From Candidatus Woesebacteria bacterium (lineage in GTDB: Bacteria > Patescibacteriota > Microgenomatia > UBA8517): a DNA stretch of 46,433 bases. Shown in pieces: positions 1 through 46,433 of this stretch. Location: the NCBI GenBank assembly GCA_020060565.1, contig JAGVAE010000003.1:86072-132504 (forward strand), written 5' to 3'. The stretch's first letter is position 1, and every line of letters starts with the position of its first letter. The notes under the pieces were generated by a model. The model had not been told where the DNA came from. It saw only the letters and a program-made list of their open reading frames with translations, and searched no databases. Position numbers and translations under genes: made by a program.

Positions 1-713
1 AAATTGCGGATGTTATTACTGAAATAAAAAAAACTACAGCTAAAAAACAAAGAACTTTAGTTACCACCCTAACAAAAAAAACAGCAGAAGACCTCTCAGC
101 CTACTTAAATGAACAAGGGCTCAAAGTTCAATATCTTCATTCAGACGTTAAAACTCTAGAAAGAACTGATATTTTAGATGACTTGCGAGCAGGGAAGTAT
201 GATGTTTTAGTTGGAATAAATCTTCTAAGAGAAGGACTAGATCTCCCTGAGGTAAGCTTGGTAGCAATTTTGGATGCAGATAAGGAAGGGTTTCTCAGAT
301 CCGATGTGACCCTTATCCAGACGATGGGTAGGGCCGCCAGACACGTTGAGGGACGTGTAATCATGTATGCCGATAGAATCACTGGTTCTATGGAAAGAGC
401 ACTGGATGAGGTTAAACGTCGCCGCATATACCAGATAGCATATAACTTAAAGCATCATATAACCCCCACAAGCATAGATAAACCAAGAAGGGAACGTGTT
501 ATAGAGTTTGACTCAAAAGAAAAAGGCTCCTGGGTATTTACAGATAAAGAAAGAGTGTTTGAATCCCTTCCACATCTTGAAATTGATGCTATGACACCAA
601 TGGAGGTAAAAAGATTAGTTAAAAACCTTCAAACTGAAATGAGACTTGCAGCCCAAGACTTAAACTTTGAACTAGCAGCTGACATTAGGGACAAGATAAA
701 AGAAATTAGCTAA
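1..713 (+). CDS. uvrB: Excinuclease ABC subunit B (UvrB), C-terminal part; 5' end lies outside the window
   Basis: Frame 3 is open from the window edge ([10 protein letters not shown]...[14 protein letters not shown]). It carries the UvrB helicase C-terminal motifs ([61 protein letters not shown]) and a terminal UVR-type helix ([16 protein letters not shown]). The ORF track only shows the part from the internal Met at 183. Confidence 0.9.
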
Positions 714-947
714 AACTAAATGTTAGTAAGCATATGGATATAGACAACAAAGCTTATCGTAAATTGAACTCGGCAATCTAAAAGGATTAAGTTCTAGATT
801 AGGAAATGACATTCCAAATTCAATAGATATTCTTTCGGCCAACGATTCAACCAAAAAGCCTTTATTTTGGCCTTGAGCAACTTTATCTTTGTCCAACTCA
901 AGAGTTTGCCAACCACTGGTGAAGCTTCTAACTACAAAAGTCCCATC

Positions 948-1283
948 TTATTTTTGCCCACTGAAGTTAATTTCGTCAATAACCCTAAAATTGTGCTTAG
1001 CAATTTCAGATATGACAAAGGATTTTTCACGATCCTTTGGAAACATATCCGCACCAGAAGGAATTATTATTTTGCCTTTATTCAAGTCTAAGCCGGGAAT
1101 AAGAACGCACAATAAAGATGGGTCTTCTTCAGCTCCCCCCTTCTTCTTAATGCTAACTAAAAAATTTGGTCTATCACCTACCTCAAAAAACCTTAGAATA
1201 CCAACCTTTTTAGCCTCATCCCAGGCAGCATGACGTGCATACTCCTTATTTATTTTACTGAATTTATAAAAATCTACAGACAT
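948..1283 (-). CDS. Hypothetical protein (111 aa), no recognised domain; the frame continues open for 74 more codons past its TAA
   Basis: The minus-strand ORF has a protein-like composition, whereas the antisense plus-strand ORFs 867..1091 and 889..1233 look low-complexity. It lies 50 nt downstream of the 403-aa ORF on the same strand. See the finding on the in-frame stop. Confidence 0.5.
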   Translation of the reverse strand: MSVDFYKFSKINKEYARHAAWDEAKKVGILRFFEVGDRPNFLVSIKKKGGAEEDPSLLCVLIPGLDLNKGKIIIPSGADMFPKDREKSFVISEIAKHNFRVIDEINFSGQK

Positions 1284-1333
1284 AGGCGAAATTTAATACC
1301 AAAACGTTATTTTGTCAACATGTGTACGTTTTT

Positions 1334-2545
1334 TTAAATTTCCTCACACAATAAATTCCCACGTGAGTCAATTGGAATAACATTTTTCTCATGCAACAGA
1401 TATCTACCAAGTTCTAATTTACTGTCACTACCTAGATCACTAACAAACATTTGAAGAATTGGCGTTTTAATATCGGGGAGGTATTTGTTTGAATGATGAA
1501 ATAGTCCTGTAACGATATTTGGATCTGCGATATAACAATCCCCAGAGATTTGTATATTGTACCCCTTGTTTTTCCGAATAGACTCGATATATTTTTCTCT
1601 CAGTTCTAGTAGTGGTCCTGCCAAGTTGTGCTTTGAAAATGAACTGCACAATAAGGTTTCTTTTGTAGTAGTGTTTATTGCATAACCAGAGATGTCAGAT
1701 CCTGCAGATATATTTATTACTGTAAAATCACCAGTTTCTTTGTTTCTTTTGTACCCAGCGTTTAAATTGACATTGTCAATAAATTCTTGACGTTGAGATC
1801 CATCCATGGTTTTTATCCTGTAAAAATCTTCATTAAAATTTTTTTCTTTTTCATTTGATGTAGATAAAGTAAGTGTTGCAATTTTTATTGGCAAACGATC
1901 ATCAAATTCTGATTTACGCCAAATAGATGGCAGCAAATTTATTCTCATAAATTCAATTACGGATTTTGAATTATTATCTAAAGAAGTCAAACAATCATCA
2001 TCGGGATAGTTTGCGTCATATACTTGAGACATTATTTCTACCTCTGTTTGAGATAATCTCCTTATCTCATTTAAAACATTGTCCTTGTGTTTTTCTTTGA
2101 GTTTAGACAATAATTCCTTGAGTGGCTTGGAATATGTTTTTGAAATAAAAACATTTTCTAAATTGTAGCCTGGGTGGATTTTTTCATCGTGATTATCAAC
2201 ATAAGGTATAACTAAAATTGGTATTTCACTACTATAATTCTTCCTTATTCTATTAACACTTTGCTTGATTTGATGAATTTTATCATCATAATCTTCCTCT
2301 TTTAGAATGAATAGGCACAATAAGCCTTTTTTGTAAGCATCGTCAATTAATATTCTCGATAAATCGTTCGGATTCTCATTCAGATAATTTGCCAGGATAA
2401 CATCAAATGAAAGATCACCACGCAAATAATTAGTAAACGCTCCTTGTTCGGTCATCTCATTTGCTGAATCGTCTTCTGTTCTGATCCAATCGAGATACGC
2501 GATACTTGGCTTAATTTCAATCATTTTGTTTTGCCGATTATACAA
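1334..2545 (-). CDS. Hypothetical protein (403 aa), orphan; no family recognised
   Basis: This is a long uninterrupted ORF transcribed divergently from uvrA. The N-terminal third has an alpha/beta-like pattern (GLLCLFILKEEDYDD...IPILVIPYVDNHDEK) but no P-loop. I could not place the C-terminal half in any family. Confidence 0.6.
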   Translation of the reverse strand: MYNRQNKMIEIKPSIAYLDWIRTEDDSANEMTEQGAFTNYLRGDLSFDVILANYLNENPNDLSRILIDDAYKKGLLCLFILKEEDYDDKIHQIKQSVNRIRKNYSSEIPILVIPYVDNHDEKIHPGYNLENVFISKTYSKPLKELLSKLKEKHKDNVLNEIRRLSQTEVEIMSQVYDANYPDDDCLTSLDNNSKSVIEFMRINLLPSIWRKSEFDDRLPIKIATLTLSTSNEKEKNFNEDFYRIKTMDGSQRQEFIDNVNLNAGYKRNKETGDFTVINISAGSDISGYAINTTTKETLLCSSFSKHNLAGPLLELREKYIESIRKNKGYNIQISGDCYIADPNIVTGLFHHSNKYLPDIKTPILQMFVSDLGSDSKLELGRYLLHEKNVIPIDSRGNLLCEEI

Positions 2546-2558
2546 TAACCAGCCTTAA

Positions 2559-2597
2559 TGCTATAATTTCCAATCCACCGGTTAAAACCGGCGGGAG
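2559..2597 (+). promoter_or_regulatory. Putative uvrA promoter (extended -10 TGCTATAAT), inverted repeat CCGGTT-AA-AACCGG and GGGAG Shine-Dalgarno
   Basis: TGCTATAAT lies at 2559-2567. The inverted repeat is at 2578-2591. GGGAG lies 6 nt upstream of the GTG start at 2604. Confidence 0.35.
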
Positions 2598-2603
2598 TTT
2601 TCT

Positions 2604-5486
2604 GTGGATAACGTAATAAAAATAAGAGGTGCCAGACAGCATAATTTAAAAAATGTTGATCTTGATATCCCCAAGAATAAACTTGTGGTACTCACTGGCG
2701 TATCAGGAAGTGGAAAAAGTTCTTTGGCATTTGACACACTATATGCAGAAGGCCAAAGAAGATATGTTGAATCACTTTCCTCATATGCCAGACAATTTTT
2801 AGGCATCATGGAAAAACCAGATGTGGATTCAATTGAAGGATTATCCCCAGCAATCTCAATTGACCAAAAAACAACTTCCCACAATCCCAGAAGTACAGTA
2901 GGAACTGTAACTGAAATATATGATTACTTAAGACTTCTTTTTGCTAGAATTGGACACCCACATTGTCCTACATGTGGACGAGAAATCTCCCATCAGACAC
3001 TTGATCAAATAGTTGGCCATTCTCTTTCCCTTATCGAAGAAACTGCTAAACAAAATAAAAAAGCTTGGTTTTTAGTCCTTTCCCCAATGGTACAAGATCG
3101 AAAAGGAGAATTCTCTCAACTATTTGAAAACCTTAAAGCTAAAGGCTACAGACAAGTAAGAATAGATGGATATATTCATGATCTAAGCGAAGATATAGTT
3201 CTAATTAAAACCAACAAACACACAATTGATGTAGTAATAGATAGAATTACTGGAACTTCCCCAGAACTAAAATCCCGTCTAGCAGATTCAATCCAGCAGG
3301 CTCTTAACCTATCTGAAGGAATAGTTGTCATGGCGCAGGTTTTAGATAAAGACTTCTCCATGCCCGTTAGCCCCAAGGAATTTAAAGATCATTTATTTTC
3401 AGAGCGTTTTTCATGCCCAGTTGATAATATAAGTTTGCCTGAAATAGAACCCAGATCATTTTCATTTAATTCCCCTCAAGGAGCTTGCCCAACATGTACG
3501 GGACTGGGAAAGATCTTAAAAGTAGAACCAGACCTTATCTTTTCTCCAGAGCTAACCATCAATGAAGGTGGAATTCTACCCTTTGCCAACATGCTTGAAC
3601 ACGACAGCTGGTATGGAAGAACGATAATAAAAGTCTGTGAGAATAATGATATTGACCCCAGAACCCCAATTAAAAACTTAACGGAGGCACAGAAAAAAAT
3701 ATTACTTTTTGGTACAGGATCAAGGGAATATAAAGTCGAAGGAACAAATAGGTTTGGAAAAGAAACCCTAATTTGGCAGAGATTTGAAGGAGTTGCTAAT
3801 AACTTAGAGCGTAGATACCAAGAAACTGAAAGTGATTGGGCAAGAGAAGAAATAAAAAAATACATGAGGGAAAAAATTTGCCCAGAATGTCTTGGCCTTA
3901 GACTTAAAAAGGAAGCTCTCTCCATAACAATTGATGGCAAATCCATAGCAGACGTCACAAGCTATTCAATTGCACAAACTCTTGAGTGGGTAACATCGTT
4001 AACCAAAATAAGTGCAGTTAACTCCAGAGAAACAGAAATTAGTAAGTTAATCATAAAAGAAACCCAAGGCAGGCTAAAATTCCTTTTAAATGTTGGTCTT
4101 GAATATTTAACCCTTAATAGAGTTGCAGGGTCTCTTTCGGGTGGGGAAGCTCAGCGTATTAGGTTAGCTAGTCAAATTGGATCAGGTTTAACTGGTGTTT
4201 TGTATGTATTAGATGAACCTACAATTGGACTCCACCCCAGAGATGACCAAAAACTTATTGACACTCTTAAAAAATTAAGAGATCTGGATAACTCAGTAGT
4301 TGTTGTCGAACATGATGCTGCCATGATGCAAGCAAGTGATTACATAGTAGATTTTGGACCAGGTGCAGGAAAACATGGTGGGGAAGTCATTGCAGTTGGA
4401 TCTCCGAAAGAAATTCAAAAGAATCCAAAGTCCATTACAGGTCAGTACCTATCCGGCAAGAGGAAAATAGAAATTAGTCATAAGCCATTAGCTATTAGTA
4501 CTAATTATTTAAAAATTATTAGTGCAAACCAGTTTAATCTTAAAAATATCGATGTTGAATTACCATTAGGTAAACTTGTTTCTATTACTGGGGTTTCCGG
4601 CAGTGGAAAATCTACTCTTTTAGTCGAAACTCTCTTCCCAGCACTCCAAAAAGAACTAAATCCAATGTATAGAGGCGAGTCTGGAGGCTACAAGGCAATT
4701 GAAGGGTTAGAAAACATCGACAAGGCAATTCTAATTGACCAATCACCAATTGGCAGAACTCCCAGAAGTAACCCATCAACGTATACAGGAATGTTTGATC
4801 CAATCCGTGATGTATTTTCTGCTACTCGGGACGCAAAAACCGCAGGATTTAAAAAGGGCAGATTTTCATTCAACGTCCGAGGAGGAAGATGTGAAGCCTG
4901 TGAAGGGCAGGGACAGATAAAAATTGAAATGCAATTTATGAGTGATATTTGGGTAACCTGTGATGTTTGTCATGGCAAACGCTATAACGCTCAAACCCTA
5001 GAGATAACTTATAGAGGAAAGAATATCGCGGAAGTACTGGATATGACAATAGATGAAGCAAAAGATTTCTTTCATGCCCACCCCCAAATACTTACAAAAT
5101 TAGAAACATTAGGTTTAGTTGGCCTTGGATATATGCAGTTGGGGCAACCTGCAACAACTCTTTCGGGAGGAGAAGCACAAAGAGTAAAACTGGCAACAGA
5201 GCTATCTAGAAAATCAACAGGCCACACAGTTTACATATTAGATGAACCCACAACGGGTCTACATTTTGCAGATGTGGAAAGACTCTTGAAAGTCCTTAGG
5301 CTTTTAGTTCAAAAGGGTAATTCTGTATTTATCATAGAACACAATTTAGATGTCATTAAAAACTCAGACTACATAATTGACTTGGGTCCTGAAGGGGGAG
5401 ACGGTGGAGGGAAAATTGTTGCCAAAGGAACAGTGTCTGATATTAAAAGGGTAAAGTCTTCATATACAGGTCAATACCTGGCTTGA
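2604..5486 (+). CDS. uvrA: Excinuclease ABC subunit A (UvrA)
   Basis: The 960-aa product starts at GTG. It has two ABC ATPase modules (GVSGSGKSSLAFDTLYAEGQRRYVESLS, LSGGEAQRIRLA, YVLDEPTIGLH; then GVSGSGKSTL, LSGGEAQRVKLA, YILDEPTTGLH). It also has Zn-finger Cys pairs (CPTCG, CPECLG, CEACEGQG, CDVCHG). Confidence 0.97.
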   Translation: MDNVIKIRGARQHNLKNVDLDIPKNKLVVLTGVSGSGKSSLAFDTLYAEGQRRYVESLSSYARQFLGIMEKPDVDSIEGLSPAISIDQKTTSHNPRSTVGTVTEIYDYLRLLFARIGHPHCPTCGREISHQTLDQIVGHSLSLIEETAKQNKKAWFLVLSPMVQDRKGEFSQLFENLKAKGYRQVRIDGYIHDLSEDIVLIKTNKHTIDVVIDRITGTSPELKSRLADSIQQALNLSEGIVVMAQVLDKDFSMPVSPKEFKDHLFSERFSCPVDNISLPEIEPRSFSFNSPQGACPTCTGLGKILKVEPDLIFSPELTINEGGILPFANMLEHDSWYGRTIIKVCENNDIDPRTPIKNLTEAQKKILLFGTGSREYKVEGTNRFGKETLIWQRFEGVANNLERRYQETESDWAREEIKKYMREKICPECLGLRLKKEALSITIDGKSIADVTSYSIAQTLEWVTSLTKISAVNSRETEISKLIIKETQGRLKFLLNVGLEYLTLNRVAGSLSGGEAQRIRLASQIGSGLTGVLYVLDEPTIGLHPRDDQKLIDTLKKLRDLDNSVVVVEHDAAMMQASDYIVDFGPGAGKHGGEVIAVGSPKEIQKNPKSITGQYLSGKRKIEISHKPLAISTNYLKIISANQFNLKNIDVELPLGKLVSITGVSGSGKSTLLVETLFPALQKELNPMYRGESGGYKAIEGLENIDKAILIDQSPIGRTPRSNPSTYTGMFDPIRDVFSATRDAKTAGFKKGRFSFNVRGGRCEACEGQGQIKIEMQFMSDIWVTCDVCHGKRYNAQTLEITYRGKNIAEVLDMTIDEAKDFFHAHPQILTKLETLGLVGLGYMQLGQPATTLSGGEAQRVKLATELSRKSTGHTVYILDEPTTGLHFADVERLLKVLRLLVQKGNSVFIIEHNLDVIKNSDYIIDLGPEGGDGGGKIVAKGTVSDIKRVKSSYTGQYLA

Positions 5487-5492
5487 TATACT

Positions 5493-7370
5493 ATGTCAAT
5501 GAAACTTAGGATCTCCCTTTTAATTTTTACACTTTTAACTTTTATTTTTTATCTTTTTCCTCCTACTACACGGGCTGATGAAGCTTTTGCGGTTGATGCT
5601 AACGTCACTTACAAGGTTGAGGATAATGGCAAAACTATTGTTACTCATGACATAACACTTGAGAATTTATTTTCCACCCTCTACGCCACAACCTACACTC
5701 TTTCCCTTGAAAATATTGGGGCCCAAAACATATCATCTGCAAACGACACTGGTGAGATAGTTCAAGTAGAAACAACTCAAGATGGTTCAAGACTAAATCT
5801 AAAATTACTATTTAAAGACAATGTTGTTGGCCGCGGTTCAAAACGCCATTTTAAAATCTCATACGAAAACAGTGGTTTTGCAACCAAGACAGGTGAAGTT
5901 TGGGAGATTTCTATTCCAAGGCTTTCTGAAGATTCATCATATAGGAACTACCAGGTAACCCTTCTTGTTCCCAATTCTTTTGGACAAGAAGCTTACATTT
6001 CCCCACAGCCACTACTATCGAATAATATTGAGGGTTTTAAAAGCTACACCTTCTCAAAAGAAAATATAAATACAACAGGTGTAACTGCAGGATTTGGAGA
6101 ATTTCAGGTCTTTTCATTTAGTCTTGCATATCATTTAGAAAATCCACTAGCTATTAATTCCCAAACAGAAATTGCCTTGCCTCCCGATACAGCATTTCAA
6201 AAAGTATATTTCAGTAAACTTGAGCCCAAACCATCTGAGGTTAAAATAGATGGTGATGGCAATTGGCTAGCCATTTATAAACTAACTCCACGCCAGAGAA
6301 TAGATGTAGATGTAGTAGGATCGGTTCAGATATTCGCCAGCTATCGTCATTTTCCAAGACCATCTCAGGAGATAATAGACAGAAATTTAAAGGCGACTAC
6401 TTATTGGCAATCAGATTCTGAAAAAATTAAACTATTAGCAGCTAGTCTCAAAACCCCGCAAGCTATATATGATTTTGTCTCAACAAACCTAAAATATGAT
6501 ACTTTTAGAGTAAAGCCAAATATTCAAAGAATTGGAGCCATTGCAGCTCTTGAAAACCCCACCCAAGCTATTTGTATGGAGTTTACCGATCTATTCATTG
6601 CTATTGCACGAGCAGCAGGAATTCCAGCCCGAGAAATTAATGGCTATGCCTATACTGAAAATAAAGAACTTCAACCACTTTCATTGGTAAATGATGTTCT
6701 TCATGCCTGGCCCGAATATTATGACAAAGACAAGGGGACCTGGATACCAATTGATCCCACCTGGGGGTCAACAAGTGGAGTAGATTTTTTTAATAAATTA
6801 GATTTAAGACATTTTACTTTTGTAATACACGGGATACACGATAAAGAACCCTATCCTCCTGGGTCATACAAATTAGGTTCCAATCCACAAAAAGACGTCT
6901 ATGTTTCTTTTGGGCAGCTCCCCGAAGAAAGAAATAGTACACCTGAAATCAAAGTATCAATTATTCGTAACATTCCTTTTATGGATACCATATATGATAT
7001 TAAGGTCGAAAATCCAGGCCCAGCATCTCTGGATAACCTATATCCAACAGTTTATTTTGATGGCAAAGAACATATGCGAGAATTTGTTCAGCTCCTGCCT
7101 CCATTTGCTATCCACCACTTTCAGGTAAAGGTTCCTTTTAGTATTCTAGGAAAAAATACCCCAGACAGCATAAAAATAACTGCAGATAGGGCCGAGGCAG
7201 ATCTTTCTACCAATAAAGTTCAGGTCGTCACCAATAGTTTACTTGTACTTTCAGCCCTTCTTATCATTGTAGTCATCATCGTTCTTGTAAAACTTAAAAA
7301 GTTAAAATTAACCAAAATTATGGGTATAATAGCGTCTACGTATGCAAAAATTATCAGAAAACCTTCCTGA
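5493..7370 (+). CDS. Membrane-anchored transglutaminase-like domain protein
   Basis: It has an N-terminal signal/TM segment (LLIFTLLTFIFYLF) and a C-terminal TM segment (LLVLSALLIIVVIIVLV). The transglutaminase core is present: Cys in AICMEFTDLFIAIARAAGIPAREINGYAY, then HAWPEYY and WIPIDPTW (the Cys-His-Asp arrangement). Confidence 0.8.
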   Translation: MSMKLRISLLIFTLLTFIFYLFPPTTRADEAFAVDANVTYKVEDNGKTIVTHDITLENLFSTLYATTYTLSLENIGAQNISSANDTGEIVQVETTQDGSRLNLKLLFKDNVVGRGSKRHFKISYENSGFATKTGEVWEISIPRLSEDSSYRNYQVTLLVPNSFGQEAYISPQPLLSNNIEGFKSYTFSKENINTTGVTAGFGEFQVFSFSLAYHLENPLAINSQTEIALPPDTAFQKVYFSKLEPKPSEVKIDGDGNWLAIYKLTPRQRIDVDVVGSVQIFASYRHFPRPSQEIIDRNLKATTYWQSDSEKIKLLAASLKTPQAIYDFVSTNLKYDTFRVKPNIQRIGAIAALENPTQAICMEFTDLFIAIARAAGIPAREINGYAYTENKELQPLSLVNDVLHAWPEYYDKDKGTWIPIDPTWGSTSGVDFFNKLDLRHFTFVIHGIHDKEPYPPGSYKLGSNPQKDVYVSFGQLPEERNSTPEIKVSIIRNIPFMDTIYDIKVENPGPASLDNLYPTVYFDGKEHMREFVQLLPPFAIHHFQVKVPFSILGKNTPDSIKITADRAEADLSTNKVQVVTNSLLVLSALLIIVVIIVLVKLKKLKLTKIMGIIASTYAKIIRKPS

Positions 7371-8598
7371 GACCGCTGGAGTTTATTTTTTCTACAAAAA
7401 TTCAAAAGTTATATATATAGGCAAGGCAATCAATCTTAAGCGTAGAGTTTCTTCATATTTTGATTTGGATCTAGAGAGTAAAACCGCCAGAATGATTAAG
7501 GAGGCCACACGCCTTAGTTTTATTAAAGTTGATTCAGAACTTGAAGCCTTACTTTTGGAGGCGAAACTCATAAGGTCCTATATGCCTCACTACAATGTTA
7601 TTTCAAAAGATGATAAACACCCACTTTATATAACAATAACAAAAGATAAATTTCCAAGGATAATAACAACCAGGAAGGATGGGACTTACGGTCCTTTTCC
7701 TTCATCAAGAACTGTTTACGCGGTATTACGAATGCTGCGAAAGATTTTTCCTTTTTCAGATCATAAAATTGGGAGAAGACCTTGTCTTTATTCTCATATA
7801 GGGCTTTGCAACCCCTGTCCCAATGAAATATCCAATAACCAAGATCCAATAATTAAGCAATATCAAATCAAAAAATATAAATCTAATATCAAAAACCTTA
7901 AATTAATCTTAGATGGCAAAATAGATAAAGTAACCAAAGAACTTGAGAAAGAAATGAACAGTTTTTCAAAAATAGAAAACTTTGAAAATGCAGCTCTTGT
8001 ACGCAATCAACTAACCAATCTTAAATACATTACAAGACCACAAATGCCTACTGAATTTTATATACAAAACCCCAACCTATATGAAGATCAAAGAAAATTA
8101 GAAATTAAAGAATTAGAAAAATTGATTAAAAATTATAAATTAAAAATTAATAATTTAGTTCGTATTGAGTGTTTTGACATTGCCCATCTTGCAGGTACAT
8201 ATGCCACAGCCTCAATGATAACTTTTGTTGGTGGTGAAGCTGACAAAAATTACTACAGACATTTTAAAATTAAAAAAGCAAAAAGGGGAGACGATTACGA
8301 TTCAATGAGGGAAGTAGCCAAAAGACGAGCTCTTCATTTTAACGATTGGGGGATTCCAGATCTCATAATAGTAGATGGGGGAGTTGGACAAGTTTCTGCA
8401 TTTAAAGACAAAATAGGAGGAATACTTGTTGTTGGAATTGTTAAAAACCCTGATAAGTTAATTGTTAACGACAAAAAAATAAAACTGGAAGGACCTGTAC
8501 TTAACTTAGTTTCTCGAATGCGCGACGAAGCCCACAGATTTGCCAGACGTTATCATCATAAACTAATAAGTAAAGAGATAACTAATTACTCCAAATAG
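7342..8598 (+). CDS. uvrC: Excinuclease ABC subunit C (UvrC), short form lacking the C-terminal (HhH)2 domain
   Basis: It has the GIY-YIG N-terminus (LPETAGVYFFYKNSKVIYIGKAINLKRRVSSY), a UVR helix (FENAALVRNQLTNLKY) and the RNase-H-like endonuclease domain (IECFDIAHLAGT..., IIVDGGVGQV, RDEAHRFA). The protein ends right after that domain at 418 aa. The start overlaps the upstream gene by 29 nt. Confidence 0.85.
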   Translation: MQKLSENLPETAGVYFFYKNSKVIYIGKAINLKRRVSSYFDLDLESKTARMIKEATRLSFIKVDSELEALLLEAKLIRSYMPHYNVISKDDKHPLYITITKDKFPRIITTRKDGTYGPFPSSRTVYAVLRMLRKIFPFSDHKIGRRPCLYSHIGLCNPCPNEISNNQDPIIKQYQIKKYKSNIKNLKLILDGKIDKVTKELEKEMNSFSKIENFENAALVRNQLTNLKYITRPQMPTEFYIQNPNLYEDQRKLEIKELEKLIKNYKLKINNLVRIECFDIAHLAGTYATASMITFVGGEADKNYYRHFKIKKAKRGDDYDSMREVAKRRALHFNDWGIPDLIIVDGGVGQVSAFKDKIGGILVVGIVKNPDKLIVNDKKIKLEGPVLNLVSRMRDEAHRFARRYHHKLISKEITNYSK

Positions 8599-8614
8599 AT
8601 ATAATTTTATATCT

Positions 8615-9241
8615 TTATACACCAACGTATATATGTAAGAAAACAGAAATGGAGCTTGCAATATCTGTGAAATAAATAGTATTCGTTTTGTCATCAAGCT
8701 TAAAATTCATATCGTTAAGATTAAATCTCCAAGTAAGTTTACGTCCAGATTCAGAGACTTGCTTTTTGTAATACCTTGTAAACATATCTTCAATGGGAAT
8801 CAATAAATCGGGGGTGTCAGGATGTTTTCTTCTATACTCAGCAAAGTTTGGATATTCAATATAGTGTGATACAGCCATTATGCACCGATTACCAAATCTA
8901 TTTTTATAAATTTTATCAATTGGAATAAAAACGAGATTGTAATCTTGCCCCACTATCCTTTTTTTTCCTGACAAATCTCGCGAAACTCTATCAATCTCAC
9001 TTTTGTAAATATTGATATTTCTACTACTTAAATATGGATATATTTTGATTACATTCATTCCATATTCAGATTTATAGACTACCGAATCTACCCCACTACC
9101 CAAAAGAAACTCTCTATGTTGGCGTGCAAATTGACAAGAGGGTCTTTGCAATTTAAAGTCATCGTTAAAATCTATGCCATAGAATTCTTTAAAATTGCAG
9201 TTTGTGCAATATTTACTTGGATCTAGATTTAACCTTTCCAT
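8615..9241 (-). CDS. Hypothetical protein; weak protein-kinase-like features
   Basis: The 208-aa ORF has LLGSGVDSVVYK...VIKIY, which resembles a Gly-loop plus VxK lysine, and NFKLDDKTNTIYFTDI, which resembles a catalytic-loop/DFG-like region. The functional call is speculative. Confidence 0.45.
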   Translation of the reverse strand: MERLNLDPSKYCTNCNFKEFYGIDFNDDFKLQRPSCQFARQHREFLLGSGVDSVVYKSEYGMNVIKIYPYLSSRNINIYKSEIDRVSRDLSGKKRIVGQDYNLVFIPIDKIYKNRFGNRCIMAVSHYIEYPNFAEYRRKHPDTPDLLIPIEDMFTRYYKKQVSESGRKLTWRFNLNDMNFKLDDKTNTIYFTDIASSISVFLHIYVGV

Positions 9242-9308
9242 ATTATTTCGTATTTTCGGCTATTTTACCACTTCTAGGGATTTATGCTACACTAAATGTT
9301 AGATATCT

Positions 9309-9710
9309 ATGAGAACCATAATTAAACACTTCCTGATAGACACTATTGCTCTTTATTTAATCTCATTGGCCGTATCTGGAATTATTTTTGTTGAAGGTTT
9401 TTATACAGTAGCTTTGGCAGGTTTTGTTCTAATGTTAGCAACTAAAGTGGTAAAGCCTATTATAAACGTTCTTCTTCTGCCAATAAATCTTATTACATTT
9501 GGACTTTTTAAATGGGTAACTTATGCTATAACTCTTTATATCGTTACCCTTGTTGTCCCTGGCTTTGAGATAGGCCAGTTTGTTTTTAGTGGTTTTACTT
9601 CCTATTGGTTTTCCATTCCCGCAATTACTCTTTCAGGAATATTGGCTTTTATAGCTTTTTCTTTTTCCATCTCCATAATATCCTCCATCTTTAATTGGAT
9701 ATTTAAATGA
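9309..9710 (+). CDS. Membrane protein, DUF360 / phage-holin-4_2 (YvlD-like) family
   Basis: It has four hydrophobic segments and the pattern KPIINVLLLPINLITFGLF...LVVPGFEI. The same pattern occurs in the paralogue at 36512..36850. Confidence 0.6.
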   Translation: MRTIIKHFLIDTIALYLISLAVSGIIFVEGFYTVALAGFVLMLATKVVKPIINVLLLPINLITFGLFKWVTYAITLYIVTLVVPGFEIGQFVFSGFTSYWFSIPAITLSGILAFIAFSFSISIISSIFNWIFK

Positions 9711-9733
9711 TTTTTGGCTATACTTAAGCCTGA

Positions 9734-9949
9734 ATGAGTAAAACACTTACTATTATTCAGACGCTAATCTCAATAGTGCTTATTATTCTGATCCTAATTC
9801 AAGCCAAAGGAACTGGATTGGGTAGAACATTTGGAGGTGGAGCAGGAACCTCGTTTTCAAGACGTGGGCTGGAAAAGTTTATTTTTAAACTAACCTTCGT
9901 TATCGTAGGTCTTTTTCTTGTCATCTCAATCCTACAGCTAGTCATTTAA
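9734..9949 (+). CDS. secG: Preprotein translocase subunit SecG
   Basis: The 71-aa product has two TM helices separated by the Gly-rich loop (QAKGTGLGRTFGGGAGTSFSRRG) typical of SecG. Confidence 0.7.
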   Translation: MSKTLTIIQTLISIVLIILILIQAKGTGLGRTFGGGAGTSFSRRGLEKFIFKLTFVIVGLFLVISILQLVI

Positions 9950-9951
9950 TT

Positions 9952-11271
9952 ATGCCAAGTATTAGATACTTAATCCGTCTTACGGGGGCTTTTCTTTCCC
10001 GCTTTAAAGTTTTGATTGGCATTGGCATTGGAATAGGTATAATCTTTTTTTTGATTTTGAATATAATTATTCCAAAATTTGGAGGGTGGGAAGAGCGAAG
10101 AGTAGGCCTTTTTGGCCGTTATACACCAACCACACTACCTAACAGTATTATGGAAATGATAGGTGACGGCTTAACATCCCTTGATGAGAATGGAAATGTC
10201 ATACCAAACCTATCTTCAAGCTGGAGCACTCCCGATAAAGGCAAAACATGGATATTTACATTAAAGGACGGACTTACCTGGCAGGACGATCGTGAAGTCT
10301 TATCAAAAAATCTTGTGTATCATTTTTCTGACGCTCAAGTATCATATCCTGACAACAAAACTATTACATTCACACTACAAAACACATATTCTGCTTTTCC
10401 TTCAGTAGTTTCCTCACCCGTATTTAGGTCAGGCCTTTTAGGAACTGGTGAATGGAAGGTAAAAAATCTAAGCTTGGTTAGTGAATACGTTGATGAGATA
10501 ACTTTAGAAAGTGAAAAGAAAGAAAGAATAACATATAAATTTTATCCAACAGAAGAACGTCTAAAATTAGCATTTGAACTTGGAGAAGTTGATGAAATTA
10601 GAAATCTTATTGATCCCAAACCAATCATTTCATGGTCAAAAATTAAATCTGAAGAGGAAATAAGTAAAGGGGAATATGTAGCAGTTTTTTTTAGTATGAA
10701 CGATAAGGCTTTGGGAGATAAAAGTCTAAGACAGGCTCTTTCATACGCAACAGACAAAGACAAACTTGGAAACACCCGCGCTATAAGTCCTATATCTGAG
10801 AATTCTTGGGCATATAATCCGCAAGTTAAACCCTATTTATATGACACTCAAAAAGCAAAAACTATGATCGATGAACTGCCCAACGAAATTAAAAATGATT
10901 TGAATATTATACTAACTACCTCACCTCTTCTTCTCCCCCAAGCAGAGCTTATTCAAAAAGATTGGGAGAAAGTTGGTGTGAAAACTACTATACAGGTAAT
11001 GTCGAATATCCCCACAAACTACCAAGCTCTTCTTGCCATCTTTGATATTCCAGAAGATCCTGATCAATACTCAATCTGGCACTCAACCCAAACCCAAACC
11101 AATATCACTCGTTATAGTAACCCCAGGATAGATAAACTACTTGAAGACGGTAGAACCATCTTATCCGTAGCAGATAGAAAACAAATATACCAAGATTTTC
11201 AAAGATTTTTAGTTGAAGATGCTCCAGCTATGTTTCTTTACTATCCAACAACCTATACAATCAAGCGTTAG
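9952..11271 (+). CDS. ABC-transporter substrate-binding protein, family 5 (peptide/nickel type), N-terminally membrane anchored
   Basis: It has an N-terminal TM segment and then SBP_bac_5-like motifs (LTSLDENGNVIPNLSSSWSTPDKGKTWIFTLKDGLTWQD; YNPQVKPYLYD). No permease or ATPase partner lies adjacent. Confidence 0.7.
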   Translation: MPSIRYLIRLTGAFLSRFKVLIGIGIGIGIIFFLILNIIIPKFGGWEERRVGLFGRYTPTTLPNSIMEMIGDGLTSLDENGNVIPNLSSSWSTPDKGKTWIFTLKDGLTWQDDREVLSKNLVYHFSDAQVSYPDNKTITFTLQNTYSAFPSVVSSPVFRSGLLGTGEWKVKNLSLVSEYVDEITLESEKKERITYKFYPTEERLKLAFELGEVDEIRNLIDPKPIISWSKIKSEEEISKGEYVAVFFSMNDKALGDKSLRQALSYATDKDKLGNTRAISPISENSWAYNPQVKPYLYDTQKAKTMIDELPNEIKNDLNIILTTSPLLLPQAELIQKDWEKVGVKTTIQVMSNIPTNYQALLAIFDIPEDPDQYSIWHSTQTQTNITRYSNPRIDKLLEDGRTILSVADRKQIYQDFQRFLVEDAPAMFLYYPTTYTIKR

Positions 11272-11958
11272 TTAATCTTTGTTAAGTTCGGTATTTATCA
11301 AATTCCTCAAATCTTCATAGCTTCCACTCAACCTCTCGATTTTTATGCCATTTAGATAAAAAGTTGGTGTGGCATTAAGCTTAACCAAATTTCCATCATT
11401 GGTATCACGTTGCACAATTTGTTTAACAACTTCTGAATCTATATCTATTTTAAATTTCTCAACATCAAGACCAAGACTCTCTGCATAACCAACAAAAATA
11501 GACCTAGCATCAACTATATCTACCCACTCATCGGTAGATTCATATACTTTGTCATGCATCTGCCAATATTTATCCTGAAGACCGGCGGCTTCTACCGCAT
11601 ATGCTGAGACGAGAGCGTTGGTATGATAATCTAAAGGATAATTCCGAAAAGTAAAATTTAATTTACCAGAGAACTCAGATAGTAGCTGTTTAATCATGGG
11701 GTGATAATAAACGCATGCAGGACATTCATAATCACCGAATTCAACTAATGTCACTTCTGCCGAAGTACTTGCAGCCAAATATTTACCATCTGCCATTCCT
11801 CCAGTAACTGTGGCACTACTAGGAACCAAAATTTCAGAACTTACTTTTTCAACAACCTGTGAAGAACTTCCACTATTGCGTGTCATCAAAAAAACACCCC
11901 CAGCAATTAAAAGAATTGTAATAACTATTCCAATAACAAGTCCTTTATCTTTAAGCAT
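11272..11958 (-). CDS. DsbA-family thiol:disulfide oxidoreductase, membrane anchored
   Basis: It has a thioredoxin-fold CxxC motif (GDYECPACVYYHP) and an N-terminal TM segment (GLVIGIVITILLIAGGVFL). I chose the ATG at 11958 rather than the ORF-track start at 12015 because a TATAAT (11971-11966, minus strand) sits 7 nt upstream of it. The start remains uncertain. Confidence 0.75.
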   Translation of the reverse strand: MLKDKGLVIGIVITILLIAGGVFLMTRNSGSSSQVVEKVSSEILVPSSATVTGGMADGKYLAASTSAEVTLVEFGDYECPACVYYHPMIKQLLSEFSGKLNFTFRNYPLDYHTNALVSAYAVEAAGLQDKYWQMHDKVYESTDEWVDIVDARSIFVGYAESLGLDVEKFKIDIDSEVVKQIVQRDTNDGNLVKLNATPTFYLNGIKIERLSGSYEDLRNLINTELNKD

Positions 11959-12070
11959 ATTAGGCATTATACAAATTCTTTTAGTATCAGGCAAATGCCC
12001 TTGTTTTTGGCCCAAATCTTCAGCTTGCTTGATTGTTTATAATAAGTATTGATAGAAATGGGGGGATATC

Positions 12071-12223
12071 ATGAAAATATCTGTTAAGCAGGGTGAAAAA
12101 GTTAGCTTAACTTTTCAAGGAAAAATAAACATGGTTCAAAAGGTAATACTAAGTAAAATTAGTGCTGAGAAACTAGGCAGAATCTTATTAAGCAAGAAGC
12201 ATTCATCCTTTGAAGCAAAATAA
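12071..12223 (+). CDS. Small hypothetical protein (50 aa)
   Basis: The ATG is preceded by the G-rich Shine-Dalgarno TGGGGGGAT at 5 nt and by a TTTATAAT further upstream. The translation is MKISVKQGEKVSLTFQGKINMVQKV.... It is below the ORF-track length cut-off and I recognised no family. Confidence 0.3.
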   Translation: MKISVKQGEKVSLTFQGKINMVQKVILSKISAEKLGRILLSKKHSSFEAK

Positions 12224-12257
12224 ACCATTGGGAGTTGGTTAGTACACTTATTTTGAA

Positions 12258-12752
12258 CTAGAAAGTTTGAAGGTTTTTGTAAAAGTCAATTCTACCTTCG
12301 CCTTTAACATAATAATCTGGTATTTCTGCAACCTTTTTGTAACCATTGTTTTCATAAAATATATTTGCTGGCTTATAGGATTCAATGTCGCAAGTTAGAA
12401 TATGGATATATCTACCCCCCTTTGTCTTTACATATTTTTCCATAGTCTTTAGTAGATTATTGGCTATTCCTTTTCTACGATAATTTTTGTGAACGGCTAT
12501 ATAGTCTAAGTCCATTTCGTATCCATCACTACCATATTTGTTTTCTCTAACACCAATTGCTGCTATGATTTTTCCATCGTCCTCAACATACCAATATCGG
12601 TGATTCTTACCTGTTATGCTATCAGTTACCGCCTTTTTAACTAAGGCCTTTTCGTTTGGAGCCCAGGTTTGTTCAAAAGCATAAGGCCCAGTAAGAAAAT
12701 CTCCAATTTTCACTGCGATTTTATAATCTTCCAATGTTTTAACAGAATACAT
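12258..12752 (-). CDS. GNAT-family N-acetyltransferase
   Basis: It carries the acetyl-CoA binding motif (YIAVHKNYRRKGIANNLL) and has the typical ~160-aa size. Confidence 0.8.
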   Translation of the reverse strand: MYSVKTLEDYKIAVKIGDFLTGPYAFEQTWAPNEKALVKKAVTDSITGKNHRYWYVEDDGKIIAAIGVRENKYGSDGYEMDLDYIAVHKNYRRKGIANNLLKTMEKYVKTKGGRYIHILTCDIESYKPANIFYENNGYKKVAEIPDYYVKGEGRIDFYKNLQTF

Positions 12753-12871
12753 CTAGTTAGTATAGCATTTTAAGGCTAATTGGGGTCGATTGATAGACTT
12801 ATTTAGAACTCGAAGAATACAATTTGAGATCACAGCTGAGGATTTTTACGATTTGGATTTATTGTTCAAAT

Positions 12872-13522
12872 TTAATTTATACTCCAAGGTTCGAGAGGTG
12901 GTGTAAAATAATCTCCTTGTGAAATTTTTGTGGCTAGAATATTGGCAAAGTTACTTATATCAAATTTGTCGAGTTTAAAATTGCTGGTTTTTCCGCCCAC
13001 TTGAATATCTACCTCCCTATTTTTAGGTCCTTTTTGAACTCCTTTAAACGCTGCGAAAAGAAATGCGTGCCCTGACTCACTACTACCAAACTGTAAATAC
13101 ATTTCTGTAATAACATTATTTATTGGTAAACCTTTCTCAATGGCCTCTGTAAAAAAAACCTTTGCCCTAATCCTTTCATCTCTATGAACATCCCAATCAT
13201 AATCTGTTATCGGATGGATACCAAGAACTTCAATATTAAAATGTTTCTGTCTGTACAATTTTATATTACTTTTAGCCTCAATTGACCCAGCAGCTTCTTC
13301 AAGAATACCTACAATAGAAGAAAATGGTTCTTGTTCTAGAAAAGCTTCCTCTACTTTTCTTAAAGCTGGCTCAACTTCTCTGTCAAATTTGGCTACCAAT
13401 GTTGAAATCTTAGCCCTATTATCAAGATGTCGATTTAACTGCTCTCTCTTCACCACCTCAAGCTCGTTTGTACGTCTACTCAGCAAGGTGCGAAAGAGAT
13501 TTCTTGAATCTTCTTTTCCCAT
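12872..13522 (-). CDS. Hypothetical protein (216 aa)
   Basis: It is a clean ORF upstream of the GNAT gene on the same strand. No motif was recognised. Confidence 0.55.
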   Translation of the reverse strand: MGKEDSRNLFRTLLSRRTNELEVVKREQLNRHLDNRAKISTLVAKFDREVEPALRKVEEAFLEQEPFSSIVGILEEAAGSIEAKSNIKLYRQKHFNIEVLGIHPITDYDWDVHRDERIRAKVFFTEAIEKGLPINNVITEMYLQFGSSESGHAFLFAAFKGVQKGPKNREVDIQVGGKTSNFKLDKFDISNFANILATKISQGDYFTPPLEPWSIN

Positions 13523-13572
13523 TCGGTTGGAAGTGTATCTTAATAAATTATTAAAGTCAAGTTATGGGATAT

Positions 13573-13651
13573 TGGGGTGGCTGAGGAGACTTGAACTCCC
13601 GACCTTCCCCTCCACAGGGGGACGCTCTGAACCAACTGAGCTACAGCCACC
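13573..13651 (-). tRNA. tRNA-His (anticodon GTG) with genome-encoded G-1 and 3' CCA
   Basis: Hand-folded cloverleaf: G-1, GTGGCTG acceptor, GCTC/GAGC D stem, TCCCC-CTGTGGA-GGGGA anticodon arm, GGGAG-TTCAAGT-CTCCT T arm, discriminator C73, then CCA. The extra 5' G opposite C73 is the bacterial tRNA-His hallmark. Confidence 0.9.
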
Positions 13652-13728
13652 AAGAACATTTGTATTTTATCATCCCCAAGAGAAATGGCCAAGTTAGTAA
13701 CAGGCCAAAGCTGTTATAATGGCTTCAT

Positions 13729-14634
13729 ATGTTAATTGATCGTGCAGAGATTACTGTTCGTGGGGGTCATGGTGGGGCTGGTATGCCCAATAAACTTAAG
13801 GGTCCAGATGGGGGAAATGGTGGGGCAGGAGGAGATGTCTATATTAAAACTTCATCCAATATCAATCTTCTTAATCAGTTTAGTGAGAAAGATACTTTTG
13901 TTGCAGAAAATGGTCAGATGGGCGCACGTGGCAACAAAACTGGCAAAGATGGGCGCGACCTTGAAATACTTCTTCCTGTGGGAACTGGTGTATACGATAA
14001 GAAAACTAGGGAATTAATTGTGGAAGTTAACAAAGTTAACGAACGAATATTAATTTGCAAAGGAGGAAAAGGGGGATGGGGAGGAGAAACCGCAGAGTTG
14101 GGAGAGCGTGGTGAGGAAAAAAGACTTATTCTTTCACTCCGTTTAATTGCAGACTTTGGACTTATTGGTTTACCCAATGCAGGGAAAAGCAGTCTTTTAA
14201 ATGAATTGACTAATGCCAAAGCAATCACAGCAGATTATCCCTTTACTACACTTGAACCAAACCTGGGAGTATTTGAAGAAAAAACTATTGCAGACATTCC
14301 AGGACTTATTGAGGGAGCCTCAGGTGGACGTGGACTTGGTATAGCATTCTTAAAGCACATTGAGAAAGTTACAACACTTCTTCATTGCATTTCGTTAGAA
14401 ACAAAAGACGCACTCAGGGATTATAAAACAGTTAGAAAGGAATTATCAGATTTTAAACCCGAGCTTACAAAAAAGCCTGAAATTATAATCCTCACAAAAA
14501 CAGATATGGTGGATGCTGAAACTATACAAAAGCTTATAAAAACACTAAATAATAAAGCTAAAAATATCATTTCTGTTTCTATTCACGACTTTCCAAGTTT
14601 AGAGGATCTTAAAAAGGTATTACGAAAAATTTGA
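13729..14634 (+). CDS. obg: GTPase Obg (short form, 301 aa)
   Basis: It has the Gly-rich Obg fold (RGGHGGAGMPNKLKGPDGGNGGAGGDVYI) followed by a G domain (GLPNAGKSSLL, DIPGLIEGAS, TKTD). Confidence 0.9.
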   Translation: MLIDRAEITVRGGHGGAGMPNKLKGPDGGNGGAGGDVYIKTSSNINLLNQFSEKDTFVAENGQMGARGNKTGKDGRDLEILLPVGTGVYDKKTRELIVEVNKVNERILICKGGKGGWGGETAELGERGEEKRLILSLRLIADFGLIGLPNAGKSSLLNELTNAKAITADYPFTTLEPNLGVFEEKTIADIPGLIEGASGGRGLGIAFLKHIEKVTTLLHCISLETKDALRDYKTVRKELSDFKPELTKKPEIIILTKTDMVDAETIQKLIKTLNNKAKNIISVSIHDFPSLEDLKKVLRKI

Positions 14635-14658
14635 TAATTTGATATACTGTATTTAGAT

Positions 14659-15420
14659 ATGCCCGAAGAAAAAACAAGAAAAAGAATGGTAGTAGAGGAA
14701 GTAGGGTTTGCTTCTGAAAAAACGAATCCAGAATCACTTAGTCCAGAGCCGGTGGAAGAAATTAAGGAAAAAGTAGAGGAGTTGCAAACATTGACTGAAG
14801 ATATTTCCGAATCTGTTGAAAAGTCAGCTGATATTCAGGAAGATTTAGCCAAAGCTGCAGAAGAAGTCATATCTTTTGAGAAAACAGAAAAACTTCATAA
14901 TCAACCTCAGGAGACTAGTATGCCCCAAGCTCCACAAATTAAACCAAGTCGTGGAGTTAACCCTCTAACCATAATAATTCCTGGTATTTTTTTACTAGGT
15001 GCACTTTTGGGTGGAATTGCTTTTTATCAAAAAGAAGTGTCTCAGGAAAATAGTGAGCCCACACCAACTCCAAATTACAACAATACAGTGACTCCTTCAC
15101 CAACAACAATTCCTGAAGTAAAACTTGATTTAACCGAATATCCAATAAATGTAATGAATGGATCAGGAACACCCGGACTTGCAGGAACAGTCAAGGAACA
15201 ATTGGAAGACGCAGGGTTTAAAGTTGATAAAACTGGAAATGCTCCAAGTTATGACTACACAAAAACTGTAATTAAAGCAAAAGTAGATGTGCCAGAAGAT
15301 TTCATTACAAAACTTTCAGAATCTTTAGGCAAAAATTATGAAGTGGATACAAAACAATCACTTGCCACCTCTTCAGCAGATAGTGTACAGGTAATTATAG
15401 GCAGCACAAAAGCCAAATAA
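14659..15420 (+). CDS. LytR_C-domain membrane protein
   Basis: It has an acidic N-terminus, one TM segment (IIIPGIFLLGALLGGIAF), a Pro/Thr linker and a C-terminal LytR/CpsA/Psr C-terminal-like domain (INVMNGSGTPGLAGTVKEQLEDAGFKV...IKAK...VIIGS). Confidence 0.6.
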   Translation: MPEEKTRKRMVVEEVGFASEKTNPESLSPEPVEEIKEKVEELQTLTEDISESVEKSADIQEDLAKAAEEVISFEKTEKLHNQPQETSMPQAPQIKPSRGVNPLTIIIPGIFLLGALLGGIAFYQKEVSQENSEPTPTPNYNNTVTPSPTTIPEVKLDLTEYPINVMNGSGTPGLAGTVKEQLEDAGFKVDKTGNAPSYDYTKTVIKAKVDVPEDFITKLSESLGKNYEVDTKQSLATSSADSVQVIIGSTKAK

Positions 15421-15485
15421 ACTTCTTTTTAATTCTTTACGGAGCGGGTAAGCGGAGCTTGGCCTTCTCACTCGTTTTACTCGTG

Positions 15486-15556
15486 AGCGGGTAGGGGGAA
15501 TCGAACCCCCATCAAAAGCTTGGAAAGCTCCTATTCTACCATTGAACCATACCCGC
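15486..15556 (-). tRNA. tRNA-Gly (anticodon TCC)
   Basis: Cloverleaf: GCGGGTA acceptor, GGAGC-TTTCCAA-GCTTT anticodon arm, GGGGG-TTCGATT-CCCCC T arm, discriminator U. No CCA is encoded. Confidence 0.88.
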
Positions 15557-15607
15557 ATTTCGTCACTTCGTTCCTCAATGTAAACTTGCTCAGTGTAAAC
15601 TCACTTT

Positions 15608-15856
15608 CTAATGTAAACTCTTTATTAACTCATCTTTCTTAGATCTACGCCAACCTTTAATCATTTTCTCCCTTTTGGCTGCGTCTATTTTATTCAAAAA
15701 TCTCTCCCAGTAGACAAGTTTAGCAGGAAGTTGAGATTTTCTCAAAACTGTTTTTACACCTGAGTTGTATTCACTTATTCTCTTCCTAACATTCCAGGTT
15801 ATACCTGTATAAAGATAACCATCAACACATTTAATGATGTAAACAAAATAGGGCAT
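15608..15856 (-). CDS. GIY-YIG nuclease-domain protein (82 aa, stand-alone)
   Basis: The N-terminus is MPYFVYIIKCVDGYLYTGITWNVRKRISEYNSG (GIY...YTG motif, conserved Arg and Glu). It lies between tRNA-Gly and tRNA-Pro. Confidence 0.8.
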   Translation of the reverse strand: MPYFVYIIKCVDGYLYTGITWNVRKRISEYNSGVKTVLRKSQLPAKLVYWERFLNKIDAAKREKMIKGWRRSKKDELIKSLH

Positions 15857-15895
15857 GTTTTAAGTTTACACCGAGAACCTTAAGGTTCGAATGTG

Positions 15896-15968
15896 TCGGA
15901 GTGACAGGATTCGAACCTGCGGCCTCTTCGTCCCAAACGAAGCGCGCTACCAGCTGCGCTACACTCCG
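15896..15968 (-). tRNA. tRNA-Pro (anticodon TGG)
   Basis: Cloverleaf: CGGAGTG acceptor, GCGC/GCGC D stem, CTTCG-TTTGGGA-CGAAG anticodon arm, GCAGG-TTCGAAT-CCTGT T arm. Confidence 0.9.
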
Positions 15969-15974
15969 ATTAAG

Positions 15975-16058
15975 TGCCGAGGGCGGGACTCGAACCCGCA
16001 TGAGTTATGCACTCGAGGGCTCTTAAGGCCCTTGCGTATACCATTTCGCCACCTCGGC
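15975..16058 (-). tRNA. tRNA-Leu (anticodon TAA), type II with long variable arm
   Basis: Cloverleaf: GCCGAGG acceptor, AGGGC-CTTAAGA-GCCCT anticodon arm, 16-nt variable region, GCGGG-TTCGAGT-CCCGC T arm. It lies 6 nt from tRNA-Pro. Confidence 0.88.
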
Positions 16059-16153
16059 TTGAATCTGTATTTTAACATTTTTATATTCAGATATACAGAT
16101 TGACACAGCTTTCGAATTACTTTAACTTTAAATATACCAAGGGGGTGAGTATA

Positions 16154-16543
16154 TTGAAACAATACGTAAGATATTTAATCATTTTTATAATAAATTCAGG
16201 TATTATCATGCTAGCCAGTGAGTTCTGGCCATCAAATTTTGTCTTGGGAAATGCAGTCATCCCTCCCATCTACGCAGGGCTATTCGCAGGATTTTTGCTT
16301 ATGGTTTTTGATAGAGCAGCTAAACCTATTATAAAAAGAATAATTGTTACCGAAAGAAGCCACTACATCATGTTTGGAATCTACTGGTTTGTAAACTTTG
16401 TGGGTATTTGGCTTATAGCCAGAGTTTCTTTCCTTTCTGGATTTGGAATAAGTGCATTTTATTTTGCATTAGCCTTGGGATTTGTCATTTGCTTGGGACA
16501 ATGGCTTGGAAGACAATTTTTCAAAATTATTAAATTTTTATAA
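16154..16543 (+). CDS. Integral membrane protein (possibly distant DUF360-like)
   Basis: It has four hydrophobic segments and AKPIIKRI after TM2. I chose the TTG at 16154 because AAGGGGG lies about 7 nt upstream. The ORF-track start at 16100 (TTG) would begin 41 nt after the end of tRNA-Leu. The start is uncertain. Confidence 0.5.
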   Translation: MKQYVRYLIIFIINSGIIMLASEFWPSNFVLGNAVIPPIYAGLFAGFLLMVFDRAAKPIIKRIIVTERSHYIMFGIYWFVNFVGIWLIARVSFLSGFGISAFYFALALGFVICLGQWLGRQFFKIIKFL

Positions 16544-18226
16544 TTACAATAAAGATTTAATAAAGCTAAGAAATATTGGGTGGGGTGTTGGAGGTCTACT
16601 TATATATTCAGGGTGAAATTGTGTTCCTACAAAAAATTTGTGGTCTTTAAGCTCAATCGCCTCAACCAGTTTTCCGTCGGGTGAAGTCCCACTAATGGTA
16701 AGTCCCGCTTTCTCAAAATCTTTTCTATAAAGACTATTAAACTCATATCTGTGTCTGTGTCTTTCATAAACAACTAATGACTTATCGCTAATGGTTAATG
16801 GCTTATCCCTTGGAATAAACCAAGGAGCATTATTTACTTTTCCATAATCCCGATAGGCTTTTTCCAACTTAGTTCCTTTCTTAACAACACAAGGCCAAGC
16901 CCCAAGCCTAATTGTTCCTCCATATTGGTGTTTTTCAAGATATTCTTTTTGAGAATCCATTACATGTATAACAGGGTGTTTTGTTTTGGGATTGGCCTCA
17001 GTGGTATTTGCATCCTTCAAGCCAAGAACATTCCTTGCAAATTCAATAGTTGCCATTTGCATTCCAAAACAAAGACCAAGATAGGGAATATTACTTTCTC
17101 TTGCATACTTTGCTGCCATTAGTTTTCCCTCAATTCCACGGGATCCCCAACCCTGGGGAACTATTATTCCGTCAAAATTTAGAAGTGTTTTTTTGCTTTT
17201 CTCCAGGTCTTCACTATCAATCCAAGCAATATCCAGACCTATTCCAATTTTCCCTGCTGCGTGCTTCAAAGACTCAATGACAGAAACGTATGAATCTGCT
17301 AATTGAAATTCTCCAGTAGCAAAGTATTTCCCAACCATGGCAATTTTGACCACTTTTGAATATTTTTTGGTAATTTTTGCAACTATCGTTTGCCAATCCC
17401 TCAAATCTTTATGTTTACCGAGTCTTAATCCTAAAAGTTTTAAACAGGTCGAAGCTAAGTGGTGTTTGCTTTTATGGAAAAGGTGTGGAACCTCATAAAT
17501 AGATGATAGGTCGGGAACTGAAAAAACTCTCTCTGCAGCAATATTGCAAAAAAGAGCCAATTTATCAAGCCTTTTCTGGTCAATTGAAATCTCGCTTCGT
17601 GCAACAATGATTTCAGGCTGAATCCCTAAACTATTTAAAACATGTACAGAGGTCTGGGCGGGTTTACTTTTAAGTTCTCCAACATTGGCAAGATATGGAA
17701 GGTATGTAACATGCAAATGAATCACATCCTTGGGATGTTTTAACTTTAGAATTCTATAGGCTTCAAAAAATATTCCGTTTTTGTATTCACCAACAGTACC
17801 ACCATATTCAACAATAACAATATCGGACTTGGCTACAATTCCTGATTCCTCAATTCTTCTTAGAATCTCATCTGTTACATGGGGTATAACATCAACAGTG
17901 TCCCCGCTATATTCAAAAGCTCTTTCTTTTCTTATCACCTCACCATAAATTTGACCTGCAGTAATGTAGTTTTCTTTTTTTAGGTTTTCACCAGTAAAAC
18001 GTTCATAGTGTCCCAAGTCTTCATCACATTCCATCCCATCGTGAGTTACAAAACATTCACCGTGATCTTGTGGCCTTATGGTTCCCGCATCCACATTAAA
18101 GTACATATCTACTTTTGTGGTTGTAACTTTATAACCGCGTGATTTAAGAAGAAAGGCCAAAGAGGCAACTGTGATGCCTTTACCAAGACCTGAAACAACT
18201 CCTCCTGATACAAAAATATATTTCAA
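16544..18226 (-). CDS. pyrG: CTP synthase (PyrG)
   Basis: It has KYIFVSGGVVSGLGKGI at the N-terminus and a glutamine amidotransferase triad region (GLCFGMQ, HRHRYE). I moved the start to the TTG at 18226 (giving MKYIFVSGG), because the ORF-track extension to 18304 runs into tRNA-Arg. Confidence 0.93.
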   Translation of the reverse strand: MKYIFVSGGVVSGLGKGITVASLAFLLKSRGYKVTTTKVDMYFNVDAGTIRPQDHGECFVTHDGMECDEDLGHYERFTGENLKKENYITAGQIYGEVIRKERAFEYSGDTVDVIPHVTDEILRRIEESGIVAKSDIVIVEYGGTVGEYKNGIFFEAYRILKLKHPKDVIHLHVTYLPYLANVGELKSKPAQTSVHVLNSLGIQPEIIVARSEISIDQKRLDKLALFCNIAAERVFSVPDLSSIYEVPHLFHKSKHHLASTCLKLLGLRLGKHKDLRDWQTIVAKITKKYSKVVKIAMVGKYFATGEFQLADSYVSVIESLKHAAGKIGIGLDIAWIDSEDLEKSKKTLLNFDGIIVPQGWGSRGIEGKLMAAKYARESNIPYLGLCFGMQMATIEFARNVLGLKDANTTEANPKTKHPVIHVMDSQKEYLEKHQYGGTIRLGAWPCVVKKGTKLEKAYRDYGKVNNAPWFIPRDKPLTISDKSLVVYERHRHRYEFNSLYRKDFEKAGLTISGTSPDGKLVEAIELKDHKFFVGTQFHPEYISRPPTPHPIFLSFIKSLL

Positions 18227-18277
18227 GATAGAACAATTTATTCTATGAAGTGAAGGAGTGTCAAGGGGAAAAATTTG

Positions 18278-18351
18278 TGCACCCAGCAAGAATTGAACTT
18301 GCAACCTTCCGTTCCGAAGACGGACGCTCTATCCAATTGAGCTATGGGTGC
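18278..18351 (-). tRNA. tRNA-Arg (anticodon TCG)
   Basis: Cloverleaf: GCACCCA acceptor, GCTC/GAGC D stem, TCCGT-CTTCGGA-ACGGA anticodon arm, GCAAG-TTCAATT-CTTGC T arm. Confidence 0.9.
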
Positions 18352-18377
18352 TCAATTACGCTATAATTATACCCTAG

Positions 18378-19466
18378 ATGCTAACAATTGACGAACAGAT
18401 AGAACAAATTGAGGAAGTTTTAAGGAAAACTCCACACCATAAAGCCACAAATGGATTCATTGGAGCTATGAGAGCCAAGATTGCCAGATTGAGGGACAAA
18501 CAAATGGACGGTGGCGCCCTTCTTCGCCAAGGCTCCGGCGGACAAGGAGGATTTACTGTTAAAAAACAAGGAGATGCAACAGTTGTACTGGTTGGACCAC
18601 CATCAGCTGGGAAATCCACACTTATTAACCAACTAACAAATGCAGAATCAAAGGTGGCCCCATATGCTTTTACAACTGTTACGGTAGTTCCTGGAATGCT
18701 CAAGCATAATGAAGCCTACATCCAAATATTAGACATTCCTGGTCTTATTGAAGGAGCAAAGGAGGGAAAGGGAAGGGGACGGGAGGTTTTGTCAGTTGCC
18801 AAAGGAGCAGATCTTCTCGTAATTATGACTGATGTTAAACGGGTTAGTGCATTTGCCTCCATGGTTAAGGAATTAGACGGCGCAGGAATTAGAATCAACG
18901 AGGAGCCTCCCAAGGTTTTAATTGAAAAAAAAATAAGTGGAGGACTTGAAGTCTTTTCTAATTTTAAGCAACCCATAGATAAAGAAACCATCAAAGAAAT
19001 TGCCCGTGAATTCGGAATAAAGAATGGAACAATTACTCTTCAAGAAAGGATCAGCCAAAAACGTCTTTTTGACGCCTTTTCTCCCAATCGTGTTTATGTT
19101 CCCGCAATATTTGTAATAAACAAAATAGATATGGAGCCAAATTATAAGCAAATGATAGACGGTGATTTTGTTGCTATAAGCGCAGATAATAAAATGGGGG
19201 TGGATACTTTAATTGATGAGATTTGGAAGGCCTTAAAATTTGTTACAGTATACTTAGTTAAACCTGATATTGAACCTGATTTTAGCGACCCAATCGTTAT
19301 GAAAAATGGTGAAACATTGCGTGACGTTTCTATCAAAATTGGTTCAGACTTTGCAAGTAGCAAGAAACTAGTTAAAATTTGGGGGACGACTGCAAAGTTC
19401 CCTGGACAAGAAGTGTCTTTTGACACTAAAGTTGTTGAAGGAATGCAAATAAGATTTCTTTCTTAA
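18378..19466 (+). CDS. DRG/Rbg-type OBG-family GTPase with C-terminal TGS domain
   Basis: The N-terminal helix (IEQIEEVLRKTPHHKATNGFIGAMRAKIARLRDK) is followed by a G domain (LVGPPSAGKSTLINQLT, FTTVTVVPG, ILDIPGLIEGAKEGKGRGREVLSVAKGADL). The C-terminal TGS region reads LVKIWGTTAKFPGQEVSFDTKVVEGMQI. This layout and motif wording match DRG proteins of archaea and eukaryotes. Confidence 0.8.
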   Translation: MLTIDEQIEQIEEVLRKTPHHKATNGFIGAMRAKIARLRDKQMDGGALLRQGSGGQGGFTVKKQGDATVVLVGPPSAGKSTLINQLTNAESKVAPYAFTTVTVVPGMLKHNEAYIQILDIPGLIEGAKEGKGRGREVLSVAKGADLLVIMTDVKRVSAFASMVKELDGAGIRINEEPPKVLIEKKISGGLEVFSNFKQPIDKETIKEIAREFGIKNGTITLQERISQKRLFDAFSPNRVYVPAIFVINKIDMEPNYKQMIDGDFVAISADNKMGVDTLIDEIWKALKFVTVYLVKPDIEPDFSDPIVMKNGETLRDVSIKIGSDFASSKKLVKIWGTTAKFPGQEVSFDTKVVEGMQIRFLS

Positions 19467-19468
19467 CC

Positions 19469-20290
19469 ATGAATTACGAATTAATTGACAGCGGTGAAGG
19501 ACGTAGACTTGAACGTTTTGGCGACTATATACTTGACCGACCAGATCCCCAAATAATTTGGAATAAAGATTTGGAAGAAAAGGAGTGGGAAAAGGCAAAT
19601 GCTAAATTTACTGATAAATGGATTAACAAAGATGTTCCTGAAAGGTGGCAAATGGATCACAATGGTATTAAATTTTGGGCAAAATTAGCACCTTTTAAAC
19701 ATACTGGAATCTTTCCTGAGCAGTCAGGACAATGGGAGTACATCAATAATCAAATACTTAACTCTTCAAAGTTGCAAATTAACTTTCTTAATTTATTTGC
19801 CTATACTGGAATTGCCTCTCTTTTTGCTGCAAAAGCAGGAGCAAAAGTTACCCATGTTGATGCCAGCCGTCCAGCAGTAACTTGGGCCAATGAAAATCGC
19901 AATTTGAATGGTATGCAATCTTCACCAATTCGTTGGATGATTGACGACGCTCTAAAATTTACTGAAAGAGAAGCCAAGAGACAAATTAAATACGATGCAA
20001 TTATTATGGATCCGCCTGTATATGGTCACGCTCCAAATGGAGAGCCATGGGACTTTAACAAAGATTTTCCTAAACTTCTAGAAAACTGCAGAAAAATATT
20101 AACTGAGAAACCTTTATTTGTTTTAGTAAACGCATATGCAATCTCATCATCATCAATAACTCTGGCAAACACACTTCAAGGAATATTTGGTGATCTTGAA
20201 GGTAGTATTGAAAATGGAGAACTTACCATAAAAGAAACTTCAGGGGGCAGACTTCTTTCCACAGGCATCTGGGCAAAGTGGAGTATCTAA
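19469..20290 (+). CDS. Class I SAM-dependent methyltransferase (RlmI/RlmK-like rRNA methyltransferase family)
   Basis: It has ELIDSGEGRRLERFGDY at the N-terminus, NLFAYTGIASLFAAKAGAKVTHVD (SAM motif I) and IIMDPPVYG (motif IV). It starts 2 nt after the DRG gene stop. Confidence 0.7.
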   Translation: MNYELIDSGEGRRLERFGDYILDRPDPQIIWNKDLEEKEWEKANAKFTDKWINKDVPERWQMDHNGIKFWAKLAPFKHTGIFPEQSGQWEYINNQILNSSKLQINFLNLFAYTGIASLFAAKAGAKVTHVDASRPAVTWANENRNLNGMQSSPIRWMIDDALKFTEREAKRQIKYDAIIMDPPVYGHAPNGEPWDFNKDFPKLLENCRKILTEKPLFVLVNAYAISSSSITLANTLQGIFGDLEGSIENGELTIKETSGGRLLSTGIWAKWSI

Positions 20291-20331
20291 ACTTTTTTTA
20301 AGTCAGGAAATAATGCTATAGTACTTATAAT

Positions 20332-21084
20332 ATGTCTGAAGATGCCATAGAAATTCAAGAAGCTGATATTAAAAATTTTGATTCACAAAAAGAACCAGAA
20401 ATCACTATTGTTGATAGAGATATCTTAGACAGTGACCTAATGCTTCAACTGAAACGCCCAGGAACTGAGATAAGACTCAATAATGGGTTACACATAAATT
20501 TAGGATTACCTCGGATAGAAAGTAATAATATATTTTTTCCACCACACAGTCCTTATGTTTTTGAGGCTGACATCACTATGGTTCGTGAGGGACGAATTGG
20601 TGGAGCCGTTGATAAGGCGATAGATCGCGAAGCTTTAGGAACAATTGAATCTAAAACTTTCGAAGGGGACAAACACGGTAAATTTCTCAATCTTGGAAAA
20701 TGTGTCATTATATATGCCCATGGAATAAGCAGGGGTGGAGGCAGTGAATGGTATTTTGAGGATGGGCAAAATATCCCAGATGTAACTCTGGCCTACAATG
20801 AATTTGCAGAAGAACATAAGTTACCAAAAATAGAACTTGTAGCATCTTGCAACGCCGATCCAAACGAAGTCGACCTTCAAACCAATAAACCACTTTTGCA
20901 ATCTAACGATATACGCGTAGGTGCATTCGGAGAAGAACGTGGTATTGCTTATGCTGTAGGGGAATTGGGTTATGGTTCAGGCAGAGTTGATCCCAATCGA
21001 GGTATTATTTTTACATATGAAGTTCAGAGAGAGGATATTTTTAATATTGACTACTTAATAGCCAAACGGGAATTTCAGATTTAA
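20332..21084 (+). CDS. Hypothetical protein (250 aa)
   Basis: It is a clean ORF with no motif recognised. An extended -10-like TGCTATAGT lies 9 nt upstream of the ATG. Confidence 0.55.
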   Translation: MSEDAIEIQEADIKNFDSQKEPEITIVDRDILDSDLMLQLKRPGTEIRLNNGLHINLGLPRIESNNIFFPPHSPYVFEADITMVREGRIGGAVDKAIDREALGTIESKTFEGDKHGKFLNLGKCVIIYAHGISRGGGSEWYFEDGQNIPDVTLAYNEFAEEHKLPKIELVASCNADPNEVDLQTNKPLLQSNDIRVGAFGEERGIAYAVGELGYGSGRVDPNRGIIFTYEVQREDIFNIDYLIAKREFQI

Positions 21085-21116
21085 GTTAAATTATGTGTTA
21101 AAATAGCCTTGCGTAA

Positions 21117-21188
21117 GGGCTCATAGCTCAGCGGTAGAGCAATTCCCTCTTAAGGAAAAGGTCGATGGTTCGAATCCATCTGAGCTCA
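21117..21188 (+). tRNA. tRNA-Lys (anticodon CTT)
   Basis: Cloverleaf: GGGCTCA acceptor, GCTC/GAGC D stem, ATTCC-CTCTTAA-GGAAA anticodon arm (one A:A mismatch at 27:43), GATGG-TTCGAAT-CCATC T arm. Confidence 0.82.
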
Positions 21189-21282
21189 CTTTTAGAAAAC
21201 AATTCTGCCGAAGACTACTTACATTTGAGGAAGGTTGTGAAAAGTCTTTAGTTGTAATTGATTATTTGTCAAAATGCCTAGT

Positions 21283-21843
21283 TTACTCGTCTTTTGATTC
21301 TAATTTACCCATTTTTTCTTCTATTAGCATTCTGAGGTATCGTGATTTTGACATATTTTTCCTTTTGCTTTCAATTTCTAAATAATTATTAATTTCTCTC
21401 GTTGATATAAAATTAAACTTGGCAAATTTCCGTGTTAGTAATTTATCAAGATTAATTTTTAGCTTGCCCGTAAGGTTTGTCTCATTGTAGCTAACAATAT
21501 TCAGTAATTCTGATTCCGTACCCAAAGTAAACCTGGAGGGTTCCTTGGCATTTTCGTTGACTAAAGCTATTACAGGTACTTTGTTATTTATTGAATAAGC
21601 TATTTGTTGACCGACTCCTGTCGAAGGGGTGCTTATTTCAGCGACTAAGACATCCGCACTTTTTATAGCCTTTATTGCTTCATCGAAGACCTGCTGTGGA
21701 GAAAGTATTTTTTTATCCTGAAGCCAATTGAACAAAATTTTCCCCCCTGCTAATTCAATGCAGTCAACAATTTTCCGATACAAATCAAAACTCTGGTTGT
21801 ACAAAGATGATGCAGAAAAATACACATTTACCTTTTTGCCCAT
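21283..21843 (-). CDS. Fusion protein: nucleoside 2-deoxyribosyltransferase-like (NDT/Rossmann-like) domain + C-terminal ribbon-helix-helix (CopG-like) DNA-binding domain
   Basis: The N-terminal domain reads KVNVYFSASS...SADVLVAEISTPSTGVGQQIAYSINNKVPVIALV, the NDT-like pattern, but with Gln where the catalytic Glu is expected. The C-terminal part (KFNFISTREINNYLEIESKRKNMSKSRYLRMLIEEKM) fits the strand-helix-turn-helix of RHH regulators. Confidence 0.6.
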   Translation of the reverse strand: MGKKVNVYFSASSLYNQSFDLYRKIVDCIELAGGKILFNWLQDKKILSPQQVFDEAIKAIKSADVLVAEISTPSTGVGQQIAYSINNKVPVIALVNENAKEPSRFTLGTESELLNIVSYNETNLTGKLKINLDKLLTRKFAKFNFISTREINNYLEIESKRKNMSKSRYLRMLIEEKMGKLESKDE

Positions 21844-21848
21844 ACATA

Positions 21849-21897
21849 ATTATATCATGGCGCCATCGTTGCGCCATAGTTAAAAACGTACTATAAT
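21849..21897. promoter_or_regulatory. Divergent promoter/operator region: two TATAAT boxes flanking the perfect palindrome ATGGCGC-N7-GCGCCAT
   Basis: The palindrome is at 21857-21877. A plus-strand TATAAT at 21892-21897 lies 6 nt before the ATG at 21904. A minus-strand TATAAT at 21854-21849 lies 5 nt before the ATG at 21843. No Shine-Dalgarno can fit on either side. Confidence 0.45.
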
Positions 21898-21903
21898 CCA
21901 GAC

Positions 21904-22509
21904 ATGATATTTATAGCTGGACCACATGACGCTGGAAAAACAACTATCGCCAGTTATTTGAGGGATTTCGGTTTTTTGCATATTGAAACCAGCACTATTG
22001 TAAAAGCTAAGCATAAAGAGATGGCTCCAGATACAAATTTTGGTGAGTGGGCAATTGGACAAAACCATTGTTTTGACAAATATATCGCACAAGCCGTTGT
22101 GAAGATCGAACAAGCGATAAAAAGGTCGAATGGAAGATATCAAGATATTGTTGTTACAGGAAACAGGCAGATTGGTGGAATCAATTATCTTATTAATGAA
22201 ATTCCACCCTTAAGACAAAACTTAATAATTTATGTTGAAGCTGACGAACTCACACTCTTTAATCGCCATATGAGTAGACCTGACGGAGCTATCCAAGGGC
22301 TGACCTTACAAAGATTTAGAGACGAGGTATTAGCATACGATCAAAAAATGGGGGTAGAAAAGATTAAAGAGGCTGCTGACATTGTCATTTGTAATAATGG
22401 TGAAGTTTACTCTTGTTTGGAAACAGTATTCTCATTTTTACAATCGAGAGGATATGTCTTTCCAAATTCAAATATCGAAGGTAATCGTAGAGGAAGAGAG
22501 ATTGAATAA
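21904..22509 (+). CDS. P-loop nucleotide/nucleoside kinase-like protein (NMP-kinase fold, UPF0200/dephospho-CoA-kinase-like)
   Basis: It has a Walker A motif at the extreme N-terminus (MIFIAGPHDAGKTTIASYL). VVTGNRQ, IIYVEAD...LFNRHMSRPDG and ADIVICNNGEV fit small archaeal-type nucleotide kinases. It is the first gene of the coupled operon. Confidence 0.6.
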   Translation: MIFIAGPHDAGKTTIASYLRDFGFLHIETSTIVKAKHKEMAPDTNFGEWAIGQNHCFDKYIAQAVVKIEQAIKRSNGRYQDIVVTGNRQIGGINYLINEIPPLRQNLIIYVEADELTLFNRHMSRPDGAIQGLTLQRFRDEVLAYDQKMGVEKIKEAADIVICNNGEVYSCLETVFSFLQSRGYVFPNSNIEGNRRGREIE

Positions 22510-22510
22510 T

Positions 22511-23629
22511 ATGAGTAATCCTGCAAAAACTGAGCTAACAGTCCCCTGCCATTGGAACAAACCTGTCATGGACCAGATTTTGCGTCAAAACGACACAGCA
22601 ACTACCAAAGTTGCTGAAGTGTATGGTGTTTTAGCTGATGGTGGGCCCGTTGGACATGGTAGATCATCAGATGCCGTTGTTAATGTTGCACGACAAGAAG
22701 CTATAGATTTTAGAAATCATCTTAGAGATTCTGGAATAAGATTTACATATCTTTTGAATGCGCCGTTTAAATTTAAAGATGACGCTAACCAATTAAAGGA
22801 TCTTAATGCATATTTGGGCTGGGTATTAGGAGAATTAAAACCTGACGCACTAACCATATCATCATACGAATTAATGAAACATGTCAGAACGATAGATAGA
22901 GACATTTCGATACATGTGTCCACTATTGCAGGTGTAAAGAACGTTAGAGACCTGCAGAATTACATGGACGCCAGACCAGATGGGGTGGTTCCTCATCACG
23001 ACGTTGGTAAAAACTGGAAAGATCTTGCTGAACTTACTTCTTTTGGAAAAACAAATGGGATTAAAACCGAACTACTTGTAACCGAAAGTTGTTTATATCA
23101 ATGTCCTTCAAGAGTAGCTCATTATGAACACCTGGCTCGCGGAATGGCCGACTCTCCATTTCATCTTGTTTGTAACGCAAGAAAATTTATTAACCCTTCT
23201 GAATTTCTGTTGGCAGGTGGTGTTATCAGACCAGAAGATCAATCAATGTTTAAAGAATTAGGAGTTAACTGCCTTAAAATTTCAGGAAGGTCAAAGCCCG
23301 CAGAATGGTTACCCGAAACTGTTGGAGCATACCAAAGAGGAAGTTATGATGGCAATTTGATACGTCTTTTAGGAATTGACCCATCTTTAAGGGCTGAAGA
23401 GTGGTTTTATATTGACAATAAGGCTTTATATGGATTTATGAGTGATTTTCCATCAAATCATAGTGATGAAAAAAGAAGAAAATATTGTGAACAATGGGCT
23501 TTAAAACTTCATAGTGAAGGTAAATTAATTGTAAAAGATGGTTCCAAATACGATGAAGTTGAAGGAAATCTAAGACTGCAAGAAGGTGGAAATTGTATAG
23601 CCCCAATAATTAGAAGGGAAATTGGATAA
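22511..23629 (+). CDS. Peptidase-U32-family protein (family of UbiU/UbiV, TrhP, RlhA)
   Basis: The ATG lies 1 nt after the kinase stop; the ORF-track start at 22382 is an upstream extension inside the kinase gene. U32-like segments are TELLVTESCLYQCPSRVAHY (the Cys-rich signature region) and LGVNCLKISGRSK (compare KIEGR). Cys residues occur at PCHW, CLYQC and LVCN. Confidence 0.6.
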   Translation: MSNPAKTELTVPCHWNKPVMDQILRQNDTATTKVAEVYGVLADGGPVGHGRSSDAVVNVARQEAIDFRNHLRDSGIRFTYLLNAPFKFKDDANQLKDLNAYLGWVLGELKPDALTISSYELMKHVRTIDRDISIHVSTIAGVKNVRDLQNYMDARPDGVVPHHDVGKNWKDLAELTSFGKTNGIKTELLVTESCLYQCPSRVAHYEHLARGMADSPFHLVCNARKFINPSEFLLAGGVIRPEDQSMFKELGVNCLKISGRSKPAEWLPETVGAYQRGSYDGNLIRLLGIDPSLRAEEWFYIDNKALYGFMSDFPSNHSDEKRRKYCEQWALKLHSEGKLIVKDGSKYDEVEGNLRLQEGGNCIAPIIRREIG

Positions 23630-23631
23630 TT

Positions 23632-24408
23632 ATGAATATAGAAACTTTAGGTGAAATACACGAGATTGATCACAATTGGACGGTAATTGCGGGGCCTTGT
23701 GCTGCTGAATCTGAAGAGCAAATTGTCCAATCCAGTAGGATGGTTGCAAAAAGTGGAGCGCAAGTCCTACGAGCAGGTTTGTGGAAGCCAAGGACAGATC
23801 CTGACTCATGGCAAGGAGCGGGAGAAAAAGCGTTAGAGTGGATGAAAGAAGCCAAGAGACAAACGGGGATAGCCATAACAACTGAAGCAAACAGTACTAG
23901 CACTATTGAAGCAACATTAAAGGCTGAATTTGATATTCTCTGGGTTGGCTCAAGAAATTCAACTTATTTTCCATTATTAGACGAGATTGGAAAGCAAACC
24001 TCAGAAAAACAAGTTCCAGTTATTTTAAAACGAGGTATGGGGTCAGAGTTAGATGAATGGTTAGGTGCAGCAGATTATATAAGGAGACATAACCCAAATG
24101 TAATCCTGTGTGAGAGAGGCATCAAGGGATTTAATAAATGCACAAGAAATACTTTAGATTTACAGACCGCAAAGCTGGCCCAAATTGAATCAGGTCTACC
24201 AGTAATTATTGATGTAAGTCATGCTGCTGGTAGAAGAGATTTAATATTGCCGATGGCATTGGCAGTCAAAGCTGCTGGATTTAATGGTTTAATGATCGAA
24301 ACTCATCCAAAGCCAGATCTTGCGATGACAGATTCCAAGCAGCAAATCTCTTTAGAAAATTTTGAAAATCTTATGGATAAATTGAAAACAATTCCCAACC
24401 AAATATGA
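23632..24408 (+). CDS. 3-deoxy-7-phosphoheptulonate (DAHP) synthase class I-beta / KDO8P-synthase family PEP aldolase
   Basis: It shows near-collinear motif matches to I-beta DAHPS: VIAGPCAAES, LWKPRTDPDSWQG, VGSRN, ILKRGMG, ILCERGIKGF, IIDVSHAAGRR, MIETHPKPDLAMTDS. All four metal ligands (Cys, His, Glu, Asp) are present. Confidence 0.8.
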   Translation: MNIETLGEIHEIDHNWTVIAGPCAAESEEQIVQSSRMVAKSGAQVLRAGLWKPRTDPDSWQGAGEKALEWMKEAKRQTGIAITTEANSTSTIEATLKAEFDILWVGSRNSTYFPLLDEIGKQTSEKQVPVILKRGMGSELDEWLGAADYIRRHNPNVILCERGIKGFNKCTRNTLDLQTAKLAQIESGLPVIIDVSHAAGRRDLILPMALAVKAAGFNGLMIETHPKPDLAMTDSKQQISLENFENLMDKLKTIPNQI

Positions 24409-25418
24409 ACCAAGATTATTTAAAAGCATCAAGAGATTCCGATAAACGTGGCAAACATGATTATTGTATGTCAAGTAATTATGATGAGAAATTAGTAAGA
24501 TTTTTCCCAAAAATATCTAATAAGGAAATTTATAATTTATCAGCGAATTATCCAACACAGACATATGAAGATTTAAAAAGATCGATTCAAAAATTGTTTA
24601 AAATTAAAAACGTAATTCTTTCGGCTGGTTGTGAAGATCTTATTATTAAAATTTGTAAATCGATTAGTAAAAGCAAATATCAATTAGGGGTTGTCATACC
24701 AACCTTTTATCGTATAACTGATAATCTTCATAAATTCACACCAATAGATTGGAATAATATTGAGAATACAGACTATAAGAGATTTGACTACGTCTTTATT
24801 GTAAACCCAAATGCACTAAACGGCCAAAACCTTTCTAAGAAAATCATCTTAAATATTATTAAACAAAATCCTAATACAATTTTTATTATTGATGAAACAT
24901 CAATTTTATTTTTAGAAAATTGGAAACAAATATCTTTAACAAGTGAAATAAATAAGAATAATAATTTGTTAATTATTACATCGTTAGGTAAATTTTTCGG
25001 TCTTTCTGGACAACGAATTGGATTTGCAACTGGTCTCCCAGAACTTTTAACTAGGTTGCAACTTGGTCAAGAAACCTTTCCGATCTCAAACATAAGTGCC
25101 TTCATTGTAAATAATATTATCTCAAACAGTTCTTTTGCAAAAATTGTAAGACAAAGAATATTAAAGAATAAGGGTGAAATTTTTAAACTGCTTGAAAAAA
25201 GCAAAAAAATTGGTTTAATGCCATCATTAAACAATTGTATATATTGCTTTTCAAAACATGGATTTGAATTGCATAAAATTCTTGATAGGGTAGGAATTTT
25301 TGGTTTAGATCTTGACTGCCAAAAAGGAATTACGCAAAAAGGCCTAGTACGTTTGACCATACACGGTTCACCCACTAAACATAAATTTCTTATTGAAAAA
25401 CTAAAGTTAATTAAATAA
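24405..25418 (+). CDS. PLP-dependent aminotransferase class I/II (HisC / CobD-like)
   Basis: The ATGA overlap with the upstream stop indicates coupling. Motifs: VNPNALNGQ (compare NPNNPTG), IIDETSILF, and ITSLGKFFGLSGQRIGF with the PLP lysine. Confidence 0.7.
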   Translation: MNQDYLKASRDSDKRGKHDYCMSSNYDEKLVRFFPKISNKEIYNLSANYPTQTYEDLKRSIQKLFKIKNVILSAGCEDLIIKICKSISKSKYQLGVVIPTFYRITDNLHKFTPIDWNNIENTDYKRFDYVFIVNPNALNGQNLSKKIILNIIKQNPNTIFIIDETSILFLENWKQISLTSEINKNNNLLIITSLGKFFGLSGQRIGFATGLPELLTRLQLGQETFPISNISAFIVNNIISNSSFAKIVRQRILKNKGEIFKLLEKSKKIGLMPSLNNCIYCFSKHGFELHKILDRVGIFGLDLDCQKGITQKGLVRLTIHGSPTKHKFLIEKLKLIK

Positions 25419-25420
25419 AG

Positions 25421-26500
25421 ATGACTAAACAAATATTTAAAAAATTTAAACCAGGAACAATATTTAATCCACTCAATGGCAAATATTTCGTTTCTAAAAA
25501 ATATAAGCTAGTCAAATTAAGATTTCCTAGCAGGTTGAATGCTATGGCCATCGACCCATCAAAAATTACCTCAAACGAAAACATGATTTTTACCCCAGGT
25601 GAGGTTGTGTTTTCAGTTAAGATTTATATAAATATTTTAGTAAAGTTAGTAAAAGAGAATAATAAAATCGAAATTTCTAACGAATCGTGTCGTAAACCAT
25701 TAATTATCCACGCGGCAAAATTAATTCAGAAGGCGCTGAAAGTTAATGATGGATTATTTATATCAATAGACAACAAGAACGAACTAAAACACTCTGGACT
25801 TGGAAGCAGTGGTGCTTTAATCGCAGGAGTTACTTCATCAATAAATGAACTTTATGGTAAACCTATTCCAAATAGAAAATTAGTTGAATATGTTGCACAA
25901 AACCATGGGGAAGAAATTGAGTCAGATGATTCTCATATTCAACAAGTGCAATGTATTGGTGGCTCTGCGTCTTCAGGTAACATTAAAGGGGGGTTAATTG
26001 TAATCGCTGGTAAAAGCAAAGTAATATCAACTATGAAAGTGCCAAAAGAATACAAAGTTGTTATTGGAATTCCTGATGACTATAAACCGCTTGATTCAGA
26101 AAAGATGATGGGGCTTGAAGAGAGGAATCTGGACAAGTTTTTATATACAGGTAAGCATTACGGCGGTGAAATCGCGTACAGAATGTTGCATGAAGCGATA
26201 CCTGGAATGTTTGATCAAAACCTTATACCAATGGGTAATTTGATTTTTGACTACCGTTTTAAAATGGGAAGCATCAAAAATTGCTCATTTTCATATCCCA
26301 AGATGAATCTGATTGCCAAAAAGATTGCGCATCTCAAAAATAATACAGACACACCTGTACTATCCCTCTCTTCTGTTGGACCTGCCTTTTTTGCAATTAC
26401 AAGTAATACTAAAAAAGTGGTTAGAGAATTTGAGGCAAATAATATGAGAACCATTATCACAGAAATAGAAAATGGGATGTATAAGGTGATTAAAAACTGA
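25421..26500 (+). CDS. GHMP-kinase-fold protein of the beta-ribofuranosylaminobenzene-5'-phosphate (beta-RFAP) synthase family
   Basis: Motifs: LRFPSRLNAMAIDP (compare PSRLHFGLID), HSGLGSSGALIAGV (GHMP motif II), IGGSASSGNIKGGLIVIAG and SLSSVGPAFFAI (compare GQSSWGPT). They occur in the same order as in archaeal RFAP synthase, as I recall it. Confidence 0.55.
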   Translation: MTKQIFKKFKPGTIFNPLNGKYFVSKKYKLVKLRFPSRLNAMAIDPSKITSNENMIFTPGEVVFSVKIYINILVKLVKENNKIEISNESCRKPLIIHAAKLIQKALKVNDGLFISIDNKNELKHSGLGSSGALIAGVTSSINELYGKPIPNRKLVEYVAQNHGEEIESDDSHIQQVQCIGGSASSGNIKGGLIVIAGKSKVISTMKVPKEYKVVIGIPDDYKPLDSEKMMGLEERNLDKFLYTGKHYGGEIAYRMLHEAIPGMFDQNLIPMGNLIFDYRFKMGSIKNCSFSYPKMNLIAKKIAHLKNNTDTPVLSLSSVGPAFFAITSNTKKVVREFEANNMRTIITEIENGMYKVIKN

Positions 26501-26501
26501 A

Positions 26502-27155
26502 TTGATTAATACAAGTATAAAGTTCTGGAATAGCAAAAAAATAATTACTGAGTTCAAAGATGCTCAGGTACAAAATTATTGGGTAGATTTTTTTGCACCA
26601 ATTAAAAATAAAGATAAAAAAACAGTTTTGGATTTTGGCTGTGGTGGTGGACGCTATACAGAAATGCTTGCAAGAATGGGTTTTAAGACATTTGCGTTTG
26701 ATTTACATCGAGGTATGGTCAACATAACTTTACAAAAGATTAAAAATCTAGAGTTAAACGCAACGATTGTTCAAGCAGAAATGATTCAAATTCCATTTGA
26801 GACCAACAAGTTTGATATTATTTTATCCAATGGTGTGTTGCACAATGCCAAATCTTTAAATGAATTAAAAAAAGCATTGTCTGAAATTGTTCGCATAATT
26901 AAACCCAATAGAACTCTTTGTTTGAATATGTTCTACGATGGAGGAAATAATTCGCAATTAACAAAAAATGAAGAAAAATATATATTTGCCACAAAAGATA
27001 AACTACCAATGATTCTTTTACCGATAGATGATCTTAAAAAATTGTTGTTAAAGTATGGATTCAAAGAGATTGGAAAAGTAATTACCTACACACGAGATAT
27101 GGAAGTAGGAACAAGAGATGTTATGAGGGGTGTGTTCAAACTAATTAATCCTTAG
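26502..27155 (+). CDS. Class I SAM-dependent methyltransferase
   Basis: The TTG start lies 1 nt after the upstream TGA. Motifs: VLDFGCGGGRYT (motif I), FDL (acidic loop), FDIILSNGVLHN, IIKPNRTL. Confidence 0.75.
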   Translation: MINTSIKFWNSKKIITEFKDAQVQNYWVDFFAPIKNKDKKTVLDFGCGGGRYTEMLARMGFKTFAFDLHRGMVNITLQKIKNLELNATIVQAEMIQIPFETNKFDIILSNGVLHNAKSLNELKKALSEIVRIIKPNRTLCLNMFYDGGNNSQLTKNEEKYIFATKDKLPMILLPIDDLKKLLLKYGFKEIGKVITYTRDMEVGTRDVMRGVFKLINP

Positions 27156-27696
27156 AAAGTTCTTCGGCGATTCTTACATAGTTCTTATTCCAGCTATCTA
27201 ATCTTTCCACTTCCGGATATTCTGTAAAGGCTCTCTCTTCTCCTTCAAGACAAATAACTCCATTCCAACCACCTCTAGGATCTTTAACAACTTCCTCCTT
27301 TTTAAAGTGGATTGGCACTTGATATGAGTACTCCAAAACTCTTCCTTTTGGATCCGCATAAACTGTGCTTATTTCAAAATACCCAGATCTATCACCATAT
27401 AAATCTAAAATTCTAAAAAGCTTTTCGAGAGATAGTTTTTTCTCAATAAAAGCCATGTATGGCCCTGGAAACCCTAAAGCATTTATGAATAGGCTATGAT
27501 CCTCTCTAATCACTGGTAAGTTTGTAGCTTTAGTGGCTTCGAGAGCTGTGTGCTTTGCAATTTCCAGGCTCGTATCCGCTTGGATCTCTGGAAATTCCTG
27601 ATCAGTATTTTTAAGTTCGATTCCGTATTTGTCGAATACTCTTTTCGCCGCCATTATTTTACCTTGATTTTTTGTTATTAGATAAACACCTTTCAT
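27145..27696 (-). CDS. Non-canonical purine NTP pyrophosphatase (Ham1/RdgB/ITPase family)
   Basis: Motifs: ITKNQGK, FPEIQADT, AKHTALEA, IREDHSLFINALGFPGPYMA. It converges on the methyltransferase gene and overlaps it by 11 nt. Confidence 0.8.
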   Translation of the reverse strand: MKGVYLITKNQGKIMAAKRVFDKYGIELKNTDQEFPEIQADTSLEIAKHTALEATKATNLPVIREDHSLFINALGFPGPYMAFIEKKLSLEKLFRILDLYGDRSGYFEISTVYADPKGRVLEYSYQVPIHFKKEEVVKDPRGGWNGVICLEGEERAFTEYPEVERLDSWNKNYVRIAEELSKD

Positions 27697-27699
27697 TTT

Positions 27700-28173
27700 T
27701 TAAAAATCTCCAGGCTCTATATCTAATATGTTAACATGAATCTTATCAGATTTGCCCACCTTAACTTCTACCGTCTCGTCTTTAGATCTTCCGTTTATAG
27801 ATATACCTAATGGGCTTAATGTAGATACAATTATTCCATTAAGGTCTTTTCTTCTAACAACGTCATCCTGACCTAATAAATATACTGTTTCTTCTGAGTC
27901 CTCTTCGACGAATCTTATTTTAATCTTATTTCCTATCCCAACGACATCCGTTTCTATTCTAGGAATTATTATCTTAGCTTCAGCCAAATCGCCAACCATT
28001 ACACGCTCAGCTAAAGTTTGGTTTTTAAGAAGTTCAAACCCTGCATCGTCATGGTAACTTGATCGTGCATGCCCCCCATCGGATTGACTACCCATTTCAG
28101 CTATTTGTCTATCAAGCTCTGCTTGTAGCGAGTTTAGAATTGACAATGTCTTTCCTGTCATCAGTCTTTCCAT
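27700..28173 (-). CDS. GreA/GreB-family transcription factor-like protein
   Basis: It has an N-terminal helical region with SYHDDAGFELLKNQ (compare ENAEYHAAKEEQ). The C-terminal domain reads VGIGNKIKIRF...VYLLGQDD...IVSTLSPLGISINGRSKDETVEVKV. It lies 3 nt upstream of the Ham1 gene on the same strand. Confidence 0.65.
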   Translation of the reverse strand: MERLMTGKTLSILNSLQAELDRQIAEMGSQSDGGHARSSYHDDAGFELLKNQTLAERVMVGDLAEAKIIIPRIETDVVGIGNKIKIRFVEEDSEETVYLLGQDDVVRRKDLNGIIVSTLSPLGISINGRSKDETVEVKVGKSDKIHVNILDIEPGDF

Positions 28174-28350
28174 TTTGCGAGTATTGTAGCGTATTTTCCT
28201 ACATTTTTAAAGATTCAAGTGCGAATTGTTTATAGAACCGTCAAACGGTGAGGTAGCGATTGGCGAGACTATCATCAAATGTTAATTTCCAGTCACTCAC
28301 CGCGTTTACAAATTTAGATATAGAATCGTTCGGAATAGTGAGAATGTGGT

Positions 28351-29685
28351 TCACTGAAAGTTAACCATTTTTCTCAACATCCCATTGAAAAAATTGGAGA
28401 TTTTTTCTTTATCTAAAGTTGTTATCCAGGCTTCGATTGAAAAACTATTCGTAATTTTTTTACCCTTGGTTCCTTCCAAAAATAGTGAGTTTGTATATAC
28501 CCCCTTATTTTGTGTCTCAGAAGCTCTAAAAAAAATCATTCCCAATTTTGTTGGTTCTATGTCATTCATAGAATAAGTTTTTAAAGTAAAATCCCCAGAT
28601 TCGTTACCTATTGAAATATTCCCAGTTGTCCAAATAGTTTGGCCTGTATTTTGTGCCAAAATAGCACCCACAAAATCAATTCCTGTGAAGATTATTGGCT
28701 GGGCAAAGGAAGCAAATAATTGACCATGTTCAATTTGGATGGGAGAACCTGCAACTTTACGAATTTTTTGAACATCAGAATAAAAATTATAAAATGTCCC
28801 GTCGTCTTTTTTCCATGAATAAATATCAAATGGGGGTGTGGTGTAATCCAAAATAAATGGTGTAACCGCAACAATTCTTGTGTCATTCCAAGTATTTGTA
28901 AAGGCCCTTACAAGATTTGTTGAAATCTGTGATTCTGAATATTTATTATTCGGCCAACCAGTTTCTGTTATAAATACTGGCAATCTCTTCCCAATAAAAG
29001 AGAGTTCTGAATTATAAACATCAATACCTCCATTTGGGTAGGCATGGGAAGTCCAGCCATCTATATAATTAAATATGTCTGGTTCTTTTTGTTTCATTTG
29101 TGCCATAAATCTAATTTCTGACATTGAAGTTGGAGTGTTCACTGAAGAAGGGTCAAGCCCCGCAGGAAGAATGAAAAAATCAGAAGACGCTGCCTTTAAT
29201 TTTTGGGATATTTGTTTTAGATAAACTGCATAACCCTCAGGATCTATTCTTCCTCCCCATTCTGCAGCATGATTTGGTTCATTATTAATTACAACATATC
29301 GATTTTGGATAACCCAATTTAATGAATTTAAAAAATCCACCCAATTTTCAATTTCAGCTTCCTGAGGAACATTCCACATATCACCTTCCGCTTTAGTTGC
29401 CAATCTGACTATGGGGATCAAGTGAAGTCTTCGCATTTGATCAAATACTTTTTGCCAACGGCCATGATCACGTTCTGCCTCAGTAATTACTATAGTTACA
29501 TAACCCCAGTCACCACCGTTTGAATTTACTAAATTTGCCGCATTCTCTAAATCTCTCTCACTAAAAATATGTATTCCAAATTTATTATTGGGTACATCCT
29601 TAGGATCAACAACTGCATATACTGATACTGTTGAGGTAAAAAGAAAAATTATTGAGAGAACAAATGATAAAAATAATCTGGACAT
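28351..29685 (-). CDS. Secreted TIM-barrel glycoside hydrolase (clan GH-A-like) with extra C-terminal domain
   Basis: It has a signal peptide (LFLSFVLSIIFLFTSTVSVYA), VVINNEPNHAAEWGG (acid/base Glu in NEP) and PVFITETGWP (nucleophile Glu). Confidence 0.6.
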   Translation of the reverse strand: MSRLFLSFVLSIIFLFTSTVSVYAVVDPKDVPNNKFGIHIFSERDLENAANLVNSNGGDWGYVTIVITEAERDHGRWQKVFDQMRRLHLIPIVRLATKAEGDMWNVPQEAEIENWVDFLNSLNWVIQNRYVVINNEPNHAAEWGGRIDPEGYAVYLKQISQKLKAASSDFFILPAGLDPSSVNTPTSMSEIRFMAQMKQKEPDIFNYIDGWTSHAYPNGGIDVYNSELSFIGKRLPVFITETGWPNNKYSESQISTNLVRAFTNTWNDTRIVAVTPFILDYTTPPFDIYSWKKDDGTFYNFYSDVQKIRKVAGSPIQIEHGQLFASFAQPIIFTGIDFVGAILAQNTGQTIWTTGNISIGNESGDFTLKTYSMNDIEPTKLGMIFFRASETQNKGVYTNSLFLEGTKGKKITNSFSIEAWITTLDKEKISNFFNGMLRKMVNFQ

Positions 29686-29722
29686 CTAAACAAATTGTAA
29701 CAGATTACATCTACAAAAATTG

Positions 29723-29794
29723 TGCCCTTGGAGGGAATCGAACCTTCATCTCCTCCTTAGAAGGGAGATGCTCTATCCATTGAGCTACAAGGGC
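29723..29794 (-). tRNA. tRNA-Arg (anticodon TCT)
   Basis: Cloverleaf: GCCCTTG acceptor, TCTCC-CTTCTAA-GGAGG anticodon arm, GAAGG-TTCGATT-CCCTC T arm (one A:C mismatch). Confidence 0.82.
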
Positions 29795-29800
29795 TTACAG

Positions 29801-29872
29801 AGCGGCGGAGCGGATTTGAACCGCCGACCTCTTCCTTGGCAAGGAAGCATTCTACCACTGAACTACCGCCGC
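29801..29872 (-). tRNA. tRNA-Gly (anticodon GCC)
   Basis: Cloverleaf: GCGGCGG acceptor, CTTCC-TTGCCAA-GGAAG anticodon arm, GGCGG-TTCAAAT-CCGCT T arm, discriminator U. Confidence 0.9.
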
Positions 29873-29890
29873 ATAATTATGAATTTCCAG

Positions 29891-29963
29891 TGCTGGGTCT
29901 CAGAGTCGAACTGAAATATGACGCTCTTCAGGCGCCCGCCTTGACCACCTTGGCTAACCCAGC
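29891..29963 (-). tRNA. tRNA-Phe (anticodon GAA), unusual D arm
   Basis: Cloverleaf: GCTGGGT acceptor, GGCGC-CTGAAGA-GCGTC anticodon arm, TTCAG-TTCGACT-CTGAG T arm. The D arm has a 3-bp stem and an 11-nt loop (GCC-AAGGTGGTCAA-GGC), as in type II tRNAs, but the variable loop is short. Confidence 0.75.
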
Positions 29964-30389
29964 TCATTTACTATATGTTCTAATTCTGTGACAATTTGAG
30001 CATACAATATCGCATTTTTTTATTTCTTCTTCAATTTTTTCCTTTGCCCAACCACCTACTATCATTGTAGCAATATCGTGTTCTTTTTTGGTTCCATCTC
30101 TATGATCGAAATCCATAACATATGTTGGATATCTTTTGCCACAATCTGCACAGGGTCTATCTTTTATCTTTGCCAAATAGGCTCTCATTTTATTTTTTGC
30201 TTTATTCCTTCTCAAAATCGCTAGTTTTAACTGTCGTTTTTGATTGAGGTGATAATATAAACGTCCCCGAGTTTTCATGCAATCTTTGCATTTTTCATAA
30301 TATTTTCCTCTTCTTAATCCTTTCTTACGAAAATAGAAAGATTTTAATAGCTTTCTCTTATTACACTTAGAACATATTTTAAGGTTCAT
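29964..30389 (-). CDS. HNH endonuclease (stand-alone, 141 aa)
   Basis: It has N-terminal CxxC...CxxC Zn knuckles (CSKCNKRK, CKDC), CADCG, DFDHRDG (the HNH His) and CSNCHRIRT. The stop codon directly abuts the 5' end of tRNA-Phe. Confidence 0.8.
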   Translation of the reverse strand: MNLKICSKCNKRKLLKSFYFRKKGLRRGKYYEKCKDCMKTRGRLYYHLNQKRQLKLAILRRNKAKNKMRAYLAKIKDRPCADCGKRYPTYVMDFDHRDGTKKEHDIATMIVGGWAKEKIEEEIKKCDIVCSNCHRIRTYSK

Positions 30390-30440
30390 ACCTAAATCTA
30401 TACTAATGTATATCGAAATACAATAATATTTTTCAGGTAG

Positions 30441-30514
30441 TGGTCGCTGAGGGATTCGAACCCCCGACCTTCTCGATGTAAACGAGACGCTCTAACCAAC
30501 TGAGCCAAGCGACC
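30441..30514 (-). tRNA. tRNA-Val (anticodon TAC)
   Basis: Cloverleaf: GGTCGCT acceptor, TCTCG-TTTACAT-CGAGA anticodon arm, GGGGG-TTCGAAT-CCCTC T arm. Confidence 0.88.
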
Positions 30515-30538
30515 GCTTAAAACGCGGTAAACCAACTG

Positions 30539-30619
30539 TGCGCGGGACAGGAGTCGAACCTGCACACCTTGCGGTACATGTTCCTTAAACATGCGCGTAT
30601 GCCATTCCGCCACCCGCGC
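30539..30619 (-). tRNA. tRNA-Leu, anticodon reads AAG (type II)
   Basis: Cloverleaf: GCGCGGG acceptor, perfect 5-bp anticodon stem CATGT/ACATG closing the 7-nt loop TTAAGGA (U33, A34-A35-G36, G37), 13-nt variable arm, GCAGG-TTCGACT-CCTGT T arm. The anticodon corresponds to plus-strand 30584-30586. Confidence 0.75.
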
Positions 30620-30644
30620 TCATACACATATTTTTTGCAAAAGG

Positions 30645-30728
30645 TGCCGGGGGCGAGACTCGAACTCGCACGCTCTTGCGAGCACACGCTCCTGAAGCGT
30701 GCCTGTCTACCAATTTCAGCACCTCGGC
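30645..30728 (-). tRNA. tRNA-Leu (anticodon CAG), type II
   Basis: Cloverleaf: GCCGAGG acceptor (one A:C mismatch at 5:68), CACGC-TTCAGGA-GCGTG anticodon arm, 15-nt variable arm, GCGAG-TTCGAGT-CTCGC T arm. Confidence 0.82.
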
Positions 30729-30806
30729 TTACCCTCATGCGATTATATCAAAATCCTGACGAACTTGACACCCATACCTGTGGTGTGTCATCCTGACTAT
30801 TGACAT

Positions 30807-31445
30807 ATGGTACCAGCAGAATTTAGTAGGGAAGAAAACATTGGTTTTTGGAAGAATATGTTTTTGGTGGTTGTGTTTTTTAGCATTACACCTATAACCC
30901 TCGCAATAACTCTTTTTTCACTTTTCTCTTTTAAGGGAAGTGTTTTAGCTAAAGATACAGTAGAACAGAAAAGTCTTGCCATATCTCCATATTCAGGTGT
31001 ACAGGTTTATGCGTCTTTACCAGCACAACTTCCTGCAGTTTCTGACAATATTGAGGCCAGGGATGCAAGGTCCGAAATTGTCAGGCAATACCTGGAATAC
31101 TATAATTCTCCACTTACTCCTTATTCAGATTTTCTTGTTCAAATATCAGATAAATATAAACTTGATTACAGACTTCTTCCAGCCATTGCACAGCAAGAAA
31201 GTAATCTTTGCAAAATAATTCCACCAGAATCATACAATTGTTGGGGTTGGGGGATACATAGTCAGGGATCTTTGGGCTTTAATTCTTTTGAGGAAGGTAT
31301 TGAAGCAGTTTCTAAAGGCTTACGAACTCAATATCTGGATAAGGGTCTTAGAACTGTCCCGGAAATAATGTCTAAATACAATTCCAATTCTCCTGAGGGT
31401 GCTTGGGCAAAGGGTGTTTCCCAATTCATGGATCAAATGGAATAA
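30807..31445 (+). CDS. Membrane-anchored lysozyme-like / lytic-transglycosylase-like protein
   Basis: A TM segment (MFLVVVFFSITPITLAITLFSLF) is followed by YNSPLTPYSDFLV...DYRLLPAIAQQESNLCK...CWGWG, where the Glu-Ser resembles the SLT/MltB catalytic motif. It is a paralogue of 32370..32897. The start codon is uncertain. Confidence 0.5.
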   Translation: MVPAEFSREENIGFWKNMFLVVVFFSITPITLAITLFSLFSFKGSVLAKDTVEQKSLAISPYSGVQVYASLPAQLPAVSDNIEARDARSEIVRQYLEYYNSPLTPYSDFLVQISDKYKLDYRLLPAIAQQESNLCKIIPPESYNCWGWGIHSQGSLGFNSFEEGIEAVSKGLRTQYLDKGLRTVPEIMSKYNSNSPEGAWAKGVSQFMDQME

Positions 31446-31466
31446 AAGTAGTACAATACGCCTGAT

Positions 31467-32225
31467 ATGAGCGCTGCATATGATTCGTTTGATTATCCGG
31501 GTTATTGGATAGGCCGAGAATATGAGCACAAATCAGAAATAATAGCTTTAAAAGCTTTTCTTCAAAGAATTAAAAGGATAAAAAAAATTTTGGAGGTTGG
31601 AGCAGGATATGGACGGCTTATACCTTCATATGCATTTCGTGCTAAAAGTGTTATTTTATCCGATCCTTCAGCTAAAGCACTCAAAATTGCAAGGGAAGCT
31701 TTTAGATACAAAAAAAATATCAAATATTTACACTCATCATTAGAAAATCTTCCTTCTAAAATTAGACCGTATTCTGTTGACTTGATAATAATGGTGCGAG
31801 TAATTCACCACATAAAAGATATTAATACGACTTTTAAGATTGTTCATAGATTATTAACACCAAACGGTTATTTTATATTTGAATTTGCTAATAAAAAACA
31901 TGGTAAAGCCAGTTTAAAAGCATTTCTTGGAGGTAATTATTCGTTTTTAAACGATAAAGCCACCAAGGATATAAGAAGTCAAACATCTATCAAAAGGGGT
32001 ACTCTCCCTTTTCTTAATTATCACCCTGATAAAATTAAGGAGATTTTAGATAACTATGGATTTGAGGTTGTCGAAAAAAGATCTGTTAGTAATATAAGAA
32101 GTTGCTTTTTAAAAAAGTGGTTTTCTACAGACCTTCTTGTATATATGGAGACAATACTTCAGAAGCCACTTTCATATATCGATTTTGGGCCCTCAATATT
32201 TATTCTTGTTAAGAAAAGGGGATAA
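31467..32225 (+). CDS. Class I SAM-dependent methyltransferase
   Basis: Motifs: ILEVGAGYGRLIPSY (motif I), ILSDPS, VDLIIMVRVIHH, LLTPNGYFIFEF. Confidence 0.75.
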   Translation: MSAAYDSFDYPGYWIGREYEHKSEIIALKAFLQRIKRIKKILEVGAGYGRLIPSYAFRAKSVILSDPSAKALKIAREAFRYKKNIKYLHSSLENLPSKIRPYSVDLIIMVRVIHHIKDINTTFKIVHRLLTPNGYFIFEFANKKHGKASLKAFLGGNYSFLNDKATKDIRSQTSIKRGTLPFLNYHPDKIKEILDNYGFEVVEKRSVSNIRSCFLKKWFSTDLLVYMETILQKPLSYIDFGPSIFILVKKRG

Positions 32226-32238
32226 TCTATAGCCAGAC

Positions 32239-32267
32239 TTGACAATCCCATAATACTTTGCTATAGT
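32239..32267 (+). promoter_or_regulatory. Near-consensus sigma70-type promoter: TTGACA-17 nt-TATAGT with TG extension
   Basis: TTGACA lies at 32239-32244, followed by a 17-nt spacer ending in TGc, then TATAGT at 32262-32267. Confidence 0.6.
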
Positions 32268-32273
32268 ACTTTC

Positions 32274-32360
32274 TAGATTCCGAGGCTAGGGCACGGAAAC
32301 GTGATCTTGGCGTTGGGGTATATATTTGGGGGGTACCGAAAGGTATCCCCCTTCTTTTTT
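32274..32360 (+). ncRNA. Candidate small structured RNA or cis-regulatory leader (about 85 nt) ending in an intrinsic terminator
   Basis: The predicted TSS is near 32274. A CACG-GAAA-CGTG hairpin (32292-32303) sits inside a CCGAG/CTTGG helix. A 10-bp terminator stem follows. The 5' end is inferred from the promoter only. Confidence 0.4.
32328..32360 (+). terminator. Rho-independent terminator
   Basis: The stem is GGGGGGTACC-GAAA-GGTATCCCCC (10 bp with one G:U, GNRA tetraloop), followed by TTCTTTTTT. Confidence 0.7.
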
Positions 32361-32369
32361 AATAGAAAA

Positions 32370-32897
32370 ATGATTAAAAATATAACCTGTATTCTTTTCG
32401 TATTAGCATTATTCTGTACATCCGTAAGTAGCCTTAAGGCTGCTACTTTAGAAGCGGAGGGGAGTGCTGTGCCAAAATTTAACAAGATCGAAAAAAGCAA
32501 TTTTGATTATAGAGTCTATACGCTTAGAAAGTTCTTTACTGAATACAACTCACCATTAACTCCTTATTCAGCTGAATTTATAGCTGAAGCTGATTATTAT
32601 GGAATCGATTATAGAATGATTCCAGCAATTACTGGAGTTGAATCAACGTTTGGTAAACAAATTCCAGCCAATTCCTATAATGCCTATGGTTGGGCAAATG
32701 GTAATTATAGCTTTAAATCCTGGCCAAATTCTATTCAGATTGTTGCAAAAACCTTAAAAACTAAATATATAGATAGGGGTGCAACTTCTATTAACAAAAT
32801 TGCTAAAATCTATGCTCCTCCTTCCACAACCTGGGGAAATAAGGTTAACTACTTTGTGTCAAAAATCGATACACTCCCTCTATCTTTCGATATATAA
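32370..32897 (+). CDS. Secreted lysozyme-like / lytic-transglycosylase-like protein (paralogue of 30807..31445)
   Basis: The start was moved to the ATG at 32370, which gives a clean signal peptide (MIKNITCILFVLALFCTSVSSLKA). The ORF-track GTG at 32301 would translate through the terminator hairpin. Shared motifs: YNSPLTPYSAEFI, DYRMIPAITGVESTFGK, AYGWA. Confidence 0.55.
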   Translation: MIKNITCILFVLALFCTSVSSLKAATLEAEGSAVPKFNKIEKSNFDYRVYTLRKFFTEYNSPLTPYSAEFIAEADYYGIDYRMIPAITGVESTFGKQIPANSYNAYGWANGNYSFKSWPNSIQIVAKTLKTKYIDRGATSINKIAKIYAPPSTTWGNKVNYFVSKIDTLPLSFDI

Positions 32898-32906
32898 TAC
32901 TCACAG

Positions 32907-32988
32907 GCCCTCGTGGCGGAACTGGTATACGCGTACGCTTTAGGAGCGTATTCCTTACGGATTAGAGGTTCAAATCCTCTCGAGGGCA
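32907..32988 (+). tRNA. tRNA-Leu (anticodon TAG), type II
   Basis: Cloverleaf: GCCCTCG acceptor, TACGC-TTTAGGA-GCGTA anticodon arm, 13-nt variable arm, AGAGG-TTCAAAT-CCTCT T arm. Confidence 0.88.
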
Positions 32989-33009
32989 CAGTAGTTAGAA
33001 AACGATAAA

Positions 33010-33243
33010 ATGGTACGTTTGAGTACTGAAAAAATTATACATTTTTATCCCCTTGATGAGGAAACACCTGATGGACTAAAGTCCCCTGAAGGTACTGGAC
33101 AAGTTGGCCAATGGGTTAGAAACAAGATAAGAGATGACATTGAAGATAAAATTGAAAGTATTGATTCCCCGAAAGAAAAACGGTGGCTCATGAAGAGGAG
33201 CCCTACAATAAGAGAATTAGATAGAAAAAAAGAAGGAGATTAA
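33010..33243 (+). CDS. Small hypothetical protein (77 aa), highly charged
   Basis: It is the only ORF in this interval. No motif was recognised, so coding status is uncertain. Confidence 0.3.
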   Translation: MVRLSTEKIIHFYPLDEETPDGLKSPEGTGQVGQWVRNKIRDDIEDKIESIDSPKEKRWLMKRSPTIRELDRKKEGD

Positions 33244-33398
33244 TCACCTAAAATCTTAATGTTAGTGATACAACCATTAAAAGATGTGTGTAAATAGGGT
33301 CTTATAATTAGGATATGCTAGAATCAGTAGTTGAATGGAGGCGAGGAATGGTTCAATCTGAGTAAAGTTTCTCGCACACAAAAATGCTACAATAAAAT

Positions 33399-33521
33399 AT
33401 GACTTTTAATGCTCTACATCTTCAGAAAAAACAAAAAAACTCTTTAATTACACTTTTATATCTATTCATTCCAATCCTAGTCTTTTTTGCTGTTTTGGCA
33501 CTAATGCTTAGTAGAAAATAA
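33399..33521 (+). CDS. Small single-pass membrane protein (40 aa), tentative
   Basis: The translation is MTFNALHLQKKQKNSLITLLYLFIPILVFFAVLALMLSRK. The extended -10 TGCTACAAT ends 5 nt before the ATG. It lies 18 nt upstream of the DUF192 gene. Confidence 0.3.
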   Translation: MTFNALHLQKKQKNSLITLLYLFIPILVFFAVLALMLSRK

Positions 33522-33539
33522 AATGAGTGTTCACATTAC

Positions 33540-34055
33540 ATGATAAAACAACTATTGCTACCTCTCGCTGCAGTCGCCGCTTTCATTGTTTTAGTCGGAA
33601 TTTTCACTCAAAAACAATCATCCATCAACTTATCAAAATACATTCCTGTGGCAACGCCTACACCAGCTCAAACTGTTACGATTGGAAATAAAACTATTCA
33701 AGTTGAAATTGCAAAAACTGAAACCGAGCGGGCAAAAGGACTTTCAGGCAGATCTTCTTTAGGAACAGATAAAGGTATGCTTTTTGTTTTTGATTCAAAA
33801 CAAGTTAGCCCAATTTTTTGGATGAAAGATATGATAATTCCAATTGATATTATTTGGATTAGTGGAGATAAAATTGTAAAAATAGATAAAAGTGTTCCAG
33901 TTCCCAAGCCTAATGCGAAAGATGGTGCATTACCAAAATATTCTCCAGGACGCCCAATTGATTATGTTCTGGAGGTTTCCTCAGGTTTTTCCGATACCAA
34001 TAACATCAAAGTAGGAGATTCTGTCCAAATGCAATTCGATCTAAAACAAACTTAG
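33540..34055 (+). CDS. DUF192-domain protein (secreted/anchored)
   Basis: It has an N-terminal hydrophobic segment, then GLSGRSSLGTDKGMLFVF...IFWMKDMIIPIDIIWISGDKIVKI, the DUF192 signature as I recall it. Confidence 0.72.
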   Translation: MIKQLLLPLAAVAAFIVLVGIFTQKQSSINLSKYIPVATPTPAQTVTIGNKTIQVEIAKTETERAKGLSGRSSLGTDKGMLFVFDSKQVSPIFWMKDMIIPIDIIWISGDKIVKIDKSVPVPKPNAKDGALPKYSPGRPIDYVLEVSSGFSDTNNIKVGDSVQMQFDLKQT

Positions 34056-35190
34056 CACCACCCATACTCCTAGCCCTTGTAACTGTAAAGTCACCCCATC
34101 TTTTATTTAGCTTATCAACAGATTTAAATAAATCTTCATTTTTTTCTAAATTTTCAAAAATATTAAGCTGTAAAGAATTAATCCTCGTTAGTCCATAACA
34201 AGAAACTGCCAAATTGAGAACAGGAGAAGAAGGATTGGCTTCCAAAAGTAACCTAAAAACACCTTTATAAATATCTTCTGTAAGACGTCCTTTATGCCAC
34301 CAAAAGCCATTTTTATAAATAATAGCCAAATGAACACCACTCGCCCTATAACCAGCCATTCTAACTCTACTACACATCTTCTCCGTGAGTCTTGAGAGAA
34401 TTGGGGATAACTCCTCGATTTTACTCAAACTCTCTCCAATTGCCACTGAGTTACCGTAGGAGTGCCTACCATATTCAATATCATCTACCTCATATCCCGT
34501 GAGTCTTACATGCCAGTAAAGCCCAGTTATTGAATGAAAAGCGGCCTTAAGTTTCCAAACTGGGGCATTATAAAAATCTAAAACTGAATATATACCAAGG
34601 CAATTAAGCCGTGCTGCATTTCGCACCTTAATTCCTGTTAAATCAGTGAGCTTTAGCTTTGAATAAATATCTAAAAAATTGTCTTTATTAATTTCATCAA
34701 GCCCATCTGGTTTATGAAGCCCTGCTGCAATTTTAGCTAAGTACCTATTTGGAGCAATTCCAATAGACACTGTTATCCATTCGCCAATTTCTTTTTTTAT
34801 TCTTCGTTTTATTTCGCATGCTACATTATGCATGCTACTTGCTACGGGTTTTATCACAAACTCGTCTATTGATTTTGGGATAACTTCAGGGGAGTATTCT
34901 AAAAGTAAATTTCGCAATTTCAGATGAACGTTTCTATATTTCCAAGGATCAGGAGAAAGAACCACCAAGTCAGGATAGATTTTCTTCCCATCCATAACCC
35001 TCATTCCTGTCTTTATACCAAATCTTTTGGCTTCAATCGACGAAGCCAAAATACAGCCTTTGTTTGTTGTAAAAGCAGCAACCACAATTGGTTTTCCACG
35101 TAAATTTGGATTAGCTTGCTGTTCAATCGTCGCAAAACAGGAATTGATATCAATATGCATTACTGCTGAGGGATTTTTATTAAATTCCAT
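34006..35190 (-). CDS. dinB: Y-family DNA polymerase (DinB/Pol IV-like)
   Basis: Motifs: MHIDINSCFATIEQQANPNLRGKPIVVA (catalytic Asp motif), SIDEFVIK (the SIDE motif), IAPNRYLAKIA. The 3' end overlaps the convergent DUF192 gene by 50 nt. Confidence 0.82.
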   Translation of the reverse strand: MEFNKNPSAVMHIDINSCFATIEQQANPNLRGKPIVVAAFTTNKGCILASSIEAKRFGIKTGMRVMDGKKIYPDLVVLSPDPWKYRNVHLKLRNLLLEYSPEVIPKSIDEFVIKPVASSMHNVACEIKRRIKKEIGEWITVSIGIAPNRYLAKIAAGLHKPDGLDEINKDNFLDIYSKLKLTDLTGIKVRNAARLNCLGIYSVLDFYNAPVWKLKAAFHSITGLYWHVRLTGYEVDDIEYGRHSYGNSVAIGESLSKIEELSPILSRLTEKMCSRVRMAGYRASGVHLAIIYKNGFWWHKGRLTEDIYKGVFRLLLEANPSSPVLNLAVSCYGLTRINSLQLNIFENLEKNEDLFKSVDKLNKRWGDFTVTRARSMGGAKFVLDRIAFGQNLLL

Positions 35191-35410
35191 TTTCAGTTTC
35201 TTCCAGGGTCCAGCCTAAAGTATCCGTATCAAACTTGAGCCTCATAAAAAGAGTTCCTGCAGTAACAGAAAATATATGATAAAGGGTAGTCCCAAGACGA
35301 AAGACGTGATGCAAACCTATCTGAGTGATTGTATGGCTTCTTCCCTTCCAGACTACATACTTAGGGATATCATTAACCATTCCCACAGTTACCTTTTCAT
35401 TAATCATCAT
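35180..35410 (-). CDS. Small hypothetical protein (76 aa) translationally coupled to the Y-family polymerase
   Basis: It overlaps the polymerase start by 11 nt. No motif was recognised. Confidence 0.5.
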   Translation of the reverse strand: MMINEKVTVGMVNDIPKYVVWKGRSHTITQIGLHHVFRLGTTLYHIFSVTAGTLFMRLKFDTDTLGWTLEETENGI

Positions 35411-35470
35411 AATTAGTTTTAACCCGAATAAAATACGAAGTCAATAGATAAATGCTAATATAATAAGTGT

Positions 35471-35494
35471 ATGAATGAATGAATGAATGAATGA
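35471..35494 (+). repeat. Tetranucleotide microsatellite (ATGA)x6 ending in the start codon of the downstream gene
   Basis: Direct reading gives atga atga atga atga atga atga, then ataa. Only the last ATG (35491) opens the long frame; the five upstream ATGs each hit TGA or TAA after 3 codons. Confidence 0.95.
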
Positions 35495-36507
35495 ATAAAT
35501 ATATCTACCATCTTCTAATTGCTGTTATCTTTATCCTTATTGGTTGGTTTGCAAATACTGCCTATAGCCTTTTTTCGGATTCAACCGATTCAACCTCGCG
35601 GGTTGAATTATTCTCTAGATCTAAACAGCTTGCAAAATACACAATTGAGAATCTGTCGAAAGCTGAGATAAAACCTGTTGAAATTCAAATTGGTAAAATT
35701 TTAAAAGAGAATCCCAAATTCACTTCATATCAGTTCAGTATGACATTTAGTCCAGATTTTAGTCAAAACTTAAAAACCACATCAGGGCTTATAAATATTC
35801 CCAAAGGAAATGGTAAGTTTCCAATTATTGTTATGTTCAGAGGCTATGTTGACCCTAAAGAATATTTCATAGGCAATGGGACCATTCACGCAGCTGAATA
35901 TTTTGCGTCAAATGGTTTTATTACTATTGCCCCAGATTTTTTGGGCTATGGGGAAAGCGACAAAGAAGCCGATGATATTTTCGAATCTCGTTTCCAAACG
36001 TATGCAACAGCAATAACACTTCTTAAATCTCTCGATCATTCAACTATTCAACCATTTAACTATTCGTCCGTTTTTATTTGGGGACACAGCAATGGGGGCC
36101 AAATTGCTTTAACCGCACTTGAGGCAACGGGACTAGATTATCCAACGGTTCTTTGGGCACCGGTCACAAAACCCTTCCCATATTCAATCCTTTATTACAC
36201 CGATGACGCCGAAGATGGTGGAAAGTTCTTACGCAAAAAATTAAGTGAATTTGAAAAAGACTATGACACAGATCTTTTTTCCCTAACAAAATATTTAGCA
36301 AATATTAAAGCTCCCATCCAATTAAACCAGGGGACAGCTGACACTGCAGTTCCTGCAATCTGGTCAAACCAATTTGCCAAAGATTTAACTGAACTAAAAG
36401 CAGATTTAAAATATATTAAATACCCAGGAAGCGACCATAATATGTCTCCAACTTGGAACCAAGCAATATCAAATGCTTTAGATTTTTATAAAAAACATAT
36501 AGAATAA
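35491..36507 (+). CDS. Alpha/beta-hydrolase (S9 peptidase / dienelactone-hydrolase-like), membrane anchored
   Basis: It has an N-terminal TM segment, the nucleophile elbow GHSNGG, and a late Asp/His region (GTADTAV, GSDHNM). Confidence 0.7.
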   Translation: MNKYIYHLLIAVIFILIGWFANTAYSLFSDSTDSTSRVELFSRSKQLAKYTIENLSKAEIKPVEIQIGKILKENPKFTSYQFSMTFSPDFSQNLKTTSGLINIPKGNGKFPIIVMFRGYVDPKEYFIGNGTIHAAEYFASNGFITIAPDFLGYGESDKEADDIFESRFQTYATAITLLKSLDHSTIQPFNYSSVFIWGHSNGGQIALTALEATGLDYPTVLWAPVTKPFPYSILYYTDDAEDGGKFLRKKLSEFEKDYDTDLFSLTKYLANIKAPIQLNQGTADTAVPAIWSNQFAKDLTELKADLKYIKYPGSDHNMSPTWNQAISNALDFYKKHIE

Positions 36508-36511
36508 TATT

Positions 36512-36850
36512 ATGAAGTTAATTATTAGACTTGCAGTAAATGTTTTTGCTTTATTGGTTGTTGAATATGTTGTCCCAGGATTTGTTTTGAAAGACATTTG
36601 GACAGCGGTTGTTGCGGCGGTTGCTATTGGGATAGTTAACACTCTAATTAAACCAGTGCTTCAACTCATTGCTCTTCCCATTTCAATTTTGACGCTAGGA
36701 ATTGGAGCATTCTTAATTAACGTTCTTCTTCTTTGGGGGACTTCCAGACTTGTTCCCGGCTTTTATATTGCCAGTTTTACAACTGCAGTCTTAGGCTCCC
36801 TTGTTCTTTCTTTAGTCACTTGGTTCCTCCACAAATTGGCAAGGGAATAA
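36512..36850 (+). CDS. Membrane protein, DUF360 / phage-holin-4_2 (YvlD-like) family
   Basis: Motifs: VVPGFVLKDIWTAVVAAVAIGIVNTLIKPVLQLIALPISILTLGIGAFLINVLLLW...VPGF. It has four TM segments. Confidence 0.7.
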   Translation: MKLIIRLAVNVFALLVVEYVVPGFVLKDIWTAVVAAVAIGIVNTLIKPVLQLIALPISILTLGIGAFLINVLLLWGTSRLVPGFYIASFTTAVLGSLVLSLVTWFLHKLARE

Positions 36851-36939
36851 GATATTTTTCCACGAAAAAAGGAAAGGTACTTCCATTTTTGACTTTTAAG
36901 GTCTCAACTTTTCACTTTCCTTTATTTTCGATCTAAAAA

Positions 36940-37203
36940 TTATTGTCTTGGTTCCATTGGACGGGCAACATTGACATTAATTTTGCGCCCTTTTAAGTCG
37001 CTTCCATTGAGCTTTTCAACAGCTAACTTAGCTTCGTCTTCTGTGCTCATGGTAACAAATCCAAATCCACGGCTTCTACCAGTCATTTTATCCATTAAGA
37101 CAACTGCGTCTGTAACGGTTCCAACGGCTGCAAAAACTGCACGAAGATCATCACCTGTAACACTCCAGTCCAAATTACCAACAAAAAGTTTGGTATTTTG
37201 CAT
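36940..37203 (-). CDS. RRM-type RNA-binding protein
   Basis: It has RNP-2 (KLFVGNL) and RNP-1 (RGFGFVTM) and is 87 aa long. Confidence 0.85.
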   Translation of the reverse strand: MQNTKLFVGNLDWSVTGDDLRAVFAAVGTVTDAVVLMDKMTGRSRGFGFVTMSTEDEAKLAVEKLNGSDLKGRKINVNVARPMEPRQ

Positions 37204-37312
37204 TTTATTTAATACTCACCTCCATCTATTTTTTCTTACCTTGGAGTAAACTCTCCTGAAGACTCAGGGGGTCTCACAAAGCTTGTTATGAGAAATATTG
37301 TATAATAACTGC

Positions 37313-37489
37313 ATGACAAAGTCAAAAACATCAGTAGATGAAGTTAAACTTCCTCTCAAAAGTTCTTTCTCGGGCTTTTCCAGGTTTGGGCCACAACCGA
37401 ATAGATTTGCGCCACAGAAGTTTAGTGGCAAAGGAGTTGTAGTACGTCCAACCTTTGTCACCCAACACAAAGGTGGGGGTGGAAAATAG
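37313..37489 (+). CDS. Small basic hypothetical protein (58 aa), tentative
   Basis: TGTATAAT ends 6 nt before the ATG at 37313. The product (MTKSKTSVDEV...RFGPQPNRFAPQKFSGKG...HKGGGGK) looks disordered. An antisense ORF of similar size exists, so coding status is uncertain. Confidence 0.25.
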   Translation: MTKSKTSVDEVKLPLKSSFSGFSRFGPQPNRFAPQKFSGKGVVVRPTFVTQHKGGGGK

Positions 37490-37515
37490 CTTCAGAGCCA
37501 GTTATAATACCAGTC

Positions 37516-38373
37516 ATGGCAAATAACATTACTTCAGTAATAGCTCGTGAGTCTGATGGCAACATCCAAATTACCTTTACCATCCCTTATTCTTTAATTG
37601 AAAAGGCCAAGGAAGAAACTATAGCTGAGATGGCTAAGGATATTGAAATTCCTGGTTTTAGGAAAGGAACAGCACCACTTTCTAAGGTTCAAGAAAAAAT
37701 TCCACAAAGTACTCTCATTGAACATTCATTAAGCCATTTACTACCCAAGGCTTTGAGTGAATCAGTTACCGAAAATAAACTCAAAATTGCAGTTTACCCA
37801 AGGTTCGAACTTATTAGTGCCAAAGAAAATGAGGCCTGGCAAATAAAAGGGACTACTTGTGAGCTTCCCGAGGTTGAACTCGGAGATTACAAAAAAGCTG
37901 TAACGGGCACTTTAAGGTCTGATTCAATCATTGTTCCAGGAAAAGAAACTAAAGAAAAAACAAAAGAAGAGAAAGAGGGAGTGGTACTTAAGGCTCTTAT
38001 TGATAGCGTAAAAATAAATATTCCAAAAATTCTAATTGAAGAAGAAGCAGATAGTAGGCTTTCCAGTCTTCTTGCTCGACTTGAGAAGTTAGGACTTGCA
38101 CTTGAGAATTACCTAGCATCAATCAACAAGAAAGCTGAAGATCTTCGAGCTGAGTACGCACTTCAGGCCAAAGATGCAATTTCAATTGATTTAATTCTTA
38201 ATAAAATTGCAGAAACTGAGAATCTTACAGTTGACGAAAAAGAAGTTGAATCAGCTTTTAGTATGTCCCAAGCATCAGCTCCAAAAGGGGAGGATCCAGA
38301 AAATAGGAAACGTCTTATTGAATCAATCTTAAAAAGACGTAAAGCTCTGGACTTCTTACTTAGTTTGAGTTAA
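37516..38373 (+). CDS. tig: Trigger factor lacking the PPIase (FKBP) domain
   Basis: The N-terminal ribosome-binding domain carries the signature GFRKGTAP. After about residue 150 the sequence continues directly into the C-terminal arm domain (IPKILIEEEADSRLSSLLARLEKLGLALENYL). At 285 aa it compares with roughly 430 aa for canonical trigger factor. Confidence 0.72.
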   Translation: MANNITSVIARESDGNIQITFTIPYSLIEKAKEETIAEMAKDIEIPGFRKGTAPLSKVQEKIPQSTLIEHSLSHLLPKALSESVTENKLKIAVYPRFELISAKENEAWQIKGTTCELPEVELGDYKKAVTGTLRSDSIIVPGKETKEKTKEEKEGVVLKALIDSVKINIPKILIEEEADSRLSSLLARLEKLGLALENYLASINKKAEDLRAEYALQAKDAISIDLILNKIAETENLTVDEKEVESAFSMSQASAPKGEDPENRKRLIESILKRRKALDFLLSLS

Positions 38374-38384
38374 TATCGGGCCAA

Positions 38385-39014
38385 ATGGCGGATACAAAAA
38401 AAACTAAGAGTAATATAGTTAAAAGGAATATCATTGAATCCCTTAAGGATCTTGGCGGCGATTTTTCAGAACAAAGTACAGATCTTCTTAAAAACACCTC
38501 AGAAGACTTTTTTAGAGAACTTCTTGCCATGAGAAAGGTGGAACCAGTAAAAAGGTCTGGAGAGATGGTGCCAGGAGAGGCTCTTGATATGTCTTCAGTT
38601 CTTGCTGGAAAAGAAGAGGAAAATAAAAAATTAAGAGCTCAGATTTCTCTAGAACGCAACCTATCTTCAGATGAAAAAAGATTGTCACAAGAAAAAATGC
38701 AGGAATTAAAAGTCCAACTTCAGGCAATAACTGTTGAAATTAGTAAACTTGCGGCTAGTACCGGAAACCTTGCAACACAAACTGAAATAGCAATGGTTGA
38801 GATTCCCAACGATCCTGGCATATATCATGTTATTTTCTTTGAAAAGGTTTTGAAGTTTTTACAATCATTCAGAGCAAAAATAGATTCAGCTGCTACCTGG
38901 CTCCAAAGTTCAAATAAGAGAGCTGAAAAGAAAAATTATTGGAGTCAATATAAGAAAAAGGGTACCACATTTCTTCTTTCTGGCGAAAGCTATTTGCAAA
39001 GGTCTGCTGGTTAA
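38385..39014 (+). CDS. Hypothetical protein (209 aa), coiled-coil rich
   Basis: It is a clean ORF 11 nt after tig. No motif was recognised. Confidence 0.55.
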   Translation: MADTKKTKSNIVKRNIIESLKDLGGDFSEQSTDLLKNTSEDFFRELLAMRKVEPVKRSGEMVPGEALDMSSVLAGKEEENKKLRAQISLERNLSSDEKRLSQEKMQELKVQLQAITVEISKLAASTGNLATQTEIAMVEIPNDPGIYHVIFFEKVLKFLQSFRAKIDSAATWLQSSNKRAEKKNYWSQYKKKGTTFLLSGESYLQRSAG

Positions 39015-39039
39015 AGCAGTTGAATTGTAGTATGAAAGA

Positions 39040-39741
39040 GTGTATGGTTGGGGGGTGATATCTAAGTGGTACGAGTTAAAAGACAAGGCAATTAAACTCC
39101 GTTCTAAAGGAAAATCTATTGGTAGTATCGAATTGAAGCTTGGCATTCCTAGATCAACTCTGTCAGGGTGGTTTAAGAACATTCAACTCACCGATGTCCA
39201 AAAAGAAAAGTTAAAAGCAAAAATGTTATCAGCCCTTGTTAAATCCAGACGCAAGGCTATATTGTGGCATAATTCCCAAAAAGAGTTGCATTTACAGGAA
39301 GCAGAAAGACAAGCAGATTTAGTATTAAAAGGAATCAACACCAAAAACAAAAATGTCGTCGAATTGGCTTTGTCATTACTTTATTTAGGAGAGGGGTCCA
39401 AAAACGGAACAACTTCGTTGGGAAATTCTAATCCTCTTATCCTAAATTTTTTCATTGCTAGTATAAAATCTGTTTATGGAATTGATAAAAATTCTGCTAG
39501 ATGTGAACTTCACTTAAGAAGCGATCAAGATGAAGTCCAAGTTATTAACTTCTGGTCAAAAGAGCTCCAAATTCCGAAGGAAAAATTCATTTACACAAAA
39601 GATAAGAGAACTATCAAATCAGCCACTTACCCGAATTATATGGGCGTATGCGTTGTCAGATTTAATAAAATTGCGATTATGAGAAGATTGATGTTTCTAA
39701 GCCAAAAATTTTGTAATATAATATCAGCTACGGACCCTTAG
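39040..39741 (+). CDS. HTH + LAGLIDADG-like (homing-endonuclease-like) protein
   Basis: It has an N-terminal resolvase-type HTH (GKSIGSIELKLGIPRSTLSGWFKN). The central ALSLLYLGEGSKNG resembles a single LAGLIDADG motif followed by the usual beta-rich core. The last 10 nt overlap tRNA-Val. Confidence 0.45.
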   Translation: MYGWGVISKWYELKDKAIKLRSKGKSIGSIELKLGIPRSTLSGWFKNIQLTDVQKEKLKAKMLSALVKSRRKAILWHNSQKELHLQEAERQADLVLKGINTKNKNVVELALSLLYLGEGSKNGTTSLGNSNPLILNFFIASIKSVYGIDKNSARCELHLRSDQDEVQVINFWSKELQIPKEKFIYTKDKRTIKSATYPNYMGVCVVRFNKIAIMRRLMFLSQKFCNIISATDP

Positions 39742-39806
39742 CTCAGTTTGGCTAGAGCGCAATATTGACGTTATTGAGGTCGCAGGTCCGAGCCCTGCAG
39801 GGTCCA
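39732..39806 (+). tRNA. tRNA-Val (anticodon GAC), T loop TCCGAGC
   Basis: Cloverleaf: GGACCCT acceptor, CAATA-TTGACGT-TATTG anticodon arm, GCAGG-TCCGAGC-CCTGC T arm. Position 55 reads C instead of the near-universal U. Confidence 0.8.
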
Positions 39807-39834
39807 CCGAATTTAATATATCAATTTCTTCTTA

Positions 39835-39894
39835 TTAAGCGTTTCTTTAGAATTGCAGGCTCAAGCTTTGTCTTAATTAAATCTATTTACTGAT
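39835..39894 (+). repeat. Direct repeat copy 1 (about 60 bp; 54/60 identical to 41213..41272)
   Basis: The sequence is ttaagcgtttctttagaattgcaggctcaagctttgtcttaattaaatctatttactgat. The last 24 nt are identical in both copies. Confidence 0.9.
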
Positions 39895-39925
39895 TAGTGA
39901 AATGATTCTATGGAGATAGGCTTAA

Positions 39926-41137
39926 TTATTTGGTAGACCAGTTATTTGAATAATTTGCCATAAGGTCTTCTGTTTCTTCATCCAGAGGATTAAAATGGTC
40001 AAATTCCTCTTTATTTAACCCTTGTAAAACATTTTGAATCAAGTCTTTTGCTTTCTCTAGACCAATAGATTCAACTACAACATTTAGTATTAATAACTTA
40101 TATACGTGTTTATATCCCATTTCAGTACACTTTCTTATTAAGCTTTTACCTAGTTTTTTAATATCCAGACCTGACACTTCTGCTATACGTTTTAAATGTG
40201 GAAGACTCATTTTAAAAATTTCCGTCTCTTCTTGAATATCTCTGCTTTCTCTGCGAAGATTGAAATCATTGTTAAGACTATAGTCACGGATAAGGGCGTT
40301 TATTACCTGTACAGGCTTTAAATTTTTCCACCTTACCTCAACCCCAAGGCTTTTTGCTCTGTCACACAATGACGAGACATAAGAGAGGGTATACCCTTCT
40401 CCGTATTTACCTGAGATAATATTGTCGATGCTACTTTGAACAATATCTTGGATTTGTTCTGAAGAGACTCCTAGTTGAAAAATTGTATTTTTAACAAGGT
40501 TCTCTATTTCACAAGACTCTTCTTCGTCTAGATAAAAGTTGTCTATGTTACTATGAATTGCATACAACCCATATATTAGGAGAGAATGGGTAAACATTTT
40601 TGCAAAGTTAATATTTGATTTTTTTGATAAATTAAGATTCATTTGCATAAGCATGTCTCCCAAGCCTAAAAAACGAGTTTTGTAATACCTATTGTCTGCT
40701 ATATATTTTTCTTCTTGCTTCGTAAGAAGAAATTGTTTTTTCAGAACACTCTCAGCCATTGGGAATAATTTACAAAGGTTGTCTAAATTGTCGGTATGTG
40801 ACACTCGAAAATAACGTTCTGCTATTTGTTCCGAACCATTCTGAGAAAAAAAATTATGAATTAAGACTCTTTCTCTAAATATTCTCTCACTAGAAAGAAA
40901 AGTTTCAGTTAATTTTTCTACAACGGGGACTGGCAACTCAAATTGTGATATTTCATTTGCCGCAGCTGTATACATTTCTATTCTTCTTTTGTCTGGGTTC
41001 ATAAAAAAAATACTATTTATTCTTTTTAGTGAATCCAGAAGCAATACACTCTCGTATTTTTCTTTGAAATATTGAATAATATCATCTGCAACAGTATCAA
41101 TAACTTTTATCGGTTGCATCTGATCCCTGTCTTTCAT
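39926..41137 (-). CDS. Hypothetical protein (403 aa), predicted mostly helical, orphan
   Basis: It is a long clean ORF bracketed by the two direct repeats. No catalytic or DNA-binding motif was recognised. Confidence 0.6.
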   Translation of the reverse strand: MKDRDQMQPIKVIDTVADDIIQYFKEKYESVLLLDSLKRINSIFFMNPDKRRIEMYTAAANEISQFELPVPVVEKLTETFLSSERIFRERVLIHNFFSQNGSEQIAERYFRVSHTDNLDNLCKLFPMAESVLKKQFLLTKQEEKYIADNRYYKTRFLGLGDMLMQMNLNLSKKSNINFAKMFTHSLLIYGLYAIHSNIDNFYLDEEESCEIENLVKNTIFQLGVSSEQIQDIVQSSIDNIISGKYGEGYTLSYVSSLCDRAKSLGVEVRWKNLKPVQVINALIRDYSLNNDFNLRRESRDIQEETEIFKMSLPHLKRIAEVSGLDIKKLGKSLIRKCTEMGYKHVYKLLILNVVVESIGLEKAKDLIQNVLQGLNKEEFDHFNPLDEETEDLMANYSNNWSTK

Positions 41138-41212
41138 CTCAATTTGAAACCAATTCTATCCCATTTCTTGCAAATTACAAGCATGAATCATATAAATTAA
41201 TTGTGTGCCCAC

Positions 41213-41272
41213 TTAAGCATTTCTTCAGAATTGTAGGATTAAGCTTTATCTTAATTAAATCTATTTACTGAT
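41213..41272 (+). repeat. Direct repeat copy 2
   Basis: The sequence is ttaagcatttcttcagaattgtaggattaagctttatcttaattaaatctatttactgat. Confidence 0.9.
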
Positions 41273-41319
41273 AAATCAAAATTATACTGCGGAGAGTTGT
41301 TTCGTTCTAAAGAGTATTT

Positions 41320-41514
41320 TTAACGAAAAAAGAAATATAGACAAACAACTATAACTAGACTAAGTACCACTATTCCATGAACTTCATATTGAGGTGCATG
41401 CCAAAAATGTCCAAATTTTGTAAACCAGCTGTTATATCCGGTTTTAATCTGCGCAATGTCACGTATTATGTGAAGTATAGAAAAAAGAACTATAACCAAA
41501 AGTAGATATTTCAT
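41320..41514 (-). CDS. Small two-TM membrane protein (64 aa)
   Basis: The ATG at 41514 overlaps the uppP TGA stop in an ATGA junction (translational coupling). The ORF-track start at 41529 is 5 codons further upstream. Confidence 0.45.
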   Translation of the reverse strand: MKYLLLVIVLFSILHIIRDIAQIKTGYNSWFTKFGHFWHAPQYEVHGIVVLSLVIVVCLYFFFR

Positions 41515-42281
41515 TTGATAAAAATCCAAAAAAGGATGGCTAGGATTATGCGGTATACCCCAAAGGCTGTAAAATCGTGTTTTTTAACATATCCAATTAA
41601 GAATTTGACTGCTATAAGTGCAAAGAAGAAGGAGAGTACCGTACCAACAAATAGAGCTAAAAATCCTTGCTGGGAAATTATTTCTCGTGACTTGTATATA
41701 TCATAAGCACTTGCTGCAAACATAGTAGGAATTGCCAAAAGAAATGAAAATTCAGTTGCAGCTGACCTATTAAGGCCTGTTAAAAGTCCTCCAACTATTG
41801 TTGCCGCCGCACGGGATACTCCAGGGATTACTGAAAGAGACTGAAAAGTGCCAACAATAAGGGCTTGTTTGTAAGTAGGCACTGTGGACAGTGAACGGTG
41901 AACCGTGAACCTTTTCAAAAAAAACTCAACTCCAATCAGAGCCAAGCCTCCAAAGAATAATGCATTAAGAGTAATAGTAGAACTTCCCAAAAGGACATTC
42001 TTAATAAAAGGGTAAAGGATAAAACCAACTATAGCTGTTGGGATGAAGGCCACCGCCAGTTTTTTCAGCAAATTTGCACTAGTCATCAACTTTTTAAAGT
42101 AGAGAACAACAACTGCTAGGATTGCTCCTAGTTGAATCACTATTTCAAATGTCTTGGTAAAATTTGTAGGTTCTATGTTTAAAAGACGTGAGGCTAAGAT
42201 CAAGTGTCCCGTTGAAGAAATCGGTAAAAATTCAGTTAAGCCTTCAATTAGAGAGAGAATAAAAACATGAATGAAGTTCAT
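41511..42281 (-). CDS. uppP: Undecaprenyl-diphosphate phosphatase (UppP/BacA)
   Basis: Motifs: LIEGLTEFLPISSTGHLIL at the N-terminus and PGVSRAAATI. It is polytopic and 256 aa long. Confidence 0.9.
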   Translation of the reverse strand: MNFIHVFILSLIEGLTEFLPISSTGHLILASRLLNIEPTNFTKTFEIVIQLGAILAVVVLYFKKLMTSANLLKKLAVAFIPTAIVGFILYPFIKNVLLGSSTITLNALFFGGLALIGVEFFLKRFTVHRSLSTVPTYKQALIVGTFQSLSVIPGVSRAAATIVGGLLTGLNRSAATEFSFLLAIPTMFAASAYDIYKSREIISQQGFLALFVGTVLSFFFALIAVKFLIGYVKKHDFTAFGVYRIILAILFWIFIK

Positions 42282-42319
42282 TTATCCAGTATATACGTGT
42301 TATAATTTGCGTTCAACGT

Positions 42320-42390
42320 GGGCTCGTCGTTCAATGGTAGGACATGTGGCTGGCAGTCATAGGATGCGGGTCCGATTCCCGCCGGGTCCA
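42320..42390 (+). tRNA. tRNA-Ala (anticodon GGC), T loop TCCGATT
   Basis: Cloverleaf: GGGCTCG acceptor with the G3:U70 Ala identity pair, TGTGG-CTGGCAG-TCATA anticodon arm (two G:U pairs), GCGGG-TCCGATT-CCCGC T arm (C at position 55). TGTTATAAT lies 13 nt upstream. Confidence 0.78.
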
Positions 42391-42459
42391 CTCTAGTATT
42401 AATTGAGTCTCAGGAGTATAATTACATTATAGGTAGTTAGACTAGCGTCATAGGCTTCT

Positions 42460-42479
42460 AACTCCGCTTAGGCGGAGTT
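42460..42479 (+). terminator. Hairpin AACTCCGC-TTAG-GCGGAGTT followed by TAATTT; possible terminator of the tRNA-Ala transcript
   Basis: It has a perfect 8-bp stem, lies 70 nt after tRNA-Ala and ends 18 nt before the typA start. The U-tract is weak. Confidence 0.4.
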
Positions 42480-42497
42480 TAATTTGCCCTTAAAATT

Positions 42498-44309
42498 ATG
42501 GAAATCAGAAACGTTGCTATTATTGCTCACGTTGACCACGGTAAAACTACCCTGGTTGATGCCCTGTTGCGCCAAAGCCATACCGAAATGGGGAAGGGAG
42601 ACGAGGGACAGGAGGCAATTTTAGATTCAAATGAGCTTGAAAGAGAACGAGGAATTACAATCTTCTCAAAAAACGCTTCAGTTGAATACAAAGGTGTAAA
42701 AATTAACATCATTGATACTCCAGGCCACGCAGATTTTGGGGGAGAGGTAGAACGTGTTCTTTCCATGGCTGATGGAGCACTTCTTTTGGTTGATGCCAAA
42801 GAAGGACCTATGCCTCAAACCAGATTTGTTTTAAGGGAAGCCTTAAAGCTTGGTCTTAAAATTGTTGTTGTTGTAAATAAAATTGATAAAAAGGGAGCCA
42901 GGCCCGACTGGGTACACGGAAAAACCTTTGATTTATTTGTAGAGCTTGGAGCTCGTGAGGAGGAAGCTTTCTTCCCCGTAGTTTTTGCTTCAGGTCGTGA
43001 TGGAGTAGCGGGACTAGAACCCGATATCACCAAAATGACCAATATTTCGCCTATTTTTGAAGCAATACTGGAACACATTCCAGCTCCAGTTGTTAATAGT
43101 GATAAACCACTCCAAATGCTGGTAAGTAACATTGGACGTGATAACTATAAAGGAAGAATTGCTATTGGAAAAATTCACTCAGGACTTATTAAAAACGGAC
43201 AAGATATTGCACACATTGACAGGGATGGAAATATAAATAAATACAAGATTACTTCTCTTTCCACATTTAAAGGACTTGGCAAAATTGAGGCAGATGAAGC
43301 CTTAGCTGGGGACATTGTTGCTATAACTGGAATTTCTGATGTTAATATAGGCGAAACCATTGCAGATCCTTTTAGCCCTGTTGCTCTTCCACTTTTGGAT
43401 ATTGAGGAGCCAACAGTAAAAATGGTTTTTATGGTTAACAACTCTCCATTTGGAGGACACGAGGGTGAATTTAAAACCAGTAGTCAAATCCATGCCAGAC
43501 TTTATAAAGAGCTTGAAACTGATGTTGCATTAAGAGTTGAGGATAACAATGATGGAACTTGGACCGTATTTGGCCGTGGTGAACTTCATTTGGCAATATT
43601 TATCGAACGCATGAGGAGGGAAGGTTATGAGTTCCAGGTAAGTAGACCCCATGTTGTAAACAAAATTGTTGATGGTAAGAAACTTACTCCTTATGAGAAA
43701 GTCTATATTGAAGTACCCGAAGACCATTCAGGAGTAGTAATTCAGAAGATGGGACAGAGGCACGCCATGATGGATAACATGGAAACAACTGAAGGAGTTA
43801 CTTACTTAGAATTTACAATCGCTACAAAAGAACTCATTGGTTTTAGAAGCGAATTTATAACAGACACAAAAGGATTGGGAATAATGAACGCAGCTTTCTT
43901 TGAATTTTTGCCGGATGATGGATTCACCAGAGAAAGGGATAGAGGATCGTTGGTTGCCTATGAAACAGGAGAAACAAGATTATATGGAATGACCCAAGTA
44001 CAGGATCAGGGAGAGTTTTTTGTAGGTCCTGCAGAAAAAGTATACAAAGGCCAAGTTATTGGACAAGCAAGCCGTGCGGGCGACCTAAGAGTTAACGCTT
44101 GTAAAGAAAAGAAATTGAGTAATATGAGAAGTAAAGGAGATGGATCAATGGAGCACTTTAATGTTCCCCATAGAATGGGACTTGAGGAATCTTTGGAATA
44201 TATTGATGATACAGAACTTGTAGAAATTACTCCTAAAAGTGTAAGAATTAGGAAAATGATTTTGGATGAAGTAGAAGCCAGAAAAGCTGCAAAACTCGCC
44301 AAACATTGA
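42498..44309 (+). CDS. typA: Translational GTPase TypA/BipA
   Basis: Motifs: IRNVAIIAHVDHGKTTLVDALL, DTPGHADFGGEVER, NKIDK. The EF-G-like domains and the TypA-specific C-terminus are present (603 aa). Confidence 0.95.
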   Translation: MEIRNVAIIAHVDHGKTTLVDALLRQSHTEMGKGDEGQEAILDSNELERERGITIFSKNASVEYKGVKINIIDTPGHADFGGEVERVLSMADGALLLVDAKEGPMPQTRFVLREALKLGLKIVVVVNKIDKKGARPDWVHGKTFDLFVELGAREEEAFFPVVFASGRDGVAGLEPDITKMTNISPIFEAILEHIPAPVVNSDKPLQMLVSNIGRDNYKGRIAIGKIHSGLIKNGQDIAHIDRDGNINKYKITSLSTFKGLGKIEADEALAGDIVAITGISDVNIGETIADPFSPVALPLLDIEEPTVKMVFMVNNSPFGGHEGEFKTSSQIHARLYKELETDVALRVEDNNDGTWTVFGRGELHLAIFIERMRREGYEFQVSRPHVVNKIVDGKKLTPYEKVYIEVPEDHSGVVIQKMGQRHAMMDNMETTEGVTYLEFTIATKELIGFRSEFITDTKGLGIMNAAFFEFLPDDGFTRERDRGSLVAYETGETRLYGMTQVQDQGEFFVGPAEKVYKGQVIGQASRAGDLRVNACKEKKLSNMRSKGDGSMEHFNVPHRMGLEESLEYIDDTELVEITPKSVRIRKMILDEVEARKAAKLAKH

Positions 44310-44428
44310 CTTTAATCGTAAAAAAAGTTAAATTAAGCTAATGGATAATGGTTAATTAATAATCTTTGGAACGTTTGTATTTAGGATTCACCAACCTAAA
44401 AAGTTTCAAATTTAATTAAAAGAGAAGT

Positions 44429-44465
44429 AATAGAAGTGGAACCACGACTTCATAGTCGTCTTCTT
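44429..44465 (+). promoter_or_regulatory. Weak T-box-like element plus short hairpin in the thrS leader (tentative)
   Basis: AATAGAAGTGGAACCACG resembles the T-box consensus AANNNGGGTGGTACCGCG at 12 of its 15 specified positions. Its 3' part forms the 5' arm of the ACGACT-TCAT-AGTCGT hairpin, which is followed by CTTCTT. ACC codons occur at 44389-44396. Confidence 0.25.
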
Positions 44466-44484
44466 AAAGGGTATTATTAATACT

Positions 44485-46239
44485 ATGAAAGACGACAAAT
44501 TATATTTAGAACACCTCAGGCATTCTTGTGCACATCTTTTGGCTGCTTCCATAATGGAACTTTGGCCAAAGGCTAAACTTACCTTAGGTCCTGCAATTGA
44601 AAACGGCTTTTATTACGACATAGATTTTGGAGGTGTAAAAGTCTCAGAAGATGATTTGCCAAAGATTGAAGAAAAGATGCATGAGTTGGTAAAAGGTTGG
44701 AAATCTTTTGAAAAAATTGAAATGTCAAAAGAGGAAGCACTTAAAAGATTCAATGGTAACGAGTACAAAAAAGAGCTTATTGAAGAGCATTCCAAAGAAG
44801 GTGAAACACTAACAGTATATCAATCTGGTAATTTTAGTGATTTATGTCGTGGGGGACATATAGATAGTCCCGACAAAAATCTTAAATACTTTAAACTTCT
44901 TTCTGTTGCAGGCGCTTATTGGAGGGGAGATGAGAAAAACAAAATGTTAACCCGCATTTATGGAACAGTATTCTCAACACAAGAAGGATTGGATGAATAC
45001 TTAAGAAATCAAGAGCTCGCAAGACAAAGGGATCATAGAAAATTGGGTAAAGAGCTTGATTTATTTACTTTTTCTGATTACGTTGGAGCAGGTCTCCCTC
45101 TATATACAACAAAAGGAGCTCTTGTTCGACGTCTGGTTAATGAATATGTAGAATCTGTTCAATCAAAGGAAGGATACTCTCAGGTGTGGACACCTCAAAT
45201 TGCAAAGGCAGATTTATTTAAAACTTCCGGCCATTACGATCACTATAAAGATAGTATGTTTAGAGTAATTTCTAATTATTCTGAAGAGGAATTCTTTCTT
45301 AAACCTATGAATTGTCCACAACATACCCAAATTTATGCAAGCAAACCTCGAAGTTATAAAGATCTACCAATCAGGATGACCGACTTTGCCATGCTTTACC
45401 GTGATGAAAAACCAGGTGAGCTTTCGGGACTGGCAAGAGTTAGGTCTTTTTCACAAGATGATTGTCACGTATTTTGTCGCGAAGACCAAGTTGATGAAGA
45501 AGCAGACAGAGCACTGTCTATGATTAAGGGCATAATGAGAACTTTTGGTCTTACATATAAATACAGACTTTCAACCCGCGAGGTTGAACACCCTGAAAAG
45601 TATATTGGAGACCCCAAGATTTGGGACAAAACTGAAAAATGGGCAGAAAAGATCATGAAGCGCAATAATATTGAGTACTTTGACGGCCCAGGAGAAGCAG
45701 CTTTTTATGCTCCCAAGATGGATTTGATTGCAAAAGACTCTTTGGGACGTGAATGGCAACTTTCAACAGTTCAGATTGATTATTTCTTACCTGAAAGATT
45801 TAATTTAACCTATATTGATTCTGATGGAAAAGAAAAACGACCAGTTATGCTTCATAGGGCAATAGTAGGTTCACCCGAAAGATTTTTGATGATTCTTATT
45901 GAGCACTTTGGAGGTAACTTCCCAACGTGGCTCACGCCAATCCAGGTTAAAGTTTTACCAATTACTGAGCGCCATATGCCATATGCTATAAGTGTTATGG
46001 AGAAACTCAAGGAAAACAACATCAGAGTAGAACTTGATGACAGAAATGAAAGACTCCAAGCCAAAATCCGCGATGCTCAGATGGAGAAGGTTGCATATAT
46101 GTTAATTGTTGGAGATAAAGAAATTGAAGCCAAAGCTGTAGCAGTCAGGAAAAGAAATGGTGAAGATTTAGGCTCCAAAGACCTCGAAAAATTTATTGCC
46201 AATATTCGTAAAGAAATTGACAATAAAACCATCAATTGA
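44485..46239 (+). CDS. thrS: Threonine--tRNA ligase lacking the N-terminal TGS domain
   Basis: The protein starts directly in the editing (N2) domain (HSCAHLLA). It has class II motifs (FRDE..., RVRSFSQDDCHVF, GSPERF) and an anticodon-binding domain (584 aa). Confidence 0.95.
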   Translation: MKDDKLYLEHLRHSCAHLLAASIMELWPKAKLTLGPAIENGFYYDIDFGGVKVSEDDLPKIEEKMHELVKGWKSFEKIEMSKEEALKRFNGNEYKKELIEEHSKEGETLTVYQSGNFSDLCRGGHIDSPDKNLKYFKLLSVAGAYWRGDEKNKMLTRIYGTVFSTQEGLDEYLRNQELARQRDHRKLGKELDLFTFSDYVGAGLPLYTTKGALVRRLVNEYVESVQSKEGYSQVWTPQIAKADLFKTSGHYDHYKDSMFRVISNYSEEEFFLKPMNCPQHTQIYASKPRSYKDLPIRMTDFAMLYRDEKPGELSGLARVRSFSQDDCHVFCREDQVDEEADRALSMIKGIMRTFGLTYKYRLSTREVEHPEKYIGDPKIWDKTEKWAEKIMKRNNIEYFDGPGEAAFYAPKMDLIAKDSLGREWQLSTVQIDYFLPERFNLTYIDSDGKEKRPVMLHRAIVGSPERFLMILIEHFGGNFPTWLTPIQVKVLPITERHMPYAISVMEKLKENNIRVELDDRNERLQAKIRDAQMEKVAYMLIVGDKEIEAKAVAVRKRNGEDLGSKDLEKFIANIRKEIDNKTIN

Positions 46240-46269
46240 CAAAAATGCTCCACGTGATTTAATGAAAGT

Positions 46270-46433
46270 ATGACAAACAAAAGAACACTTACTCAAGCAG
46301 ATGCGGACTTTCTGCAAAAACAGTTTGGTAGTATTTTTGCAACAAAAAGTGATCTGAAAAGTTTTGCAACAAAAAGTGATCTGAAAAGTTTTGCAACAAA
46401 AAGTGATCTGAAAAGTTTTGCAACAAAAAGTGA
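46270..46433 (+). CDS. Hypothetical protein with 9-aa tandem repeats (FATKSDLKS)n; truncated by the window end
   Basis: The translation is MTNKRTLTQADADFLQKQFGSI followed by FATKSDLKS repeats, in frame with the 27-bp DNA repeat. TGaTTTAAT ends 6 nt before the ATG. Confidence 0.5.
   Translation, partial: MTNKRTLTQADADFLQKQFGSIFATKSDLKSFATKSDLKSFATKSDLKSFATKS
46336..46433 (+). repeat. Perfect 27-bp tandem repeat, 3.6 copies visible, runs off the window
   Basis: The unit is tttgcaacaaaaagtgatctgaaaagt, at 46336, 46363, 46390 and 46417 (partial). The copies are contiguous with no spacers. Confidence 0.95.

Follow-up and report, generated by a model that had tools for sequence, protein, structure and literature searches.

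The window analysed here is a 46,433-nucleotide stretch of a Candidatus Woesebacteria contig. Six open reading frames on its + strand span 21904-27155, with junctions of +1, +2, -4 (ATGA), +2 and +1 nt; once recomputed, these values were identical to those of the first-pass annotation, which had described the six genes as one operon. This is borne out, and the six-gene stretch shows no significant sign of a promoter or terminator inside it. The genes and their neighbours are as follows.

g0, 21283-21843, - strand: NDT/DNPH1-like domain and probable C-terminal ribbon-helix-helix
Operator-like tandem repeat, 21854-21875, unstranded: within the 60-nt divergent promoter region that separates g0 from g1
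g1, 21904-22509, + strand: NMP-kinase-fold P-loop kinase, phosphomonoester kinase type
g2, 22511-23629, + strand: divergent U32-family Fe-S protein
g3, 23632-24408, + strand: class I-beta DAHP synthase (DAHPS) without regulatory domain; accessory gene
g4, 24405-25418, + strand: HisC/CobD-family PLP enzyme
g5, 25421-26500, + strand: GHMP-fold protein, beta-RFAP-synthase/ForT branch
g6, 26502-27155, + strand: class I SAM methyltransferase, UbiE/UbiG/BioC-like, with a TTG start
g7, 27145-27696, - strand: divergent Ham1/ITPase-like NTP pyrophosphatase
g8, 27700-28173, - strand: GreA/Rnk-like small protein

All six family calls made earlier hold in Pfam and NCBIfam profile searches; among the cluster enzymes, only the DAHP synthase reaches a function-specific (equivalog) cutoff. 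The impression, formed by eye, that g4 and g5 are richer in A/T and in Lys, Asn and Ile than g2 and g3 agrees with the computed composition. GC is 0.274 in g4 (the window minimum), 0.303 in g6, 0.336 in g5, 0.379 in g2 and 0.396 in g3, with 0.364 +/- 0.022 for the 18 other window genes, and the K+N+I fraction is 0.33 in g4 and 0.17-0.20 in g2 and g3. As had also been stated, no further shikimate, quinone or pterin (folate/methanopterin) genes were detected by a Pfam scan of the window ORFs of at least 90 aa.

The P-loop of g1 is recognised by Pfam AAA_17/AAA_18, and its family profile matches AK9 (3e-19) and UMP/CMP kinases and covers the UPF0200/AdkA-like protein SSO1041 over its full length (7e-14). 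For g2, a longer ORF starting at a TTG (22382) is possible, and the public gene call P0001 has 391 aa; alignment to 26 homologues favours the ATG at 22511. The protein scores 36.9 bits with Pfam Peptidase_U32 (PF01136, cutoff 22.4), and the best PDB match of its AlphaFold model (pLDDT 91) is the U32 protein Mk0906 (5d88, E 3e-9). Its conserved cysteines are C13, nearly invariant, C194, C198 and C221. TrhP and UbiU matches in the family are only weak, and nearly all of the 323 homologues belong to Patescibacteria. U32 proteins are established as prephenate-dependent hydroxylases yielding phenylpyruvate (PMC10990095), and g2 is a divergent Fe-S member, putatively a prephenate-dependent, O2-independent hydroxylase. 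The methyltransferase g6 matches Pfam Methyltransf_11/25/31 and Ubie_methyltran, all its NCBIfam matches being below cutoff. With TIGR01361, g3 scores 278.7 bits (cutoff 267.75), and it carries the KPRT motif and the metal ligands C23/H197/E223/D234. In g4, Pfam detects Aminotran_1_2, and the NCBIfam CobD and HisC models score 114.7 and 94.4 bits, both below cutoff; its PLP lysine lies within SLGKFFGLSGQRIG, and PDB sequence matches include HisC, CobD and a putative phenylalanine aminotransferase. It is probably an aromatic or arylpyruvate aminotransferase, and could act as a decarboxylase.

The first-pass annotation had likened g5 to beta-RFAP synthase. Its predicted model (pLDDT 92) has ForT as best PDB match (E 3.5e-16, TM 0.67), the top structure being ForT-PRPP. 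The best NCBIfam match of g5 itself is homoserine kinase (43 bits), and since ThrB models score it as high as beta-RFAP models do, it may have an ATP-dependent kinase activity. Beta-RFAP synthase is the best NCBIfam match in 9 of the 10 nearest outgroup proteins, at 51-106 bits and above ThrB, and several of these alignments cover nearly the full model length. Motifs common to the beta-RFAP/ForT branch are PxR(L/I)(N/H)...D, HxGLGS, NxxEE and SSVGP, including the beta1 arginine, R38 in g5. By its best structural match, by transitive homology and by the motifs that it shares, g5 belongs to this branch as annotated, and is a putative PRPP-dependent (C-)ribosyl-phosphate transferase.

Five genes, encoding the U32, NMP-kinase-like, GHMP, methyltransferase and Ham1-like proteins, occur together in about 20 independent loci of Patescibacteria, which exceeds chance, and keep company there despite shuffled orders and orientations, across lineages sharing only 43-57% identity. 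The six genes thus belong to a larger cluster conserved across ultra-small Patescibacteria, whose core is made of these five. The earlier view of the six-gene set as the functional unit does not stand, as the core includes the Ham1-like gene, the DAHP synthase is confined to one subclade, and the aminotransferase is replaceable, being mutually exclusive with an Asp/Glu-racemase-like gene. The kinase gene is present in nearly every locus, the order aminotransferase-GHMP-methyltransferase is common, and two loci (L018 and L019) apparently have no methyltransferase. Four kinds of fusion protein were found: kinase-U32 (P0095), GHMP-methyltransferase (about 570 aa, in at least 10 representatives), PrnB-like-GHMP (P0362, P0363) and GHMP-racemase (P0426). 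PrnB-like genes join the cluster in L024 and L027; relatives encode this PrnB/TDO-like haem protein, in some cases as a fusion with the GHMP protein. A chorismate mutase gene adjoins the cluster in two distant relatives, L024 and, independently, L018; a chorismate mutase is also carried by the closest relative. The DAHP synthase is accessory and, where present, invariably has the U32 gene on one side and the aminotransferase on the other; more distant members of the short-DAHPS clade adjoin DHQ synthase, dehydroquinase and shikimate dehydrogenase, or sit in a trp operon.

The flanking genes had been described as nucleotide-related; they are not mere flanks, the Ham1-like g7 being an integral cluster member and the NDT-like g0 apparently a dedicated regulator. 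The Ham1-like gene is found inside or beside the cluster, in varying position and orientation, in every locus with a sufficiently long contig. Pfam Ham1p_like scores g7 at 59.8 bits (cutoff 22.5), g7 falls short of the NCBIfam equivalog cutoffs, and in its base pocket GWNG(L/V)I replaces FGYDPIF. An orthologue of g8 adjoins the Ham1-like gene in L006, L021, L023, L024, L025 and L027, and occurs in L007, whose contig has no Ham1-like gene. This protein, with a Pfam GreA_GreB C-terminal domain and sub-cutoff NCBIfam matches to GreA and NDK-regulator models, is a conserved neighbour of uncertain membership, and may be a housekeeping GreA.

The regulator g0 scores 20.2 bits with Pfam Nuc_deoxyrib_tr, and its L006 orthologue, which sits inside the operon, 31.9 bits, above the 28.8 cutoff. 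Its best PDB sequence matches are DNPH1/Rcl (E about 1e-3), with weak RHH_1/NikA-like matches at the C-terminus. Orthologues are found in L006, L007, L021, L023, L025 and L027, always with DAHPS and, like it, confined to the one subclade. Between g0 and g1, a repeat search (family D1) detected the tandem repeat ATCATGGCGCC / ATCGTTGCGCC, containing the palindrome ATGGCGCCAT. The motif ATGGCGCC-N2-3-ATGGCGCC recurs in L021, L023, L025, L007 and L006, where the pair lies downstream of a TTGACA-N17-TAxxAT promoter and ahead of the operon's first start codon. This tandem palindrome, conserved at the operon head in six loci of the DAHPS subclade, is the candidate operator of what appears, from these sequences, to be a dedicated regulator; g0 is putatively the nucleotide-sensing regulator of DAHPS-type clusters. 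The analysis itself establishes the order and synteny of the genes, the protein fusions, the placement of the proteins in families and branches, and the conservation of the operator motif.

We infer the pathway chemistry throughout. Tentatively, and with somewhat less than an even chance, the cluster makes and handles a hydroxylated, methylated, nucleotide-like aromatic riboside phosphate. A decorated riboside or nucleotide-like product had been suggested earlier and is still the best reading; the early PEP-aldol route proposed to it, in which a PEP-aldol product is transaminated and then ribosylated, is unsupported as core chemistry because most clusters have no DAHP synthase. A role in supplying prephenate or aromatic precursors fits better, given the chorismate mutase neighbours and a prephenate-dependent U32 family (PMC10990095). 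In the proposed scheme, g5 would join PRPP and an aromatic or heteroaromatic acid whose source is chorismate or the aromatic amino acids, which fits its partner genes (the HisC-like g4, the alternative Asp/Glu-racemase-like enzyme and the PrnB/TDO-like haem protein). The ring would be hydroxylated by g2 without O2, prephenate being the oxygen donor, and the product methylated by g6. A second phosphate would be added to the 5'-phosphate by g1, and g7 would convert triphosphates back to the monophosphate, as a means of self-protection against a nucleotide analogue or of controlling its pool. In the window's subclade, g3 would raise the supply of shikimate-pathway precursors and prephenate, which chorismate mutase, with DAHPS, would feed; g4 would handle arylpyruvate and could recycle the phenylpyruvate that arises as a by-product when prephenate is used. 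Finally, g0 would be the sensor of a nucleotide-like ligand, with the tandem ATGGCGCC palindromes as its binding sites. Two themes argue for this reading: an aromatic one among the accessory genes (DAHP synthase, chorismate mutase, PrnB-like protein, HisC-type aminotransferase) and a nucleotide one (NMP-kinase fold, altered Ham1-like base pocket, DNPH1-like sensor domain). Against it, the presence of both a kinase and a pyrophosphatase for the same phosphates calls for the added assumption of pool control or self-protection, and prephenate requires a full shikimate pathway, which was not seen within the window. The apparent absence of the methyltransferase from L018 and L019, and equivalog-level scores that are confined to the DAHP synthase, also count against it.

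It appears unlikely that the U32 protein and the methyltransferase form a TrhP/TrmR-like pair producing 5-hydroxy and then 5-methoxy pyrimidines in tRNA or rRNA, with the kinase, GHMP and Ham1-like genes being nucleotide housekeeping merely nearby. GHMP and NMP-kinase folds have small-molecule substrates, and the repeated methyltransferase-GHMP fusions and the U32-kinase fusion speak against it, as do the cluster's own nucleotide-sensor-like regulator and a Ham1-like protein that travels with the cluster and has altered base-binding motifs. TrhP similarity, too, amounts to just 18 bits, the cutoff being 534. In favour of such a pair are weak TrhP matches in 17 of 27 U32 family members. The methyltransferase weakly matches CmoB and CmoM and matches a PHROG 'tRNA methyltransferase' family, and chorismate mutase beside the U32 gene would suit any prephenate-dependent U32 enzyme. 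Known pairs of U32 hydroxylase and methyltransferase do act on RNA (PMC6599085, PMC6158493). A T4-like supply of modified nucleotides for incorporation into RNA or DNA seems quite unlikely. The Ham1-like enzyme would turn a canonical (d)NTP into the (d)NMP, U32 protein and methyltransferase would modify its base, the NMP-kinase-like enzyme would rephosphorylate the modified nucleotide only, and the GHMP enzyme would salvage the modified base with PRPP. The logic equals that of T4, in which dCTPase, dCMP hydroxymethylase and dNMP kinase supply a modified nucleotide, and each of the three types of enzyme belongs to the core; the changed Ham1-like pocket also agrees, as does the g0 sensor domain, which resembles DNPH1, an enzyme that hydrolyses dNMPs and 5-hydroxymethyl-dUMP. 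This does not account for the aromatic-amino-acid theme, to which DAHPS, the PrnB-GHMP fusions and the alternation of aminotransferase and racemase belong. Nor does the cluster have a conserved partner concerned with DNA or RNA, such as a polymerase or glycosylase, and the core proteins have no PHROG or PADLOC link.

We consider improbable an amino-alcohol phosphate pathway, where g5 would be a PduX/ThrB-like GHMP kinase with Ser, Thr or homoserine as its substrate, g4 a CobD-like decarboxylase giving the amino-alcohol phosphate, and g6 an N-methylating enzyme leading to a phosphocholine-like head group. The frequent aminotransferase-GHMP-methyltransferase order and the best matches of g5 (homoserine kinase) and g4 (CobD threonine-phosphate decarboxylase) would suit it, but nearest outgroups and motifs put g5 in the ForT/RFAP branch, not with ThrB, g4 is missing or replaced in many clusters, and U32 protein, kinase, Ham1-like protein and PrnB fusions are left without a role. 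Already disfavoured, and very improbable, is that there is no common pathway, a remnant of aromatic amino acid synthesis (DAHPS and aminotransferase) lying, in a compact genome, beside housekeeping genes unrelated to it. Tight junctions are common in CPR genomes because of their gene density, and DAHPS and HisC-type aminotransferases classically adjoin in aro/trp operons, as in the B. subtilis supraoperon and here in L032. The persistence of the core through rearrangements and sequence divergence, the four fusion kinds and the invariable position of DAHPS argue against it.

As the first-pass annotation had supposed, literature and database searches found no characterised pathway matching this gene combination and, judged by them, the Patescibacteria cluster is not yet described. 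By motif spacing, g5 R38 matches ForT R19, essential for PRPP binding (PMC8183095), and H124 and E233 match ForT H99 and E211, the latter essential (PMC9832568). Against the scheme, ForT R135 has no evident counterpart arginine in g5, where the stretch reads QNHGEE, its NxxEE being shared with the RFAP-like outgroup, and the R26 loop of RFAP synthase (G-R-x-GGGG) is replaced by (Y/F)TPGE. For g2, the proposed oxygen donor, prephenate, is that of UbiU/UbiV, TrhP and RlhA.

The coordinates of all six plus-strand ORFs reported in the first-pass annotation were reproduced, together with the five junctions between them.

Genes of the operon (window positions)
21904-22509, plus strand, kinase; junction to the U32 gene +1 nt
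22511-23629, plus strand, U32 protein; junction to the DAHPS gene +2 nt
23632-24408, plus strand, DAHP synthase (DAHPS); junction to the aminotransferase gene -4 nt (ATGA)
24405-25418, plus strand, aminotransferase; junction to the GHMP gene +2 nt
25421-26500, plus strand, GHMP protein; junction to the methyltransferase gene +1 nt
26502-27155, plus strand, methyltransferase; TTG start; 11-nt overlap with the opposite-strand Ham1-like gene

The sole ambiguity among the six concerned the start of the U32 gene: a longer ORF from 22382 is possible, and the gene as publicly called encodes 391 aa; alignment with 26 homologues favoured the ATG at 22511. Consensus scans for internal promoters and terminators in the operon gave no excess over background. 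The aminotransferase and GHMP genes had been judged by eye to be richer in A/T and in Lys, Asn and Ile than the U32 and DAHPS genes, and this was correct once computed. The Lys+Asn+Ile share was 0.29-0.33 in the last three genes versus 0.17-0.20 in the U32 and DAHPS genes, and GC was 0.274 for the aminotransferase, 0.303 for the methyltransferase and 0.336 for the GHMP gene, versus 0.364 +/- 0.022 in 18 other genes of the window. The aminotransferase gene is the GC minimum of the window, about 4 SD under the other genes, and its product is the least conserved core-adjacent protein, with 62% identity in the closest relative, where the other operon proteins and Ham1 are 78-90% identical and the kinase sequence is incomplete. 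The gene may have been under relaxed constraint or have had a different history. Horizontal exchange of the last three genes as a low-GC module was considered and found unsupported, the identity patterns across loci being too flat.

When the remaining large ORFs of the window were scanned with Pfam, they proved to be ordinary bacterial housekeeping genes (UvrA, UvrC, Obg, CTP synthase, trigger factor, BipA, BacA, DinB) and, as already claimed from inspection, no other shikimate, quinone or pterin genes appeared. By the names of its homologues, the organism belongs to the Patescibacteria/CPR. The bacterial Obg (18378-19466, plus strand) is accompanied in the window by a DRG-type GTPase (MMR_HSR1 + MMR_HSR1_Xtn; 13729-14634, plus strand), a domain pair typical of archaea and eukaryotes. 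The 46 kb also hold 15 tRNA genes. Two sets of three occupy 29722-29963 and 30440-30728 (whole site 29722-30728, minus strand), and between the sets lies a CxxC-rich HNH-like ORF (29964-30389) with no Pfam match. A second class I methyltransferase gene (31467-32225, plus strand, 252 aa, Methyltransf_11/23) is found 4 kb downstream of the cluster, and extra methyltransferases likewise flank the cluster in the homologous loci L001, L002, L004 and L027.

Profile searches bore out all six family calls at family level, and structure models did so as well for the U32 and GHMP proteins. DAHPS was the only protein above a function-specific cutoff (TIGR01361 DAHP synthase, 278.7 versus 267.75 bits). 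Its translation contains the KPRT motif and the metal ligands C23, H197, E223 and D234, in a P. furiosus-like spacing. The U32 protein matched Pfam PF01136 (Peptidase U32) at 36.9 bits, for a gathering cutoff of 22.4, and its model (pLDDT 91) showed the TIM-barrel-like fold of U32 proteins, the best PDB match being 5d88, the U32 protein Mk0906 (E 3.4e-9). Across 27 sequences of its family C194, C198 and C221 are conserved without exception and C13 almost so, and these four conserved cysteines are candidate 4Fe-4S ligands. It scored 18.4 bits with the TrhP NCBIfam equivalog, whose cutoff is 534, and the UbiU model gave a weak match in 3 of the 27 family members; judged by sequence, the protein is a separate U32 subfamily, far from TrhP, RlhA, UbiU and UbiV. 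The aminotransferase carries in its translation the lysine motif for PLP, SLGKFFGLSGQRIG. Since it remained under the cutoffs of both CobD (114.7/290.55 bits) and HisC (94.4/276.55 bits), it is best classified as a HisC/CobD-type PLP enzyme, member of neither equivalog. The family profile of the kinase matched AK9, an archaeal UPF0200/AdkA-like protein (full length) and UMP/CMP kinases, and an NMP-kinase fold is predicted. A shikimate kinase was rejected: SKI was matched by 3 of 18 family members, and adenylate kinases, UMP/CMP kinases and UPF0200 matched far better. The methyltransferase is a generic class I enzyme of UbiE/UbiG/BioC type. The Ham1-like protein encoded downstream (27145-27696, minus strand) matched Pfam PF01725 at 59.8 bits (cutoff 22.5) and stayed under its equivalog cutoff (93 versus 203 bits). 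When it was aligned to PH1917, GWNG(L/V)I was found instead of the FGYDPIF base-pocket motif; WN(K/Q)xY presumably stands where the SHR motif of ITPases is expected. We assign this protein to a divergent Ham1/ITPase subfamily, and the replaced base-pocket motif would suit a non-standard substrate.

Taken alone, the GHMP protein gave equally weak scores with homoserine kinase and beta-RFAP synthase models, below the cutoffs (NF040726, 34.7/328 bits; TIGR00144, 27.4/113.5 bits; ThrB models similar). Structure comparison of its model (pLDDT 92) placed ForT ahead of all true kinases by a small margin, with ForT entries 8aoz and 6yqq ranked first and fourth and a third ForT entry second (best ForT match, E 3.5e-16, TM 0.67). 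An exhaustive profile search of 1.84 billion proteins yielded 309 representative relatives. Ten of the most distant were examined, and in nine the best NCBIfam match was beta-RFAP synthase (51-106 bits); all nine scored higher with it than with ThrB, several aligning over nearly the full model length. In a joint alignment of the family and this outgroup, P-x-R-(L/I/V)-(N/H)-x4-D on the first strand, H-x-G-L-G-S, N-x-x-E-E, SSVGP and (D/E)-N-x-G were common to the whole branch. By motif spacing, R38 corresponds to ForT R19, D45 to ForT D26 (the R-to-D distance is 7 in both), H124 with GLGSS to the ForT H99 loop, and E233 to ForT E211. These four residues are invariant across the family, and the RFAP-like outgroup conserves the beta1 arginine, the aspartate and the HxGLGS loop. 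In ForT, R19 is essential in PRPP binding (PMC8183095) and E211, reported with H99, is essential (PMC9832568). On the basis of the model match, the outgroup scores and the shared motifs, we concluded that the protein belongs to the beta-RFAP-synthase/ForT branch, in agreement with its initial description as beta-RFAP-synthase-like, and we infer that it uses PRPP. No equivalent of ForT R135 was evident, and in all family members the R26 loop of RFAP synthase (G-R-x-GGGG), implicated in pABA binding (PMC6787355), is replaced by N52...(Y/F)TPGE, at a place where the outgroup retains G(R/K)xGGGG. The protein therefore represents a distinct subfamily of the branch. Its family profile matched ForT at E ~2, and a C-terminal sub-profile lost ForT altogether.

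The neighbourhoods of U32, GHMP and DAHPS homologues gave about 20 distinct loci, from Saccharibacteria, Paceibacterota, Jorgensen-, Zambryski- and Shapirobacteria and from two MAGs labelled archaeal; binning errors may account for the archaeal, Bacillota and Bacteroidales labels on certain short MAG contigs. Comparison of these loci showed that the six genes first proposed as a unit are not the conserved unit, and that the real core is a set of five, U32, kinase, GHMP, methyltransferase and Ham1-like, to which DAHPS and the aminotransferase are accessory. Order and orientation of the core are shuffled, and the set is kept together though identity to the window proteins drops to 43-57%. In L002, Ham1, kinase, GHMP and methyltransferase genes form a single overlapping operon opposite U32-aminotransferase, and in L027 the cluster is split into U32-DAHPS-aminotransferase and PrnB-GHMP-methyltransferase. 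Functional coupling is supported by fusion proteins: kinase-U32, GHMP-methyltransferase (at least 10 representatives), PrnB-like-GHMP (P0362 and P0363) and GHMP-racemase. A 526-aa ORF in L007 (3987-5567) resembling a DAHPS-aminotransferase fusion is doubtful, its DAHPS part missing the last ~60 residues. A frameshift or gene decay could explain it, as could a genuine fusion, and it was not counted as evidence.

The aminotransferase was found in 14 loci and an Asp/Glu-racemase-like gene in 5, the two being mutually exclusive. DAHPS is restricted to the subclade of the window, invariably between the U32 gene and the aminotransferase and invariably with the NDT/DNPH1-like gene that lies upstream here (21283-21843, minus strand); a metagenome scan with a DAHPS query returned 5 loci only. 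A chorismate mutase gene adjoins the cluster in its closest relative, L024 (U32 proteins 83% identical), and again, independently, in L018, which is distant. In L024 and L027 a PrnB/TDO-like gene directly precedes the one for the GHMP protein.

Chorismate mutase and PrnB/TDO-like sites (positions in each locus)
L024, 260-523 and 3426-4472, chorismate mutase (CM_2) and PrnB/TDO-like haem protein
L018, 4265-4570, minus strand, chorismate mutase (CM_2)
L027, 12984-14030, minus strand, PrnB/TDO-like haem protein

Elsewhere, members of the short DAHPS clade belong to partial shikimate clusters or to a trp operon; shikimate genes are therefore present in some CPR. Distant short-clade DAHPS genes sit beside DHQ synthase and dehydroquinase in L030 (4634-10756, with shikimate dehydrogenase as well) and L031 (8289-10732), in glycosyltransferase-rich regions of CPR-like contigs; these look like partial shikimate pathways for something other than aromatic amino acids. 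Literature searches found no description of the cluster. A phage origin was rejected, there being no PHROG matches for the kinase, GHMP and Ham1-like proteins, as was a defence system, with no PADLOC matches beyond a generic methyltransferase.

The NDT/DNPH1-like domain of the upstream protein is accompanied by a weak ribbon-helix-helix (RHH) signature. The 60-nt spacer between its gene and the kinase gene contains a tandem repeat, ATCATGGCGCC/ATCGTTGCGCC. In L021, L023, L025, L007 and L006, a pair of TGGCGCCA palindromes, offset by roughly a helical turn, is found after a sigma-70-like promoter and ahead of the start codon of the first gene in the operon. At their head, operons of the DAHPS type carry a GC-rich conserved tandem palindrome, ATGGCGCC-N2-3-ATGGCGCC, amid AT-rich DNA.

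Positions of the tandem palindrome
window, 21854-21875
L021, ~7366-7385
L023, ~7352-7371
L025, ~2853-2872
L007, ~2247-2266
L006, ~1842-1861

Some gene calls translate it as part of the N-terminus of the kinase ('MAP...'). We regard it as the probable operator of the NDT-like/RHH protein, with a nucleotide-like ligand. An Rfam search at gathering threshold found only tRNAs and no riboswitch.

U32 proteins are established O2-independent hydroxylases of aromatic and heteroaromatic rings, with prephenate as the oxygen source and phenylpyruvate as the by-product (PMC10990095). Circumstantial evidence, chorismate mutase being adjacent in L024 and L018 and DAHPS in the subclade of the window, suggests that the U32 protein of the cluster may also be a prephenate-dependent hydroxylase. 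We propose that the GHMP protein would ribosyl-phosphorylate an aromatic acid with PRPP, that the U32 protein would hydroxylate the ring and the methyltransferase methylate the product, and that the kinase and Ham1-like proteins would set its phosphorylation state. The acid would derive from aromatic amino acids or chorismate, given the presence of aminotransferase or racemase, PrnB-like, DAHPS and chorismate mutase genes. DAHPS and chorismate mutase would also supply the prephenate co-substrate, and phenylpyruvate could be recycled by the aminotransferase. This aromatic-riboside pathway is the most economical reading for all parts, and we favour it tentatively. The opening steps suggested earlier, in which an aldol product is transaminated and then ribosylated, are unlikely as core chemistry because most clusters have no DAHPS.

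Hydroxylation and methylation of RNA seems unlikely. TrhP with TrmR (mo5U), TrhP with CmoA/CmoB (cmo5U) and RlhA (ho5C2501) rely, like the cluster, on a prephenate-needing U32 protein followed by a SAM-dependent transferase, and the chorismate mutase/prephenate link is common to both; however, the substrate of these systems is RNA, they have no GHMP, NMP-kinase or Ham1 partners nor fusions to those, and their sequence similarity to the cluster is marginal. We consider it quite unlikely that the cluster supplies modified NTPs as does the hydroxymethyl-dCTP pathway of phage T4 (gp56 dCTPase, gp42, gp1 dNMP kinase): both combine an NTP pyrophosphatase and a dedicated NMP kinase with an enzyme that modifies the base, but the enzyme families differ, and the cluster is cellular and has in addition a GHMP enzyme and aromatic-metabolism accessory genes. 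An amino-alcohol phosphate pathway like that of PduX (GHMP threonine kinase) and CobD (threonine-phosphate decarboxylase) would explain a GHMP protein beside a CobD/HisC-family PLP enzyme. It is improbable: the GHMP protein groups with ForT and RFAP synthase, and the PLP enzyme can be missing or replaced. Nor does the cluster lie in a cobamide context. That unrelated genes are packed together by coincidence, against which the fusion proteins speak, has hardly any likelihood.

The genomes of Patescibacteria are very small and hold few biosynthetic pathways, so a 5-9-gene cluster kept across the radiation argues that its metabolite matters to their lifestyle. It is possible, if rather doubtful, that CPR, ultra-small episymbionts, share (with the two MAGs labelled archaeal) a pathway devoted to an aromatic nucleotide not known before, which would be C-ribosylated, hydroxylated and methylated and serve as either a cofactor or an antimetabolite or signal. 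As a cofactor, in organisms without membrane quinones, the product could be soluble and either quinone-like or nucleotide-like. It could also be a C-nucleotide antimetabolite or host-directed signal, with self-protection by the divergent Ham1-like enzyme. If the aromatic-riboside pathway is real, it would provide the first small-molecule, non-quinone substrate of a prephenate-dependent U32 hydroxylase, extend such anaerobic hydroxylation past ubiquinone and RNA, give ForT/RFAP-type PRPP-dependent C-ribosylation a third biological context, and reveal either a novel cofactor or a novel natural C-nucleotide. The product and role of the cluster could be of high interest, and the fusion proteins, putative regulator and conserved operator are handles open to direct experiment.

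Among known systems, the O2-independent ubiquinone route joins an aromatic acid to a pyrophosphate-activated partner, is shikimate-dependent, and uses prephenate-using Fe-S U32 proteins and UbiE/UbiG-type methylation (PMC10990095). The logic of joining, U32 hydroxylation and methylation proposed for the cluster is that of UbiU/UbiV/UbiT and UbiG/UbiE acting after UbiA. Unlike that route, the cluster has no prenyltransferase, and its partner would be PRPP, used by a GHMP-fold enzyme, so that the product would be soluble; it also has no UbiT/SCP2, UbiD or UbiX, and its U32 protein belongs to the separate subfamily weakly matched by UbiU. Patescibacteria reportedly lack electron transport chains. 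The C-glycoside synthases ForT (formycin), PyfQ (pyrazofurin) and beta-RFAP/RHP synthase (methanopterin) belong to the same GHMP branch as the protein studied here, with which they share the beta1 arginine, the HxGLGS loop, NxxEE and SSVGP, and a nucleotide-like product is expected in both cases. The partners are wholly different, however, the cluster being devoid of Pur-like formycin enzymes and of pterin enzymes, and the hosts are CPR bacteria instead of actinomycetes or methanogens. Each step has a known analogue (UbiU/V with UbiG, TrhP with TrmR, ForT/RFAP synthase, the T4 dNTP logic), and we therefore regard the cluster as a small-molecule biosynthetic operon that is not categorically new.
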